From NCBI GenBank assembly GCA_965262785.1, contig OZ253559.1, positions 3,378,457-3,442,456 of the forward strand: a stretch of 64,000 nt of DNA. The letters are read 5' to 3'. The notes under the pieces were generated by a model. It did no database searches. It was not told the DNA's origin and saw nothing but the letters and a program-made list of their open reading frames with translations. The translations under genes were made by a program, and so were the position numbers. Positions 1 through 64,000 of the stretch are shown here, piece after piece (position 1 is the stretch's first letter; each line of letters opens with the position of its first letter). This stretch comes from Rhodothermales bacterium (GTDB lineage: Bacteria; Bacteroidota; Rhodothermia; Rhodothermales; Bin80).

Positions 1-1199
1 CGGTTACCAGCTCGCTTGCCCTGACACTCTTTTTGTTTGGCAGCGGGTGTGGTGCCGGCAGCCTTGATGCCAGCAAAGCTTGGTCCGGCACGATCGATAC
101 GCTTGCTTCCGGCGAGATCGAAGTCCGAAACACAGATGAGCCACTTTGGGCGCCTCAAAACGCATGGCAGGTGGTGGAGGAAATCAGGATCGGAAACGAC
201 ACAGGTGACGAGGCCCGAATCTTTGGAGACATCACCTCCTTTGATGTGGATGCGCAGGGACAAATCTATGTGCTCGATTTTCAGGCACAAGAGGTTAGCA
301 TTTTTGACTCGGACGGCTCCTTTGAACGCGCGGTGGGGAGCAGTGGAACCGGACCGGGGGAATTCGAGCAGGCCATCGCGGTTGACATCTCCCGGAATGG
401 AGAAATCTGGGTCATGGAGATGCTCAAGGGACGACTTTCCATATTCGACCCCGACGGCAAGTACCTGAGTTGGGAGCCTGTCGGCAACCCTGGCGTAGCC
501 CTGAGACCCTATTTGGGCGGGTTCGACGCAATGGGTCGCTACAACGCGATAATCTTTTCCTTTCATGAGTCCGGGGAAACGCAGGCCATGGGCCGGTTCG
601 ATCAGTCCCTTACTCCGCTTGATACAATCGCGATTCCCGAGACTACTAAGAATAGGGATGCCTTCAGACACGTTAGTGACGACGGGCGCATGTCGATTAG
701 CGCGACAATTCCATTTCAGGAATCCTTCGATTGGCGCCGCTCCCCAACGGGCAATCTATGGACGCTTTCTACCGGAGCGTATGAGCTTGCCGAGCTGACC
801 CCCAGCGGAGAGACGCTTCGAAGAGTCACCAGGGAGCATGAACCACTTCAGGTGACCGAAGAAGACCGGCAAGAGGCGAACGAGAGTTTCCGGCGCTTCA
901 TTAGTCGAGGCGGAACGGTCGATTGGTCCAGGATTCCCACTACCAAGCCGGCCACCGTGTCCTTCTTCTGTGACGACGAAGGCAATCTTTGGGTGATGCT
1001 TGAAGCAGCGATCCCCGGGGACGAAGGCCGTCTCTTCGACCTGTTTGACCCTGAAGGACGCTATCTGGGAGAAATACGGCTCCCATTCTCATTGCAGTCA
1101 GATCCCGAACCAATCGTACAAAATGGAATCCTCTATGGTATCACAACGGATGAGCTTGGTGCCCCGAATGTTGTGAGAGCGCGGATAGAAAAGCCTTAG
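1..1199 (+). CDS. 6-bladed beta-propeller (NHL-like) lipoprotein, 5'-partial at window edge
   Basis: ORF 33..1199 starts at TTG, but the same frame stays open back to nt 3 and reads ..SLALTLFLFGSGCG (signal-peptide core plus lipobox Cys). The true start therefore lies left of the window. Blade-like motifs are present, e.g. GTGPGEFEQAIAVDISRNGEIWVMEMLKGRLSIFDPDGKY. Paralog of 1589..2761 and 57510..58718. Confidence 0.75.
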   Translation, partial: VTSSLALTLFLFGSGCGAGSLDASKAWSGTIDTLASGEIEVRNTDEPLWAPQNAWQVVEEIRIGNDTGDEARIFGDITSFDVDAQGQIYVLDFQAQEVSIFDSDGSFERAVGSSGTGPGEFEQAIAVDISRNGEIWVMEMLKGRLSIFDPDGKYLSWEPVGNPGVALRPYLGGFDAMGRYNAIIFSFHESGETQAMGRFDQSLTPLDTIAIPETTKNRDAFRHVSDDGRMSISATIPFQESFDWRRSPTGNLWTLSTGAYELAELTPSGETLRRVTREHEPLQVTEEDRQEANESFRRFISRGGTVDWSRIPTTKPATVSFFCDDEGNLWVMLEAAIPGDEGRLFDLFDPEGRYLGEIRLPFSLQSDPEPIVQNGILYGITTDELGAPNVVRARIEKP

Positions 1200-1203
1200 C
1201 GGA

Positions 1204-1436
1204 CTAATTTGCTGCATTAGCAGCTAGGGTCGATTTGCCGGGTTCGGAGCAAGGCAGGCAAAGCATTCCTTCCAGATGGCGCGCCGCCTCCTGGAATTGT
1301 ACCTGCTTCCGGAACCGGATCTGGGGCGTACCGGTGACGGCCTTGAAGCGATACTGGAAGCCCGAGGCGCTCATTTCGACCTCTTCGACAAGCGTCTCGT
1401 GCGCGATCAACTGAGTGTATAGCTCGCATTCTGGCC
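1204..1436 (-). pseudogene. AraC/XylS-family HTH remnant (last ~60 aa only)
   Basis: ORF 1204..1410 plus its in-frame extension up to a stop near 1437 reads ..YTLSLIAHETLVEEVEMSASGFQYRFKAVTGTPQIRFRKQVQFQEAARHLE. This resembles the second helix-turn-helix of AraC regulators. No first HTH or ligand domain lies upstream. Confidence 0.45.
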
Positions 1437-1588
1437 TTAATTCAACAAGACCAGTCCAGCAAGAGCGCGCGTCCCATTATGGCCGCATCCCGAATGCAAT
1501 TCGAGGCCATTCGCTGCTGGCGAAGGCGCACAACCGCTAACCCGGCAGTCGTATTGGTTCTTCGACGCGGGCAGGCGGCCCCGGCATC

Positions 1589-2761
1589 CTATGTACCGAT
1601 ATCCCAAGCGACAGCGATTCGCGTCCCTGTTTCCTCGACGGTCACTGTCCCGAATGCGCGGCTACCCCGTACAGCCAGCAACCGCACACCCATTGGCACG
1701 TTCGCCTTCGCCACCACGACACCGGTGTTATCCAGGACCAGCCACGTAGTTGTCTGGCCGCTCTCTGGCCGGCTCAGTCTGATCCACAGGTGCCCAGCGT
1801 CATCTAGCAACAGGCCAGTGAACGCTGGCTTCATAGCCTGAATATTCTCAAAGATCTTCGTACGAAGGTCACTATCACGGAATCTTGCAGCTGTTCCTTC
1901 TCGCTCTGCCTGGGTAACGAAAATCGGCATGTGTGGCAAGGTGATTCTGTGCTGCTTGCCACCATTTAGCGGCACGCCGGTGATGTCAATGGCGTCGCCC
2001 ATGCCATAGTACAAAACCTGACCAGCACTCAGTGCAAAGTGTGGGCGGGCAGCATACGGCAAGACACGGATGCCAGCTCCGAATCCCATGTCGATGGGCA
2101 CGTACACTGGGACAGGGAGCTGCGCTAAGGTATCGATGGCTACAGTCCCATCCCAGTGCACAAGCTTGGCAAGGCGGGCCATCTTACTGGATTCCTCTGA
2201 GTCAGGAGGATAGAAGCTGGAAAACTCCATCAAGAGCCCGCGATTGGTTGCTCCCAGAAATGCAAGAGGCCGGAGCGCACGGTTTGCACTATTCACCACA
2301 GTAACGCTCGCGACCAAGGACTGGTCTTGCGGAGAGAAAGTGGTAAGTCGGAATGCCCTCCTATCCCATGCATACAAGGAGTCCCCTGGCCCAATGTGAA
2401 CACTTGGCGCCTCAGCGAACTCCCCGGCTCCCTCGCCCTCCCGACCGAATTCGCCAATCAGCACTCCATCACTGGAAAACATGCGGATGCCCTTGGATTC
2501 GCTGCCTGTGACGTAAAGTTGTCCCTTGGAATCGACCGCCATGGCCCTAACGAAACCCAAGGGCACGGAATCACCGGCCGCATCATCCCCAATGCGAAAC
2601 GTTTCGGAGAAGGTGAGTTCACTTGGTGGGGAATTTGCATCGGCGCCACCAAGGCGCTGGGCGTCCGCGCGCTGGCACGCCCCTACGGCAAGCACAACCG
2701 CTGTGAGGACAAATGCCGTCCAATTCTTCGCTTGCGAAAGACCTGTCATACCACCCCCCAT
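1589..2761 (-). CDS. 6-bladed beta-propeller (NHL-like) lipoprotein
   Basis: 390-aa ORF starting at ATG 2761 (alternative ATG 2749). N-terminus NWTAFVLTAVVLAVGAC is a lipoprotein signal. Motifs: GREGEGAGEFAEAPSVHIGPGDSLYAWD and DSKGQLYVTGSESKGIRMFSSDGVLIGEFG. Paralog of ORF 1..1199. Confidence 0.8.
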   Translation of the reverse strand: MGGGMTGLSQAKNWTAFVLTAVVLAVGACQRADAQRLGGADANSPPSELTFSETFRIGDDAAGDSVPLGFVRAMAVDSKGQLYVTGSESKGIRMFSSDGVLIGEFGREGEGAGEFAEAPSVHIGPGDSLYAWDRRAFRLTTFSPQDQSLVASVTVVNSANRALRPLAFLGATNRGLLMEFSSFYPPDSEESSKMARLAKLVHWDGTVAIDTLAQLPVPVYVPIDMGFGAGIRVLPYAARPHFALSAGQVLYYGMGDAIDITGVPLNGGKQHRITLPHMPIFVTQAEREGTAARFRDSDLRTKIFENIQAMKPAFTGLLLDDAGHLWIRLSRPESGQTTTWLVLDNTGVVVAKANVPMGVRLLAVRGSRAFGTVTVEETGTRIAVAWDIGT

Positions 2762-3118
2762 TTGAAAACCTTGTCTGGATACCAGTACCGCTTTCTATTG
2801 TTGCTGCTTTCCAGCAGCGAGTGCTTCATAAATCAAATTCGCCCCTCCAAGGAGACCCGCAAGTGCGACAAAAGTCGCTTCTGCAACCCAACCAGTTCAA
2901 TTTGGAAATCCAACGCTGCCCGAAGGGGCAAACGCAGTCGTTTGCTGCCATTAAGATCCGGCAGCCATGCGCGAACAGCCCTTGCGCAGCTGCATCCAAG
3001 GTTCAAGAGCATATCCTCGGACATCGCGAGGCACCCTCGTGCGGCATCTCATGGCAGGCGCGAACCCTACTACCAGTCCCGAATCAAGACCCTGCCGAGT
3101 CCCCGCTATTCCTTCTGC

Positions 3119-3910
3119 TCAAGCGTCCGGCCCTGCAACATCCTTAGACGGATTACGCCCTATCATCGGGTACTGCTCGAGGTCCACTACAGCCCCGCTG
3201 ACGGGCCGAGATGCATCGCTTAGCCAGTATATTGCCGCAGCAGCTATCGTTTCCGGGCCGATAAGGCCGCCGGAGGGCGCAACCGTACGCGGAAGGCGCC
3301 CAGGCCAATCCGGTGGCAAGCCATCGGCCACCTTGAGCTGGAACTCGTTGTCCGTAAGTACCCAACCCGGGTTTATCTGGTTGACCCGAATCCCGTAGTA
3401 GTGATGCAGTCCATCGCCCAGATTGCGTGACATGGTCATCAGTGCACCCTTGGAGATGCTGTAGGCCAACAGCGGGACCTCGCCACAGTAGGCATTGACC
3501 GATCCGATGTTGAGAACGCTCCCGTGCGTTTGCTTCAAATGCGGGAGTGCCGCCTGGATCAGCATGAGCGGCGCCCGTACGTTGACCGCCATCACATTGT
3601 CAAATAGCGCCGTATCCGTGGAGTGTATGTCCGACCGCGGAATGAAAGCCGCGTTGTTTACCACACCATGAATCTCTCCAAAGGCGGATATGGCCGACTG
3701 CACTATTCGACCGGCTGCGCCTGGATCCTGCAAGTCATCAATGTGAACTGTCGACGCTTCGCCGATCATAGCTGCCGTCTCCCGGGCTCCTTCCTCATTC
3801 CTGTCGGTGATCACTACACGAGCGCCCTCGCGCGCGCACTGAATAGCGATGGCGCGCCCTATTCCACCTGCGCTGCCGGTTACTATGTTGACTTTGCCTA
3901 CTAGCTGCAT
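3119..3910 (-). CDS. short-chain dehydrogenase/reductase (SDR) family oxidoreductase
   Basis: ATG at 3910. Cofactor motif VTGSAGGIGRAIA (TGxxxGIG), NNAA, and the catalytic YSISKGAL (YxxxK). Confidence 0.9.
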   Translation of the reverse strand: MQLVGKVNIVTGSAGGIGRAIAIQCAREGARVVITDRNEEGARETAAMIGEASTVHIDDLQDPGAAGRIVQSAISAFGEIHGVVNNAAFIPRSDIHSTDTALFDNVMAVNVRAPLMLIQAALPHLKQTHGSVLNIGSVNAYCGEVPLLAYSISKGALMTMSRNLGDGLHHYYGIRVNQINPGWVLTDNEFQLKVADGLPPDWPGRLPRTVAPSGGLIGPETIAAAAIYWLSDASRPVSGAVVDLEQYPMIGRNPSKDVAGPDA

Positions 3911-4920
3911 GGCTTTAGCACTGCTTTAACGATTTTGCCTTGGTGCATGACATCGAAGGCTGCTTGCCACTCCTCAAGTGGCCAGACGCCACCGATGAGC
4001 GGATCAAGGTTTAGGCGCCCCGCTGCCATTAGGGCAAGCACGGATTCCCAAACCGGGAAGTTGTGGCTAAAGGTACCGCGCAGCGTGATGCCCTTCTGGA
4101 CCAACGGATCGAGAGAATAGCCGAATGGCTCTGGCCCCCACCCCACCTTTGTGATCCAGCCACCAGGCATGACCAGTTGCATAGCGGTAAAAAGCGCCCG
4201 CGAAACCCCCGTCGCGTCAATAACACCACTTACCCCCAACGGTCCACCCACATCTTCCGGCACCGTGTCAAACGTGGCCATGCCGTACTGCCGGGCTACG
4301 CGCAGCCTTTCCTGATCCTGGGGCTGCCCGATAATAGTCACCGTAGCGCCTTGAAGCTGAGCCATCATGCCGCAGAGCAAGCCAATAGGTCCAGGACCCA
4401 GAACTACCACGTGGTCGCCCGGGCGCACGCTGGCATGGTGTACTACGGCGTTATACGCCACGCTACACGGCTCCGCCAATGCCGCATGCAGGAATGACAC
4501 GCCCTGCGGAAGGCGGTGCAAACACCGGGCGGGCGTGCGCACAAAGCGCGTCATTGCACCGTCAACGCCATACCCGAACCCTTTCCGGGCGGGGTCAAGA
4601 TTATAAAGCCCTTGCCGCGTTAGCGGCGAAAGGGGGTCTACCATGGCCGCAGTTTCACTGACCACGCGGTCTCCCATGCGAAAGCCCTGTGCGCGCGCCC
4701 CTATTCTCGCGACAGTGCCAGCAAATTCGTGCCCCAGAATTACCGGATACTCGACAGGCCAGCCATGCGTACCCTGCCACTGGTGAACATCAGAGCCGCA
4801 CACGGAAACTGCCGCGACCTCCAGGAGCACTTCTTCCGCTGCGATGTCGGGTATGCCAACTGCCCGTAACTCCACGCTCAGTGGCTCGCTGGAGTAGTTG
4901 ACGACCACGGGCTCTTTCAT
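3901..4920 (-). CDS. zinc-dependent alcohol/polyol dehydrogenase (MDR family, sorbitol/threonine dehydrogenase-like)
   Basis: ORF 3901..4938 begins at TTG. The ATG at 4920 gives MKEPVVVNY.. and is the likelier start. Motifs: VCGSDVH, GHEFAG, and the Rossmann segment VVVLGPGPIGLL. It overlaps the SDR start by 10 nt. Confidence 0.9.
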   Translation of the reverse strand: MKEPVVVNYSSEPLSVELRAVGIPDIAAEEVLLEVAAVSVCGSDVHQWQGTHGWPVEYPVILGHEFAGTVARIGARAQGFRMGDRVVSETAAMVDPLSPLTRQGLYNLDPARKGFGYGVDGAMTRFVRTPARCLHRLPQGVSFLHAALAEPCSVAYNAVVHHASVRPGDHVVVLGPGPIGLLCGMMAQLQGATVTIIGQPQDQERLRVARQYGMATFDTVPEDVGGPLGVSGVIDATGVSRALFTAMQLVMPGGWITKVGWGPEPFGYSLDPLVQKGITLRGTFSHNFPVWESVLALMAAGRLNLDPLIGGVWPLEEWQAAFDVMHQGKIVKAVLKPCS

Positions 4921-5402
4921 TGGCTTACAAGAATCCAAAGCAAATTACGCATCGTCCCACAAACCCAAGTTATTCGCATTCGCTTGCAAAGCATAGCCAA
5001 TACGGAGTATGAGGTTCTGCCGGTATTTCCACCATCCAACCCGTCACGCGACGCCGCATAGGTGAGTGCCCGGAGGCACCGCCCTTCCCGTAAGTCCGGC
5101 ACGGCGGTGCCCAATCCACAGAAAATGGCGCTTTTCGCCCCGACCTGCACCATGCGCGAGCGATGGAAGCCTCGCCTACGCGGGGCGCTGACCATGCCTG
5201 CAAAGGCACCCATCAGGTGAATCGATGGCGTAGCGAAATACTCTTTGCCCTTCCCTACAACAAATCGGGTCAGGTAAACCTGCATGGTCACCATGGATGT
5301 GAATCCGCTGATTTCTGCAGCACGGGCTCCCGAATTGATGATTGGCTGGCCATGACTCCGGCTCGGGCCACCATGCAAGTATGCCTCAACCATCGGAAAC
5401 AT
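4917..5402 (-). CDS. hypothetical protein (weak call)
   Basis: 161-aa ORF, the longest in the 4.94-5.41 kb gap. Its TGA overlaps the ADH ATG as ATGA (4917..4920), which suggests coupling. The C-terminal third (..MLCKRMRITWVCGTMRNLLWILVSQ) looks un-protein-like and I recognise no family. The IS at 5413 sits 10 nt upstream of its ATG. Confidence 0.3.
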   Translation of the reverse strand: MFPMVEAYLHGGPSRSHGQPIINSGARAAEISGFTSMVTMQVYLTRFVVGKGKEYFATPSIHLMGAFAGMVSAPRRRGFHRSRMVQVGAKSAIFCGLGTAVPDLREGRCLRALTYAASRDGLDGGNTGRTSYSVLAMLCKRMRITWVCGTMRNLLWILVSQ

Positions 5403-5412
5403 CTCCCTAGCC

Positions 5413-5430
5413 CTGCCGTTTACCCAAGTT
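5413..5430. repeat. IS4-like terminal inverted repeat (left)
   Basis: CTGCCGTTTACCCAAGTT. It is the exact reverse complement of 8020..8037. Confidence 0.9.
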
Positions 5431-5695
5431 ACCTGGCAGACTTACGCATTTGAGGGTATCAGAAGCATGTCCAGTCGTTGCCGAGCGACACGGGGTGTGT
5501 CCATGTGGCACAGGGGTCTTGGCTGTGGACTCAAGGCTTGGTCGTGCAGGGACGCTTCGTTCAGCTCAACGCGGTCTACGCCTGCTTTGCGGGCGGAGGC
5601 CTTGCTTACCGTGGACATACAGCCCCGGCAGGGTATAGGGATCCTGCCTTGTGACAGGATCACAGTCCACGGGTTATCGCAGCGCAGTGCCGCCC

Positions 5696-7978
5696 TTACT
5701 CAGCGTCACGGACCTCGTATCCCAGCTCGTATCCCAGTGTGGCCAGCGCCAATCGTTCCAGCCCGCGCCACATGATCTGGTGACCGGGCGGCCCGTCGCG
5801 AGTGCGATTCTGGTACCCCCCGAGTACCGCCAGCAGCAGGATGGCCTCTTGCAGCGTGCCGGGCCGAGGCAGCTTCACACGGCTGGCATAGCTCGTCAAA
5901 AAACGAAGCTCCAACTCCGTGAAGAAGACCTCCGAGTCCAACTCTGGCACGGTTCGCCCCAATAGCGTCAGCACCATCAGGCGCCAGGCAATAACGCAGT
6001 AGATCGCGATCGCCCGCTCCAGACGCAGCGCCGTGCGCAGCGCCAGACGCTCCACCTTGCAGCCGCTCTTAAGCACCCGGAAGAAGTCCTCAACGCGCCA
6101 CCGCTTCACGTAGTGGTCCAGCACCTGCAGGGCCTCCTCCAGCGTGTGCACCGCCACACTGGTAAGCAGATACCATTCTATGGCCTCTTCGCCTTCCGGC
6201 GGGGCCTGCTCCCGGATGTGAACCCCGTACATCGTCACCGGATCTGCCTCCTGGGTCGTGGCCGGCAGCGTCACCCGGTGGAACCGCACCTCGGCGTCCG
6301 CTATGCGATAGCTGCGCCCGGGGCGTGCGGGCTTGCCCCGTGACTTCGGGCGTGCGGTGACTTTCTTGATCTCGATCCGCACGCTGCCGGCCGCCGGGCC
6401 GCCCGCGAGGGTCTCAAACAGCTTCCTGCCGTTGGCCAGCCGGCGATCTATCCGCGCCCTGACCAGCATCTCCACGCGGCCCTGACGACGCTGGGCGTCA
6501 AAGAGCGCAAAACTGTCGCCCTCCCGGTCCATAACGCAGATCACGCGAATCTTGCGGGAGATCTGATCGGCCGCCGCACAGATGTCCAGGTAGGCGTCCA
6601 GCCATCGTTGGGCCTTCGGCTTCAGGGGACCGTGCGAAGGATCCCGGTAGCTGCAGCGCAACACGCCCAGCGGCAGACCATCGGAGGTGGTCGCCAGCGT
6701 CGCATGTACATGCATCCCACGCGTTTGCGCCGTGGTCTGGTTGCGGCCGGTGACCTGCAGATCCGTGCAGGCCGGACGCGTGGCATAGCGCAGCCGGCTG
6801 CCATCCTGGATGCAGAGCACCACCTTCTGGCTGCGCATGCGCTCGATCGTGCGCGCACGATGCGGCGCCAATATGTTTTCCGGAGTGACCTTGGACGCCG
6901 GGTCGCTCTCCAGCAACCGGTAATGCGCCTTGACCGCCGCACGATCGTAGTCCGTATTGCCCGTAATGGACTGGCCCATCACCGAAGCCAGCATCGACGC
7001 ACTCCGTACCAGGCGCGTGGAGCGCAGCCGATTGCCCAGTGGAGCGTCCCCGAACTCGGCTTCCGCCCATTGGTCACGGTCCAACGCCTCGTGGGGTGCT
7101 CTCACAGGATGGAGCTCCACCGCCGGCACGCCGAGTGCCTGGCGCCACCCGCGGTCCAGTTCGTACACATACAGCGCCTTGGGCGGCTCGGGTTCATCGT
7201 CGGACTGTCGTTTGCCGCCGGCAGTATAACCAATGTGCAGAAAGTTTGCCGCCTGGAAGCATGTACCCTTCCAGTTCGGATCCACATAGGTCTCCACCAC
7301 CCAAGGGCGGTACCTGTAACGCTCTTCAAAATCATCGGGCAGCTGCCTGAGCGCAAGGCCCAGGACATGGCTCGCCAGGTGCGTGCAGGGTCCCCGGATC
7401 AAAAAGCGGCTCAAACACACCACATGATGCAGGTGGGCCTGGCGCTGCGCATCGCTCCAGGCCATCCATCGCTCCCGTGCGGCCAGACGCAGGGCCGAGG
7501 CCGAAAAGCCCAGCACGCCCAGATAGCCCTGCGCGCTATGCACCAGGTAGCGCACCTGCGCGCCGAAGAACGTCGTCGTGCCCCGCGGATGTTCCTGGTC
7601 CAATAGGGTGTTCCATACGGCGCGCTGGTCGTCGTCCGTGACCACGATCAGCGACAGGTCATCCACTTCGCGGACGGAGCGAGGAAGGGCACTCGGCATG
7701 GGCACGCCCTCCTTCAGCAGCCGGGGGGACGCGCCGGCAGCGTGGTCGTTCATCGGCGCCGGCAGTGCTATACAGCCGCGGTCGGACAGCTTCGAGAGCG
7801 CCTTGGCGCAACTGGCTACTTGCGACTGCCCGCGTGCGTCGAAAAAATCGAATGCCGCACACACACGCCGGGCGATGGCGGCACGGTTCTTCAGACCCTC
7901 ATCAGCCAAGATGCCGTCCAGACGCGCCTGGGATTGCGCCTCGCTCAGCGTACGAAGAATCTGGTTCTGCTGGAACAT
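5696..7978 (-). CDS. IS4/Tn5-family DDE transposase with N-terminal DUF4338 (DruA-like) domain
   Basis: 760 aa. Residues ~300-760 align by eye with Tn5 Tnp: ..GDAPLGNRLRSTRLVRSASMLA.., ..CIQDGSRLRY.., ..YVKRWRVEDFFRVLKSGCKVERL... The first ~290 aa carry DUF4338 hallmarks: ..VRYLV.., ..LSRFLI.., ..HLASHVLGLALRQLPDDFEERYRYRPWVVETYVDPNWKGTCFQAANFLHIGYTAGGKR. Confidence 0.9.
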   Translation of the reverse strand: MFQQNQILRTLSEAQSQARLDGILADEGLKNRAAIARRVCAAFDFFDARGQSQVASCAKALSKLSDRGCIALPAPMNDHAAGASPRLLKEGVPMPSALPRSVREVDDLSLIVVTDDDQRAVWNTLLDQEHPRGTTTFFGAQVRYLVHSAQGYLGVLGFSASALRLAARERWMAWSDAQRQAHLHHVVCLSRFLIRGPCTHLASHVLGLALRQLPDDFEERYRYRPWVVETYVDPNWKGTCFQAANFLHIGYTAGGKRQSDDEPEPPKALYVYELDRGWRQALGVPAVELHPVRAPHEALDRDQWAEAEFGDAPLGNRLRSTRLVRSASMLASVMGQSITGNTDYDRAAVKAHYRLLESDPASKVTPENILAPHRARTIERMRSQKVVLCIQDGSRLRYATRPACTDLQVTGRNQTTAQTRGMHVHATLATTSDGLPLGVLRCSYRDPSHGPLKPKAQRWLDAYLDICAAADQISRKIRVICVMDREGDSFALFDAQRRQGRVEMLVRARIDRRLANGRKLFETLAGGPAAGSVRIEIKKVTARPKSRGKPARPGRSYRIADAEVRFHRVTLPATTQEADPVTMYGVHIREQAPPEGEEAIEWYLLTSVAVHTLEEALQVLDHYVKRWRVEDFFRVLKSGCKVERLALRTALRLERAIAIYCVIAWRLMVLTLLGRTVPELDSEVFFTELELRFLTSYASRVKLPRPGTLQEAILLLAVLGGYQNRTRDGPPGHQIMWRGLERLALATLGYELGYEVRDAE

Positions 7979-8019
7979 GCCGCCAATCTATGCGGCATAA
8001 ATCAGAATGTCAAGGGGAA

Positions 8020-8037
8020 AACTTGGGTAAACGGCAG
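8020..8037. repeat. IS4-like terminal inverted repeat (right)
   Basis: AACTTGGGTAAACGGCAG. It is the exact reverse complement of 5413..5430. Confidence 0.9.
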
Positions 8038-8254
8038 CCCTAGCCGTAAGTCTCTGCTTACGCATGGGCCGCAATTGAGTCCTTTGGAAAGGACCACATG
8101 GCCTGCCTTGCCAACCCCTCCACACGAGATGTTACTCACTGGGTGCTAACGTGACGGGAGTCTACATGAATAATCGTATTTTCGGAACTGCACGTTCGCG
8201 GTATCGGTCTGCATCTCTACTGCTGACTGTCACCATCAGGGTAGGCAAGCCACG

Positions 8255-9865
8255 ATGACATGGACGAATCAACTCACGACCAAGAATAAGTTCATGCCGG
8301 ATTCCCCCGACGTTAGGATATCTGTGACGAACTTCGGACCCATCGAGCGCGGTGCCGTGGATCTGCGTCCTTTAACGGTGTTTGTGGGTCCTAGCAACGC
8401 CGGCAAAACCTATTTGGCCGTTCTCCTGTACGCATTGCAACGGGTTATGCAGGGCTTTACTAGAATTCCCTCGCTGTTTGGCTGGCCATATCAATTTATG
8501 CAGCTTGGTCGAGCTGGCAAATCGACATCGGACACCGGCGCGGAATTCAGTGAGCTCGTAAAATTCCTAGAAAGGCTGACCACCGATATGCGGGCAATGC
8601 AGTTTGCGGACCTACCGTCACGCATGCGAAACAGTCTCCGAAACCAACACGAGGGTCCAGAAGGATTAGGTGCAAGGCTGAAATCCGAGCTAATACGCTG
8701 CTTTGACCTGGAATCTATTTCCGATCTGATTCGATGGTCCGACCATGCCGGGGATACGAATGTAGAGCTGACTGTTTGCCAGGATAACCGGAAGCTTTGG
8801 TGTTTTGGCATGATGATCTCGGAGCCTGATGTCACCCCTGCGTTGCAAATTGAGGACATGTTTTTGTTTCCTGAGAAATACACTGATTCGAATCCCAAGG
8901 GCAATCGTCAAGCCCGTGAAATGCTGGATTACTTAAAGGGTGTACGAGTGGAAGCAATGGGTTCCAAGTCTATTCCAGACTTGTGGTTTGTCGCGGGGCG
9001 AGTTCTTGCTGATCTCTTTAGTGAGTACAACAATGGGGCAGCGGGACTTAAGGCACACTACTTGCCAGCCGCGCGAAGCGGTATTATGCAGAGCCACCGT
9101 GTGATCGCAAGTTCTCTCGTCGACCGTGCCACACGTGGCGGTGTGGAGCCGTTTCCCGCGATTCCGCTGTTGTCCGGTGTGGCAGCCGACTTCATTAAGC
9201 ACCTCATCCTGTTCGAAGAGAAGCGCCATCGGGATCGGAGCATGCGAGTTCTTGCTGAATCCCTAGAGCGAGATGTGCTAAACGGGCAAATTATGACCAA
9301 ATTTCCAGCATCTGGAGGTTATCCAGAATTTAAGTACAGACAGAAAAACGTGAAAGCAGAGATTCGCCTGAACCGTGCTTCGTCAATGGTATCTGAGCTC
9401 GCTCCTCTTGTGCTGTTTCTCCGCGACCGCACCAGTCGTGGCGATATGCTCATCATTGAAGAACCTGAGGCTCATCTCCATCCTGGTGCCCAGGCAGACA
9501 TGGCAGTAGTCCTGGCTCGTATCGTTCGTGCGGGTGTGCGCGTCGTTGTCACAACGCACAGTGATTGGTTACTCAAGGAAATCGGCAACCTGGTTCGAGA
9601 GGGGGAATTGAGAAAAGTTACAGGAGAACCAACAGGCGATGATTCCGGTCCCACACCCAGCTCGCTCCAACCCAGCGATGTGGGAATCTGGTTATTCCAG
9701 AGGGGCGATTCGTCAGAGGGTTCAACTGTGGAAGAAATACCGTTTGACCGTATCGAAGGCATAGAGCCGGAGGAATTCTACAGCGTCGCTGAAAAACTCT
9801 ATAATCGTTCGGCAACGTTGCAGGATCGACTCGCAGCGCATGGGAACGACCGGGAGGATGGCTGA
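8255..9865 (+). CDS. SMC/ABC-like AAA ATPase (AAA_21/AAA_15-type), candidate defence ATPase
   Basis: ATG 8255 (alternative ATG 8294). Walker A VGPSNAGKT near the N-terminus, then a ~350-aa insert. Walker B/D-loop MLIIEEPEAHLHPGAQ. H-loop VVVTTHSDWLL. Confidence 0.85.
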   Translation: MTWTNQLTTKNKFMPDSPDVRISVTNFGPIERGAVDLRPLTVFVGPSNAGKTYLAVLLYALQRVMQGFTRIPSLFGWPYQFMQLGRAGKSTSDTGAEFSELVKFLERLTTDMRAMQFADLPSRMRNSLRNQHEGPEGLGARLKSELIRCFDLESISDLIRWSDHAGDTNVELTVCQDNRKLWCFGMMISEPDVTPALQIEDMFLFPEKYTDSNPKGNRQAREMLDYLKGVRVEAMGSKSIPDLWFVAGRVLADLFSEYNNGAAGLKAHYLPAARSGIMQSHRVIASSLVDRATRGGVEPFPAIPLLSGVAADFIKHLILFEEKRHRDRSMRVLAESLERDVLNGQIMTKFPASGGYPEFKYRQKNVKAEIRLNRASSMVSELAPLVLFLRDRTSRGDMLIIEEPEAHLHPGAQADMAVVLARIVRAGVRVVVTTHSDWLLKEIGNLVREGELRKVTGEPTGDDSGPTPSSLQPSDVGIWLFQRGDSSEGSTVEEIPFDRIEGIEPEEFYSVAEKLYNRSATLQDRLAAHGNDREDG

Positions 9866-10349
9866 AACTCTTGATCTAATCCGGTATCGAGTCGGCAAGA
9901 GTTACCTCATTCGGACATGTATAGAGGAGGGATGTAAAGCATCCATGGAGGGGATTCCACGCAGTCGCGTCTTGGTTAACGCGGACAAGGCGCTGGCGGC
10001 TCACCGGATTGATGGAAAGCGATGCGACTGCGTTCTGTTTTTCATGTGTGACGACAACGGCACCTTAATCATAAGCCCGATTGAGCTCAAGAGCGGCAAT
10101 GTTGATATATCTGATGTATGCGAGCAACTGGAGAATGGTGTCAAATTCGCCGCTCGCATTGTGCCCCAAGACGTTATTTCGGACTGCCAGCCACTCCTAA
10201 TACATTGCAAGGGAATTCACTATGTGGAGCGCAAGAAACTCAATCGTAGAAAGGTCCGCTTCCGCAATCGCTACGTTACTATCAAGTCGGCACGCTGCTC
10301 CAGGCCCAAGAATGTAGCGACCAACCTGGATTTCAACGGGCATCTCTGA
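9840..10349 (+). CDS. small PD-(D/E)xK-like protein, partner of the upstream ATPase
   Basis: 169 aa from ATG 9840, overlapping the ATPase by 26 nt (163 aa and an 8-nt overlap if ATG 9858 is used). GKRCDCVLFF...LIISPIELKSGNVD fits the D...ExK restriction-endonuclease-fold motif. I recognise no named family. Confidence 0.6.
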   Translation: MGTTGRMAETLDLIRYRVGKSYLIRTCIEEGCKASMEGIPRSRVLVNADKALAAHRIDGKRCDCVLFFMCDDNGTLIISPIELKSGNVDISDVCEQLENGVKFAARIVPQDVISDCQPLLIHCKGIHYVERKKLNRRKVRFRNRYVTIKSARCSRPKNVATNLDFNGHL

Positions 10350-10587
10350 CTATGTGTAAATAGTCATATATAACTCGAGGCAGCACATGTATGACGTGTA
10401 CTTTAGTCATTGAACACGATTTAGGCCATTCCCTGCTTGAGGACGTGTAGTATTAGCAAGGTCAGGCTGTCCCATTGAGGATAGCGTTCGCGTTCTTGCT
10501 TACTGCGCTATGGCCGGTAGTATCTGTTCATTGGGCAGAGGTTCAGCTTCAAGACTGACAGCTGTCCCACCAGCGACCCTGCGCCAG

Positions 10588-11721
10588 TTACCGAAGGCCG
10601 CGCACATTTAGTCGGTCGATGAAGCGCATCCTTCTCGCGTGGAAAATGCGCAGCTGCGCCATGCGCTCCCAATATTTCGCCGTCTCTTCTTCTTTTTCCG
10701 CCAGAGCGCGCAAATCGTCCAGCAATGCCGCTGCCTTGTTGTATCCCTTTGCGCTTGTCAGTTGGATATTCTCCTCCACCTCGTCCCACACGGCCTCTCC
10801 GAGCTTCTTCAGGTGCCCAAGGCGCCTCTCAAGCGCCTCGGCCTCCAATCGCTCGCGGCGCTTACGCTCGGCCTCTTCTTCCTTGGCAGCGGCAACTTTG
10901 CGCGCGGTCCAAATCTTTTCCGCCTTCACACGCAGCTGCGCTACCGTGCGACGCTTCTGGCCACTTCGCTCGGGCATGGTCTTTTTCACTATCAATCTTC
11001 GCAATCCTGCCCCCGCGTGTGGATCGCCAGTGGCCAAGCGAATAAGCAACGCATCCACCTCTACGCGTGGCAAAGATTGCACGGCGGCCTGAAGTTCGCT
11101 AGTGGAGGGCTGAGATGTTGAGTTCTCGTGGACCGCAGCCTCAATCAAGCCACTATCGATTTGAAAAAAAATGGAAAGTGTTTTCGCCGCATCCGATAAT
11201 GGATCGATCCCCGGAAGCGGTTCTTTCGCCTCATCGGGCATCACGCCGGAAGCAACCTGTGCAAGCCACGCGAGATAGAGCGCGGACAGATCGCCTGATA
11301 AGAGTTCCTGGTGCAACGGGGCCAGTTCATCCATCCAGCTCGATTCGCCCTCATAGTAGACTTCGTCTTCGTGCAATTCTCCATCGTCCCAAAGGTCCAA
11401 GATCACATGGTCGTCCGTTTCGCTGATGGTCAGGAAGTCCGAAGCGCATACAAAACTCTCAAGCCGCGTACGGTCGACGAGTCGCTTTGGGAGTCGAACC
11501 ATGAATCGTCGCGTGCCCCAGTTTGCCAAATACAGATGCAAATCAAACCACTGCTGCATGAACACCTGGGGGTCTCCCTTCAAATCGCCCCAGTTGTATT
11601 CGTTGACAAATAATCTTGGGGTAATTCGGGCCCGGGTTGAAATTGAACGCAATGCGGCCTGTTCTTCCGCTCTAAGCGGCCGATCAAGGGCCCTGAATTC
11701 GTAGTACTGATATTCTGCCAT
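10588..11721 (-). CDS. conserved hypothetical protein with charged coiled-coil C-terminus
   Basis: 377 aa from ATG 11721. The N-terminus MAEYQYYEFRALDRPL... resembles N-termini I recall from uncharacterised bacterial proteins. The C-terminal ~110 aa is E/K/R/A-rich (..KVAAAKEEEAERKRRERLEAEALERRLGHLKKLGE..). Confidence 0.7.
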   Translation of the reverse strand: MAEYQYYEFRALDRPLRAEEQAALRSISTRARITPRLFVNEYNWGDLKGDPQVFMQQWFDLHLYLANWGTRRFMVRLPKRLVDRTRLESFVCASDFLTISETDDHVILDLWDDGELHEDEVYYEGESSWMDELAPLHQELLSGDLSALYLAWLAQVASGVMPDEAKEPLPGIDPLSDAAKTLSIFFQIDSGLIEAAVHENSTSQPSTSELQAAVQSLPRVEVDALLIRLATGDPHAGAGLRRLIVKKTMPERSGQKRRTVAQLRVKAEKIWTARKVAAAKEEEAERKRRERLEAEALERRLGHLKKLGEAVWDEVEENIQLTSAKGYNKAAALLDDLRALAEKEEETAKYWERMAQLRIFHARRMRFIDRLNVRGLR

Positions 11722-12658
11722 GGAGTGAATTGATGCGCAGTATGGTAGTGCGACCGACTGGAGTGTCGCTTGACCGAAGACGACGAACTCAAAGCAATAT
11801 AGTACATCTTATTCCTACTTCCGGCCCTCTGGCGCGGACCCACGCTGAAGGCTGGCAGTCCGAAGCAATCCTACACGGCCATATTGCGCGCATGTCCTAG
11901 ACGCTTAGTCCCGCGTCGCCGGGTGCAGCTACGACGCGGCATTGCCTGCAAACAGTGCGCACTCCGACTACCGCGGAAACGGGCGAACACAGGTGCGATG
12001 CACTGAAGCGTAGCGTCTTTTGCTCAAGCGGTCGCCCAGACTGTAACAGAAGTGAGCTTCATCCCGGATGCCCGGGGCGCAGGAACGGCCTGAATTTAGG
12101 AATGCTTTGACGCAATGGAGAAGGTGATCACTCCCGACCACGGCTAGGCTAAATTCCCATCGCAAGAACGGACGGTCCTGCGTATTGCGACAGAAATCGT
12201 CCACTCTTACCGTCCGATTTCGTCAGCTCGTCTCGATCGAACTAATCCGAATTGACCTGTCTGCCAAGACGGCATGCGATTTCCGATGATACGCGCCACT
12301 GAGTCCGCATGGAAGAACTCCACCAATTCTGACGCAAGCGCAAACTGCAGGCCAGAAGGGGCTCGGTTTGGTATGTGACCCGCCGTACTCGCCTTGAACA
12401 CACCATGGTAAACCACACGGCGGAGCAGCGCTCATGGGTAGCTCGCGATATTGCGCTGAGAGGTCGGCAACTCAAAAAGTATCAGCGCCTTCGGATAGCG
12501 GAGTTGGACCGCTCCGCGGCATATCTTAATTGCGGAACTTACCCCGGCTTACAACCCATCTCGAGCATCATGGTCAGCGTGGAACACCCGTTGTACGGCA
12601 ACTGTACGCAGTACAGACGGGCCACATGGACCCTTGGGGCATTCCAAACGCGGACCAC

Positions 12659-14089
12659 ATGCAGTGCACAACGCGTCGACACTTTCTGAAGTTCGCGCTG
12701 GGTGCTGCCGCGCTCGCACCCTTGGCAGGGTGTGACAGCCTGGGCCTGGACAAAGAGGAAGAAGTGCTTTTTGATGGCCCCACCATTGACGAGGAAGACT
12801 TCATCTCGTTTAACGCGGGGTACTACGGCCTTGGCGTGGACTCCGCTTCGCAGCTCCCCTTTAGCTTTATCCGCGATGGTGTCCCCATTCGGGAAACAGA
12901 CCCGGTCTCCATCGCCTTCCGGCTTCAGCACCTCTTGGCAGACAGCCGGCGTATTGACGCCGTTGACACTCTACTGAGCCATCTGCTGGCTGCACAGATC
13001 GACGAGCGCCCTCCCAACAACTTCCGGAATATGATCCCGCGTCTGGCCATTCAGTCAGACGAAATCGTGCCGGCATCCAAGCACTATTCTTTCGTAGACA
13101 ACGCGCTCCTGGCCTCTCGCATCGCTATGGCAGCGCAGGCACATGCAGGAACGCCAACCGGTGACAAGGCTCTTTCATTTCTCGACAAGCAGAAGCTCGG
13201 CTACAACCAGGCGCTCGTTCAGTCCTCAACAGGTTTTCTGCCCGAGTTTGCCAACGCAGGCCTCTTTGGCGCTGACCCTGTCGGCATGAACCTGGTGTTT
13301 GGCGGCTTCTACGAGGCTGTGGCATTTGCACTTGGCTACTTCATCGGTGATACGCCGATCATCGGCGATCCCCAGGTGGGCCTGGACACCTGGCAATTGA
13401 TGATTGATGCGCAGAACACGTATGTGGATGCCTATGCCGCCTCTACTCGTGCGAATACCAACATCCAGAGCCCGCTGGCGCGCAATGGAAGCGGATTCCA
13501 ATTCCTCCATTCTCTCTTGGGCCTTGATCCTGCGTGGCTTGACAAGTCCCTGGACAATGCCCTGTACAACGTGCTCTACTCTTACCTTGATGCGGCCGTT
13601 TACGACCGGGTGCCGGGCATTTACTCCGCAGGCCCGCATGAAAGTGGATTTTTTCTTGACAATGGTCTGAACCGGCTGGCCGCGAAACAGCGCTTTCAGA
13701 CCTCGCGCGAAACCATTGTAACAGTGGACACGCTGGCCGCTGCCATGCGCCTCTTTCCCGAGGACTCCGACGCCAGACTAATCCTCAGGGGTTGGATCGG
13801 CCTGTACGCTTCGGTCGAAGGCACTATTACGTCCCATGGATACCGTAGCGGAATGACCAAAGAGGGTTCGCTCATCAAGGCCATCTATGCCAGACAAAAC
13901 GGCGCGATGATTCTCTTAAGGTCCAATGCCCCCCGACTGCTAAACGACTTTATGATTGCCCAGGGCAAGCCCAGCATGCAGGACCTGGTGAGCATGGTGA
14001 AGCTTACCTATCAAGACGCTCCTATCGCGCGCGTTGACGCGCAGTTGCCACTACCACTAAGAGGCGAACGTCTCTTCACTAGGCTTTAG
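12659..14089 (+). CDS. Tat-signal lipoprotein of unknown function
   Basis: ORF 12530..14089. The ATG at 12659 gives MQCTTRRHFLKFALGAAALAPLAGCDS, a twin-arginine motif followed by a lipobox. I cannot assign the mature domain; an all-helical glycosidase-like fold is only a guess. Confidence 0.7.
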   Translation: MQCTTRRHFLKFALGAAALAPLAGCDSLGLDKEEEVLFDGPTIDEEDFISFNAGYYGLGVDSASQLPFSFIRDGVPIRETDPVSIAFRLQHLLADSRRIDAVDTLLSHLLAAQIDERPPNNFRNMIPRLAIQSDEIVPASKHYSFVDNALLASRIAMAAQAHAGTPTGDKALSFLDKQKLGYNQALVQSSTGFLPEFANAGLFGADPVGMNLVFGGFYEAVAFALGYFIGDTPIIGDPQVGLDTWQLMIDAQNTYVDAYAASTRANTNIQSPLARNGSGFQFLHSLLGLDPAWLDKSLDNALYNVLYSYLDAAVYDRVPGIYSAGPHESGFFLDNGLNRLAAKQRFQTSRETIVTVDTLAAAMRLFPEDSDARLILRGWIGLYASVEGTITSHGYRSGMTKEGSLIKAIYARQNGAMILLRSNAPRLLNDFMIAQGKPSMQDLVSMVKLTYQDAPIARVDAQLPLPLRGERLFTRL

Positions 14090-14771
14090 ACAGGCTGTGC
14101 ACCCTGCTGCATATCTCCGCCAAGGCTGCCTCAACGTCGCCCTTCGCAGCTTTGAACGCTTCCGCGTCAATGGTTAGTGGCGCTCCAATTACCACCAGGG
14201 GCGCTCCTATGAGTGGTGCGCGTATGGCTTCTTCGATGGAGAGGCCGCCAACTGCTTGTACCGGGATGTTGACCGCCTGGACGACGGCTGCTAACTCGTC
14301 CATGGGACTGGGGGGCCGCTGTCCTCGTGCCCGGAATCCGCGCCTTTCATCGTAGCCGATGTGGTGGATGACGAAATCGCATCCCAACGCCTCCAGCATC
14401 CGGGCAGCCTGAACCTTATCTGCGCAGCCCAGGCTGTCACCCATTACTTGGATTCCGAAGTCTGCGCCTGCTTCTACTACGCGTCGGATCGTTTCTTCAT
14501 GTGCCCGCGCCATCACGACCACATGTGTAGCGCCAGCCTCGGCCATGAGCTCCGCTTCCAGGTAGCCCCCGTCCATCGTCTTTAGGTCCGCCACCAACGG
14601 GACCCCTGGAAAGGAGTCCCTGAGCATTCGAATGGCACGAAGCCCCTCGGCAAGGATCAGGGGCGTTCCGGCCTCCAACCAGTCCACACCCGCGCTGAGC
14701 GCCATCGACGCGATGTCCAGCGCTTCCTGGATCGTTGTGACATCCAAGGAGATCTGGACAACGGGCCGCAT
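14079..14771 (-). CDS. 3-hexulose-6-phosphate synthase / 3-keto-L-gulonate-6-P decarboxylase family (OMP-decarboxylase fold)
   Basis: ORF 14079..14783 starts at TTG. The ATG at 14771 gives MRPVVQISLDVTTIQEALDIA..DWLEAGTPLILAEGLRAIRMLRDSFPGVPLVADLKTMDGG, matching the HPS/UlaD signature (..D....A......vd..EvGTPL....G....). Confidence 0.85.
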   Translation of the reverse strand: MRPVVQISLDVTTIQEALDIASMALSAGVDWLEAGTPLILAEGLRAIRMLRDSFPGVPLVADLKTMDGGYLEAELMAEAGATHVVVMARAHEETIRRVVEAGADFGIQVMGDSLGCADKVQAARMLEALGCDFVIHHIGYDERRGFRARGQRPPSPMDELAAVVQAVNIPVQAVGGLSIEEAIRAPLIGAPLVVIGAPLTIDAEAFKAAKGDVEAALAEICSRVHSLSKA

Positions 14772-14775
14772 CGAC

Positions 14776-15690
14776 TTACTCAAAGAATGGGAACAGCGCT
14801 TTCAGTTGTTCGTGTGTCGGCTGACTACCGTATTCGGATACCTCAAACGCCTCGGCAAACTTAAACGCCATGCCGCGCTCTTCACCGTAGTACTCCACTA
14901 GCAAATCCCGCCACTGGTTGGCGACCCAGGCATCTCGCTGCTGAAAACGCTCCGCGATCCACGCCTTGCGCGCTTCTTCTTCCTTTGGCACCTCGTCGTG
15001 GTATCCGGCGAGCCAGGCATTCCAGTCAGAAAACTGAGACCGCAGCGCAGCCATGCAGGCGTATTTCTGATCGCCAACGCCGTCGATGCCAACGATGACG
15101 TCAGGCTCAAACGGGTATGGCTTTTGGAAGCGGTCATAGTAGTACAGAAACACCGGGTTGTGTTCTACGCGCGGCGTATCCGGCGTGAAGAACGGTACGG
15201 TAACCATAAAGGCAGCATCCTGCACGAGGATGGCCGTATACCTGTGGTCTGGATGGTAGTCATTGGAGCGCGGCCCGAGTACGATATCGGCCTGCCAGTC
15301 GCGTATCAGACGTGCGATCTTTTTGCGATTCTCCAGCGTCGGCATAAGCTCGCCGTCGTGATTGTCAAGGACGACGGACTCTGCGATCCCCAGGATTTCG
15401 CCGCAGTCCTCGACTTCGGCCTTCCGCACTAGCGCCAGAGGGCCCCCTGCCATTTGGTAGTGACCGATGTCGCCATTGGTCACCGAAACGAACTTCACCT
15501 GGTGCCCCATGGCCGCCCACATTGCAGCGGCTCCAGAGGCACGTACTTCGCAGTCGTCAGGGTGTGCGCCAAAAGCTATAATTCGTAGGGGTCGATCTTC
15601 TTCCTGAGCCCAGACCATCGGCGTAGAAAGGGCCATGATGACCACGAGCGCAAAGGTGTATAGAGCGGAATTACGCATGATGTACCTCAT
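14776..15690 (-). CDS. PIG-L/LmbE-family deacetylase, secreted
   Basis: The ORF extends to 15891, but the ATG at 15690 (or 15678) gives the signal peptide MRYIMRNSALYTFALVVIMALSTPMVWA. Catalytic motif IIAFGAHPDDCEV. Its stop lies 4 nt before the HPS-like ATG. Confidence 0.85.
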   Translation of the reverse strand: MRYIMRNSALYTFALVVIMALSTPMVWAQEEDRPLRIIAFGAHPDDCEVRASGAAAMWAAMGHQVKFVSVTNGDIGHYQMAGGPLALVRKAEVEDCGEILGIAESVVLDNHDGELMPTLENRKKIARLIRDWQADIVLGPRSNDYHPDHRYTAILVQDAAFMVTVPFFTPDTPRVEHNPVFLYYYDRFQKPYPFEPDVIVGIDGVGDQKYACMAALRSQFSDWNAWLAGYHDEVPKEEEARKAWIAERFQQRDAWVANQWRDLLVEYYGEERGMAFKFAEAFEVSEYGSQPTHEQLKALFPFFE

Positions 15691-15730
15691 TATCTTGTGA
15701 AGCTGTCGCACTTGACGCGCTACCAGACGG

Positions 15731-17053
15731 ATGATACGCCTAACGATACTTCTGGCTGTCCTTCTGCCGACACTGCCGGTCCAAGGCCAGCCGTTGTCTG
15801 CACAGATCGATTCCATTTTCGCAATGTGGGCCAAGCCGGACGCCCCCGGCGCTGCCGTGGCTGTCGTGCACCGGGACAGCATCGTACACATGCAGGGTTA
15901 TGGGATAGCCAACCTTGAGTATGGCGCCGAGATCACTCCGGAAACGGTTTTCCTGGTTGCCAGCGTTTCGAAGCAGTTTACGGCATTCGCCATCGCGATG
16001 CTCGCCATGCGCGGCGATATCTCGTTGGATGATGATGTCCGCACCTACATTCCTGAGCTTCATGCGTTTGAGCCTCAAATTACGATTCGGCACCTGGTGC
16101 ATCACACCAGCGGGCTGCGCGACGAATTCGGGCTTTTGGCTATGGCAGGTTACCGCATGGATGACGTGATTTCCAAGGATACCATCTTGAATCTACTCTA
16201 TCGGCAGCGCAAGCTCAACTTCGAGCCCGGGGAAGAGTACAGCTACTGCAATTCCGGCTACACGCTGCTCGCAGAAATTGTCGAGCGCGTGTCGGGGCAG
16301 AGTTTTCGGGAGTGGACCGAGGAAAACATCTTTGCGCCGCTCGGCATGGAGGACTCCCACTTTCGCGATGACCACACCTCTGTCATCCCAAACCGTGCAC
16401 AGGGTTACGTCACGAGCGACAGCTCGTTCAAGAGCCAAGCTATTGCCTATTCGAGCGTTGGTGCGAGTGGTCTGTACACCACCGCGCACGATTTGACCCG
16501 CTGGACACGGAACTTTAAGACGGCCCAAGTTGGTGGACGCGAAGTACTTAACCAAGTGCTTCAGCGCGGCGTTCTGAATAGCGGCGACACGCTGGACTAC
16601 GCCTTTGGGCTGGCGCATAGCCAGTACAAGGGCGAGACGCTGATCAGCCATAGCGGTTCGCATCGGGGATTTCGGACATATGTAGCCGGGCTACCTGACC
16701 AGGACCTGGCCGTAATCGTTTTGAGCAACCTTGAGGAGTTCCAACCTGCTGAAGTCGGACGACGAGTAGTTGACCTATTCCTGGCAAACGACGCCGAGCG
16801 TCTGCCCGAGTACGCCGGCTCGTATTACAGTGAAGAGCTTGGGACTTGGTACGAAGTAGTCCTGGAAGGCGAAGCGCTCCTAATGATCAATCGCCACGGC
16901 GAGCGCATTCCGCTCCAGGAAACAGGTCAGGACACCTTCAGCACCAACACCTGGTACATGCCAGTTATCAAATTCACCCGCTCAATGGGTCTAGTCACCG
17001 GCATGGAGGCATCCAGCAGCCGGAGCCTCAACGTGGCGTTTGTCAGGCAGTAG
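15731..17053 (+). CDS. serine hydrolase, beta-lactamase (class C/DD-peptidase-like) family
   Basis: ATG 15731. Signal peptide MIRLTILLAVLLPTLPVQG. SxxK motif ASVSKQFTA. YxN-like YCNSGY. 440 aa. Confidence 0.85.
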   Translation: MIRLTILLAVLLPTLPVQGQPLSAQIDSIFAMWAKPDAPGAAVAVVHRDSIVHMQGYGIANLEYGAEITPETVFLVASVSKQFTAFAIAMLAMRGDISLDDDVRTYIPELHAFEPQITIRHLVHHTSGLRDEFGLLAMAGYRMDDVISKDTILNLLYRQRKLNFEPGEEYSYCNSGYTLLAEIVERVSGQSFREWTEENIFAPLGMEDSHFRDDHTSVIPNRAQGYVTSDSSFKSQAIAYSSVGASGLYTTAHDLTRWTRNFKTAQVGGREVLNQVLQRGVLNSGDTLDYAFGLAHSQYKGETLISHSGSHRGFRTYVAGLPDQDLAVIVLSNLEEFQPAEVGRRVVDLFLANDAERLPEYAGSYYSEELGTWYEVVLEGEALLMINRHGERIPLQETGQDTFSTNTWYMPVIKFTRSMGLVTGMEASSSRSLNVAFVRQ

Positions 17054-17450
17054 AGTGCCAATCGACTCAGAACCGCCACGGGCGGGTCAAGCTGTGCTCT
17101 CGATTTGCGCTGAGTAGCCAGCAATCGGTCAGAGACACACGAAACCGAGTTAATCCACCATGCGCCCAGCGGCCGCCCCTTGAGGCCAGTCTGAAACCAG
17201 CACCAACGGCTAGGCCACTGCCGACCGGGTGTCGCACAGAAAGTCGTTCAGCTGGACCCGACCTATGCAAGACTCGCGGGTAGTGGTCGCGAGGATTGCT
17301 GTAGCTTCACGTCACACCAACGTATCCCGCCGGCGGCTCCGTCACGCAGCCTGTTGGCCATGGATTGCACGGATGCCAGGCCAGCGTCGTGCCTTTTAGG
17401 CGTTCCAGGCCGGGTTTGGAGGTGTCCGTTGCTATCGGCATAGCCCCACT

Positions 17451-17768
17451 TTATATCGGGAATTCCATGTACTGACCTAGCTCAATTTGTTCAATAATAT
17501 TCAGAATACGTTCAATACGCTGCCCAATTCGCCGCCATGATGCAGCAAGCAGTACTACGATCGCCAGCTGTCGGTAAGCAAGGTTCTGTCGATAACGACG
17601 ATTCTGATCTGTCGTGACAAAGAGCCGGCAGCCTTCGTACTCCGCGCGGGTAAGCGAGGCACCATTACTAAGAGTAGACCACCCTCGTTCTAAGGCCGTG
17701 TCCACTTTGTGTCCAGGTAAGCGCTTTCGTAGAGGCACTGGCACCTCTTGGTCGAACAGAATTGTCAA
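17451..17768 (-). CDS. DUF5615-family (PIN-like/Mut7-C-like) putative toxin
   Basis: ..ILFDQEVPVPLRKRLPGHKVDTALERGWSTLSNGASLTRAEYEGCRLFVTTDQNRRYRQNLAYRQLAIVVL.. is typical of DUF5615. A TTG at 17768 overlaps the DUF433 TGA (TTGA). The exact start is uncertain, and the long N-terminal extension to 17930 is rejected. Confidence 0.6.
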   Translation of the reverse strand: MTILFDQEVPVPLRKRLPGHKVDTALERGWSTLSNGASLTRAEYEGCRLFVTTDQNRRYRQNLAYRQLAIVVLLAASWRRIGQRIERILNIIEQIELGQYMEFPI

Positions 17769-17989
17769 GCGACAAATTCCTTTAACGCTTGGGACTGGTG
17801 GTCGAGGACACCCTCGACCTGCCATCGCTCCACGCCGGGGAACCAGTCCAGGAATTGGTCGATCGTCCCTCCGTCTCTGAGATTCTCGAACAGCGTTGCA
17901 ACGGGTACACGCGTGCCGCGAAACACCCAAGCCCCACCGAGCTTCTTCGGATCCTGCTCAACGGCAGTGAATGTATTCAAACTACTCAT
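17765..17989 (-). CDS. DUF433-family putative antitoxin
   Basis: ATG 17989 gives MSSLNTFTAVEQDPKKLGGAWVFRGTRVPVATLFENLRDGGTIDQFLDWFPGV.., matching the DUF433 pattern (GG.pvi.GTRipv..il..l..G.s.eeil..yP). The ORF-track extension to 18193 is not supported. Confidence 0.7.
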   Translation of the reverse strand: MSSLNTFTAVEQDPKKLGGAWVFRGTRVPVATLFENLRDGGTIDQFLDWFPGVERWQVEGVLDHQSQALKEFVA

Positions 17990-18469
17990 GTAGCCACCTC
18001 TTGGAGAAAGCCGGTATTCTCTAGGTTCGATTTCGTAATTACATGTTTTGCAAAGTACCCGTTTTTCTTGTCGTTTGATCCTCTTCCGGCAGTCGGGCCG
18101 CCGCCTCGCGCGCCCCACCTCCATAGGCACTTCCTGACTCGACTTGCCCCACAGATTGCCAAGAGCCACATGGTGGTTGCTGGATACGTGCATCCAAGAA
18201 GCACCGGTGCACGAACAAAAGGGCTGATTCCCGCTCGAAGCGTGCCCAAAACAGCGCTTACTGTCACCAAATAAATGCTCCAGAAGGCTGGAATCAGCAT
18301 TTGCATGCTCAGACCGTGACCCATTGGCTGCAGACGCCTCGAATCATGGCCATTCAAGACCTTGGCGAGCGATGCGGGCTAGATCTATACCTCGAATGCG
18401 TCCGCAGGTGAGTTTACCCACTAAAAAAGGGGTGGAGCCTCACTGCTTATTGGCACAGAGGGGCTTCGT

Positions 18470-19288
18470 TTACGGTATTCGGAGCAGGCAGTTTCCCTTG
18501 TGCACTGTCGTAATGTGATCAGGAATCCTACTATGATCAAGTACCGGCAACTCTAGATTGGTTTTGGTCGTGCTATTCTTGATCAAGAAGGCCAGCAACG
18601 TGTCTCTGATGTACGTTAGCGCGTACCAAGTACTGAGATCCATCTCTTGGAAATCAGGCGACCTCCCGTGGCGAACCAAATCTGCATGCTGTTTGATAAG
18701 CGTGTAGATTGCACACTGATTCGTTCCCAGTGATTCGTGCATTTTCTCCCAATCCCCACCAAAATGCTCACACAGGATCTCCAGTGCCCGGTAACAGTGA
18801 AAGGGGGCGTCCTGCGACCAGCGCAGGGCTGTTGTGTAATTCCCCACGGCCATTCCGAATTGAGTGTTACATACCGACATTTCCGCGACAAGACTAGCAA
18901 CATTTTTTGCGTCTCTAAACCTCAAATCACCAGCTCTAGGGCCAAATTTGAGTCTAGGGCCTAATTCCCGTACACAGCCAGCAGAGTCCTCAATCTTGAA
19001 AATATGAGTTGAGTAACATAAGCCCTCTGCGAAACTAACCACGGAAAGCCACATGTCGGCAAAATACTGGGCGGCCCTCAGCACAAGGGTCCGCTGCGCT
19101 CGGCTATCAACGCCCTCGTGGGCACTCGGGACATCCAGCTTTACACGCACTATTGAATGCACAATCTCTGTGGTTGAATTCCAGTCTTCTACCTCTAACT
19201 GAACTTCAGCCAAGATCAACTCATTGTTCTGTGGGACTAGGTCGCCAGTACATATGAACACTTCTCGTTGCATTGGAGCACGGTTCAT
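18470..19288 (-). CDS. hypothetical protein (orphan, AT-richer island gene)
   Basis: The ORF runs to 19648, but its first ~120 codons overlap the IS1595 remnant in another frame. ATG 19288 or 19273 (MNRAPMQREVF..) is the plausible start. No recognised motifs apart from ..LIKQHADLVRHGRS... Confidence 0.5.
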   Translation of the reverse strand: MNRAPMQREVFICTGDLVPQNNELILAEVQLEVEDWNSTTEIVHSIVRVKLDVPSAHEGVDSRAQRTLVLRAAQYFADMWLSVVSFAEGLCYSTHIFKIEDSAGCVRELGPRLKFGPRAGDLRFRDAKNVASLVAEMSVCNTQFGMAVGNYTTALRWSQDAPFHCYRALEILCEHFGGDWEKMHESLGTNQCAIYTLIKQHADLVRHGRSPDFQEMDLSTWYALTYIRDTLLAFLIKNSTTKTNLELPVLDHSRIPDHITTVHKGNCLLRIP

Positions 19289-19338
19289 TCCGGCCAGCAT
19301 GGGTTCAGCCCAAAGTGCAGTATGAACCAAGCCGACTC

Positions 19339-19602
19339 CTAAGGGATGCCCAAATCCCTGTGGAGTTTCATTCTGGACATGCCCTTGAGGCTGCTCACCT
19401 GAAGGTAATTGCCGATTGCCCACTTCTGCAATGGAATCTTGGTGTGCGCCAGGATATTTCCGCTGCGCACGCTGAAATAGCCGCGGCATGCTTCGCATGC
19501 CCACTTCAAGGGCTTCTGGTTCATGACCAACTGATGCGGTCGCGGCTGCCGCAATGCGGGCAAACGGGACCCTTCTTGCCTCACGGCACGCCGTCCAGCC
19601 AT
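19339..19602 (-). pseudogene. IS1595-family transposase N-terminal remnant
   Basis: ..ACEACRGYFSVRSGNILAHTKIPLQKWAIGNYLQVSSLKGMSRMKLHRDLGIP resembles the zinc-ribbon/HTH N-terminus of IS1595 (ISXO2-like) transposases (..FSVrtGTif..sklpLrkWl.a.yl......gvSs..L.reLgi.). No DDE domain follows. Confidence 0.6.
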
Positions 19603-19728
19603 TTCTCGGCTGATTCTTCGTATTCGTACACAGACAGCAGAAATGCAATACTCAACTGCCCGGTGAGTTTGACCGGAACGCCCTGTGTGCGCACAGAGCA
19701 GTCAGTGAACTGGAGTTGCGCAATTAGG

Positions 19729-21372
19729 TCACGGTAGCTCTGGAATGCAACTGCGTATTGCCTTGGCTTTGTCACCCGCTGCGTCACTCTTGAGAATCCT
19801 TACCAACCAACTCTCGAATTTATCGCGTTTAGTATTCTTCAAATGTCGGGCTGCCAACGCCAAAAGCCCCTTGTTGTCGAAGCACGACAAAAGACACCGA
19901 ATGTCTCTGTCTTTAACCGTACGCTCTATCGTAGCTTTTGCGTCTGCTGCAATGCTCCCAAGATCGAACCCGGTGATTAGATTATTGTAGTTGGCCACTA
20001 TGCCTTCGATACTGGAATTCTTGCCCAGGTCAATACTCCTGAGTAGCCGGTATACACGTCGCTTACAATACCGGGCCACTGCACGGTCAATTTGACTCGA
20101 AGCCACCACGAACTTGAATACTTCGCTTTCTAACGCGCTCACTAGACATTCCAGCTCTGCGCCCGTGTATCCGTCGTGCTTTGCGATGGCACGGCTGACC
20201 TCCGGCATCAGAACTAGGTTCTCAATTTCCGCGACTGGTAACACCGCAATTCCCAAGCGACCAAGACGTTCAATTTCCTCCTGATTTAAATCGTCCGCAT
20301 CGACAATACCTGAGCACTCCAACCGCGTTAGCGATGCGTTATTGCGCATTGATGTTACAGCATGGATTACGTCCTCGCAAGATCCTCTCGGCACCACCAG
20401 CCGATTTGGAAAGCAACATCTGTAGAGGGCGCAATCCAAACTGGAGTCCGTACCCTCGACAAAAATCACTCGATGGCGGCTGCCCAGGATTAGCGTCTCA
20501 AGCTCCTCTCCAAACCCAGTTTCGCCAGTTACTTGTTTGATCTCCCATTTTTGCCCTGGTCCATATTCGCGAAGGACAAACTTCTGGCCGACTCGTGCCA
20601 CTGCAAACTCCAAATCGTGAGTAATGAAAACAAATGCACAGTCTGACCGCACAGACTCCAATTCATCCCAAAGTCTCGCCATGATCGAGCGATGGACATG
20701 AAGTTCGGGCTCGTCGATGATTAGTAGCGATTTATCCTTCGCCATTAATGCTTGGCCAATCAGGTAGAAAACCGCACGTTCCCCGTCGCTCATCTCCGAT
20801 GCGGAAAATATCGAGTCAGTACCCGAAATCGAGACCCTGATATCATCGCCACTTACCTTGAGTCTCCGTCCTGGAAATAACCGCTCCCATACGCTGCATA
20901 GTAGTTCGAATTTCGTTGCCTCTACAGAACCGGAATCTTTTGCCCGAGCTCGTTTGTGGCTCGTTAGGGCCGTGTTTGTTTGCTCTGCGTAGAGTGCCTG
21001 AACTAAGTAGTCAAAGTCATTCAGCAATATCACGGCCGCTTTATCCTGCCATCTGTGCCCGCTTCGGACGGACTTAGCATTGGGGCCGGTCGCCTTAGCA
21101 TAGCCCACCCTCAATTTTGCCAATGCGGCTTCCTCCGAAATCTTGACAACACCTGGGTTTAGCGTAAGTGCTCGGTGCGCCGAAATTCGATGGGCGATGA
21201 GGCCTTGGTTTTCCTCAATGTACACAGCTAGTCGCGTCTTCCCGCTGCCATTCGCTCCGCAAAAAAATACCGAAGCTCCAGCCTCTAAGCTGACTTCGTT
21301 GACACCCTGCTTGCTTGCTTGGAATCGAAAACTTGAATGGCATTTTGATTCAATGTTCGTCCGCCAAACCAC
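19729..21372 (-). CDS. ABC-type ATPase fused to DUF4435/TOPRIM-like domain (OLD / fused PARIS AriA-AriB-like)
   Basis: GTG 21372. Walker A FCGANGSGKT. Walker B LLIIDEPELHVH. H-loop FITHD. Then VIFVEGTDSSLD, GIVDADD (DxD) and LPVAEIENLVL, as in DUF4435. 26 nt downstream of the Type ISP gene on the same strand. Confidence 0.8.
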   Translation of the reverse strand: MVWRTNIESKCHSSFRFQASKQGVNEVSLEAGASVFFCGANGSGKTRLAVYIEENQGLIAHRISAHRALTLNPGVVKISEEAALAKLRVGYAKATGPNAKSVRSGHRWQDKAAVILLNDFDYLVQALYAEQTNTALTSHKRARAKDSGSVEATKFELLCSVWERLFPGRRLKVSGDDIRVSISGTDSIFSASEMSDGERAVFYLIGQALMAKDKSLLIIDEPELHVHRSIMARLWDELESVRSDCAFVFITHDLEFAVARVGQKFVLREYGPGQKWEIKQVTGETGFGEELETLILGSRHRVIFVEGTDSSLDCALYRCCFPNRLVVPRGSCEDVIHAVTSMRNNASLTRLECSGIVDADDLNQEEIERLGRLGIAVLPVAEIENLVLMPEVSRAIAKHDGYTGAELECLVSALESEVFKFVVASSQIDRAVARYCKRRVYRLLRSIDLGKNSSIEGIVANYNNLITGFDLGSIAADAKATIERTVKDRDIRCLLSCFDNKGLLALAARHLKNTKRDKFESWLVRILKSDAAGDKAKAIRSCIPELP

Positions 21373-21398
21373 GTGAAAAACATGCCGTGGCGCCTACG

Positions 21399-24300
21399 CT
21401 AGGAGCATTTCGTTACAGAATTGACAGGATGGGATTCTAGGTCCCACGCGGGCTCGGGTAGTTGGCTCACAATCCGTAGGGTATCCATGCTCACGCGAAT
21501 GACTCTGGCCAACAGCTTGAGCGGGTAGGCGGGGTCCTGCATGGTTTCCAGGGCGAAGCGGTTGGCATCGTTGACGATGCCACTGGCTTTGTGGGTCTTG
21601 ACACACTGGCGTTCCATGGCCCAAGCGATGGCCGGTTTTCCATTGACCATGTAGCCATATGCCTCTTCGGGGATGCCGCTCACGGTGATGTAGTCGTTGT
21701 ACCGCACACGCGTTCTGTCCTTGGCTCTTCCACTGCCGGGATGGCGCATGGGCTTGCCGACGCGAAACCACTCCATGGCCGCGCATCCTGCCCTCGGTTT
21801 CCAACCACCGTTTTCAAACTCGATGGGCCAGGGCTCCACCGCATCGTAATGAGTGTGAAGATCTCCCAGCCGCTGACCGGCCTGCGCCAGTGTCCAGAAT
21901 TCTTCCAGCTTCTCAGGAACCGGTATTCGGGGCAACTCCTTTCGCAGGTTCGCCGCGTACTTGACGCGGTACGCGGGCACGTGAAGCACGCCGTACACGT
22001 ATTGAAAGAGGTGACCGGCGGTCAGCTCAGGTCCGACACCCTGCTTTTCTCGAAATGCATCCAACGCCTCGTCGCTAATCGCACTTTGGCGCACGTACCC
22101 ATGGGCGTCGGTCTTGCCGCCATCGGCAAACAAGCGACGCCCAGACGTGTTGGGCTTGGTATACAGCCATCGCGGAAAGCACTGGCCCTTAGCAATCATA
22201 TCCAGATTGGGTATAACCTGTACCATCAGACACGAAAAGTCGTCACTTCCACCCCGTCCCGTCACACAGATCACCCGATTCTCAGCCTCTCCGTGCGGAA
22301 ACAGCTTCGGGATCTGGTAGACCCTGTCGTTCAGGCTACGGCTCAGGTAGAGGTACTGCCGCGTGAAGGGCCTGTATAGTGACGTCGCAATGCGCCCTTC
22401 TTCAATGCTGAGTCTTTTGTTCCCACGCAATTGGGTTTTCAGGCCGTCCGACCAGCTAATTTTCGTGGAATCGTTGCTAATGAAGCGGGTAATCTTCGCC
22501 TTGGACAATCTTTGCGCTGCCACTATCCGGTCCTGGAGTCGCAGTCGCTCCGCGCTGTAGAAGCGAATCATGGCCTGGATGTTGTCGCGAAGCGCTGCCT
22601 TAGAATTGTTATAGCACCATGCGTCGCGACTGGTCGCTACGCCACGCGTGTAGTTTTTGAAAATCTTTTCGCCAATCTGCGGACCTCTGGATTTGTCTCC
22701 CATAGCCATGAACTTTGCAAATCCAGCTTCACGCTGGTTAAGCCAGTCATGGTGCGCATCTGGTTTTAATTCTGTCCAGCCTCCGCTGGCATCTACACCG
22801 CTGATTCCACGGTACACGGCCACCTTTTCCAGCTTTTCCTCGCGGCTGAGGTAGTCCCCAATGTCGTGGAACCGGATCCTGCACCCTTGACGCTCCGGGT
22901 TGCGCACCAACAGGGTAATTGCCACCGGTGCCCGCGACCCCGCCCCAAATACCTTGCCCCCTTCCTGCCGCGACCGTTCGCCCTGCGTCCGCTGGTTCCC
23001 CCGCAAATGGAGCACATGAATGCCCGTAAATTCTTCCGCCAGGCACTTGCGCATGCCGTCCATGGCACTGCCGTCCAGCCAGCCAGCATTGGTTACGAAT
23101 CCGATGACACCACTATCCCCAATGCGATCAGACGCCCAACGAATCGCCCGCACATAGCTGTCGTAGAGGCTGTTCTTATTCTTTGCACTGGAATGATCGG
23201 CGTACTCACGGGCGATCCGATCATCCAATACCGGATATTCTTGATTTCGTGCTGCATCGTTCTCGCTCTTCTGACCTGCAGACCACGGCGGATTACTCAC
23301 GATCACCCGGATGCGTGCATCCTTCTGCATCTTGCGCTGCTCGGAATTCTCCGGCAGAATGTTCGCGATCATGTCTGGACTATCCTGCATTTCGAATGTG
23401 TCCGTCAGGATGATCCCTGGGAAGCGCTGGTATTCGTCCGCTCCTACGGCGGCGTGATAGGCTGCTTCAATGTTTACCGCCGCGATGTAGTACGCGAGCA
23501 GCATGATTTCATTGGCATGGATTTCTGACCCGTACCTCCTGGCCAAAGATTCAGGCTTAATCAGGCCGTTCTGAATGATGCGCGTGATGAATGTGCCCGT
23601 ACCGGTAAAGGGATCCAGGATTTGTACGCCGTCCGAGGACAGCGACTGGCCAAATTCTGTGCGTAGCACCTCATCCACCGAGTGCAGGATGAAGTCCACG
23701 ATCTCAATGGGCGTATATACGATGCCCAGCTTCTCTACCGTCTTCGGGAAGGCATTCCGGAAGAACTTGTCGTACAGTTCCGTGATTATCTTCTGCCGAG
23801 CGAGTGGCGTGTTCGCAGCCTTGGCCCGCCGGGCCACGCTATCATAGAATTCGCCCAGGCTTTCGGCTTCAGCTTCAATACGCGCGGGTGCCAGTACGTC
23901 CAGGACCAGCTGCATGCCTTTGCTGACAGGATTCTGATTGGCGAATCGGGCATCGCCGTGCAGCGCTTCGAATACTGGACGCGTCACCATGTGCTGGGCG
24001 AGCATTTCAATGGCATCTTGCTTGGATATGCCCTCGTTCAGGTCATCGCGTAGCTCCGTCAGAAACTCTTCAAACACCTCTTGCGCCGCCTCGTCGGCAG
24101 TAACCATGGCCTCGATCCGCACAATGTGCCGCCGGGCAATGTCCGCGACATCCCCTGCCCACTCGTCCCAGTAGCGCCGGTTGCCGCACTTTTCCACAAT
24201 CTTGGCCCTTATCGCCGCTGGCAGATCAAACTGAAGGACTAGTGGCTTTACGACTGGGCCATTGAGTTTCTTGACCCGCTTACCATTTTCGCCAATTCCG

Positions 24301-26333
24301 GGGCCAGAATCTCGCCCCTTTGGCCGCCAATCGGCAAGCGCAACGATGCTCAAGTGCTTGCCAGGCTTCCCTTCCTCCAAGAGGTTGAGCATAGCCTCGA
24401 ACCGCTCATCGTGTGACCGAATGGCATTGAGCACTTGCCAGACTACACGGAACGTGTCAGACTTTTCTAAGGCGGCTGTGGGATCCGTGTTGGAGGGAAT
24501 CACCACGGGAAGCACGACATACCCCATACGCTTTCCCGATGCGCGCCGCATAACCCGACCGACGGCCTGCACGATTTCAATCTGACCCTTGCGTGGGTGC
24601 ATGAACACGATGGCATCCAAAGCGGGAACATCCACGCCTTCCGCTAAGCAGCGAGCATTGGAGAGCACACGGCACGCTCGATCAGCGGGACGCACGCCAT
24701 CAAGCCAGGCCAACTGTTCCCCTCGCTGGACTGCATTGAAGGTACCGTCCACATGCCTTGCTGAAACCTCGTAATTCGGTACTTGGCCGTGCTCCGCCGC
24801 CACTGGTGATGCGCGATATTCGCGCGCAACGTCACTGAAAAGTCTTTCCACCAGTTTGGAGGACTTGATGTCGCGGCAGTACGCGATAGCCCGCCGCATG
24901 GGCAGCCGATCATCGTCTGGAAATTCCTCCTCATCCGCCTTTGCCAATGCCCGCCAGCACCCCATGAGTTTGCCAGCATCCGTGAGCTTGAGTTCATACT
25001 TGGCCAGTGACTCATGAACTCCCCGAGCGACGGCATCTTCCAGAACCGTCAACACGATTACCTTGTAGTCAGAAAGAAGACCTTGCTCTACCGCATTCCC
25101 GAAGCCGATCTCGTACAAGACGGGGCCGTATAGCTCTTCATCCTCCATGGAGCACAGCGCGGCATTCACTTCGCCCGCCTTGCTGCGCGCAGACGCCGCG
25201 TACACTTTGGGCGTGGCGGTCATGTACAGCCGCCGATCCGCCTGGACATTCTGCTGGTCGTGGATCTGCACAAAATGACTCTCTTCCTCACCGGCGATTC
25301 GTGCCCCCGCCGTGCGGTGGGCCTCGTCACAGATGGCCAAGTCGAAGTCCGGTAGCCCATGATTCCGCTGGGCTTCGGCAATCACGGGAAGCGAGTGGTA
25401 CGTAGCAAATACCACGGTCAGCTGACCCAATGCGGGCGGAGCAGCTTCCTGCGCCAGCTTGGCCGCATCAGTAGACGCTGGAAAGGCCAGATCCAGCGCG
25501 TCCATATCGATGCGGTCGTCGTTTCGTCGACGACGCCGGCCGACCTGCGCATCAGAACATGCGGCGAACGCTCGTAGCGACAGCCTCGTATCCGCCGCCC
25601 ATTCCCTCACAGTTTGGGACATTAGGGCCAGGCTGGGCACCAGGTACAGCACGCGCCCTCCGCGCCCCGCAAGGTCCTCTGCAATTCGAAGCGACGTGAA
25701 GGTTTTACCCGTACCGCACGCCATAATGAGCTTGCCGCGGGACCCATGCTCGGCCAGACCGCTCAGGGTCTTGCTGATTGCCTCCTCCTGGTGTGGGCGC
25801 GGCGTCTTGGGCTCCCTGCGCTCAATCTCCGCACTCAGTGCATACTTGGCCCAGTCGATGGGGCTCATGCGGAGCTCATGGAGTCCAATCCTGGATACGG
25901 GCACCGCCTGGATGCGGGCCACTGCTTCCGCCGAAGCACTCCAGTCTTCGCCGGTCGTGTCAATGACTACACGGCGCGTGAAGTCGCTGCTGCCCGAAGC
26001 AGACAGGAACGAGTCAATCGCTGCTTTGGGGAGCGGCTTGCCTTCGGCCCAGAACTTGCACTGGATAGCACACCAGCCTTTCCCACCACGGACCTTGGCT
26101 ACTAAGTCTATGCCGAGGTCTGTCTCAGGCAGCCCCCGCTCTCTGGCCCAATCTCCGTAACGCACAGGTGGCTCATATTGCGTCGTTTGTGTCGGATCGT
26201 GCGTCAGATACGCTATGCACAGCCGCTCAAAGGCAGTGCCCTTGAAGCGTTCTCGGCTATACGCTGAATCCGCAGCCTCGTCGCGCCACGCGTTCAGAAT
26301 TCCATCAAGAATTGATGTGGCGGATGGTTTCAT
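21399..26333 (-). CDS. Type ISP restriction-modification enzyme (Mrr-like nuclease + SF2 helicase motor + N6-adenine methyltransferase + target-recognition domain)
   Basis: 1644 aa. N-terminal PD-(D/E)xK segment (GIDLVAKVRGGKGWCAIQCKFW). Helicase motifs MACGTGKTF, AICDEAHRTAG, MTATPK, QAVGRVMRR. Methyltransferase motifs ILDPFTGTGTF and VSNPPWSAG (NPPW). C-terminal ..VLHVPAYRVKYAANLRKELPRIPVP.. is typical of LlaGI/LlaBIII-type enzymes. Confidence 0.9.
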   Translation of the reverse strand: MKPSATSILDGILNAWRDEAADSAYSRERFKGTAFERLCIAYLTHDPTQTTQYEPPVRYGDWARERGLPETDLGIDLVAKVRGGKGWCAIQCKFWAEGKPLPKAAIDSFLSASGSSDFTRRVVIDTTGEDWSASAEAVARIQAVPVSRIGLHELRMSPIDWAKYALSAEIERREPKTPRPHQEEAISKTLSGLAEHGSRGKLIMACGTGKTFTSLRIAEDLAGRGGRVLYLVPSLALMSQTVREWAADTRLSLRAFAACSDAQVGRRRRRNDDRIDMDALDLAFPASTDAAKLAQEAAPPALGQLTVVFATYHSLPVIAEAQRNHGLPDFDLAICDEAHRTAGARIAGEEESHFVQIHDQQNVQADRRLYMTATPKVYAASARSKAGEVNAALCSMEDEELYGPVLYEIGFGNAVEQGLLSDYKVIVLTVLEDAVARGVHESLAKYELKLTDAGKLMGCWRALAKADEEEFPDDDRLPMRRAIAYCRDIKSSKLVERLFSDVAREYRASPVAAEHGQVPNYEVSARHVDGTFNAVQRGEQLAWLDGVRPADRACRVLSNARCLAEGVDVPALDAIVFMHPRKGQIEIVQAVGRVMRRASGKRMGYVVLPVVIPSNTDPTAALEKSDTFRVVWQVLNAIRSHDERFEAMLNLLEEGKPGKHLSIVALADWRPKGRDSGPGIGENGKRVKKLNGPVVKPLVLQFDLPAAIRAKIVEKCGNRRYWDEWAGDVADIARRHIVRIEAMVTADEAAQEVFEEFLTELRDDLNEGISKQDAIEMLAQHMVTRPVFEALHGDARFANQNPVSKGMQLVLDVLAPARIEAEAESLGEFYDSVARRAKAANTPLARQKIITELYDKFFRNAFPKTVEKLGIVYTPIEIVDFILHSVDEVLRTEFGQSLSSDGVQILDPFTGTGTFITRIIQNGLIKPESLARRYGSEIHANEIMLLAYYIAAVNIEAAYHAAVGADEYQRFPGIILTDTFEMQDSPDMIANILPENSEQRKMQKDARIRVIVSNPPWSAGQKSENDAARNQEYPVLDDRIAREYADHSSAKNKNSLYDSYVRAIRWASDRIGDSGVIGFVTNAGWLDGSAMDGMRKCLAEEFTGIHVLHLRGNQRTQGERSRQEGGKVFGAGSRAPVAITLLVRNPERQGCRIRFHDIGDYLSREEKLEKVAVYRGISGVDASGGWTELKPDAHHDWLNQREAGFAKFMAMGDKSRGPQIGEKIFKNYTRGVATSRDAWCYNNSKAALRDNIQAMIRFYSAERLRLQDRIVAAQRLSKAKITRFISNDSTKISWSDGLKTQLRGNKRLSIEEGRIATSLYRPFTRQYLYLSRSLNDRVYQIPKLFPHGEAENRVICVTGRGGSDDFSCLMVQVIPNLDMIAKGQCFPRWLYTKPNTSGRRLFADGGKTDAHGYVRQSAISDEALDAFREKQGVGPELTAGHLFQYVYGVLHVPAYRVKYAANLRKELPRIPVPEKLEEFWTLAQAGQRLGDLHTHYDAVEPWPIEFENGGWKPRAGCAAMEWFRVGKPMRHPGSGRAKDRTRVRYNDYITVSGIPEEAYGYMVNGKPAIAWAMERQCVKTHKASGIVNDANRFALETMQDPAYPLKLLARVIRVSMDTLRIVSQLPEPAWDLESHPVNSVTKCS

Positions 26334-26539
26334 CTGCTATCAAGAGATTCTAAAGTCCTGCCCTGTAAATTGTGCTGCACAACACTCCCCGAAAAGGTCT
26401 GAATCACCTGCTCACGCCTCCATTCCTCAATTAATTGCACCACATCGGTAGTCGTGCGAAAAGGACGATGGCTCACTCTAGGCAACGACAACGCAGCCGT
26501 AGCCGCATCCAACAACGCCTCTTGCTTGTCATTTGGCAC
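26330..26539 (-). CDS. small hypothetical protein coupled to the Type ISP gene
   Basis: 69-aa ORF whose TGA overlaps the Type ISP ATG (ATGA at 26330..26333). No recognisable motif. Confidence 0.4.
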   Translation of the reverse strand: MPNDKQEALLDAATAALSLPRVSHRPFRTTTDVVQLIEEWRREQVIQTFSGSVVQHNLQGRTLESLDSR

Positions 26540-26628
26540 GCATTTACCCTTTGTGACGGATCACGTTTAAGTCGAAATGAGCCTGTGCAAACCCTAAAAG
26601 GTACCCCGAAAATTGGATAGGCCATCTC

Positions 26629-27687
26629 TTACACTCTCTCCAGCTTGATTGGATAGCTTTTATTCGCATTCCATTGGCACACATAGAGGTTCTTGTCGGT
26701 ATCCACGCAGACGTCATGGCAGTGATTGAAGATGGACTCCGCCTGAAGCATCAGCTGCAGCACGCCGTTCTCGTACTCCGGCTCGGTGCCACCGGGGTTC
26801 GAAACCACCCGGTCTTGGCTGTCCAGGATCGTTACGAAGCCCGAGTCGGGCGTCTGGTTCAGATACCGGAGCCTTGACCAGCATACGCCCGAATAGAGCA
26901 TGTCGTCGTCAATCACTGCGCGGCATACGAATGCGCCGGGCAGGAAAATCGTCGAAAGGTACTCGCCCAAAAGGCTATACCGCTTGAATGCATTGTGCGC
27001 CCGCGAAGTGCAGATCAGCGTCGGCTCGCCTTCACCGCGCGAGTCAAGACATACGCCATGCGCCGTCTGAAACTGGTGGTCCGCATCGCCCCGTCCCCCG
27101 AACTTGCGAATAAACTCGCCCTCCATCGAATACTGCAAAATCCACTGCGACCCGTAGCCGTCAGCGACATAGATATCTCCATTTGGGCCAATCGCCGTCT
27201 CCGTCGGATGGTAAGGGTCGTCGGTGCCGTACGCCCCGACCGCTCTTGGGTGCGGTAGGCGAATAAGCACGCGTCCGTCCAGTGTGGTCTTAACTACCTG
27301 CGGGTTGTCGTCAAAGCCGTTGTCGCAGATGAAGAGAAATTCCTCATCGCCCGCATCCCATAGCGTGAGCCCGTGCCCGTACGGGTACTCGGTGCCCCAG
27401 GTCTTAATCAGCTTGCCAGCGGTGTCGTAGATCAGGACGTTGTTCCTGGTCTCGTCCCCGATCATTATCAGGCGTCCACGCCTGTCCTGGACCATCTCAT
27501 GGCAGTTGTTGACCGGCGTATGGCTGGCATCCAGCTTGCCCCAGTCCCGGTGCACGCGGTAGCGAAAGTCGCCGTGACCGATGATCTCCTGCGGCTGCGG
27601 TGCCCTCTTGATGATGTGAAAGGCCGGCGCCGCGGCAGCCACACCGGCTACGCGCCGCACGAAGTCCCTACGATTGATCTTGCTCAT
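26629..27687 (-). CDS. Tat-secreted NHL-repeat beta-propeller protein (peptidyl-alpha-hydroxyglycine lyase-like)
   Basis: MSKINRRDFVRRVAGVAAAAPAF is a Tat signal. NHL-like blades: ..GPNGDIYVADGYGSQWILQYSMEGEFIRKFGGRG.., ..HGVCLD.., ..CHDVCVDTDKNLYVCQW... Confidence 0.8.
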   Translation of the reverse strand: MSKINRRDFVRRVAGVAAAAPAFHIIKRAPQPQEIIGHGDFRYRVHRDWGKLDASHTPVNNCHEMVQDRRGRLIMIGDETRNNVLIYDTAGKLIKTWGTEYPYGHGLTLWDAGDEEFLFICDNGFDDNPQVVKTTLDGRVLIRLPHPRAVGAYGTDDPYHPTETAIGPNGDIYVADGYGSQWILQYSMEGEFIRKFGGRGDADHQFQTAHGVCLDSRGEGEPTLICTSRAHNAFKRYSLLGEYLSTIFLPGAFVCRAVIDDDMLYSGVCWSRLRYLNQTPDSGFVTILDSQDRVVSNPGGTEPEYENGVLQLMLQAESIFNHCHDVCVDTDKNLYVCQWNANKSYPIKLERV

Positions 27688-27841
27688 GCTGCTGCACGGA
27701 ATGCCCTGTTAGTTCGTGTGCAGAATGTACGGTCACCTGCCCGTTGTTACAACCGGAATGTCCTCTCGAGCCCGTGGCACAATGACCACACGACTTCGTT
27801 GCAGACTGCCGCGCCGCCCATTCAACACGCACTCCCGCCAT

Positions 27842-28564
27842 ATGCCTGCTACACCCGTTCTGGTTTCCTGGTCGTCGGGCAAGGACTCCGCATGGGCTCT
27901 CCATACGCTTCGGCAGCAGTCGGACCTTTACGATGTGCGCGGAATCTTCACCACCGTCACACCCCACTTCGACCGCGTTGCCATCCACGGAACGCCGCGC
28001 CGCGTCCTGCACATGCAGGCTGCCAGGCTAAACTTGCCCCTCTACGAAATACCGATCCCCTATCCGTGCTCCAATGCTGACTACGAGGCTGCCATGCAGT
28101 CTTTTCTGAACAGGGTCAGCAGCCTTGATAGCGACCTTCGCGCCAGCACGCTCGCCTTTGGCGACCTGTTCCTGGAAGATATCCGTGCCTACCGCCAGAG
28201 AACCTTGGACGGCACAGGCTTCTCGGCCATCCTTCCTATCTGGGGCATGCCGACGCGCGCCCTCGCGCAAACCATGATTGCGTCAGGGATCAGGGCCATC
28301 GTTACCAGCGTCAGCCCCACCAGCAGCTTGGACCGCGCCCACGCAGGCCGCTGGTTCGGCCAGTCCTTCCTGGACGACTTGCCAGCTGGCACCGATCCCC
28401 TCGGCGAAAACGGCGAATTCCACACCTGCGTCGTAGCCGGACCAATGCTAAGCAGCTCCATAGCTGCACGCCCGGGCGTCATAACGGGGCGCCCCGTGGC
28501 GCGTAACCACGACGGAACAGGGGGATCAGTTACTGCATGGTACGCTGATGTTGAACTGCTCTGA
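27842..28564 (+). CDS. PP-loop ATP pyrophosphatase (MJ0570/Dph6-related adenine nucleotide alpha-hydrolase)
   Basis: The ORF starts at 27716, but ATG 27842 gives MPATPVLVSWSSGKDSAWALH (SGGKDS-type PP-loop). ..AFGDLFLEDIRAYR.. and ..GENGEFHTCV.. are typical of this family. Confidence 0.8.
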   Translation: MPATPVLVSWSSGKDSAWALHTLRQQSDLYDVRGIFTTVTPHFDRVAIHGTPRRVLHMQAARLNLPLYEIPIPYPCSNADYEAAMQSFLNRVSSLDSDLRASTLAFGDLFLEDIRAYRQRTLDGTGFSAILPIWGMPTRALAQTMIASGIRAIVTSVSPTSSLDRAHAGRWFGQSFLDDLPAGTDPLGENGEFHTCVVAGPMLSSSIAARPGVITGRPVARNHDGTGGSVTAWYADVELL

Positions 28565-28761
28565 CCGCCGGCACGCACAGCCTGTGCCGTTTGACGCTGG
28601 CACAGCGCTTTCGTAATTTTCGCGGTTGTCTCGGGTTAACTGTGTGAATATCGACGGCCGCTGAGCTGTGCTCGTGTTGCTCCCTTCTTGGATTTTCACC
28701 ACTAGATCCAGCACACACCTGGCCACGCTTCTCATGGGTTGGGCTTCGCGCTCCTCCAGGA

Positions 28762-31700
28762 GTGAACAGGCGCTCCCGGTGTTGCGACACGCCGCGTGGG
28801 CCGCCTTGTTTTTTGTGGTCCTGCTCGCTGCTGGCTGCTGGCTGCGGAACGGGAAACCCTGCACTACCGGAAGTCGTCGACTACAACTTCCATGTTAAAC
28901 CTATCCTCTCGGACCGGTGCTACAAGTGCCACGGGCCCGACGACAACGTGCGCAAGGCGGAGCTAAGACTGCACACGCTGGAGGGTTTGTACGCGACAAG
29001 TCGTGATGACTCCTTGCGGCGCATCATCGTGCCGGGCAGCCCCGAGCGTAGCAAGCTTGTTGAACACATTACGGCGACGGACCCCAAAAAGGTTATGCCG
29101 CCGCCAGAAAGCAACCTCTCGCTGTCGCCACGAGAAATCAACCTGCTCCGCCGCTGGATTGAACAGGGTGCCGCCTGGAAACCTCACTGGTCGTTCGTGG
29201 CCCCCGTCGCGCCCGAGCGTCCCACCGTCCGTGATGAGGGCTGGGTCCAAACTGACATCGACGCCTTTGTTTTGCGGAAGCTCGAACGCGAGGGACTGAA
29301 GCCCTCTCCTGAGGCAGACAAGACCAAGCTGCTACGACGCGTCACCTTCGACCTGACGGGAATACCGCCGTCTATCGAAGAACTTGATGCGTTTCTTTCT
29401 GATGGGCGCGAAAAGGCCTATGAGCACGCCGTTCAAGGGCTGCTCTCGCGTCCCGCTTTCGGCGAGCGGATGGCTTCAATGTGGCTTGATTTGTCGAGGT
29501 ATGCAGATTCGCATGGCTATCAGGACGATCGCCCGCGCACCATGTGGCCGTGGCGTGACTGGGTGATCGGCGCCTTCAATGCCAACATGCCCTACGACCA
29601 GTTCGTGACATGGCAACTGGCAGGTGACCTGCTGCCAGAGGCCACCTATGCCCAGCGCCTCGCGACCGGCTTTAACCGCAACCATGCCATAACGCAGGAA
29701 GGCGGTGTCGTTCCAGCCGAGTACATCACCGAGTATGTCGCGGACCGCACGAATACCGTGGCAACGGCTTTCCTTGGCCTCACTATGGAGTGCGCCCGGT
29801 GCCACGACCACAAGTTTGATCCAATCCTGCAGCGCGAATACTATCAGATGTTCGCGTTCTTCAACGCCGTTGACGAGCAGGCTCCCATCAGCTACTTCGA
29901 CCTGTCGCCGCGGCCGTCCATGCGAATGGAAGACCGCGAGCTTGAAGCACAGATCGAAGCTACGGCGCATGCCATCGACGATGCAGAGCAGATGCTCGCC
30001 GCCTACGTGTCCGGCCCCGACTTCGTTGCCTGGCAGCAAGGTCAGAACATCAATTTGTCTGCAGACCTGGAACGTGACCTACTGGCCTACTTCCCGCTGG
30101 ACGGGCTGAGCAACCTGGTGACGACCAACAAGGTCGGCAGGGCTGCGGCGGCCAACACAGGCCTCGTAAATGAGTTGGAGCCGCCTGTCTTGGTACCGGG
30201 CCAGCATGGCCAGGGCTTGGCATTTGATGGATCGAACTTCCTGAATCTGGGCGCCGAGCCTGACTTTGAGTGGAACGACCGCTTCTCCTTTGCCGTGTGG
30301 GTACACCCTGAGCCCCAAGAAAAGGACGCAGCCATATTCGGCAAACGACTCGACGAGCAAAAGGGTAACGGGTATGATGTTTTTCGTACCCGCGAAGGCA
30401 ACCTCGGCGTTCGGCTGGTCCACGGCGTCAGGCGCAGCATTCATGTCACCTCAGCTCCTCGGCTCCCTGTCGGTACATGGTCTCACGTCTCTGCTACGTA
30501 CGACGGTTCCGGTCGCGCTGATGGCCTGACACTCTATATCGATGGCACTGCTGTCCGAACAACCACCGTTAGGGACTCACTTGTCCGCCAGAGCATCCTG
30601 AATGGCAACGACCTCCTCGCCGGCCACTGGTCACACCGCAAAAGGGTACGCGGAGACATTGAAGGCATGGTCGGTGGTGCCCTTGATGATATCCGCATCT
30701 ACGCCCGGGAACTCTCCGGCCTGGAAGTCGCACACCTTGCAGGTAAGGAACCTGCACGTGGCGCCCTTGAGCACCATTACCTGACGCACTACGACCCCGT
30801 ACGTGCTGCGCACGTCATGAACGTGGACAGCTTGAGGCGCAGCGTGAGAGAGATACCCTCCGTCATGGTGATGGCAGACATGGACGTGCCGCGGCCCACG
30901 TTCGTACTCGCCCGAGGTGCCTACGATGCCCCCTTGGACTCTGTCGGGCCGGGCACGCCTGAGGCAATTCTACCCATGCCGGAAGAATATCCGCGCAACA
31001 GGCTGGGCCTGGCACAGTGGTTGATGGACCCACGCAATCCCCTGACCGCACGCGTGGCAGTAAACAGGTTTTGGCAGATAATCTTTGGTGAGGGGCTGGT
31101 GCACACGCCGGAAGACTTCGGAAGCCAGGGCGCCTTGCCTACCAATCCGGAGCTCCTGGATCACCTTGCGAACGCATTCGTCGGCTCGGGATGGGACATC
31201 AAGGCACTGCTGTTTGACATCGTCACTTCGGCCACATATCGCCAGTCCAATGCGCTGTCACCAGGGCTGGCGGGGCAGGACCCCAACAACATATACCTAG
31301 CCCGCGGCCCCAAGGTTAGGCTCTCCGCCGAGATGATGCGCGATAACGCGCTCTTTGCCAGCGGACTCTTGCACCAGGAGTTTGGCGGTGAGCCGGTGCG
31401 ACCGTACCAGCCCGCCGGACTGTGGAAGGCGCTCGCCAACCAGATCGGCGAAAACCGCTACCGCCCCGGCCGTGGCCACGACCTCTACCGCCGCAGCCTC
31501 TATACTTACTGGAAACGCACCATTCCGCCGCCCTCCATGCTCACCTTTGATGCGCCAGAGCGCACCATATGCACGGTGGAGCGGCAAGCGACAGCTACGC
31601 CCTTGCAGTCGCTGGTACTGCTGAACGACCCGCAGTATGTGGAAGCGGCCCGGGTCCTGGCGGAGCGACTCCTGGAGGACACAGTGCTGGATGATCATGC

Positions 31701-31941
31701 GCGCATCACGCGGGCATTCCGGCTCTTTACGTCTCGCCACCCAACAGACGAGGAACATGCCAGCCTAGTAGCGCTACTTGCTGCGCAGCGAGAAGCATTT
31801 GGCACGGCGCCGGACCGCGCTGCAAGCCTGGTGCGCGTAGGCAACCGGCGCCCAAAGGCGAAGGCCGAAAATGCCACGCTGGCTGCATGGACTGTGGTAG
31901 TCAGTACAATCATGAACCTGGATGAGGCCCAATACCGATGA
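28762..31941 (+). CDS. PSCyt1 (CxxCH) + DUF1549/PSCyt2 + LamG-like insert + DUF1553/PSD1 protein (pair 1)
   Basis: GTG 28762. DYNFHVKPILSDRCYKCHGPD (haem-binding CxxCH). ..RRVTFDLTGIPPSIEELDAFL..WLDLSRYADSHGY.., CARCHDHKFDP, ..NPLTARVAVNRFWQIIFGEGLV..DFG.QG... Central concanavalin/LamG-like segment (..WSHVSATYDGSGRADGLTLYIDG..). See the heptamer-repeat finding for start/frame uncertainty. Confidence 0.85.
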   Translation: MNRRSRCCDTPRGPPCFLWSCSLLAAGCGTGNPALPEVVDYNFHVKPILSDRCYKCHGPDDNVRKAELRLHTLEGLYATSRDDSLRRIIVPGSPERSKLVEHITATDPKKVMPPPESNLSLSPREINLLRRWIEQGAAWKPHWSFVAPVAPERPTVRDEGWVQTDIDAFVLRKLEREGLKPSPEADKTKLLRRVTFDLTGIPPSIEELDAFLSDGREKAYEHAVQGLLSRPAFGERMASMWLDLSRYADSHGYQDDRPRTMWPWRDWVIGAFNANMPYDQFVTWQLAGDLLPEATYAQRLATGFNRNHAITQEGGVVPAEYITEYVADRTNTVATAFLGLTMECARCHDHKFDPILQREYYQMFAFFNAVDEQAPISYFDLSPRPSMRMEDRELEAQIEATAHAIDDAEQMLAAYVSGPDFVAWQQGQNINLSADLERDLLAYFPLDGLSNLVTTNKVGRAAAANTGLVNELEPPVLVPGQHGQGLAFDGSNFLNLGAEPDFEWNDRFSFAVWVHPEPQEKDAAIFGKRLDEQKGNGYDVFRTREGNLGVRLVHGVRRSIHVTSAPRLPVGTWSHVSATYDGSGRADGLTLYIDGTAVRTTTVRDSLVRQSILNGNDLLAGHWSHRKRVRGDIEGMVGGALDDIRIYARELSGLEVAHLAGKEPARGALEHHYLTHYDPVRAAHVMNVDSLRRSVREIPSVMVMADMDVPRPTFVLARGAYDAPLDSVGPGTPEAILPMPEEYPRNRLGLAQWLMDPRNPLTARVAVNRFWQIIFGEGLVHTPEDFGSQGALPTNPELLDHLANAFVGSGWDIKALLFDIVTSATYRQSNALSPGLAGQDPNNIYLARGPKVRLSAEMMRDNALFASGLLHQEFGGEPVRPYQPAGLWKALANQIGENRYRPGRGHDLYRRSLYTYWKRTIPPPSMLTFDAPERTICTVERQATATPLQSLVLLNDPQYVEAARVLAERLLEDTVLDDHARITRAFRLFTSRHPTDEEHASLVALLAAQREAFGTAPDRAASLVRVGNRRPKAKAENATLAAWTVVVSTIMNLDEAQYR
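28827..28847 (+). repeat. tandem heptanucleotide repeat (GCTGCTG x2 + GCTGCGG)
   Basis: 28827..28833 GCTGCTG, 28834..28840 GCTGCTG, 28841..28847 GCTGCGG. It lies in the lipobox-coding part of the signal peptide of the 28762 gene. Confidence 0.9.
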
Positions 31942-33401
31942 AGGAGCTGACGGACCCCTGGTACGAGTGCGGTTGTCAGATGAACCGCCGCCATTTCTTT
32001 TCACGCCTCAGCATGGGGATTGGAGGCGCAGCGCTGGCCACGCTGATGGGGTGCGCTACGCGCCCTGACGCCGCGCGCAGCGCCCTAGGGGGCATCCTGG
32101 ATCGGCCGCACATCGCACCCCGGGCGCGTCGCGTAATCTACCTCTTCCAAAGCGGCGGGCCATCGCAGCTGGAGCTGTTTGACTACAAGCCGACACTGGC
32201 GGGACGACGAGGAGAGGACCTGCCAACCTCGGTCCGGATGGGGCAGCGCCTGACCGGCATGACGGCCTACCAGAAGACGCTGCCGCTGGCTCCCACCATC
32301 TACCCATTTCAACAGCACGGACAAAGCCGCGCATGGCTCAGTGACCTGCTTCCACATACCGCGAAGATTGCAGACGAGCTCTGCATCATCCGCTCGATGT
32401 ATACGGAGGCCATCAACCACGACCCGGCGATCACGTTTTTCCAGACGGGGTCTCAGCAACCCGGCCGGCCCAGCATGGGCGCCTGGCTCAGCTACGGGCT
32501 CGGAAGCACCAACGAAAACCTGCCCTCCTTCTGTGTACTCCTCTCGCGCGGCCTGCAGCGCCCGCAGCCGATTTACTCTCGCCTGTGGGGCAACGGCTTT
32601 CTGGCCGCACTGCACCAGGGCGTGCAGTTCCGGCCGGGCGGGGATCCGGTCCTATACCTGAACAACCCGCCGGGCCTGGACGCCACAGACCGGCGTCGTA
32701 TGCTGCGCCACCTCACCGAGCTGAACAACCTGCAAACCGCAGCTGCCGGAGCATCGCATATCGAGTCGCGTGTTGCCCAGTATGAGATGGCGTACCGGAT
32801 GCAGACATCTGTGCCTTCGGTGACCGATCTCTCGGACGAACCCGAATCCACCTTTGAGCTCTATGGCGAGGCCGCCCGAACCCCTGGGACCTATGCCGCA
32901 AACTGCTTGCTGGCCCGACGTCTGGCAGAGCGCGATGTGCGCTTCGTTCAGCTGTACCACATGGGATGGGACCAGCATGGCAACTTGCCAAACGACATCG
33001 CGCTGCAATGCAAAGACACCGACCGCGCCTCGGCGGCCCTGGTGACCGACCTCAAGAGGCGCGGCCTGCTGGATGACACCCTGGTGATCTGGGGTGGCGA
33101 ATTTGGACGCACAAACTACAGTCAGGGCGCCCTTACGGAAACAAACTACGGACGCGACCACCACCCCCGATGCTTTACCGTGTGGATGGCAGGTGGTGGC
33201 ATCAAACGCGGACTTACCTACGGCAAGACCGACGACTTGGGATACAACATCGTGGAGAATCCGGTCCATGTCCATGACTTCCAGGCCACGGTGCTATATC
33301 TGCTGGGCATTGAGCACGAACGCCTGACGTACAAGCACCAGGGCCGCCGATACCGTCTCACGGATGTCCACGGCAACGTAGTCCATGACCTTCTCGCGTA
33401 G
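31938..33401 (+). CDS. DUF1501 (sulfatase/alkaline-phosphatase-fold) Tat-secreted protein (pair 1)
   Basis: ATG 31938 overlaps the upstream TGA (ATGA). An alternative ATG at 31980 gives MNRRHFFSRLSMGIGGAALA (Tat). YLFQSGGPSQLELFDYKP, ..WGGEFGRT.., ..RDHHP.. are DUF1501 hallmarks. Confidence 0.9.
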   Translation: MKELTDPWYECGCQMNRRHFFSRLSMGIGGAALATLMGCATRPDAARSALGGILDRPHIAPRARRVIYLFQSGGPSQLELFDYKPTLAGRRGEDLPTSVRMGQRLTGMTAYQKTLPLAPTIYPFQQHGQSRAWLSDLLPHTAKIADELCIIRSMYTEAINHDPAITFFQTGSQQPGRPSMGAWLSYGLGSTNENLPSFCVLLSRGLQRPQPIYSRLWGNGFLAALHQGVQFRPGGDPVLYLNNPPGLDATDRRRMLRHLTELNNLQTAAAGASHIESRVAQYEMAYRMQTSVPSVTDLSDEPESTFELYGEAARTPGTYAANCLLARRLAERDVRFVQLYHMGWDQHGNLPNDIALQCKDTDRASAALVTDLKRRGLLDDTLVIWGGEFGRTNYSQGALTETNYGRDHHPRCFTVWMAGGGIKRGLTYGKTDDLGYNIVENPVHVHDFQATVLYLLGIEHERLTYKHQGRRYRLTDVHGNVVHDLLA

Positions 33402-33404
33402 GGG

Positions 33405-36400
33405 GTGCTGAAGGCGACCACATATCTGCTGGTGGCAGCCTGTGTCCTGACGCAGGGATGCCGTGGACCCGGGCAGGCAGAGCAGGCTTTGCCCGATGTC
33501 GTAGACTACAACTTTCACGTCAAGCCCATCTTGTCGGATCGGTGTTACGCGTGCCATGGCCCCGACGAAAACGCTCGCAAGGCCAGCCTGGAGCTCCACC
33601 AGGAGTCCGGCACCAAAGAAGAGGTACTGGAGTCCGGCGGCCACGCCATCGTGGAGGGCAGCCTCCGCAAGAGCAAGCTCTACCGCCGCGTCTCGGCCGA
33701 TAATCCGGATGAGCGCATGCCACCGGCGGAATCAAACCTTTCGCTTACGCCCCATGAGGTAGCCCTGCTCGGCCGCTGGATTGAGCAAGGTGCCCAGTGG
33801 AAGCCGCACTGGGCATTCATCACTCCAGAAGAGCCGCCGCTGCCCACAGTGGACAATGATGCGTGGCCGAAGAACGGAATTGATCACTTTGTTATGGCTC
33901 GTCTGGATCACGAAGGCCTCACGCCAAGCCCACAGGCTGGCAAAGAAACCCTGATCCGACGCGTGACCTTGGACCTGACGGGACTGCCGCCTACGCTCGA
34001 GGAAATTGATGCCTTTCTGGCAGATACCGGCCCAGGCGCTTATGAGCGCGTGATAGACCGCCTCCTCGCGTCTGAAGCCTATGGCGAACATATGGCCGCG
34101 GAGTGGTTGGATATCGCCCGGTACGCCGACACGCACGGCTACCAAAACGACCGTGAGCGGCACATGTGGCCATGGCGCGACTGGGTGATCGATGCGCTGA
34201 ACACCAACATGCCGTTTGACGAGTTTAGCACCTGGCAGCTGGCAGGGGATCTCTTGCCGAATGCTACGCGTGATCAGCAGCTGGCAACCGCCTTCAACCG
34301 CAACCACCGGCAGACAAATGAGGGCGGCAGCATTGAAGAAGAGTTCCGCACCGAATACGTAGCGGACCGAACCAACACCGTTGGCACCGCCTTCCTGGGA
34401 CTTACCATGGAGTGCGCCCGCTGCCACGACCACAAGTACGATCCTATATCGCAAAGGGACTATTACAGCTTGTTCAGCTTCTTCAACAACGTTGACGAGT
34501 CCGGGCAGACTTCGCACTTCACGCAAGCCGTGCCGGTTCCTGCGCTCCTGTTGCCGGATGATGAAACCGATGCGCAGATCAGCGCCCTGGCGACTGAGGT
34601 TGCCGCACATGAGACCTTGGTCCGCGGTGCGGCTCAAGCTTTTCAGCCTGCCTTTGAGGAATGGCTATCACGCGGCGCACCGCTGGATCCCGTACCGGCA
34701 GCCACCCTTGCCTACGACTTTGATGAACTCCGTGACCAGACGACCCCGGCGCTCCACGGACCGGCAGGCAAAACGGTCTTTGAGCCTACCGTCGTGGAAG
34801 GGCGCTTCGGGCAGGCGCTGTCCTTCGATGGGGAAAGCGGCATCAACCTTGAAGGCGTCGGCCTCTTTGCCCGCAACGATCCCTTCACTCTGAGCTTCTG
34901 GATCAAGGCTGCCGAAGAGAATGCCACATGTGTCCTGGTGCACCGCACGCAAGCCGCCCTTGATGCCGGTAGCCGAGGCTATGAGCTGACTCTACTGGAG
35001 GGCCGGCTGGTCGCGCAACTCGCTCACATGTGGCCTGAAAATGCCATTCGCATCGTAGCAGACGACCCCGTACCAGCCATGGAGTGGGTGCATGTTGCGA
35101 TGACCTACGATGGCTCCAGTAAAGCGGGCGGCCTGCGCCTCTATATGGACGGGGAGCGCATAGGTTCAGCCGTGGTGCGTGACAACCTGTACGCGCCTAT
35201 CCTGTACGAAAACCTGCCGGTCCCCGTGACGGTGGCGTACCGGTTTCGGGACACAGGCTTCAAAGATGGCGCCATCGACGCGTTGCGCATATTCGACAGT
35301 GAGCTCACCGCCCCGGACATCAGTCGCTTGGCCGGTGAAGTTGCTGCTGCTGACGAGGAATCCCTGCGGGAGTACTTTCTGGCGCGCCATGCCCCTGAAT
35401 ATCAACGCGCACAGCAGGCGCTGAAGTCCGCTCGATCGCAGCTCAACAAAGCAATGGCGGACGCACCCCAAATCATGGTTATGCGTGAGATGGGCATGGA
35501 TCGCCGCGCGCATGTCCTCAGGCGTGGACAGTATGATGCAAAAGGTGAAGCAGTCCAGCCCGGTCCCCCAGAGGCCATCCTTCCCTGGCAAGATGGTTTG
35601 CCCAGGAACCGCTATGGGCTGGCGCAGTGGCTTTTCAGCCTACAAAATCCGCTCACAGCGCGCGTAGCGGTCAACCGATTTTGGCAGCGGTATTTTGGCA
35701 GGGGCCTCGTGGCAACGCCGGAAGATTTTGGCAATCAGGGCGCCCTCCCATCACATCCCCTGCTGCTTGACTATTTGGCCACCACGTTCATGCAGAGCGG
35801 GTGGGACATGAAGGACCTTCACCGGCACATCGTGACTTCCAGCACCTACCGGCAGGACTCCGGAGCCAGTCGTGCGGTCTTGGAGCGCGACCCAACAAAC
35901 ACGCTGCTTGCGCGAGGGCCACGGCTACGCCTGTCGGCCGAGATGATTCGTGACCATGCGCTGGCCGCTGGCGGGCTACTGGACCGCACCGTGGGCGGCC
36001 CGAGCGTGAAGCCCTACCAGCCAGAGGGACTCTGGGAGGAAAAGTCGGGTCTTCGCTATCAGACCGGAACCGGCAGCGACCTGTACCGCCGGAGCCTCTA
36101 TACCTTCTTCAAGCGCACCTCGCCGCCCCCTTCGCTGATCACGTTTGATATGCCTACGCGGGCCCAGTGTGTTATGCGGCGCCAGCGTACTACCACCCCC
36201 ATGCAGGCACTGGTGCTGCTTAACGACCCCCAATACATAGAGGCCGCGCGCCACATCGCACAGCGTGCCTTGGCCGCACCTTCGCTGCAGGATCAGATCA
36301 CACGTGCCTTCCGCCTGGTGATGAGCCGGCAGCCTGATTCGCAGGAATTGCAAGTGCTCAAGACACTCTACGAGGAACAGCACGCGCATTTTGCAGCCAA

Positions 36401-36536
36401 CGGGACTGCCGCGCAGCAGCTCTTGGCGACGGGCGATTCCGATTGGGACCCGCGCCTGGAGCACACGAGCCTGGCCGCCTTCACAATGCTTTCCAGCGCA
36501 CTCCTATCTTACGACGAAGCAGTAATCAAGTACTGA
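33405..36536 (+). CDS. PSCyt1 + DUF1549 + LamG-like + DUF1553 protein (pair 2)
   Basis: GTG 33405. Lipoprotein signal MLKATTYLLVAACVLTQGC. DYNFHVKPILSDRCYACHGPD, CARCHDHKYDP, NPLTARVAVNRFWQRYFGRGLV. Paralog of 28762..31941. Confidence 0.9.
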   Translation: MLKATTYLLVAACVLTQGCRGPGQAEQALPDVVDYNFHVKPILSDRCYACHGPDENARKASLELHQESGTKEEVLESGGHAIVEGSLRKSKLYRRVSADNPDERMPPAESNLSLTPHEVALLGRWIEQGAQWKPHWAFITPEEPPLPTVDNDAWPKNGIDHFVMARLDHEGLTPSPQAGKETLIRRVTLDLTGLPPTLEEIDAFLADTGPGAYERVIDRLLASEAYGEHMAAEWLDIARYADTHGYQNDRERHMWPWRDWVIDALNTNMPFDEFSTWQLAGDLLPNATRDQQLATAFNRNHRQTNEGGSIEEEFRTEYVADRTNTVGTAFLGLTMECARCHDHKYDPISQRDYYSLFSFFNNVDESGQTSHFTQAVPVPALLLPDDETDAQISALATEVAAHETLVRGAAQAFQPAFEEWLSRGAPLDPVPAATLAYDFDELRDQTTPALHGPAGKTVFEPTVVEGRFGQALSFDGESGINLEGVGLFARNDPFTLSFWIKAAEENATCVLVHRTQAALDAGSRGYELTLLEGRLVAQLAHMWPENAIRIVADDPVPAMEWVHVAMTYDGSSKAGGLRLYMDGERIGSAVVRDNLYAPILYENLPVPVTVAYRFRDTGFKDGAIDALRIFDSELTAPDISRLAGEVAAADEESLREYFLARHAPEYQRAQQALKSARSQLNKAMADAPQIMVMREMGMDRRAHVLRRGQYDAKGEAVQPGPPEAILPWQDGLPRNRYGLAQWLFSLQNPLTARVAVNRFWQRYFGRGLVATPEDFGNQGALPSHPLLLDYLATTFMQSGWDMKDLHRHIVTSSTYRQDSGASRAVLERDPTNTLLARGPRLRLSAEMIRDHALAAGGLLDRTVGGPSVKPYQPEGLWEEKSGLRYQTGTGSDLYRRSLYTFFKRTSPPPSLITFDMPTRAQCVMRRQRTTTPMQALVLLNDPQYIEAARHIAQRALAAPSLQDQITRAFRLVMSRQPDSQELQVLKTLYEEQHAHFAANGTAAQQLLATGDSDWDPRLEHTSLAAFTMLSSALLSYDEAVIKY

Positions 36537-37942
36537 TGCACGAGTGTCACAACTATAGGTCAATCACCTCCAGGAGGGAATTTTTGGGGAGGCTGGGGCT
36601 CGGCTTGGGCGGTGTAGCCCTCTCTTCGATGGTTGCGATGGCGCCTGCCCCCGGTCCCGCGTCCCGTGCCAAGCGCATCATCTACCTCTTCCAGAGCGGC
36701 GGTCCCTCGCAGTTTGAGCTGTTTGACTACAAGCCCCTGGTAAACCAGATGCATGGCCAAGAGCTGCCGGACTCCGTGCGCAAGGGCCAAAGGCTGACAG
36801 GGATGACCGGCTTCCAGAATTCGTTACCGCTGGCCAGGTCGCACTTCGAGTTCGCGCAACAGGGCGACAGTGGAGCATGGGTGAGCGAACTCATGCCACA
36901 CACCGCCCGCATCGCAGATGAGCTGTGCTTCATCAAGTCGATGCACACCGAGGCGATCAACCATGACCCCGCGATCACGTTTTTCCTGACAGGATCCCAG
37001 ATCGCCGGGCGCCCGTCTATGGGGTCCTGGCTCAGCTATGGCCTCGGCTCCGAAAATGATAACCTCCCCGCCTTTTGCGTCCTTATCACGAAAGACAAGT
37101 CTGGCCAGCCCCTCTATGCCCGACTGTGGGGCAACGGCTTTCTTCCGTCGCTGCACCAGGGTGTGCAGTTCAGATCTGGCAGAGATCCCGTGCTGTACCT
37201 GAACAACCCCGCCGGGGTATCGGACCAGAGCCGCCGCATGATGCTCAGCAGGCTACGTGAGCTCCATGAGCTTAAAGTGCAGGAGCCTGCCTTTCAGGAA
37301 ATCGAGTCACGCATCGCCCAGTACGAGATGGCATATCGGATGCAGACTTCGGTACCGGAAGTGATGGACCTCGCCAATGAGCCGGACCATATTTTTGACC
37401 TCTACGGGGATGACGCGAGAGAGCCGGGGACCTTTGCCGCGAACTGCCTCTTGGCCCGGCGCCTCGCAGAGCGCGGGGTGCGCTTCATTCAGCTGTTCCA
37501 CCAAGGATGGGATCACCATGGTGGACTGCCGGTGGGCATCCGGCAGCAGTGCAAAGAGACCGACCAACCTTCCGCCGCGCTGGTGCTTGACCTCAAGCAG
37601 CGAGGCATGCTTGAAGACACGCTCGTCGTCTGGGGCGGAGAATTCGGGCGCACCAACTACTGTCAGGGTCGCCTGACATCCGAGGACTACGGGCGCGATC
37701 ATCACCCGCGCAGCTTCACGCTGTGGATGGCCGGCGGCGGCATCAAAGCAGGGCTGAGCTATGGCCAAACTGATGACTTCGGGTACAACATCGTGAGCGA
37801 TCCCGTCCACGTGCATGACCTGCAGGCCACGCTGCTGCATGTCCTGGGCATTAACCACGAAAAGCTCACCTTTAAGCACCAAGGACGCCGATATCGCCTG
37901 ACGGATGTGCACGGCAAACTTGTGAACTCGCTGCTAGCGTAA
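36536..37942 (+). CDS. DUF1501 Tat-secreted protein (pair 2)
   Basis: ATG 36536 shares one nt with the upstream TGA (TGATG). ..SRREFLGRLGLGLGGVAL.. (Tat), YLFQSGGPSQFELFDYKP, WGGEFGRT. The ORF-track extension to 36443 overlaps the upstream gene and is rejected. Confidence 0.9.
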   Translation: MHECHNYRSITSRREFLGRLGLGLGGVALSSMVAMAPAPGPASRAKRIIYLFQSGGPSQFELFDYKPLVNQMHGQELPDSVRKGQRLTGMTGFQNSLPLARSHFEFAQQGDSGAWVSELMPHTARIADELCFIKSMHTEAINHDPAITFFLTGSQIAGRPSMGSWLSYGLGSENDNLPAFCVLITKDKSGQPLYARLWGNGFLPSLHQGVQFRSGRDPVLYLNNPAGVSDQSRRMMLSRLRELHELKVQEPAFQEIESRIAQYEMAYRMQTSVPEVMDLANEPDHIFDLYGDDAREPGTFAANCLLARRLAERGVRFIQLFHQGWDHHGGLPVGIRQQCKETDQPSAALVLDLKQRGMLEDTLVVWGGEFGRTNYCQGRLTSEDYGRDHHPRSFTLWMAGGGIKAGLSYGQTDDFGYNIVSDPVHVHDLQATLLHVLGINHEKLTFKHQGRRYRLTDVHGKLVNSLLA

Positions 37943-37957
37943 CGGTTGGAATTGCGC

Positions 37958-40426
37958 ATGTATCGTCCTTTTCTGATACTCCTACTGGTTGCAGGCCTCG
38001 GCACGGGCTGCGCCCAAAGCCCCGAGGTGGACTTTAACGCGGACATCCGTCCGATCCTTAACGAACGCTGTGTGGCCTGCCATGGCGGGATTCGCCGCCA
38101 AGGGGACCTCAACCTGCTGTTTCGCTCGGAAGCGATGGCAGAGGCCGAGTCTGGACTGCATGCGGTAGTGCCGGGCAAGCCGTCGGAAAGCGAGCTCATG
38201 CGCCGCGTAAGCCATGCCGACCCGGAGCAGCGCATGCCGCAAGAAGGAGAAGCGCTGAACGGGGAGGAAATTCGCCAGCTGCGTCAGTGGATCAAGGATG
38301 GTGCACCCTGGGATGCCCACTGGGCGTATGTCGCCCCGGAAAGGCCTAAGCTGCCAGCCGTGCAGCAAAGCGACTGGCCACTGCATGACCTGGATCGCTA
38401 CATCCTGGCACGGCTGGAGGCGGAAGGCTTTGTCCCTTCGCCGCGGGCGGAATGCCCGACCCTGGTGCGCCGCGTGACGCTGGACCTTACGGGACTGGCA
38501 CCTACGCCTGATGACGTCGCGGCCGTCTGCGAAGGCGATACCACCTATGAAGTCTATGTTGACCAGCTGCTTGCGTCACCCCACTACGGTGAGCGATGGG
38601 CTGCGATGTGGTTAGACTTGGCGCGCTATGCCGACTCCAAAGGCTACGAGAAGGATATAGGCCGCACCATATGGAGATACAGGGACTGGGTCGTAGACGC
38701 ATTTAACGCCGACATGCCCTTTGATCAGTTTACCGTTGAGCAACTGGCTGGAGACCTCTTGCCTGCGCCTACCGAAGACCAGCTCATCGCCACGGCCTTC
38801 AACCGGAATACGATGACCAACACGGAGGGCGGCACCGATGACGAAGAGTTTCGTGTGGCCGCAGTCGTGGACCGCGTCAACACGACGTGGGAAGTATGGC
38901 AAGGCACCTCGTTTGGGTGCGTGCAGTGCCATGGCCACCCATATGATCCCTTCCGACACAAAGAGTACTACCAATTCTTCGCCTACTTCAACAACACGGT
39001 CGATCGGGACTACGACGACGAGTACCCTACCCTGCCTCTTTTTGCCGAAGATGCTGCAGCAGAGGGCGCCGCATTGTTTGAGGAGTGGGAGCAGATTGAG
39101 CAGGAGATCCTGCGCCTGGCGGTCGAAGACTCTATCGCACAAGCCCGTCGTGAATGGGAGTCGCAGCTGGATAGGCCTGAGGTCATTGGCCAGGTGCGCA
39201 ACATGTTGCAGAACGAAGTTCGGCGCGTAGCCTTAACGCCAGAGGCCGATCGAGACGCAGCTCAGCAAACGCTGATTGCGTCGGTCTATGCCGGAATCAG
39301 CCCTGATGAGCGCCTAGGCGCGCTGCGCAAGCGTCGGAGCGCGGTCCGCAAGGCCATCAGCGATCTCGGCCCACTGCAGACACCGATTATGCGCGAACTG
39401 CCATCCCGGCAGCAGCGCCTGACGCATGTCTTTGAGCGCGGCAGCTTCCTCGCCCGTAGGGAAGAGGTTACCGCAGGCACGCCCCTGGCACTGCCGCCAG
39501 TGGAGGAAGATGCTCCGCGCAACCGGCTGGGCATGGCCGAGTGGCTCGTCAGCACCGAGAACCCCCTTACCGCACGCGTCACAGTGAATCGCTTCTGGGA
39601 GCAGCTTTTTGGCTCTGGTATCGTGGCGTCACTGGAGGACTTTGGCACGCAAGGCGATGCACCGTCGCATCCATTGCTTTTGGACCACCTCGCGGTGACC
39701 TTCCAGGAAGACTATGCCTGGAGCACGAAGCGCCTTCTGCGCACGCTGGTCACCTCCGCGACTTACCAGCAGTCCTCACACATAACGCCCGAACTGCAGG
39801 CGGCCGATCCATACAACAGACTCCTGGCACGGGGACCGCGGTTTCGACTTACCGCAGAACAGATTCGCGACCAGGCGCTGCTAGTCAGCGGTCTGTTGAG
39901 CACTACCATGCACGGTCCGCCGGTGATGCCACCACAGCCGGAGGGCTTGTGGAATAACCCGTACGACGGCAGGCGATGGGTCACTAGCGAAGGCGAAGAC
40001 CGCTATCGGCGTGCGCTGTACACGTACTGGCGGCGCACAATTCCGTATCCGTCCATGATTACATTCGACAGCCCGTCACGCGAATTTTGCCTCTCCAGGC
40101 GACTTCGTACAAACACGCCACTACAGGCGCTGGTTGGACTCAACGACCCGGTCTATGTAGAAGCCGCGCAGGCCCTGGCACGGCGTATGGCTCAGCGCGG
40201 AAACGGTTCGCGTGGCCAACTTGCAGCGGGGTATGCGCTAGCGCTCGGGCGAGAGCCGCAGGCGGCTGCGCTTGAAGAACTGGCTACACTCTATGAAGAA
40301 GCGCTGGCCCACTATGAGGCCAGTTCGGAGGATGCACAGGCGATGGGTGGCACGGCGGAGCAAGCGGCCTTGGCTGTCGCTGCCAGCGCGATTTTGAACC
40401 TCGACAGCTTTATAATGAAGGAATGA
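37958..40426 (+). CDS. PSCyt1 + DUF1549 + DUF1553 protein without LamG insert (pair 3)
   Basis: ATG 37958 gives the lipoprotein signal MYRPFLILLLVAGLGTGC (a TTG at 37946 is possible). FNADIRPILNERCVACHGG, CVQCHGHPYDP, NPLTARVTVNRFWEQLFGSGIV. Confidence 0.9.
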   Translation: MYRPFLILLLVAGLGTGCAQSPEVDFNADIRPILNERCVACHGGIRRQGDLNLLFRSEAMAEAESGLHAVVPGKPSESELMRRVSHADPEQRMPQEGEALNGEEIRQLRQWIKDGAPWDAHWAYVAPERPKLPAVQQSDWPLHDLDRYILARLEAEGFVPSPRAECPTLVRRVTLDLTGLAPTPDDVAAVCEGDTTYEVYVDQLLASPHYGERWAAMWLDLARYADSKGYEKDIGRTIWRYRDWVVDAFNADMPFDQFTVEQLAGDLLPAPTEDQLIATAFNRNTMTNTEGGTDDEEFRVAAVVDRVNTTWEVWQGTSFGCVQCHGHPYDPFRHKEYYQFFAYFNNTVDRDYDDEYPTLPLFAEDAAAEGAALFEEWEQIEQEILRLAVEDSIAQARREWESQLDRPEVIGQVRNMLQNEVRRVALTPEADRDAAQQTLIASVYAGISPDERLGALRKRRSAVRKAISDLGPLQTPIMRELPSRQQRLTHVFERGSFLARREEVTAGTPLALPPVEEDAPRNRLGMAEWLVSTENPLTARVTVNRFWEQLFGSGIVASLEDFGTQGDAPSHPLLLDHLAVTFQEDYAWSTKRLLRTLVTSATYQQSSHITPELQAADPYNRLLARGPRFRLTAEQIRDQALLVSGLLSTTMHGPPVMPPQPEGLWNNPYDGRRWVTSEGEDRYRRALYTYWRRTIPYPSMITFDSPSREFCLSRRLRTNTPLQALVGLNDPVYVEAAQALARRMAQRGNGSRGQLAAGYALALGREPQAAALEELATLYEEALAHYEASSEDAQAMGGTAEQAALAVAASAILNLDSFIMKE

Positions 40427-41871
40427 ATGTATTCCAGGAAGCCCGGCACGCCCACCTTGGGAATGTGACGCGGCGCCATTTTTTGCGTACCGCTGGCACG
40501 GGCCTGGGCGCTATCGCGCTGGCGTCCATGGGCGTAAAGCCCGCGCTAGGAGATCCATTGGCACCCAAGCGGCCCCACTTCGCGCCCCGCGCCAAGCGTG
40601 TCATCTTCCTGCATATGGCGGGCGGACCCTCGTCATTGGAACTCTTTGACTACAAACCGGATCTTGTTCGCCTTGACGGGGAACTGTGCCCCGACTCGCT
40701 GCTCGAAGGTAAACGCTTTGCATTCATCCGTGGCGTACCCAAGATGCTTGGCCCGCAGGCCACGTTCGGGCAGCATGGCAAATCCGGCGCGTGGGTATCC
40801 AATCACCTACCGCACTTGGCGCAAGTAGTGGACCAAGTGGCCTTCTTGAAGGCCATGCATACCGACGAATTCAACCATGCGCCGGCGCAGCTCTTGGTGC
40901 ATACCGGCAGCCCGCGCCTCGGGCGACCCAGCATGGGCGCCTGGGCCACGTACGGTCTCGGCACCGAAAACGAAAACCTGCCCGCATTCGTCGTACTGCT
41001 TTCCGGAGGGGCCGCACCGGATGCGGGCGCCAGCGTGTACGGTAGCGGCTTCCTGCCCACGGTATACCAGGGCGTACAGTGCAGGTCCGAAGGCGATCCG
41101 GTGTTGTTCTTGAATGACCCCGCAGGCATGCCGCGCAACCTGCGCAAGGCCTCGATTCAGGCGATAAACCGCATCAATGCGCAACAGCATCAGGAGGTCG
41201 GCGATCCCGAAATTCTGACGCGAATCGCCCAATACGAGATGGCCTTTCGCATGCAGACTTCCGTACCTGAAGCGATGGACATCGGGCAGGAGCCGGACTA
41301 TATCCACCAGATGTACGGAACCCGGCCGGGCGAAACCGCCTTCAGCAACAACTGCCTGCTGGCCCGCCGCCTTGTGGAGCGCGGAGTGCGGTTTATTCAG
41401 CTCTTCCACTGGGGCTGGGACTCACACGGTGCTGGTGCGAGCGAGGCACTCAACGATGGCTTCCTGAAACGCTGCAAGGAAACGGACCGCCCAGTGGCCG
41501 CGCTCATTTTAGACCTTGAGCAGCGCGGTTTGCTTGACGACACGCTCATAGTCTGGGGCGGAGAATTTGGGCGCACGCCGATGCTGGAAAACCGAAGCGG
41601 CAGTGACAACCCGTTCGTAGGGCGGGATCATCACAGTGATGCTTATACGATGTGGATGGCCGGTGGCGGGGTCAGGGGCGGCATCACGCACGGCAAGACC
41701 GATCCCATCGGCTATAGCGGCGTGAGCGGGCGCGTGCATATACACGACCTGCAGGCCACCATCCTGCATCTGCTGGGATTTGATCATCGGCGGCTCACCT
41801 ATGCGTTTCAGGGCCGTGACTTTCGTTTGACGGATGTGCACGGCGAAGTCGTGCACCAAGTGCTTGCCTGA
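40423..41871 (+). CDS. DUF1501 Tat-secreted protein (pair 3)
   Basis: ATGA overlap with the upstream stop. ..VTRRHFLRTAGTGLGAIALA.. (Tat), FLHMAGGPSSLELFDYKP, WGGEFGRTP. Confidence 0.9.
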   Translation: MNVFQEARHAHLGNVTRRHFLRTAGTGLGAIALASMGVKPALGDPLAPKRPHFAPRAKRVIFLHMAGGPSSLELFDYKPDLVRLDGELCPDSLLEGKRFAFIRGVPKMLGPQATFGQHGKSGAWVSNHLPHLAQVVDQVAFLKAMHTDEFNHAPAQLLVHTGSPRLGRPSMGAWATYGLGTENENLPAFVVLLSGGAAPDAGASVYGSGFLPTVYQGVQCRSEGDPVLFLNDPAGMPRNLRKASIQAINRINAQQHQEVGDPEILTRIAQYEMAFRMQTSVPEAMDIGQEPDYIHQMYGTRPGETAFSNNCLLARRLVERGVRFIQLFHWGWDSHGAGASEALNDGFLKRCKETDRPVAALILDLEQRGLLDDTLIVWGGEFGRTPMLENRSGSDNPFVGRDHHSDAYTMWMAGGGVRGGITHGKTDPIGYSGVSGRVHIHDLQATILHLLGFDHRRLTYAFQGRDFRLTDVHGEVVHQVLA

Positions 41872-41875
41872 TACT

Positions 41876-43390
41876 ATGACAAAGAAGGCGCTAATCAGCC
41901 TTGCCGCAGGACTCGCGTTCCTGTTTCTGATGCTCCTGCTGGTGCCCGGCGGCGGGCGCCCCACGGACTTTTCGTTGTTCCTGGGACGGTTTCACCCGCT
42001 GGTAGTCCACCTGCCAATCGGTATCCTCTTTTTAGGGATACTGTTGGAACTCCTTTCGCGACGCTGGAGCAAGCTACAGCAGTCGGTTTTGACCCTGCTT
42101 TTTGCCGGTGCCTGGGCCGCTATCCTGGCCGCTGTGGTAGGACTGTACCTTGCGCAGGGAGGGGGATATGACCCGGGTACGCTGGCCTGGCACAAGCGGC
42201 TGGGCGTGCTGATAGCGATCGCAGCCAGTGCGGCTTTTGCGTTGAAGTCGTGGCCTGATGTCGCCATGCGGCCGTCGACCATTGCCGAAAGCCGCGGATA
42301 CATTGGTTCTGTCGCGGCCCTGGTGCTCTTTGTGGCGCTCGCGGGACACCTGGGCGGCCAGCTTACCCACGGCGACGGGTTCCTCACGCGGTACATGCCG
42401 AATGGATTGCGATCGATAGCGGGCCTTCCGAAGAAAGAAGACATTGGAAAGCTGCAACTTGAGGATCCAGCCAAGACCACCACCTTTGATGCCCTGATTG
42501 CACCCGTGCTTCAGGAAAAGTGCGTGAGCTGCCATCGGGAAGATCGAGCGCGGGGCGGACTTGCTTTGGACACGCCGGAGTCCCTGTTGGCTGGTGGCGA
42601 TGACGGCCCTGTCGTCATTGAGGGGCGCGCCGAAGAGAGCGAGCTGATCCACCGCGTGTGGCTTCCTCTGAACGCCGACGACCACATGCCGCCGGAAGGT
42701 AGCCCGCAGCTCACAGTAGCGGAGGCCGAGCTTGTGCGATGGTGGATTGACGCGGGCGCTTCGCTTGAGGTGATGCTGGCTGATGCGGAGGTGACGCCAG
42801 TGGTCCAGACCATCCTGGACGGGTATGGTCTGGATGAGATCAAGACCGGCATCTTCGCTCTCGACACTGCGCAGCCGGATTCCAATGACATCGCTGCGCT
42901 TGAGGCATTGGGCGTATCCGTCACGGCCCTCGCCGAAGATGTGCCCTACCTGCAGGTACGCTGCACGAATCTTGATGCCTGCAATACGGCAGAATTTGCA
43001 CAGGGGCTTCGCCCGCTTTCACGTAGCGTGGCATGGCTCGACCTGGGGCGTACTGAAGTGGGTGACGCGATTCTGGATGTAGTCCAGGAGCTTCCGCACC
43101 TTACGCGTCTATATTTGCAGCAGACGGCGGTAACGGATGCCGGGCTTTCAAACCTCGAAGGCTTGGAGTTTTTGGAGTATCTGAATCTTTATGGAACCAG
43201 CGTCAGCGATACCGGCCTGGTTGCGCTTGCCGGCCTGCCTTCCCTCCGCTCGCTGTACCTGTGGCAGACTCAAGTTACCGACGAAGGTGTCGCCAGCCTG
43301 CAGGCGGCAGCGCCGAGCCTTTACATCAACACCGGGCTTAGCCTTGAACCGGTAGTCATGGAAGAAGAGGAATCCGAAGACGCAGAATGA
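41876..43390 (+). CDS. membrane protein: multi-TM DUF2231-like N-domain + PSCyt1 cytochrome-c-like domain + leucine-rich repeats
   Basis: ATG 41876 (MTKKALISLAAGLAFLFLMLLLV). About 5 hydrophobic helices including ..FHPLVVHLPIGILFLGILLELL... Then ..IAPVLQEKCVSCHRED.. (CxxCH). Then LRRs (..LTRLYLQQTAVTDAGLSNLEGLEFLEYLNLYGTSVSDTGL..LRSLYLWQTQVTDEG..). Confidence 0.85.
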   Translation: MTKKALISLAAGLAFLFLMLLLVPGGGRPTDFSLFLGRFHPLVVHLPIGILFLGILLELLSRRWSKLQQSVLTLLFAGAWAAILAAVVGLYLAQGGGYDPGTLAWHKRLGVLIAIAASAAFALKSWPDVAMRPSTIAESRGYIGSVAALVLFVALAGHLGGQLTHGDGFLTRYMPNGLRSIAGLPKKEDIGKLQLEDPAKTTTFDALIAPVLQEKCVSCHREDRARGGLALDTPESLLAGGDDGPVVIEGRAEESELIHRVWLPLNADDHMPPEGSPQLTVAEAELVRWWIDAGASLEVMLADAEVTPVVQTILDGYGLDEIKTGIFALDTAQPDSNDIAALEALGVSVTALAEDVPYLQVRCTNLDACNTAEFAQGLRPLSRSVAWLDLGRTEVGDAILDVVQELPHLTRLYLQQTAVTDAGLSNLEGLEFLEYLNLYGTSVSDTGLVALAGLPSLRSLYLWQTQVTDEGVASLQAAAPSLYINTGLSLEPVVMEEEESEDAE

Positions 43391-45123
43391 AACTCTGGCC
43401 ACTACTTCTTTTCGCCGCCCTAAGCTGCGCGGTTCCAGCCCCCGACGTAACGGTTGAACAGCCGCCAACGCTCGATCGTCCGAACATCGTATGGATTTCA
43501 GCGGAAGACATGGGGCCCCGTTTGGGTGCTTACGGCGACAGGGTGGCTCAAACGCCCAACCTCGATTTGCTTGCCACCAAGGGCACACGCTATACGCGCG
43601 TGTTTACTACTGCCGGGGTATGTTCGCCCAGCCGCGCCGCGATCATCACTGGGATGCACCAGGTATCTCTTGGCGCCCAGCACATGCGAACACTGTCGGG
43701 AGCACCCTTTGCGCCCGAGCCCACACCTTACTCGGTGGTACCGCCGCACTATGTAAAAACGTTTTCGGAGTATCTCCGCGCGGCAGGATACTATACCTCG
43801 AACAACGGCAAGGAGGACTACCAGTTCGAGACGCCTGTGACGGCGTGGGATGAGTCCAGCAGAACAGCGCACTGGCGCAATCGCCCAGAGCAAGACCAAC
43901 CCTTTTTTGCGGTGTTTAATATCATGACTACGCACGAGAGTCGAGTCTGGCCGGATCCGCAGGCAGCGTTTCGTGCGATGGGCCTGCCGGAGGCCATGGC
44001 ACATCCTGCACCGGCACCCTTGGTCACCGATCCCGCTGCCGTCACGGTGCCTCCGTACTACCCGGACACGCCCGTAGTGCGCCGCGACCTTGCGCAGCAG
44101 TACGACAACATCAGCAGGATGGACGCACAGGCCGGCGAAATCTTGCGGCAACTGGAAGAAGATGACCTGCTCGAGAACACCGTGGTGTTTTTCTGGAGCG
44201 ACCATGGCGACGGCCTTCCGCGCCACAAGCGTTGGGTGTACGACTCCGGCCTTCACGTACCGATGATTATCCACGTGCCGGGGCAGTCCCCTGGCGTAGA
44301 TGACCAGCTTGTCAGCTTTCTTGATTTGGCTCCCACGGTGCTCTCGTTGGCAGGCGTAGAGCCGCCTATGCACATGCAGGGTCGTGCGCTGCTGGGAAGG
44401 TTCGCGGGCAACAAGGCGGGCCATGACTATGTCTACGCGGCGCGCGACCGCTTTGACGAGCAGTATGACATGGTGCGCGCGGTGAGGGATACGCGCTTCA
44501 AATACATCCGAAACTACCGTCCAGAGAAACCATACGTGCTGTGGATGGCATACGCTAACGTGATGCCCACGATGCAGGAGCTTTTTCGGCTGAACCGTGG
44601 GGGCGAACTGGATGACGTTCAGCAGCAATGGTTGCGAACGAAGCGGCCGGTTCACGAGCTCTACGATACCGAGCGGGACCCGTACGAGGTAAACAATCTC
44701 GCGTACGATCCGGCGCATAGAGAGACCCTTGCGCGGCTGCAGGAAGAATTGGACTCGTGGATGACGGCTGTTGGAGATAAGGGGTTTAATTCAGAGCTGG
44801 ACATGGTAAATACTATGTGGCCTGATGGCATGCAGCCGAGGACCCAGCCTGTGGCCATCCTTCCACGTGCCACGATGAGCACGGCGCTTGTCCCTTCCGG
44901 GCTGGACCCTGCCGCAAGTGGCGGGGTGTTTGACGCGCCTGTAGAGATAGAGATGTATAGTCCTACGCAGGGGGCGTCTATCACTTACACTACCGGAGAT
45001 CGATGGCTACTATACCATGAGCCGATTGTGGTAACTGCCACCACCACCATCGAGGCCAAAGCAGTCCGCTACGGATATCAGGAGAGTGACGCTGTCGAAG
45101 TCACCGTTACGATCGGCTTGTAA
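43387..45123 (+). CDS. sulfatase (formylglycine-dependent arylsulfatase family)
   Basis: ATGA overlap with the upstream stop. Signal peptide MKLWPLLLFAALSCA. Active-site motif GVCSPSRAAIITGM (CxPxR). ..FFWSDHGD... Confidence 0.9.
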   Translation: MKLWPLLLFAALSCAVPAPDVTVEQPPTLDRPNIVWISAEDMGPRLGAYGDRVAQTPNLDLLATKGTRYTRVFTTAGVCSPSRAAIITGMHQVSLGAQHMRTLSGAPFAPEPTPYSVVPPHYVKTFSEYLRAAGYYTSNNGKEDYQFETPVTAWDESSRTAHWRNRPEQDQPFFAVFNIMTTHESRVWPDPQAAFRAMGLPEAMAHPAPAPLVTDPAAVTVPPYYPDTPVVRRDLAQQYDNISRMDAQAGEILRQLEEDDLLENTVVFFWSDHGDGLPRHKRWVYDSGLHVPMIIHVPGQSPGVDDQLVSFLDLAPTVLSLAGVEPPMHMQGRALLGRFAGNKAGHDYVYAARDRFDEQYDMVRAVRDTRFKYIRNYRPEKPYVLWMAYANVMPTMQELFRLNRGGELDDVQQQWLRTKRPVHELYDTERDPYEVNNLAYDPAHRETLARLQEELDSWMTAVGDKGFNSELDMVNTMWPDGMQPRTQPVAILPRATMSTALVPSGLDPAASGGVFDAPVEIEMYSPTQGASITYTTGDRWLLYHEPIVVTATTTIEAKAVRYGYQESDAVEVTVTIGL

Positions 45124-45170
45124 GTGCTCCAGTGGTAGCAAACTGCACTGGCAGGCACTAGGGTTGTAGC

Positions 45171-45800
45171 ATGAATTGGAATTCGCTATCTTCCTGCCGC
45201 GATCTCAATTCGGCAATCATTCTTCGAGCAATTCAAACTTTGGATAGCGCCATGGCGTAGCTGGCTCTTATTGACCTCGAGACCAATCTCAAGGACGTAG
45301 CGGAGCTCATTGAGGCTCATAAAGAATTGACTGGAGGAAAGCGCGGGAAGCCTCGAGAAGGCAAGGGCGCGGCGGTGGTTCGTTCTGGTGTTGTGCTTCT
45401 GCTGGCGGCCGTGGAGGTCTACGTGGAGGCCCTCTTTGAAGAGGCTGCACCACATATATTCGCGAAGTCGTCGGGTAAGAAACTTGATGTACTCTTCCGT
45501 AACACTAGCAAACGGCTGCACAGTGCATCATACGACAATATCGAGATGCTGTATTTCAATTTGGGTTTGCCGTGGGTGCTGTCGGAAATCAAATGGCAGA
45601 AGTTTTCGAACGACTCGGTAAGAAGGGCATTCACAAAACTAGTGAAGACTCGGCATGATATTGCACACGGCAAGTTCCCTGGCGTTACGCTGCAACAGCT
45701 TAAGAAATGGAAGGTAATGGTTGAGAAGTTTGCACCAATTCTTGAAGCAAGGGTGTCCAATCACATTGCCGATATTAAAGGTGCGCCTCCCGGTTGGTAG
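45171..45800 (+). pseudogene. HEPN-domain protein (RiboL-PSP/MAE_28990-like), interrupted by an in-frame TAG at 45258..45260
   Basis: Reading from ATG 45171: MNWNSLSSCRDLNSAIILRAIQTLDSAMA*LALIDLETNLKDVAELIEAHKELTGG..VVRSGVVLLLAAVEVYVEALFEE..LVKTRHDIAHGKF.. (Rx4H HEPN motif). The ORF track only finds the TTG-initiated 45327..45800 part. Confidence 0.65.
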
Positions 45801-45970
45801 CATGCGCATAGGATTCGAGTGAATCAATTCTTTCCCCACGCTGGCAAGGGCTATTTTGGTGTTTCTTTTCAACATCAAATTGGGTACCGACCAGCCAGCA
45901 TTGGCGTGAATGCTATTCACATCGGGACGTCCCGGTCCCGCCATTATCCGTCGTCCAAGGAGCCAATAAT

Positions 45971-45992
45971 TTCTTAACGGAAGTTTGTCACT
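45971..45992. repeat. IS1634-like terminal inverted repeat (left)
   Basis: TCTTAACGGAAGTTTGTCACTT. 21/22 match to the reverse complement of 48050..48071. Confidence 0.8.
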
Positions 45993-46158
45993 TTTGCCGA
46001 GGGACGAGGTGTTGGCACGGTTCAAATAGGCGACTTTAACTCGATTATCATCTAGTACTCATAGGGTTTATAACCGTTATTATTGATGAAGTCTGTTGTA
46101 GTGCTATTTTAGTGTTATTCATCAATACTTCACACAGGCAACGCCCCCACCCGCTATA

Positions 46159-47973
46159 TTGGGCGCAGGCCAATACGACTGCGCCGTGTACATCCGCAGG
46201 AGAGTCTACAAGCTCAAAGATGCAACGCAACGCACCGGATACGGACTGCTCGAATGCCGACGTGTCAATGGCCAGCCCAATCAAAAAACCATCCTGAACC
46301 TTGGACAGGACTTTGACATTGCCGAAGCCGACTGGCCCACCGTAACCAAGCGGGTTGAGCTGGCACTGCGCGGACAGCGCGCACTACCGCTGGAGGATGA
46401 GAAGATCGAATGCGCCGTGGACGAGATCGTGCGCCGGCTGCGTGAGAAGGACTACGATGTGGACGCCGGACGCGACGACCGCGACGCCATCATTACCGAC
46501 GCAGTGCATCATCCGGATACACGCACGGTCGGCGGCGAGCGCGTATGCCTGCAAGCCTTGGAGCAACTCGGCTTCACGGCGCTGCTACGCGCGCTGGGCA
46601 TGCGAGAAGATGCTATTCGCATGGCCCTGGTTCTGGTGGTTGGGCGCATGTTGTCGCCCGGAAGTGAGGCGCATACGTACCAGTGGATGATGAAGGCCTC
46701 CGCCATTTTGGAGCTGGTGCAGCTGGAGGCCCCGTGCGCAAGTACGCTGTACCGGGTAGGCGATCGGCTGTATGCGCTGCGCGAAGCGCTTATGGACGGA
46801 CTCTATGGCAATGCGCAGCGGCTGTTGGGCTTTAGTGAGACGCTCATCTTGTATGATCTGACCAACACATTCTACACGGGTCGCAAGAAAGGCGCGCTCC
46901 TGGCGTATGGACGAAGCAAGGAAAAGCGATCGGATTGTCCGTTGGTGACGTTGGCCTTAATGCTGGACGCGTCCGGCTTTGTGCGTGGCGCAGCCGTCCT
47001 TGCTGGCAATGCCAGCGAACCAAAGACGCTTCAACAGGCCATGGAGCGGCTCAATGGCGCTCGTGCGACCGTCATCATGGACGCGGGCATAGCCACGCGC
47101 GCCAATGTGGCGTACTTGCGGTCGAAGGGACTGGATTGGATCTGTGTGCAGCGCACGCAGGCGCCGCCACCCCCTGAACGCGCGCCGGAGGAGTGCTGGA
47201 ATACACAAAGCGGGGTCTCCATCAAAGCCTGGCGCCTGGAGCAGCAAGAGGGAACGCTGCAAGTCTACCTGCATAGCGAGGCACGCAAGGCCACCGGTGA
47301 TCGCATACTGAACACCAGGCGCGCAAAGTTCGAGGCTGCGCTGAAAACCCTGCACGAGGGACTCTCCAAGCCCCGCTGCGTCAAGGAATACGACAAGGTG
47401 CAACGCAGACTCGGTCGCGAGCTCGAAAGGCATAAGCGCGTCTCGTACCAGTACAAGATCGATGTCTTGCGCAAAAAGGACAGTACGCACGCGAAGGCGG
47501 TCACCTTTACGCACCTGTCTGCGTTTGAGCAGCAGACGCAAGCATCGGGCGGCTACATCCTGCATACCAGCCACACGGACTGGTCTGCCTCGCAAATCGC
47601 ACGCACATACTGGAAGCTTGCAGACATCGAGCGCACGTTTCGTTCGCTGAAGTCCGAGTTGGGCATGCGTCCCCTATACCACAGCAAGGATGAGCGCATC
47701 CGGACACACATCTTCCTCTCGGTACTGGCCTATCAGGCGGTGCAACTCATTCGCACGAAGCTGAAGCAGTATGACCTCCACAGCAGCTGGACCACGCTGC
47801 AGTTTGAGCTGAACCGGTGGCACCGGATCACGACCGTATTGCCAACAGACCGGCGCTCCTGCATTCTGTTGAAGAAGGATGCAGACCAAGGTCCGCTCCA
47901 GCGCCAGATCGCCATGATTATGGGCCTCAAGCCTCACAACTACACCTACAAGGCGCACACAAAACGACCCTGA
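46159..47973 (+). CDS. IS1634-family DDE transposase
   Basis: The N-terminus ..VYKLKDATQRTGYGLLECRRVNGQPNQKTILNLGQDF.. is typical of IS1634 (..vreGgKvrq.tl.nLG...). ..LILYDLTNTFYTG.., ..VIMDAGIAT.NV..L.., ..YWKLADIERTFRSLKSELGMRPLYH.. carry the DDE signature. The start codon is uncertain. Confidence 0.85.
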   Translation: MGAGQYDCAVYIRRRVYKLKDATQRTGYGLLECRRVNGQPNQKTILNLGQDFDIAEADWPTVTKRVELALRGQRALPLEDEKIECAVDEIVRRLREKDYDVDAGRDDRDAIITDAVHHPDTRTVGGERVCLQALEQLGFTALLRALGMREDAIRMALVLVVGRMLSPGSEAHTYQWMMKASAILELVQLEAPCASTLYRVGDRLYALREALMDGLYGNAQRLLGFSETLILYDLTNTFYTGRKKGALLAYGRSKEKRSDCPLVTLALMLDASGFVRGAAVLAGNASEPKTLQQAMERLNGARATVIMDAGIATRANVAYLRSKGLDWICVQRTQAPPPPERAPEECWNTQSGVSIKAWRLEQQEGTLQVYLHSEARKATGDRILNTRRAKFEAALKTLHEGLSKPRCVKEYDKVQRRLGRELERHKRVSYQYKIDVLRKKDSTHAKAVTFTHLSAFEQQTQASGGYILHTSHTDWSASQIARTYWKLADIERTFRSLKSELGMRPLYHSKDERIRTHIFLSVLAYQAVQLIRTKLKQYDLHSSWTTLQFELNRWHRITTVLPTDRRSCILLKKDADQGPLQRQIAMIMGLKPHNYTYKAHTKRP

Positions 47974-48049
47974 AATGGTAGTGCTATAGAAAAAGACAGT
48001 TTTCGTAAGTGACTGTCTGAAGGGTACTTACTGGCTCTTGGAAAAAATA

Positions 48050-48071
48050 AAGTGACAAAGTTCCGTTAAGA
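48050..48071. repeat. IS1634-like terminal inverted repeat (right)
   Basis: AAGTGACAAAGTTCCGTTAAGA. Confidence 0.8.
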
Positions 48072-48143
48072 TGGTCGAATTCGTGCCCAGCGATTGGGGT
48101 ACACTTCAAATTTTCGCCCGGACTTCTAGACCTAACCGACATC

Positions 48144-49748
48144 CTAGATGTCCAACTGTTCCGCCATCGCGTCCAGTTTCTCGACCACTTCCGGATGTAC
48201 TTCATCTCTCCGCATCCCTGCCGCAATTCCGTAGTACTCCGCCTCGCCTACCTGTACTAGGGCCGCATCACATACCTTGTTCAGTACATCTTTTCCCTTT
48301 CTTCCCTCGAAATAATCGGAGTCGAACGGCTTCTTGCGGATCGCCCGCGGAAAGTATTCATCCATGTGGTCATTTGCCCTATCAACCGCCTTGCTGTCAC
48401 TCCGCACTCTTAGCCACCGTAGGATGGCTTCAGGATGAATCAAGTAATTCTCGATCTCGTACCGTTCCCACACCAGCAGCCTCATTCCTTCCGGGCGTGA
48501 AGTCTCACCAACCCCTTCACCTTTGTCGTTCCTGTCACGCAACTCCACTCCTCTCAGAGTCGGGACGTTGAGCCGCAGGGCCTCGAAGTGTCGTGCCGGT
48601 TTAACGTTATCCTCGGCAGTCGTCCTCCAAAGCGGTTCCTCCAAGAATCGGTGCAAAGGATGTTCCAGAACCGCTGCCCAAGCCCTCAATATATCCAAGT
48701 CTGTTCCCCCTTCCACATACAAGATGCGTTCTACTTGCTTTGCCAACATTAGGTCGAAGTTGTCCAGCCGCAACGACTCAACCAAGCTCTGCACCTTCGG
48801 AATCTTGTACAACTCCTCGGCTAAGATTCGCAGATCCTTAGGCTGAGCGTTCCTTATTATCTGCTCCGAGTGCGTCGCGATGATCAGTTGCCATCCGTTA
48901 CGCTTCGCGCGTTCCCTCAAGCCACGGTAAAGTCTCTCCTGCAAGAAAATATGGAGGTGTGCATCCGGCTCGTCGATCAACATCACCGATCTGTCCCGCT
49001 GGAAGATAGCCGCGTATATCAGCACGATCTGCAAAAACCCGGCCGCCCCGCTACTATAGTCTAAAGACCACGTATCCGGGCCTTCACGGTATCCGGCCTG
49101 AATTTCGGCACCCGCGCTTGGCAAAGTCAATTCGTACCCAAACAGATCTGATACGATTTTTTTGAGCTCTTCCCACTTGCCGGCATCGCCGCTGACACTC
49201 AGGAGCAAATTGCGCAGAACCGTCCCTCCCTGCCCTCTTGCGAGTCTCGCGGAAACCACTTCCGGTCTATGACGCTCCTCGCGCAAGTCTACTCCTGACA
49301 TCGGCGGAACGTAGACGGGTATCAATGGATCCTGGATATATTGTTCCAGAACCGATTCCGAAACGTCACGCATTGGCCGCACATGTACACTGTTCCGATC
49401 CTTATAGAGAAGTTCGAATCCGAGTGCGTGTCCATCGATGTACAATCGAATTGACGCTGGATTTGTCACGTTTCGCGCTGGCCACAAATGATCCCAATCT
49501 ACCAGCGCCATCGATGAAACTGTCCGCACGTTTAAAAAATCGCTGCTGGGATAATCTCCATTATCGTCACGGACAAGATCAGGCATGTACTGCGCCCAGT
49601 GCGACGCGATCTCTGACCAGAAAGCAATAGCCTGTAGAAGTGTGGTCTTGCCACAATTGTTGGGCCCTACAATCACCAGATGCTCCGCCAGTGTGCAGTC
49701 TAAATCCTTGAAGCGCTTAAGATTCCGAATCACCAGTCGCTCAATCAT
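48144..49748 (-). CDS. ABC-type ATPase fused to DUF4435/TOPRIM-like domain (OLD / fused PARIS-like), last gene of the Ubl operon
   Basis: ATG 49748 (MIERLVIRNLKRFKDL..). Walker A IVGPNNCGKT. Walker B VMLIDEPDAHLH. IIATHSEQ. Then ILYVEGGTDLDILRAW.., ..ELRDRND.., ..YEIENYLIHPEAI.. typical of DUF4435. The start overlaps the stop of the upstream gene by 8 nt. Confidence 0.85.
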   Translation of the reverse strand: MIERLVIRNLKRFKDLDCTLAEHLVIVGPNNCGKTTLLQAIAFWSEIASHWAQYMPDLVRDDNGDYPSSDFLNVRTVSSMALVDWDHLWPARNVTNPASIRLYIDGHALGFELLYKDRNSVHVRPMRDVSESVLEQYIQDPLIPVYVPPMSGVDLREERHRPEVVSARLARGQGGTVLRNLLLSVSGDAGKWEELKKIVSDLFGYELTLPSAGAEIQAGYREGPDTWSLDYSSGAAGFLQIVLIYAAIFQRDRSVMLIDEPDAHLHIFLQERLYRGLRERAKRNGWQLIIATHSEQIIRNAQPKDLRILAEELYKIPKVQSLVESLRLDNFDLMLAKQVERILYVEGGTDLDILRAWAAVLEHPLHRFLEEPLWRTTAEDNVKPARHFEALRLNVPTLRGVELRDRNDKGEGVGETSRPEGMRLLVWERYEIENYLIHPEAILRWLRVRSDSKAVDRANDHMDEYFPRAIRKKPFDSDYFEGRKGKDVLNKVCDAALVQVGEAEYYGIAAGMRRDEVHPEVVEKLDAMAEQLDI

Positions 49749-50112
49749 GCCTGTTCTCCTTCGGTATTCGTAGCGGCGGATCCTGGGCCCAGACGATACA
49801 TCCTCGCCGAAACCAATAGTGGCAATCACACTGCAATCCAGTTACATGCACGGACGGCGTGAGCGATACACGTCCAGTGCTGTGCTCCTTGATACGCCAT
49901 CTGGGCCTTGCCTCGTGTGCCAAATCGAGATGGACGACCCGTTTGCATCTACGCCGCAAACAGACAATGGCCGCATAGAATGGATGTTGGCGCCCTCCTA
50001 TGATGTAGATCGTGTTGTGCTTAGGATCCAATGGTAAATCTTCGACCCATTCCGTCCGGTAGGGGTGTAGGCGAGCCCACGCATTCCATAGTAACCTGGG
50101 CAACCTAAGCAT
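49741..50112 (-). CDS. DUF6527-like Cys/His-rich small protein
   Basis: ATG 50112, overlapping the E1 stop by 8 nt. 123 aa: ..AAIVCLRRRCKRVVHLDL..RPRWRI..VSLTPSVHVTGLQCDCHYWFRRGCIVWA.. follows the pattern I associate with DUF6527 (C..C...l.l....W....tl.PSi...C..H.fi..G.i.w). The ORF-track N-terminal extension to 50295 overlaps the E1 gene and is rejected. Confidence 0.7.
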   Translation of the reverse strand: MLRLPRLLWNAWARLHPYRTEWVEDLPLDPKHNTIYIIGGRQHPFYAAIVCLRRRCKRVVHLDLAHEARPRWRIKEHSTGRVSLTPSVHVTGLQCDCHYWFRRGCIVWAQDPPLRIPKENRHD

Positions 50113-51496
50113 TTGTGATATTGTTTTGCACAAGCAGACTTCGGTCGCCAGCAGCGACGTACCGCTGCAACAGACTATGTGCCCCCCCCGGGGCGGCATC
50201 ATTCTCGAACGAGCCGTGAACCAACCGGAAGCGTTGCGTAGTGAAGTCGCTGTTGGCGTCAAGGCGGAAAGCTGAGATTCGCGCCAAGAAATCATTGAAC
50301 GCGAGGCAGGCCGCCTGCATGTTCACCGACATCACCGCTGGCTGCTCTTCACCAACCGCCGCCAAGTAGCCCGCAAGGCGTTGTTGATCGTAGTACTCTA
50401 AATCGGCACGGCGCCACTGTTCCGCAGTCACCTGGTCCATGGTGTAGGCTCCGCGTGAAAGCAGGCTGGTACCCCCAGGATGAACGTAATGCGCAACGGC
50501 ATCCGCCGACGAGATACCCCCTTCCCCATCCGCGTCAAGATCTACACCCACGTCGAAGTAAGGAATCAGGTATGCGCTCGCTATACAATCCAGATGATAG
50601 CGGCCGAAGGCGGTGTCCACACACCCGAAGATCACATCGCAATCAATCAAGGCCCTTACAATGGCCGCGGAATCTGTTAGCCCTTCGCACGCATGGACGA
50701 CCGTCCCAAGTCCGATCTGCTCTACAGCCTCCCTTAGAGCCAGTACCTTCGGTCGTCTCAGGCGGGCATCCGAAGATGTGCTGTTGACAATTCGGTTCAG
50801 GTTAACCGCGTCTATCGTATCGTCGTCAACGATGACCAATTCTCCGACCGCGTTACGGGTCAACAATTCCACAACGATGCTCCCTGTACCGGAGCAACCA
50901 ACCACTCCGACGCGCATCCCTCGCAGCAGCTCAAGCGTACCCCGTCCGAAAGTCTGCCTAAGTCGGGATTCGTGAGCCTCTTCGGGACTCTTGGCAGCTA
51001 GCTTCCAGGACTTGATTTCGTCGCCTACCACCGCGACTGTCTGGATCTCTCCAAATGCCCCCGTTTCATCGACCGTCCGTGCTCTGATTAGGCCGTTTGC
51101 CTGCATCACTGCCGCTCCATGCGGCCTCCTATCATCGAACCAACCCGAAACGGATTTCAGCAACATCCGATCGTTCTGATCGTCAATCGGTGAGAAGCGT
51201 GCCTCACCAACTGGATGGGAGTGTATCGTAACGATCGACTGATCCCGTTGATCAATGTTAGTGATCAAGCTGGGCGACACAGTCTCGGCAAAAGGCCACA
51301 ACACTGCGTCGTGACGCCGTTGGCATACCTCGTACGGAGGGCAAACAATATCCGCGACGAGAAGGCGTTGCCCGAACTTGCCGGCGCCACGGTTGCAAAG
51401 CAGAATCGCAGCCGCCTCCAGTCCATCACCTGGGAACAGGTAGTCCATAAGGACACCGTGGGAAGCCGCCGTCATTGCAAGCGTCGTCTCGGTCAT
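50105..51496 (-). CDS. JAB/JAMM metallopeptidase - ThiF/E1 adenylyltransferase fusion
   Basis: 463 aa. N-terminal ..GLEAAAILLC.. and ..TIHSHPVGEARFSPIDD.. give an exact JAMM motif (E...HxHx7Sx2D). Central MRVGVVGCSGTGSIVVELLTRNAVGELVIVDDDTIDAVNLNR is the E1/ThiF nucleotide-binding Rossmann motif. ATGA overlap with the E2-like gene. Confidence 0.9.
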   Translation of the reverse strand: MTETTLAMTAASHGVLMDYLFPGDGLEAAAILLCNRGAGKFGQRLLVADIVCPPYEVCQRRHDAVLWPFAETVSPSLITNIDQRDQSIVTIHSHPVGEARFSPIDDQNDRMLLKSVSGWFDDRRPHGAAVMQANGLIRARTVDETGAFGEIQTVAVVGDEIKSWKLAAKSPEEAHESRLRQTFGRGTLELLRGMRVGVVGCSGTGSIVVELLTRNAVGELVIVDDDTIDAVNLNRIVNSTSSDARLRRPKVLALREAVEQIGLGTVVHACEGLTDSAAIVRALIDCDVIFGCVDTAFGRYHLDCIASAYLIPYFDVGVDLDADGEGGISSADAVAHYVHPGGTSLLSRGAYTMDQVTAEQWRRADLEYYDQQRLAGYLAAVGEEQPAVMSVNMQAACLAFNDFLARISAFRLDANSDFTTQRFRLVHGSFENDAAPGGAHSLLQRYVAAGDRSLLVQNNITNA

Positions 51497-51882
51497 CTAC
51501 GTACCTCATGGCGCAGTTGCCGCTTGACATATTCCACATGGCTCACGATCGAATCCTCACCCGCTGTCCAACTGTAGTGTCGCGACCAACGTTGCCACGA
51601 TCTCTCGAAGTGAGATTCTGACGCCAGAGCTTTTATGCCCACTCCATCGGACCGTGCCAAGGGAGGGTCAAAGTAGAACATGTCGAGCGCCGACCCTGGA
51701 TAGCCGCTAGGAATCAAGACCATCAGAGTTGACGTCTCGCAGTTGAACCCCTCCGGAATGGGGAAGTGGTCGATCAAAAGGGCATTCTTGCCGGGACCTA
51801 CCGAATTGATGGACCAGCGCTCTTCAAAGTTTCCATCAAGATATTCTGAATCCTCCGGTGGCAATGCTACCGAAGCAATCAT
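51493..51882 (-). CDS. prokaryotic E2/UBC-fold-like protein (Prok-E2_E-like)
   Basis: 129 aa. ..STLMVLIPSGYPGSALDMFYFDPPLARSDG...FERSWQRWSRHYSW.. matches what I recall of the Prok-E2_E family, which accompanies Multiubiquitin and JAB-E1 genes. ATGA overlaps at both ends. Confidence 0.7.
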   Translation of the reverse strand: MIASVALPPEDSEYLDGNFEERWSINSVGPGKNALLIDHFPIPEGFNCETSTLMVLIPSGYPGSALDMFYFDPPLARSDGVGIKALASESHFERSWQRWSRHYSWTAGEDSIVSHVEYVKRQLRHEVRR

Positions 51883-52601
51883 TGACCCTGCTGCGCTTGA
51901 CGGCGGACAGACTCGAACCGCTCAATTCCGGGTGCTGTTAAGTCAACCCAGTCTCCGTCCACTTTGACTCGCTTGCCACCGGTTAGCTTTTGGTTCAGCG
52001 ACCACTCCTCAAGACTCTTGCCAGCGCGTTCAAGAATCTCCTTACCATTGATCTTCTCTGTACCAGCCAAGTACGTGTCGCGATCAAGCCGGTATCGGTA
52101 GGTGCAGCCGCTTGGCGGCCGGCGGCCGTGCTTACCACATTCTTCCACATCAATAGGTCCACGGACATCCCCAGGTGGAATCACGAAATATGAATCGGTG
52201 TTCTGTACGACTAGTCGCTTGTCATCGTCTATTTCCACATCGACGCCGTCTGGAATGTCTGCAAACAAACGCCCGTCCGGAAACTGCGGATCATGTGCCT
52301 TTAGGGCTTGAGCCCTTATTTTGGACCGAGACAGAGCAATGTCGTGAGCGCCGTTAAACTCCGGCTTTAGCTCCTTGCGAAGAGGAGGATCGTTTTCGAT
52401 TTGGCTATCGCCGAGAACAAATTTCTCGTTGCCTTGGATGAGGAGATATTCCTCAGGCAATATGGGAATGTCTACGTCATCTTCACGGTTGAGAAACAGG
52501 CGTAGTGGATGACAGCCAGCAAGTTCGTATAGCTGAGCACCGCTTACGAGGCCCGAGGCGCTCTGTTGACTCTTCCCGCCAATGTGAATCACTACAGTCA
52601 T
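51879..52601 (-). CDS. multi-ubiquitin protein (three tandem beta-grasp/Ubl repeats)
   Basis: 240 aa with three ~65-75-aa repeats: MTVVIHIGGKSQQSASGLVSGAQLYELAG..IPILPEEYLLIQGNEKFVL; ..EFNGAHDIALSRSKIRAQALKA..VEIDDDKRLVVQNTDSYFVI; ..YRYRLDRDTYLAGTEKINGKEILERAG..VKVDGDWVDLTAPGIERFES. First gene of the operon. Confidence 0.8.
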   Translation of the reverse strand: MTVVIHIGGKSQQSASGLVSGAQLYELAGCHPLRLFLNREDDVDIPILPEEYLLIQGNEKFVLGDSQIENDPPLRKELKPEFNGAHDIALSRSKIRAQALKAHDPQFPDGRLFADIPDGVDVEIDDDKRLVVQNTDSYFVIPPGDVRGPIDVEECGKHGRRPPSGCTYRYRLDRDTYLAGTEKINGKEILERAGKSLEEWSLNQKLTGGKRVKVDGDWVDLTAPGIERFESVRRQAQQGQ

Positions 52602-52692
52602 TTTCGTTGGTTCGATATGCTAAGGAAGCTTTGATTTACGGGGTAATGGAGGCTTGTCACACGGCAACGGGTCCACGAACTAATCAAGAGGG

Positions 52693-53064
52693 TTAGTTGC
52701 ACGCCAAATTGAACACTCTTCCGTGCGGCCGCCTGAGCTTTGGATGCCTTGGAAGCACTAGCTGCGATTCCAAGACATACCTATCCCAGTAACTGCATTG
52801 CTTAGAAAAAGGTCCTATTTCAGATTCAAAGACTACTCGGTCCCCCGTGATGACCCTATTCATAGTGCCGACACGACGCCCCAATTCCAAGAGGTAAATC
52901 GGACACTGTTGAGGCCATGCAGCGTCGTGCTCGTTCCCGCCGGAGTCTCTGCTACCTACGAGATGGTACAACGCCCACCACCTTTCACCCTCCCTCTTCC
53001 CCGGGCACACAAATACGAACCGTCCTCTTATTCGCCTAAATCGCGATTGAAGGTGTCTCTGCAC
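52693..53064 (-). CDS. hypothetical ORF upstream of the Ubl operon (weak)
   Basis: 123-aa ORF with no recognisable motif. An internal ATG (MNRVITGDRVVF..) would give only 56 aa. Listed only because it lies between the IS256-disrupted ORF and the operon on the same strand. Confidence 0.25.
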   Translation of the reverse strand: MQRHLQSRFRRIRGRFVFVCPGKREGERWWALYHLVGSRDSGGNEHDAAWPQQCPIYLLELGRRVGTMNRVITGDRVVFESEIGPFSKQCSYWDRYVLESQLVLPRHPKLRRPHGRVFNLACN

Positions 53065-53348
53065 GACCCAAGTGTTCTCCGTAAGATCCTACGGCCGTTA
53101 ATATCCGGTAGGTACAGTCATAAAACGTAACTCTGACGCCCAAAGTTGCCGAAGACGTCCGCGAAATCCTGCGTGTTTTTGCCCCAATCGGAGCCCTTGA
53201 CGCACACCGTTGCCTTGAGCGAACCGAAGATATTGCAGCAAGGGCGGCCGGACGGTCCGGAGATTATTCGACAGTCCAAGCCACGGAGGCGGCGAAGCAG
53301 ACTAAATCCAATGGCCAGTGCTATTGGATTGCCGTCTGCCCATAGAAT

Positions 53349-53379
53349 GGCGGTGCACCATTCTTAGTTGTTAAAAGGC
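53349..53379. repeat. IS256-like terminal inverted repeat (left)
   Basis: See the mobile_element entry. 25/31 match to the reverse complement of 55801..55831. Confidence 0.7.
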
Positions 53380-53413
53380 AGAAACAGTTAGATGATGGAG
53401 TCATTTTCCACAT

Positions 53414-54508
53414 ATGTCTATTCTGCTTTCTATGCACGGACTACACACGCATCCCACCCATCTTGACAGCGTCTCTGGCGCTGATCTGCGCGCCTCTGGT
53501 GACTGGCGTCTCTACCTGGTCAGGCAGTTCAGCGAGATCATGGAGTTGCTCGGCCGAGAGGGGGCAGCGCGGCATGAGCGCGCCAATGCAGGCGGGGCTG
53601 ATGGTCTGGAACTGGAAGCGCCTGTAGCCAGCGCCGATACCGCAGCGTGTACCTGCTGTGCGAGCTGCGTATCCACGCGGGAGGGGCCGAAGCTCGCGCC
53701 TTCTGGTGCGCAGCCACTGGACCCTTTGGTGTCAGCCCACGCGGAGCGGGCCCTGGAAGTATTCACTACTCGGCCATTGTCACAGGACGACTTCGGGGCG
53801 TTGTGGATCGACGCCGCCTATGTCCTGGGCACGCAGTATGTCTTCTGCATAGGCGCTACGATGACGGGACACAGACGGATCCTGAGCTTTGTAGCTTCGT
53901 CGCTGGAGGACGCCGCACTTCTGAGTCGGATGCTGCAGCAGCTCACCGAGCGGGGGCTTTGCACGGAGCGAGGAATCTTGTGCGTGATCCCGGGGGGAAG
54001 CGGCCTCTGCGAGGCACTCGCGACCCGCCTGGCCGATTCCGCCCAGGTGCAACGGTGCCAGGTGCAAAAGACCCGGCGTGTGCTGAGCTATCTGCCCGAG
54101 GAGAAGCGTATGGAGGTGCGCTGCGCTTTGCGTCACGCGTGGGAGGCAGCCGACTACGAGACGGCCCTACGGGCGCTGATGCGTGTGCACAGCACGGTGG
54201 CCCGCGAGAACCGCACCGCGGGCTGCTGCCTGAAGGAGGGGCTCAAGCAGACGCTGACCTTGCACCGGGCCGGAGTCTTTGCCGCCCTGGGTCGGAGCCT
54301 TAAGACCACCAGCGTGATTGGCCGTGTCAGCCAACGCTTAGTCACACGCTTGAGGCAGTATGCCCGGTGGATGCCACCGGAGCAGCGCGAGGCGTGCATG
54401 GCCCTGGGACTGCTGGAAATGGAAACAGGCCTGTACCGTCTGGCCCACGCTGCATACCTTGCGCGCCTTCGCAATACCCTCTTCGGCGAACGTACTACTG
54501 AATGCTAA
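53414..54508 (+). CDS. degenerate IS256-like transposase paralog lacking two DDE residues
   Basis: Aligns by eye with the downstream transposase: ..ALWIDAAYV.. versus ..LWIDGKHF.. (first D kept); ..CVIPGGSGL.. versus ..CMVDGSKGI.. (second D replaced by P); ..LKTTSVIGRVSQ.. versus ..LRTTNSIENLNS.. (E replaced by G). The N-terminal ~120 aa is unrelated. Confidence 0.6.
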   Translation: MSILLSMHGLHTHPTHLDSVSGADLRASGDWRLYLVRQFSEIMELLGREGAARHERANAGGADGLELEAPVASADTAACTCCASCVSTREGPKLAPSGAQPLDPLVSAHAERALEVFTTRPLSQDDFGALWIDAAYVLGTQYVFCIGATMTGHRRILSFVASSLEDAALLSRMLQQLTERGLCTERGILCVIPGGSGLCEALATRLADSAQVQRCQVQKTRRVLSYLPEEKRMEVRCALRHAWEAADYETALRALMRVHSTVARENRTAGCCLKEGLKQTLTLHRAGVFAALGRSLKTTSVIGRVSQRLVTRLRQYARWMPPEQREACMALGLLEMETGLYRLAHAAYLARLRNTLFGERTTEC

Positions 54509-54523
54509 TTCACCCTTGTACCT

Positions 54524-55816
54524 ATGAAGACCCCTACCACCGCTTCTTTTCCTTTGGACCTCTTCGGAGAGCTCATGCGTGCCTTCAGCCCGTGCAGCAT
54601 GCAGGCGAAAATCAACGCGGTGCTGAACATCGGCACGTTTATCCAGCACATGGCCTTGCAGATCATCAGTGACGAGGTAGCTGCGCTTTGCGGAACTTAC
54701 CGCAGCAGACGCCACAGGCCGCACCAGGGGCGTTACCTGCGCTGGGGCTACAATCCAGGGTCCATCCGACTGTGGGGGCAGCGGGTACGCATCCGCGTGC
54801 CGCGCGTGCACGACACCCGCACGAACAAGGCGCGCCCCCTTGAGAGTTACCAACGACTTCGCAGCACGAAGGTAGATGATGAAAAGCTGACCGAGATGTT
54901 GCTCATGGGAATCAGCCAGCGCAACTACCAGCGGGCCGCCCGGCAGTTTGCCGAGGCCTTTGGTCTGAGTGCGACCTCGGTCCGGCGCAGGTTTATCAAG
55001 CGTGGCGCCCAGACGCTGGAAGCGTTCTTTGAGCGTCGGCTGGACAGCCTGGACCTGGTGGGCCTGTGGATCGACGGCAAGCACTTTGCGAAGTACCAGA
55101 TGATGGTCGTCATGGGGCTGACCCTTACCGGCGAGAAGGTAGTACTGGGGTTTGCGCAGGTACCTTCGGAGAATACCGAGGCCATCCAGGGGCTTCTGGA
55201 AGCCCTGATTGCCCGTGGGCTACGCTTCCAGCAAGGACTGCTCTGCATGGTGGATGGGTCCAAGGGCATACACGCGGCTGTAGACAAAGTCTTTGGAAAG
55301 TACGCGCTCATTCAGCGCTGCTGCTGGCACAAGCAAGAAAACGTGGTGGCTCATCTGAACAAAGAGGATCAGGATCACTGGCGTAAGCGTCTGCAGGCGG
55401 CCTATCGAAAGCCCACTTACGCGGAGGCCAAGGCTGCGCTGACGATGATCCAAGAGACGTTGAAGACCAGCGCACCCAAGGCTGCCTCGAGTCTCGCGGA
55501 GGGCATGGAAGAGACACTGAAGCTGCATCAACTCGGACTGGCCAAACCGCTGGGCCGAAGCTTGCGAACTACCAACAGCATCGAGAACCTGAACAGTGCC
55601 TTCAGTCGCCTCTTCCACAACGTGACGCACTGGATGCACTCGGATCAGATTCAACGGTGGATGGCGCTGGGGGCCATGGAATCCCTTCGTAACTTGCAGC
55701 GGATTCCCCAAGCAGAGCATCTTCCGAAGCTACGCATGGCTTTACATGAACACATAAGTTGCACAGCACAATTGAATACTACCTCCACGCTACTGAGGAC
55801 GCCTTCCACCAACTGA
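54524..55816 (+). CDS. IS256-family (Mutator) DDE transposase
   Basis: 430 aa. ..LVGLWIDGKHFAKYQMMVVMGLTLTGEKVVLGF.., ..LLCMVDGSKGIHAAVDKVFG..IQRCCWHKQENV.., ..RSLRTTNSIENLNSAF.. match the IS256 D, D, E blocks. Confidence 0.85.
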   Translation: MKTPTTASFPLDLFGELMRAFSPCSMQAKINAVLNIGTFIQHMALQIISDEVAALCGTYRSRRHRPHQGRYLRWGYNPGSIRLWGQRVRIRVPRVHDTRTNKARPLESYQRLRSTKVDDEKLTEMLLMGISQRNYQRAARQFAEAFGLSATSVRRRFIKRGAQTLEAFFERRLDSLDLVGLWIDGKHFAKYQMMVVMGLTLTGEKVVLGFAQVPSENTEAIQGLLEALIARGLRFQQGLLCMVDGSKGIHAAVDKVFGKYALIQRCCWHKQENVVAHLNKEDQDHWRKRLQAAYRKPTYAEAKAALTMIQETLKTSAPKAASSLAEGMEETLKLHQLGLAKPLGRSLRTTNSIENLNSAFSRLFHNVTHWMHSDQIQRWMALGAMESLRNLQRIPQAEHLPKLRMALHEHISCTAQLNTTSTLLRTPSTN

Positions 55817-55831
55817 GAATGGCGCACCACC
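55801..55831. repeat. IS256-like terminal inverted repeat (right)
   Basis: See the mobile_element entry. It overlaps the 3' end of the 54524..55816 transposase gene. Confidence 0.7.
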
Positions 55832-56770
55832 AATAGAATTCCGATGATGCTTGCCTGCGCGTGTGCTTGTACCAGGGGAAGCAGCAGAATGAAGGGCAGA
55901 TTGCAAGAAATTCGATGCCGCAATCTCCACCTCAAGGATCACTCTGCCGACGTACCGCATCAGGCATCACGTGCAAGATACAGGGGCCATACATAGTAAG
56001 GGCGCTTCCGAATGGCTGCAGTCCTGAGTCGCCCTACTCGGCGCCTCGGGCCAGCGGGTTGCTCGAGTGCCTCTCATAGGCCATTCCTGAGAATCCACAA
56101 CGTCCCTTGATCAGGAATACATTAGATTGAATTCAGGCTATCTACGCAGCTAAATGCCAATCTACTTGAATGACACCAAGGTGTTGACCACGATCGCTTT
56201 GCTGGCCTCTTTGATGGGTCGTAGCCTCATGCCAGCGTTCTGCGCTCTCTGTTTCCCTTTAACCTCCCTAGGTACTCACGCTCACCGAAGCTGTCCAATT
56301 CGGCGACGAAGCGGCAGACGAACCGATGTCATTTGACAACGTGTATAATGCAACTGATGATTCAAGGCATGCGTGCGGTGGTGTACACCCCGGCCCGCCG
56401 AGAGTGCCTCGTAGGCCGGGCGGGACATGGAGAATAGGCCTACCTTTTTGTCGTAGTTGTACCCCCGCCGGGGAGTGCGCTTTCTGACCAGTCCATACGT
56501 CACCCACTCCCTGCCTGGTTGATGGGAGTGGGTACCGACTATACCACGGAGCCGCAGGGGTCAGGCGACCGCACAGGCTACCATGAGGCAGGCCACCTCG
56601 GGAAGTTCCGCTGCGGACCGGCACGTGCCGCGCTCCTCTTTGTCGCCGGCCGCTATCTCACCTTTGCGGTCTCTCGACGTGGTACGCTGCGCGATGAAGA
56701 CGCTGGCGATTCCTGGAACAGACGATGTTGCCATCCGCCACGGTGGCCGTGCTACCGATGCGGGAGCGGC

Positions 56771-57315
56771 TTACGCGGGCGCCTGCCAACGATGGGGCAA
56801 CAGCTCGTGGACCCGCTTTGCACGATGCGTCGGGATGCGGGCCAGCACATCGCTTAGCCAGTCCGGGGGATTGACGTCATGCTGCTTGCACGTACCCAAG
56901 AGCGAGTAGATCACTGCGGCGCGCTGGGCCGCAATATGCGAACCCGCAAATAGGTAGTTCTTGCGTCCCAGGACGATGGGACGGATGGCATTTTCCACTC
57001 GGTTGCTATTCCCAGTTGCGGAATGCGACGGAGGTGGACCTGTCGCAGCGCGGGCAGGCCGCAGCAGATCAAACTGGCACGGCTGTCGAAGTAGTAACGA
57101 TCACGCATCCGTTCCATCCGTGGCGTGGCCAGACGCTTCGCGTCCACTTTTGCCAGCGTGGAGGACGGGAGCCGAGGGTGCGCTGTGTAGTGGATGCCGA
57201 ACAGGCGCAGGCCGCACCCTGGAATAAACCCTCCGTTCCACGCCGATCGCCCCAATCCGTAGCCCACGCGGAGGCAGCACGGATACTGGAAACAGCCGGT
57301 TCGCAACACCAACAC
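56771..57315 (-). pseudogene. IS66-family transposase C-terminal remnant (frameshifted)
   Basis: One frame is open from 57100 to the stop at 56771: ..TGNSNRVENAIRPIVLGRKNYLFAGSHIAAQRAAVIYSLLGTCKQHDVNPPDWLSDVLARIPTHRAKRVHELLPHRW. This matches the IS66 C-terminus (..DNN.aENaIRPiaLGRKNwLFaGS..gg.raA..ysLi.Tak.ngvdP..wL.dvL.ri......i.eLLPw.w). Upstream pieces (57100..57315) are only weakly similar and lie in another frame. Confidence 0.6.
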
Positions 57316-57509
57316 CCATTACCTTGCCAACTAGTCCACTCTACCTGATAAAAACCACGAGCAATAAACCACAAGGCTGGGGGGCACCACCTCAATGGAG
57401 CATAAACGAGGACGTCGGTTTGGCAACTCTTAGAATTGAGGTGGATCAGCTTGAGGCGCACAACAACTGCAAGCCGTTTCTGGGATCCCTGACCTGGTGG
57501 TCGATCAGG

Positions 57510-58718
57510 CTAGTCCAGGATTTCGTAGCCTACCACGATTGGATCACCTGATTCATTGCGATCGCTGCCGTAGATGCGGCCGGATTGCACCACGCTCAAG
57601 TCGAAGGTTGCCGGCAGGACGGCCGTCCCCGTTGCTCGACCATTCGAGTCGATAACAAGCCAGCTAGTCCATTCGTCCTCATCATTCTCGACGAGCTTAA
57701 GCCAAACGGCTCCCCGATCATCTACGACAAAAGTCTCGTAGACCGGCCAGGTATCGTGCAGGCCTCCTGCAGCGAGCCTTTTCCGCATCTCGTCGGAGCC
57801 ACGCGCAAGGGCCGCGCGCCGATCTGCAGGGGTTACGCTCCGAGGCCGCTGTGGGTATGTGAACTCGTGAAGGGCTGTCCCGTCCAGGCTGAGAACCTTG
57901 ATGTCGATGGCATCATTCCAGCCAGAATACAGCGCATGGTCCGAACTCATGCGAATGGTGGAACTACGCCCGAAAGGAAGCGCCTCGTTACGCCGGAATT
58001 CGGGCGTGACAGTAACAAAGTCTTCTCCTTGCTCAACAGTCAGCAGTGATTCGGAAATGATGTCCCCGTTCCAGTCCACAAGCCGAACATCGGATAATCG
58101 TCTCTGGTTTTCTGTGCCCTGTCCTGTAGACCGACCATAGCGAAAAACGAGCGACGCTGACGTTACGCCAAGAAGCTCTCGCGCGCTACCCGGCCCACTT
58201 CGCTGGATAGGCAAGGTATAAGCGAATCTGTACTGCTGCGGCTCATATACTGTAAGGTCCAAGTCCCAACTGTCATACACGAATAGGGAATCGGCCGGGC
58301 CGGAATGAATGTTTGATATGGCACTATACTCGCCTGGAGCGTCTCCCCTGCTCCCCAGGGTCGTCAGGAGCCTGCCGTCTTCGGAGAACACGTAGACCTT
58401 CGGATCCTGGCGCTCTCCAACGAAGACGCGGCCAGTACCACCTACAGCAATGGCAGAGATTGAGCCGAAAAGGGTCGAATCCCTGTTCGCTTCTTCGCCC
58501 AGTCGCATGAACTCCACGACTTCAATACCTGGTAAATCCTGGCTCCCTCCCTCGATGCTGCAGGTCATCCCGTACGCATCTGCGCCGCAAATCAGGAGCG
58601 TAATGGCCATCACCCATCCGACAGAAGCTACCCGGCCGGCATCGGGCCCGGCAACCCTAATGCGGAGAGGCCTGAGTCGCATGCATGAAGGACATAGACT
58701 GCTTAACCGAATCGTCAT
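57510..58718 (-). CDS. 6-bladed beta-propeller (NHL-like) protein, third paralog
   Basis: 402-aa ORF. ..FGSISAIAVGGTGRVFVGERQDPKVYVFSEDGRLLTTLGSRGDAPGEYSAISNIHSGPADSLFVYD.. parallels 1..1199 and 1589..2761. The true start is probably an internal Met (e.g. MAITLLICGADAYGMTC). Confidence 0.75.
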   Translation of the reverse strand: MTIRLSSLCPSCMRLRPLRIRVAGPDAGRVASVGWVMAITLLICGADAYGMTCSIEGGSQDLPGIEVVEFMRLGEEANRDSTLFGSISAIAVGGTGRVFVGERQDPKVYVFSEDGRLLTTLGSRGDAPGEYSAISNIHSGPADSLFVYDSWDLDLTVYEPQQYRFAYTLPIQRSGPGSARELLGVTSASLVFRYGRSTGQGTENQRRLSDVRLVDWNGDIISESLLTVEQGEDFVTVTPEFRRNEALPFGRSSTIRMSSDHALYSGWNDAIDIKVLSLDGTALHEFTYPQRPRSVTPADRRAALARGSDEMRKRLAAGGLHDTWPVYETFVVDDRGAVWLKLVENDEDEWTSWLVIDSNGRATGTAVLPATFDLSVVQSGRIYGSDRNESGDPIVVGYEILD

Positions 58719-58942
58719 TGGGGAATGCGTGAATTAAATGGCAGCTTATAGACTCTGTCTCGTAGAAGATAGCCATGTTGGCGAAACATACCTGTAGCGA
58801 ATGGACAAGCGAGGCGTTACTGGATAGCACAATCCGGGATTGATATCTGTTCGCATTGGCCCGTACGCGAGCAGCCTATGGGAGCTGCTCCCGTCCAATT
58901 CACGGCAGTGGCTGGATAGGGATAACATCTGTTTTGTGATCG

Positions 58943-59206
58943 ATGCGATTCCGCAACAGCCGCCGATGCCGGAGTTCAATTAGGACTACGACGGTGATGG
59001 CCGCACCGCCTCGTGTTGACCTTGAGCCCAAATTCAAGGACGTACCGGAGTCTTTTGAGACCAAAAAAGAGTTGACAGTGGAAACTCCCAGGAAGCTTAG
59101 AGAAGGCAGCGGTGCGGTGGTGGTTCGTGCCAATGCTCTTCTTCTCCCGTCCGCCAAGGAGCCCACAACTACGACCACACGCTACTCGCACTACATGTCC
59201 GAGTAG
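58943..59206 (+). pseudogene. N-terminal remnant of a second HEPN (RiboL-PSP-like) gene, paralog of 45171..45800
   Basis: 59015..59161 translates to VDLEPKFKDVPESFETKKELTVETPRKLREGSGAVVVRANALLLPSAKE. The 45-kb copy reads IDLETNLKDVAELIEAHKELTGGKRGKPREGKGAAVVRSGVVLLLAAVE. About half the positions are identical by eye. The HEPN Rx4H part is absent. Confidence 0.45.
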
Positions 59207-59391
59207 GGCAGCGAAGTAATCGGAATTGGAGCGCCACTGGGGATCTGGTGAAGACACCAGGCGCACAGTGTGCCCAACAACACGTTGACGTGGGTGCTGA
59301 ATGACGATTCGTTCCATGACTTACTCATACGACCGCCACAGTTGCACAGTATTTGGCACTGAATTAGTCAACCCGGGACAATGTGCTTGCT

Positions 59392-61815
59392 TCAATTCGC
59401 TGAAGAGACGGGGCTGGACGCTGAGCCCTTCGACAGCACTTCAATGAAGCGCCGCGCCCGGTTACCACGATCATCCACCACCGTGAGCACGTGCGGGCCC
59501 TGACTCACATCCAGCGCCTGCTCGTGAAACACGTTCGTCGAGCCCACATAGCGGTTGTCGAGATGCCAGTGGAGAGTAGCACTAGGGTCCCGGTGCGCCG
59601 CCATAAAGACAGCCCGCCCCCTGCGCCCTCCGAGCTCCATGGGGATGTAGATGCGGGCCCCGGCAAGCGGGTAGACGAAGTCGACAGGACTCTGAACCGA
59701 TGCTTCCACCGCTGTGGCGGCACAGTCGACGCGATACCTGGGCAAAGTGCGGTATGCCTGATTCCAACGCCGGTAGTATGCCTCCTGGGTGGGTGGTAGC
59801 ACGAACCAAGTCTCGCGGGACATGGCGTGTACGGATTCGCATCTTCCGTGCACGCGAAGGCCGCTGGCCGGATCAAGATGGACCATTCGGTGGTGCGGGC
59901 TCGGCTGCTCGAAGTGGCTGTCGCGCGGAGCCAAGGCGTACGCGGTATCGCAGTGCCCCGCTGCACGGTAACCGTCGGCCAGGCAAATCTTGACCTCCTT
60001 AAGATGCACCTGAGGCCTCCTAAACCAACCATCACTATCCAGTCTGCTTATGATGTCAAAAAGGACAGGCGCGGCAGCGCCGATCCCAGTCAGCTCGGGC
60101 CGACCCTTCCCACTTGCGTTTCCGGCCCAAACCCCCACCGTATATTGTGGCGTGATCCCCACCGCCCATGCGTCGCGGTGTCCGTAGCTCGTACCTGTCT
60201 TCCAAGCCACACGCTGTCCGTTTCCCAAGACGCGCCACTGCGAATCGACACCCGGGCGCACCACGTCTACGAGGGCTTCCAGGGTGAGCCACGCGGCCCC
60301 AACGCTCAGCGTTGCACTCGCGTTGCCTATGTGATGCTGATTCGCTCCCTGCCCGCGCTCACCCCCCGGCTGGTCCACCAGCACCCGCGGATGCAGTGAT
60401 CTCAAAGCTGGACTCCTCCCCACCGTACCCCCGATCCGGGCCATGTTTGCGTACATTGACGTTACGTCCCAAAGGGTGCCTTCCGCTCCACCGAGCACAA
60501 GGGTCAGCCCGTAGTCACCGGGAGGACGGTAGAGGGTCGTCATCCCCATCCTGCGCAAGAAGTCGTAGAAGCGGTCCACGCCGTGGCGACGCAGCATCCA
60601 GACCGCAGGTACGTTCAGCGATCTGGCGAGCGCCGTCTTGGCCGGGACCGCCCCCCGAAATTCCCGGTCGTAATTCTCGGGCGCATATCCAGCAAACTGG
60701 GACGGAATGTCGGGTACGAGAGTTTCGGGCAGGATCTCCCCCGCATCCAGCATTCGTGCAAAGAGAAGAGGCTTAAGGATGCTCCCAGTACTACGGGGGC
60801 GGTGGACCAGGTCGATTGCATAACCTGTGCCCTCAGCGGCCCCCCACTTACTGTTGCCAACGTACGCGACTACCTCGAAGGTGCGGTTGTCGACTACTAG
60901 CGCAGCCAGATGTTGGACACCTCTGGAGGCCAGAGGATGCGCCTGGCGACCCACGATATCGGAAGCCAGCCGTTGCAGTGATGGGTCAAGGGTGGTCAAG
61001 TAACGGCGGCCCGTACCTCCATCTCTCGTCGCGAGGGTCTGCAGAAGGTGAGGAGCATGCTGCGGGAGCGGGCGAGGGTCAACCGGGAGCGGCTCGAGCA
61101 AGGCAACCTCCAGCTCCTCCTGGTCGAACGCGCCTGATTGCCGCAAGCGGCGCAGCAACACATCTCGCTTGTCACGCAATGCGGCGCGGCCTCTCCCCGG
61201 GTGGACGGCGCCGGGGCTGTTCGGGAGGACAGCAAGCATCGCGGCTTCCGCCCAGGACAGATCGGCGGGTCCCCTGCCGAAATAGCGCCACGCAGCCGCC
61301 TCCAGCCCTACAACGTTACCCCCGAAGGGTGCATGGGCAGCGTACAGCGCGAGCACTTCGTCTTTGTCAGTGCTGAATTCAAGACGGACTGCCAGTGCGA
61401 CTTCAATCAGTTTCTCTGCGTACGTGCGGCGCGGGGAGCCGCGCGCCATGCGGATCACCTGCATCGTAATCGTACTGCCGCCGCTAACTACCTTGCGCGC
61501 TTGGAGGTTGGCCCACGCCGCACGGCCCAGCGCTAGCGGGTCGAACCCGGGGTGCCAGCGAAAGCGTTTGTCTTCGAATGCGACAACGGCGGCCGCGAAC
61601 TTCGCAGGAACCGTGTCGCGCGCTGCGAAGCGCCACTGACCGTCCGACGCGATTCGCGCCCCCAATAGAGACCCGTCACGGGCTTCAAGGACGGAAGACA
61701 GCGGATCGTCGAAAAGCGGATCCGGAAGCCGGATTCCAACAGCCACCAAAGCCATCATAAGGACGGCGGCTGCGCACGACCAGACCGCTAATCGCCGCTG
61801 TTGCATAGGATTCAC
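59392..61815 (-). CDS. pbpC: penicillin-binding protein 1C (glycosyltransferase + transpeptidase-like)
   Basis: 807 aa. Transglycosylase motifs ..AFEDKRFRWHPGFDP.. and ..GGSTITMQ... Transpeptidase SxxK ..STGSILKP... C-terminal PBP1C-type domain. Located directly downstream of an alpha-2-macroglobulin gene, as is typical for pbpC. Confidence 0.9.
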   Translation of the reverse strand: MNPMQQRRLAVWSCAAAVLMMALVAVGIRLPDPLFDDPLSSVLEARDGSLLGARIASDGQWRFAARDTVPAKFAAAVVAFEDKRFRWHPGFDPLALGRAAWANLQARKVVSGGSTITMQVIRMARGSPRRTYAEKLIEVALAVRLEFSTDKDEVLALYAAHAPFGGNVVGLEAAAWRYFGRGPADLSWAEAAMLAVLPNSPGAVHPGRGRAALRDKRDVLLRRLRQSGAFDQEELEVALLEPLPVDPRPLPQHAPHLLQTLATRDGGTGRRYLTTLDPSLQRLASDIVGRQAHPLASRGVQHLAALVVDNRTFEVVAYVGNSKWGAAEGTGYAIDLVHRPRSTGSILKPLLFARMLDAGEILPETLVPDIPSQFAGYAPENYDREFRGAVPAKTALARSLNVPAVWMLRRHGVDRFYDFLRRMGMTTLYRPPGDYGLTLVLGGAEGTLWDVTSMYANMARIGGTVGRSPALRSLHPRVLVDQPGGERGQGANQHHIGNASATLSVGAAWLTLEALVDVVRPGVDSQWRVLGNGQRVAWKTGTSYGHRDAWAVGITPQYTVGVWAGNASGKGRPELTGIGAAAPVLFDIISRLDSDGWFRRPQVHLKEVKICLADGYRAAGHCDTAYALAPRDSHFEQPSPHHRMVHLDPASGLRVHGRCESVHAMSRETWFVLPPTQEAYYRRWNQAYRTLPRYRVDCAATAVEASVQSPVDFVYPLAGARIYIPMELGGRRGRAVFMAAHRDPSATLHWHLDNRYVGSTNVFHEQALDVSQGPHVLTVVDDRGNRARRFIEVLSKGSASSPVSSAN

Positions 61816-61821
61816 CGGTTC

Positions 61822-64000
61822 TCAGCGTGCTGCCTCGACCACCTCTACCCACATCCCCTTGGCACCCCCTTGGATAGCGGCATCGTACATGGCTTCGACG
61901 GTAATGGAGGGCAGATAGTACTTGCCGAGATAGGCGGCATTGAACCGCAGGCGTACGACTTGCGAATGCCCGTCGTCGAGCGAGAAGTACGTGAGAACCC
62001 GATCGTCGCGCACATCCTGGTAGCTAATCCACTGATCCGTCAGAATTTCGTCGAAATCCATCCTCTCGTTGTGGATCTCCCAGCCCGATGGCACTGCGTA
62101 CTCCAGCGCCAGATCGCTTACGTCTCGGCCCGATTCATTGAGGACGGTAACGTTGGCATACAAGTCCGTGCCCTGCAGGACTTGGGAGACGTCAACGCTC
62201 TCACCATCGCGGTCCGTGTACTCCACCTGTAATTTCAGCCCGGCCGACGATGCCGTCTCCTCCCCCGCCGCAGGCGACCCCCGCCTCGTCAGAGTAACGA
62301 AGAGGGGCGAGTCCGAGGTGTTTACCACCTCCACACTTCCGCCCTGCTCGGCCAGGCCCGCGAGCTCTTCAGAATAGACAGGGGACGACGATCTGACTGA
62401 CTCCGCGTTGGCTCCTGCCCGGCGCTCGAATGTGAACTCCTCGGACGCGCCCTCCAAGCCGAAGAAGCGTGTCATCGCAAAGAGCGCGTAGGCGATGGAG
62501 TGCGTGCTGTGCCAAGTGTCCGAATAGAGTTTGTCAGAGATGTCCTCTGCCACTCGACTCGCTTGAGAATCACGGCCGAGCCTGACCAAAGCGTCCAGCA
62601 GGATACCACTGTCCCGCAGCCAAGAGCCCATGCTCCACCCGGCCGCCTGATACTCGGCCGCCGTGTCGTTTCCCAGGATGAGGCGGGACGCCGTAGCCTC
62701 TATCCCGGCCAGGCTGTAGGCCGCCGCGAGGTGCCAGCGGGCCGCGTCTTCGATGTGCCCAGACTCCCGCAGGCGATTCATGGCGCCGATCTCGTACGCG
62801 CCGGCGAGCGCCAGGGTATACAGCCGGTAGGCCTGCTCCATTGCCGGAGTGTCGCCAAGGCGTCTCCACGACCGGGCACGGAGCCGCTGGTGCGACTTCC
62901 AGATCGACGTGGCTGACGGATCGACGTAGAAACCAAGACGCTCCGCTTCGATCAGGAAGTGACCTGCGTAGTTCGTGGCCCATCCATTGCGTGCACCTCT
63001 TCCTGAGTGGTCGCCGGGCCAATAGGAAAAGGCGCCCGATGGAAGCTGGAAACGCCGCACGTGTTCAATGCCATCACGCACGCTCTCCTCCATTCGGGAA
63101 CGGTCAGCGGGACCCAGGTAGACCAGTGACGGCAAATATAACTGCGGAAAGACAGCCGAAACGGTTTGCTCAAGACATCCGTGCGGGTACCGCTCCAGGT
63201 AGCCTAGACGTTTCTCGAGGTTAAGTGGGGGCCGGGGCGTCACTTCGAGCGTAGCCCGGTTAGTCCCGGGGATCCCATGAGGCTGCACATCCGCCTCCCA
63301 CCGTTCCCCAGGCGCGATCTGCGCCGTCAAGAGCCGCGTAGTGACGGGATTGGGAGTTCGAACATCCAGGGCAATCTCCGACTGCGAGGAGTGCTCTCCG
63401 GCCACTGCGGTGAATCGCAGCAAGCCTTGGCCGGGCCGCTCGCCTGCACGGATGAACAGCCGGGCCATACGTTCTTCGGCGCCGTCGAACCGCACCGTTG
63501 CGCTGCTGCTGCCCACGACCTCAAACTGTCGGCCGGGATCCAGAGTGACGGTAGCCTGGTCGATGCCGTCCGCCATCGCAAAAAGCGACACCGGAACTGC
63601 GATTTCCTCTTCGGGGCCGACGACTCGCGGAACGGTGGCGAGCATCGAAAGCGGCTGCCGGACGAAGACGGATTCCGATGCCGAGCCGTAGGCGCCTTCG
63701 TGGCCCGCGACGACCATCACCCGCACCTGCCCGATGTATTCCGGGATGTCCACCGAGTGCGTACGGCGACCATCGGGCCGGAGGGTGAATGGCCCCATGA
63801 AGCGCACGACAGGTGGAAACCGGCTGCGCTGCTCGTCTTGCAGGACAGCCGCGTCGTCACCGCCAATGGCGAGTATTCGCTCCAGCTCCGCGCCGTACGC
63901 ACCGGCCACGTCGTCGAAAATGTCCCACGTGGCGACTCCGAGCGCCTCCTTGCTGTAGAAGTAGTCGTAAAGGTCCAGGGCCTCGAAATTGGTAAGGCTC
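61822..64000 (-). CDS. bacterial alpha-2-macroglobulin family protein, 5'-partial (continues beyond window end)
   Basis: The ORF track starts it at GTG 63909. I translated the frame through 63999 and it stays open (..NFEALDLYDYFYSKEALGVATWDIFDDVAGAYG..). The thioester motif ..YPHGCLEQTVSAV.. (CxEQ) is present. Confidence 0.9.
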   Translation of the reverse strand, partial: SLTNFEALDLYDYFYSKEALGVATWDIFDDVAGAYGAELERILAIGGDDAAVLQDEQRSRFPPVVRFMGPFTLRPDGRRTHSVDIPEYIGQVRVMVVAGHEGAYGSASESVFVRQPLSMLATVPRVVGPEEEIAVPVSLFAMADGIDQATVTLDPGRQFEVVGSSSATVRFDGAEERMARLFIRAGERPGQGLLRFTAVAGEHSSQSEIALDVRTPNPVTTRLLTAQIAPGERWEADVQPHGIPGTNRATLEVTPRPPLNLEKRLGYLERYPHGCLEQTVSAVFPQLYLPSLVYLGPADRSRMEESVRDGIEHVRRFQLPSGAFSYWPGDHSGRGARNGWATNYAGHFLIEAERLGFYVDPSATSIWKSHQRLRARSWRRLGDTPAMEQAYRLYTLALAGAYEIGAMNRLRESGHIEDAARWHLAAAYSLAGIEATASRLILGNDTAAEYQAAGWSMGSWLRDSGILLDALVRLGRDSQASRVAEDISDKLYSDTWHSTHSIAYALFAMTRFFGLEGASEEFTFERRAGANAESVRSSSPVYSEELAGLAEQGGSVEVVNTSDSPLFVTLTRRGSPAAGEETASSAGLKLQVEYTDRDGESVDVSQVLQGTDLYANVTVLNESGRDVSDLALEYAVPSGWEIHNERMDFDEILTDQWISYQDVRDDRVLTYFSLDDGHSQVVRLRFNAAYLGKYYLPSITVEAMYDAAIQGGAKGMWVEVVEAAR

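Follow-up and report, generated by a model that had tools for sequence, protein, structure and literature searches.

A five-gene operon of a Rhodothermales bacterium combines a Type I Bub system with a predicted OLD-family ATPase-nuclease

The closest described relative of the locus analysed here is the Type I Bub operon of Citrobacter sp. RHBSTW-00271 (formerly '6E.1/DUF6527'), reported by Ye, Gong, Chambers and Corbett in a 2024 preprint, cited as Nat Struct Mol Biol 2026 (PDB 9EA4, 9EA5, 9EAE and 9EAV). According to this work, the '6E/DUF6527' operons are Bub, the system has been solved structurally (PDB 9EA4, 9EAE), its chemistry proceeds via Tyr/Ser oxyesters and BubE/DUF6527 is a Ser-His protease; Table S1 of the same paper already contains operons in which Ubl and E2 are encoded by two different genes (bioRxiv 10.1101/2024.11.21.623953). 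Bil (BilABCD) and Type II CBASS (Cap2/Cap3) also comprise bacterial E1/E2/JAB conjugation modules, which lie inside defence operons. In CBASS the signalling enzyme of the system is itself primed by conjugation, and this is the nearest known parallel to an effector controlled by a Ubl-type step. The second comparison set is provided by the OLD nucleases, namely the Class 1 enzymes Thermus scotoductus (Ts) OLD (6P74), P2 Old and Vc OLD, and the Class 2 enzymes GajA and Bp/Xcc OLD (6NK8/6NJX), for which four genomic classes have been published: solo, with a UvrD-like helicase, retron and PARIS (PMC12392090).

The window, which is the whole stretch of 64,000 nucleotides that was analysed, contains on its minus strand five overlapping open reading frames: bubA (gene i, 52601..51879, 240 aa), bubB (gene ii, 51882..51493, 129 aa), bubCD (gene iii, 51496..50105, 463 aa), bubE (gene iv, 50112..49741, 123 aa), and gene v, coding for a predicted OLD-type ATPase-nuclease (49748..48144, 534 aa). 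The junction overlaps, read directly from the sequence, are of 4, 4, 8 and 8 nt (ATGA, ATGA, ATGCTTAG and ATGATTGA), exactly as given in the preliminary description of this DNA. The operon structure proposed there is supported. There is no sigma-70-like promoter match on the minus strand within the five-gene block. No consensus sigma-70 promoter was found in the 240-nt leader located 5' of bubA (52602..52841) either.

The closest relative of the operon, L164, aligns with the window from 52841 to 48113 with 89% identity in blastn. The aligned stretch begins 240 nt 5' of bubA and extends to 31 nt past the stop codon of gene v, which defines the 3' edge of the conserved cassette (48113..48143). 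The leader, with 92% aligned identity, includes what is left of the 3' part of an upstream gene whose L164 counterpart is intact and encodes 193 aa. The operon is flanked by a DDE_Tnp_1 transposase gene (46159-47973) and by two Mutator/IS256-type transposase ORFs (53414-55816), and a HEPN_RiboL-PSP gene is found nearby (45327-45800; all by Pfam), while the GC content is 0.52-0.57 over 48-53 kb versus about 0.59-0.62 over 27-45 kb. These flanks and the composition agree with the earlier account, and the mobile, defence-island setting that it suggested is supported. Since IS elements bracket the cassette and the upstream gene is truncated, the window copy may be poorly expressed or weakened.

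Judged by homology, genes i-iv are a Type I Bub operon comprising the triple Ubl BubA, the E2 enzyme BubB, the JAB-E1 fusion BubCD and the BubE/DUF6527 protease. Every catalytic residue published for Bub is conserved in the window genes, and we consider the identity of the operon's parts to be almost certain. The Ubl, E2, JAB-E1 and DUF6527 assignments had been made before and are borne out by Pfam and PDB comparisons (2.5e-71 for BubCD and 4e-21 for BubB). The accompanying statements that such genes are known from comparative genomics only, and that Bub has a different architecture, were wrong: these operons are Bub, and structures of the system are available.

The Multi_ubiq domain is recognised in residues 169-230 of BubA (2.5e-8), and comparison of its repeat profiles by hhalign gave probabilities of 92.6% for repeats 1 and 2, 87.7% for repeats 1 and 3, and 25.5% for repeats 2 and 3, which supports the three beta-grasp-type repeats described previously, with a weak match between the last two. 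The C-terminus carries the motif A236-Q-Q-G239 followed by a single residue, Q240, that would have to be removed. The AQQG motif is at least 95% conserved among 55 BubA homologues, in which it is followed by a tail of 0-12 aa or by an in-frame E2 domain. Gene ii contains Prok-E2_E (1e-27) and matches BubB of PDB 9EAE_C (4.2e-21) with the WSRH motif aligned; its residues D67, S100 and H102 correspond to D299, S333 and H335 of Citrobacter BubB and are at least 95% conserved in 78 sequences, among which no conserved Cys was found. Gene iii combines Prok-JAB (5e-7) and ThiF (2e-21) domains and could be aligned residue by residue with Citrobacter BubCD (PDB 9EA4). The JAB/JAMM peptidase occupies approximately residues 1-165 and contains E27, H92, H94, S102 and D105, while the E1 adenylation domain contains R235 and the crossover-loop Y377, equivalent to Citrobacter Y370, with Tyr in place of Cys; these seven residues are invariant in 31 sequences and at least 95% conserved in 79. 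The product of gene iv, earlier called a DUF6527-like Zn protein, does contain DUF6527 (2.2e-15) and four conserved Cys (C51, C56, C95 and C97), and, with its S87/H98 dyad, is in addition a protease of the BubE type, the function described by Ye et al.; all six residues are at least 95% conserved in 68 sequences. Its N-terminal extension is hydrophobic.

The conserved residues point to ATP-dependent conjugation of BubA through oxyester intermediates. By homology with the solved and assayed proteins, BubC (JAMM) would trim BubA after G239, BubD would adenylate G239 and carry BubA as an oxyester on Y377, and BubB would accept it on S100 for transfer to a lysine. The conjugates would then be stripped by BubE, using S87/H98 and the Zn-Cys4 site.

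Gene v, according to the fold match of its models, codes for an ABC ATPase to which a TOPRIM nuclease domain of the OLD family is fused. The N-terminal ATPase domain of the OLD-ABC/AAA_15 type (48789..49748, approximately residues 1-320) is recognised by AAA_21/AAA_15 (1e-20) and SMC_N. It contains the Walker A motif GPNNCGKT (K34), the Walker B residues D259/E260 and the H-loop H293, all of them invariant among 53 Bub-linked and 78 R-M-linked homologues. The best PDB match of its AF2 model (pLDDT 90) is Thermus OLD 6P74 (1.8e-13), followed by PtuA and GajA. The C-terminal OLD-type TOPRIM and helical region (48147..48773, residues 326-534) gave an AF2 model with a pLDDT of 92.9, which Foldseek aligned with the C-terminal regions of Class 2 OLD, 6NJX/6NK8 (E 6e-4, probability 1.0, TM 0.50-0.57 over about 220 columns) and with AriB 8UX9_A (probability 0.84, TM 0.33). 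The predicted TOPRIM motifs are E346-x3-D350, D405-x-N407 and E431-x-E433; E346, D350, D405, E431 and E433 are 100% conserved, while the second position of DxD, N407 in the window copy, is D in 99% of R-M-linked copies and D (53%) or N (45%) in Bub-linked ones. Mapped by motif order rather than by superposition, this pattern would correspond to the ligands of Ts/Bp OLD, which are E + DxD for metal A and (D/E, S/T/E, E) for metal B (PMC7049728).

The preliminary description had assigned gene v to an ATPase with a DUF4435/TOPRIM domain as in OLD nucleases and PARIS AriB. The ATPase and TOPRIM parts of this assignment hold, but DUF4435 does not: at E<=10 it was found neither in the whole protein nor in the C-terminal 218 aa, and no other Pfam family matched the C-terminal domain. 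OLD-like_TOPRIM stays below the threshold in gene v itself and scores 0.0036 in a distant relative. The best PADLOC match is indeed the fused AriAB model (1.5e-26), running from Walker B into the TOPRIM region, with AriA at 7e-22; the DUF4435 family that marks PARIS is lacking, and the OLD label fits better. The window also carries a true AAA_21 + DUF4435 gene, directly downstream of a Type ISP R-M enzyme, and the similarity of its product to the gene v protein is confined to the Walker B region.

The survey of neighbourhoods showed that the linkage of the ATPase gene is not limited to this genome, as the earlier account had predicted. Gene v directly follows bubE in 50 of the 81 BubCD-related loci, from about 8 phyla and mostly from sponge-associated MAGs, and the stop of bubE overlaps the start of gene v at all 46 measurable junctions. 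The genes flanking the five-gene loci are not conserved, so it is the block itself that is retained. Pairwise distances of gene v correlate with those of BubCD (rho 0.63, Mantel p 0.001) about as closely as do those of BubB (0.69) and BubE (0.70), and the Bub-linked gene-v homologues form one cluster apart from the R-M-linked ones. The five genes are very probably one selected unit, in which an OLD-family ATPase-nuclease became the fixed fifth gene of one Bub lineage; this linkage is the new part, the Bub system itself being already known. The distribution of the operon is patchy and reflects horizontal transfer across phyla. L164 resides on a 30.7-kb contig together with a relaxase, two Thoeris sets, an integrase and GmrSD, and some other loci have CapH/CapP-like HTH + M78 pairs upstream.

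A sister Bub clade of 18 loci is devoid of gene v and has instead an ATPase + PIN pair just upstream of bubA, of which one member is an AAA_15 ATPase of the NsnB-like kind and the other a 177-aa protein whose PIN acidic quartet is intact. The whole ATPase-PIN-Bub cluster is nested between Type III mod and res genes. More distant relatives of gene v occur alone between Type III mod and res (mod in 47 and res in 43 of 80 loci), with a median overlap of about 4 nt with mod; others lacking Bub follow a methylase and a PLD-SNF2 helicase, or stand alone. In a natural protein of 806 aa (P0252), a complete BubA homologue with AQQG at its end continues in frame into a complete gene-v homologue. The fusion is present on two contigs, each from a different sample; among 5.8 billion proteins it is the only such case, and it could be a deletion product.

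Taken together, these data lead us to favour, by a modest margin over doubt, the reading of the locus as a mobile five-gene operon in which a complete Type I Bub system is functionally tied to an OLD-family ATPase-nuclease. Gene v would be the nucleic-acid-cutting arm, in which, as in OLD, Gabija and PARIS, an ABC ATPase gates a TOPRIM nuclease that uses two metals. Most likely, the tie would consist in BubA being attached to the nuclease or its complex, or docking there, and so switching it on and off reversibly, with BubE in charge of the off step. That BubA acts directly on the nuclease is nevertheless a tentative proposal, and equally speculative is the view that Bub exists to control it, with the Ubl switching an immune effector reversibly and BubE removing BubA from it. 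The fusion protein, as a direct Ubl-nuclease link, and the ATPase + PIN of the sister clade, as a recurring ATPase-nuclease partnership of Bub, both count for the tie. K191 and K486 of gene v, two lysines that 85-89% of Bub-linked copies retain and R-M-linked copies lack, are candidate BubA acceptors. A role of the operon as a defence or conflict module is somewhat more likely than not and rests on the L164 contig, the HTH + M78 pairs and the Type III R-M nesting; against it counts that no Bub operon has been shown in the literature to protect against phage. Also counted against the proposal are the gene-v relatives that clearly work without Bub, the plasmid-borne Type I Bub operons of cultured bacteria without gene v, and N407 in the TOPRIM DxD of the window copy. 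If the proposal is true, the Bub-OLD operon, the Mod-ATPase-PIN-Bub-Res clusters and the BubA-OLD fusion would be three variants of a single, hitherto unnoticed class of nuclease defence under Ubl regulation, which would provide Bub with its missing effector and a first phenotype. The gene v linkage is a first testable clue to the role of Bub, and it points to a nuclease partner.

It is possible, with perhaps one chance in a few, that two independent systems share only a transcript and its regulation, as nested genes of defence islands do, gene v being an autonomous Class-1-like OLD defence nuclease placed by chance at the 3' end of a Bub operon, with no interplay between the proteins. Bub works biochemically without gene v and is encoded without it in cultured bacteria, the relatives of gene v occur in R-M operons or alone, and both gene-v clades have equally conserved ATPase and nuclease motifs with no clade-specific insertion. 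Against independence stand the stop/start overlap, retained by all 46 loci of 46 from about 8 phyla, co-divergence as tight as that among the Bub genes, the independent pairing of Bub with another ATPase and nuclease in the sister clade, the existence of the fusion protein, and the clade-specific lysines.

A guard logic is illustrated by PrrC, which resides within the EcoprrI R-M locus, and by PARIS, which senses Ocr. Along these lines gene v could be a portable back-up (abortive-infection) nuclease docked on either Type III R-M or Bub, firing once a phage inhibitor disables the primary defence machine. One family is indeed translationally coupled in two unrelated hosts, between mod and res and after bubE; the AAA_21 + DUF4435 gene of the window lies next to an R-M enzyme, and Menshen NsnB-type ATPases, kin of the sister-clade ATPase, frequently accompany BREX and Type I/III R-M systems (PMC12065111). 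All of this is evidence from context, and the guard model leaves unexplained both the fusion and, in the sister clade, a Bub + ATPase-nuclease pair travelling inside an R-M operon. We regard it as improbable, less so than a role outside defence yet more so than independence. Such a role, with the nuclease/ATPase of the OLD type and tagging by the Ubl directed at host DNA-repair or replication proteins in a response to stress or DNA damage, appears very unlikely. The authors of the Bub study leave open a general stress-response role, many Bub operons are under DNA-damage-sensing regulators, and the ABC ATPases of the OLD type have structural kinship with Rad50/SMC/RecF, but the patchy horizontal distribution with unconserved flanks, the mobile element shared with Thoeris and GmrSD, and the association with R-M systems all speak against it.

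Compared with known systems, the favoured Bub-nuclease operon shares with Citrobacter Bub the same four components in the same order: a triple beta-grasp Ubl ending in Gly, an Asp/Ser/His E2 without Cys, a JAMM-E1 with Arg and crossover Tyr, and a DUF6527 Ser-His dyad with four Cys. It differs in the Cys spacing of BubE (CxCxC...C in Citrobacter) and in the one-residue tail of BubA, which in Citrobacter is a fused E2. A coupled OLD-type fifth gene is absent from the Bub paper, its Table S1 and four inspected plasmid operons of cultured bacteria; plasmid-borne BubCD relatives are 35-44% identical to that of the window. Bil and CBASS, unlike the window operon, use Cys thioester chemistry and another E1 architecture, and have neither DUF6527 nor an OLD-type partner. 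With OLD nucleases gene v shares a single chain of about 535 aa that has an ABC ATPase at its N-terminus and a TOPRIM at its C-terminus. It resembles them in the acidic order E-x3-D ... D-x-D/N ... E-x-E, and the DxN of the window copy sets it apart. Its neighbours are Bub genes (Type III mod/res in relatives), and since it has no UvrD-type helicase, retron or AriB-type partner, it falls outside all four OLD context classes. PARIS, composed of the AriA ABC ATPase and the AriB DUF4435 TOPRIM, with fused AriAB forms, has the AAA_15/AAA_21 ATPase in common with gene v and is distinguished from it by DUF4435 and by the low TM to AriB. Finally, the sister-clade pair resembles Menshen (NsnB OLD-ABC ATPase and NsnC PIN-like effector) in that its 434-aa ATPase matches NsnB (1.4e-52) and is followed by a small PIN protein, and Menshen too is frequently associated with Type III R-M. 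No NsnA was seen in the sister-clade loci, their PIN keeps the acidic quartet whereas Menshen PIN-like domains are described as inactive, and, unlike Menshen, the pair precedes a full Bub operon.

The window carries five minus-strand ORFs at precisely the coordinates of the preliminary description, namely, bubA (51879-52601), bubB (51493-51882), bubCD (50105-51496), bubE (49741-50112) and a fifth gene encoding a 534-aa ATPase (gene v, 48144-49748), which overlap by 4, 4, 8 and 8 nt at the successive junctions. The encoded proteins contain, in this order, the Pfam domains Multi_ubiq, Prok-E2_E, Prok-JAB plus ThiF, DUF6527 and AAA_21/AAA_15, while no NCBIfam family scored above its cut-off for any of the five, and PADLOC holds no models for BubA, BubB and BubE. 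Within the block no sigma-70-type promoter match was found on the coding strand, and the promoter and terminator scan of the minus strand was uninformative. According to Pfam, a DDE transposase gene, two IS256-type transposase ORFs and a HEPN gene are neighbours of the block, the GC content of which is a few percent below that of the 27-45 kb stretch. The ORF preceding bubA (52693-53064, minus strand, 123 aa) is homologous in part to a 193-aa gene located before bubA in the closest relative of the operon; the homology ends at 52841, and beyond the ORF lie two tandem IS256-type transposase ORFs (53414-55816, plus strand). The native upstream region of this Bub copy looks IS-truncated.

The first four genes constitute a Type I Bub operon. 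In papers of the Corbett laboratory the '6E/DUF6527' operons were recognised as Bub (bacterial ubiquitination-like) pathways. In the Type I pathway BubA is the Ubl and BubB the E2, the two being often fused; the other members are the JAB-E1 fusion BubCD and the DUF6527 protein BubE, a protease that has a Ser-His dyad and a Cys4 zinc site. The oxyesters of conjugation form on a Tyr of the E1 crossover loop and on a Ser of the E2, and about 30 Type I operons with the Ubl and E2 encoded by separate genes are listed in Table S1 of the Bub paper (Ye et al., bioRxiv 10.1101/2024.11.21.623953). The chemistry of Bub, the third ubiquitin-like conjugation pathway of bacteria, has been worked out; according to the Bub authors, still in mid-2026, no Bub operon has a phage phenotype, and the targets and biological role are unknown.

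The product of bubCD matches Citrobacter BubCD (PDB 9EA4) at 2.5e-71. Its JAMM residues E27, H92, H94, S102 and D105, as well as the adenylation residue R235, align to the published catalytic residues, and Y377 aligns to Citrobacter Y370; all of them are invariant among the homologues. BubB matches the Citrobacter protein (9EAE) at 4e-21, where its D67, S100 and H102 correspond to D299, S333 and H335, and BubE retains S87, H98 and the four cysteines. BubA, which had no match in a PDB sequence search, consists of three related segments and ends in a nearly invariant AQQG motif, followed in relatives by a short tail or an in-frame E2 domain and in the window by a single residue, Q240. Residue-level homology to the assayed proteins suggests that BubA would be processed, conjugated and then deconjugated. 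The Ubl, E2, JAB-E1 and DUF6527 domains named in the preliminary description are borne out by Pfam and by the PDB matches of BubCD and BubB. Its view of the four genes as a cassette known from comparative genomics alone was mistaken, since this core had already been described and its structure solved, and so was its view that Bub is differently built, since Type I Bub has the same components, including separate Ubl and E2 genes.

The N-terminal 320 residues of gene v form an ATPase of the OLD-ABC/AAA_15 type. The C-terminal 209 residues matched no Pfam family at E<=10, DUF4435 and TOPRIM included, either as a domain alone or within the whole protein, and the matches in PDB sequence and profile searches were confined to the ATPase part. 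Modelled in full with AlphaFold (pLDDT 90), gene v is nearest to the Thermus scotoductus Class 1 OLD nuclease, followed by PtuA and GajA. The C-terminal region, modelled separately (pLDDT 92.9), resembles the catalytic C-terminal parts of the Class 2 OLD proteins of Xanthomonas and Burkholderia with full program probability and a TM of 0.50-0.57; its match to AriB of PARIS is weak. The conserved acidic residues, E346-x3-D350, D405-x-(D/N)407 and E431-x-E433, follow the same order as the published ligands of metals A and B in OLD (PMC7049728). On account of the ATPase domain, the fold matches and this order of putative metal ligands, gene v is predicted to encode an OLD-family ATPase-nuclease. 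The original label of an ATPase-DUF4435 protein, OLD/PARIS-like, therefore stands for the ATPase and OLD-type part, while membership in DUF4435/PARIS was abandoned after the Pfam null result and the weak AriB match and replaced by the fold result. The second Asp of the DxD motif is conserved in 99% of the relatives linked to restriction-modification (R-M) genes, while 53% of the Bub-linked proteins have Asp at this position and 45% have Asn; in the window it is Asn. The window copy may be weakened by the N407 substitution together with the IS-truncated upstream region.

Elsewhere in the window, a Type ISP restriction-modification enzyme (21399-26333, minus strand, 1644 aa; Mrr_cat_2, ResIII, ISP_coupler, N6_Mtase and Type_ISP_C domains) is directly followed by a gene (19729-21372, minus strand) for a fused PARIS-like 547-aa protein with AAA_21 and a genuine Pfam DUF4435 domain. 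This is a second ATPase-TOPRIM gene of the window, here attached to an R-M gene, and its product resembles gene v only in the Walker B region. An ABC ATPase of 536 aa (8255-9865, plus strand; AAA_15/AAA_21), the C-terminal domain of which has no assignment, is similar to gene v solely in the vicinity of Walker A and Walker B. There is also an odd fusion ORF of 760 aa (5696-7978, minus strand), joining a Druantia DruA domain to the Tn5-type transposase domains Tnp_DNA_bind, DDE_Tnp_1 and Dimer_Tnp_Tn5, and three large PSCyt1/PSCyt2/PSD1 (planctomycete-type cytochrome) proteins with a sulfatase (28762-40426 and 43387-45123, plus strand), which give some hint of the host type.

The linkage of the ATPase gene to the Ubl cassette extends beyond this genome, as the preliminary description had supposed. 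When one genome per species was scanned with a BubCD profile, 80 loci were obtained, to which one more was added, and a homologue of gene v (36-73% identical) directly follows bubE in 50 of the 81; the bubE stop and the start of gene v overlap at all 46 measurable junctions, while genes beyond the five-gene block are unconserved. Distances of gene v correlate with those of BubCD (rho 0.63, Mantel p 0.001), to a degree similar to that for BubCD and BubB (0.69) or BubCD and BubE (0.70). Four further homologues looked up individually comprised three in Bub operons and one solitary, and two others one of each kind. In the closest relative, 89% nucleotide identity extends over the operon together with 240 nt ahead of bubA and 31 nt after gene v. 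Its 30.7-kb contig, which also encodes a relaxase, two ThsA/ThsB Thoeris sets, an IS256-type transposase, an integrase, GmrSD and another AAA_15 protein, looks like a small, possibly circular, mobile element rich in defence genes. Type I Bub operons are also found on plasmids of cultured bacteria (112 records, BubCD 35-44% identical), where bubE was the last gene in all four examined; because these operons stop at bubE, the fifth gene is a marker of a sub-lineage rather than a general Bub trait. In some loci (L167 1856-3060; L010, L013-L015) a divergent pair of HTH and Peptidase_M78 genes, resembling the CapH/CapP regulators described for Bub, is located upstream of the five-gene operon; this pair is absent from the window.

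All 80 loci of the scan are from uncultured MAGs. By record title the hosts are Chloroflexota, Longimicrobiales, Rhodothermales, Latescibacterota, Thermodesulfobacteriota/Dadabacteria, Nitrospirales, Alpha- and Gammaproteobacteria and Binatia. Several MAGs bear sponge-related names (Poriferihabitans, Spongiihabitans, Porisulfidus, Tethybacter), and, as far as these names indicate, the hosts appear mostly sponge-associated. No close relative of gene v was found in the JGI metagenome collection (best identity 38%), and the BubCD profile found no relatives among IMG/VR viral contigs. The module, which may be described as a defence module and is spread over about eight phyla, seems to circulate chiefly in one habitat.

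Among 80 distant metagenomic relatives of gene v (30-38% identity) none has Bub adjacent. The idea that these are solitary genes was rejected when clustering of neighbours showed Type III methylase and ResIII helicase genes on either side of most of them: directly upstream, 47 of the 80 have a Type III methyltransferase, with a median overlap of about 4 nt, and directly downstream 43 have a ResIII/Type III Res helicase. The flanking methyltransferase is about 920 aa long and the helicase about 1040 aa (L084-L163, e.g. L087 3221-10760). One further relative comes after a methylase and a PLD-SNF2 helicase. Average-linkage clustering of identity matrices cleanly separated the Bub-linked from the R-M-linked proteins, with three solitary copies within the Bub-linked cluster.

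Bub loci without gene v make up a sister clade (BubCD 48-56% identical). In 18 of its loci two genes lie directly upstream of bubA, one for a 434-aa AAA_15 ATPase (PADLOC NsnB, 1.4e-52) and the other for a 177-aa protein that bears the PIN motifs D12/E57/D116/D134, its acidic quartet intact. The latter was also considered as a split-off TOPRIM domain of gene v, which was rejected given an hhalign probability close to nil and the PIN motifs. At least 11 loci have the order Mod - ATPase - PIN - BubA - BubB - BubCD - BubE - Res, a co-oriented, tightly packed cluster of eight genes (L054-L078, e.g. L063 2397-12616), of which L061 is a cyclic permutation. Its Mod and Res are homologous (31-41%) to those flanking the metagenomic relatives of gene v.

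A search with the C-terminal domain of gene v among 1.8 billion proteins gave no more than 415 clusters at 50% identity. One 806-aa protein, P0252, joins a complete BubA homologue (41% identical, ending in AQQG) in frame to a complete gene v homologue (39%). It is encoded on two contigs from two samples (L173 8001-10421; L174 2339-4759), with no E1, E2 or BubE gene nearby on either, and is the sole such fusion in a database of 5.8 billion proteins. Directly upstream of its gene is one encoding an NsnB-like AAA_15 plus DUF3696 protein, and the surroundings comprise DUF1156, DUF499 and Eco57I R-M genes.

Bub and the nuclease may be two autonomous systems that are purely co-transcribed. The constant, translationally coupled pairing with gene v, the fact that the sister clade is independently paired with a different ATPase and nuclease, and the one fusion at the Ubl processing site suggest instead that in this lineage Bub would work with an ATPase-gated nuclease, and not merely beside it. 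We favour a reversible Ubl switch acting on the nuclease or a nuclease complex; K191 and K486, which are specific to the Bub-linked clade, are speculative candidates for BubA acceptor sites on gene v. Gene v may also have a guard role of the PrrC/PARIS kind, or the operon may serve in a non-defence stress response. Taken together, the OLD-linked lineage, the ATPase plus PIN lineage within Type III R-M clusters, and the P0252 fusion indicate that the partner or target of Bub is probably a nucleic-acid-cutting ATPase machine. These three findings suggest where the role of Bub should be sought, making this question directly testable.

In the Bub papers, Table S1 and the literature searched, the coverage of which is incomplete and the silence of which is an absence of evidence, neither the five-gene Bub-OLD arrangement, the R-M-nested eight-gene arrangement, the BubA-OLD fusion nor the mod-OLD-res arrangement is described. 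The position between mod and res is not among the contexts of the four published OLD classes (PMC12392090), and the Bub context of gene v likewise falls outside these classes, representing a new genomic context for the OLD family.
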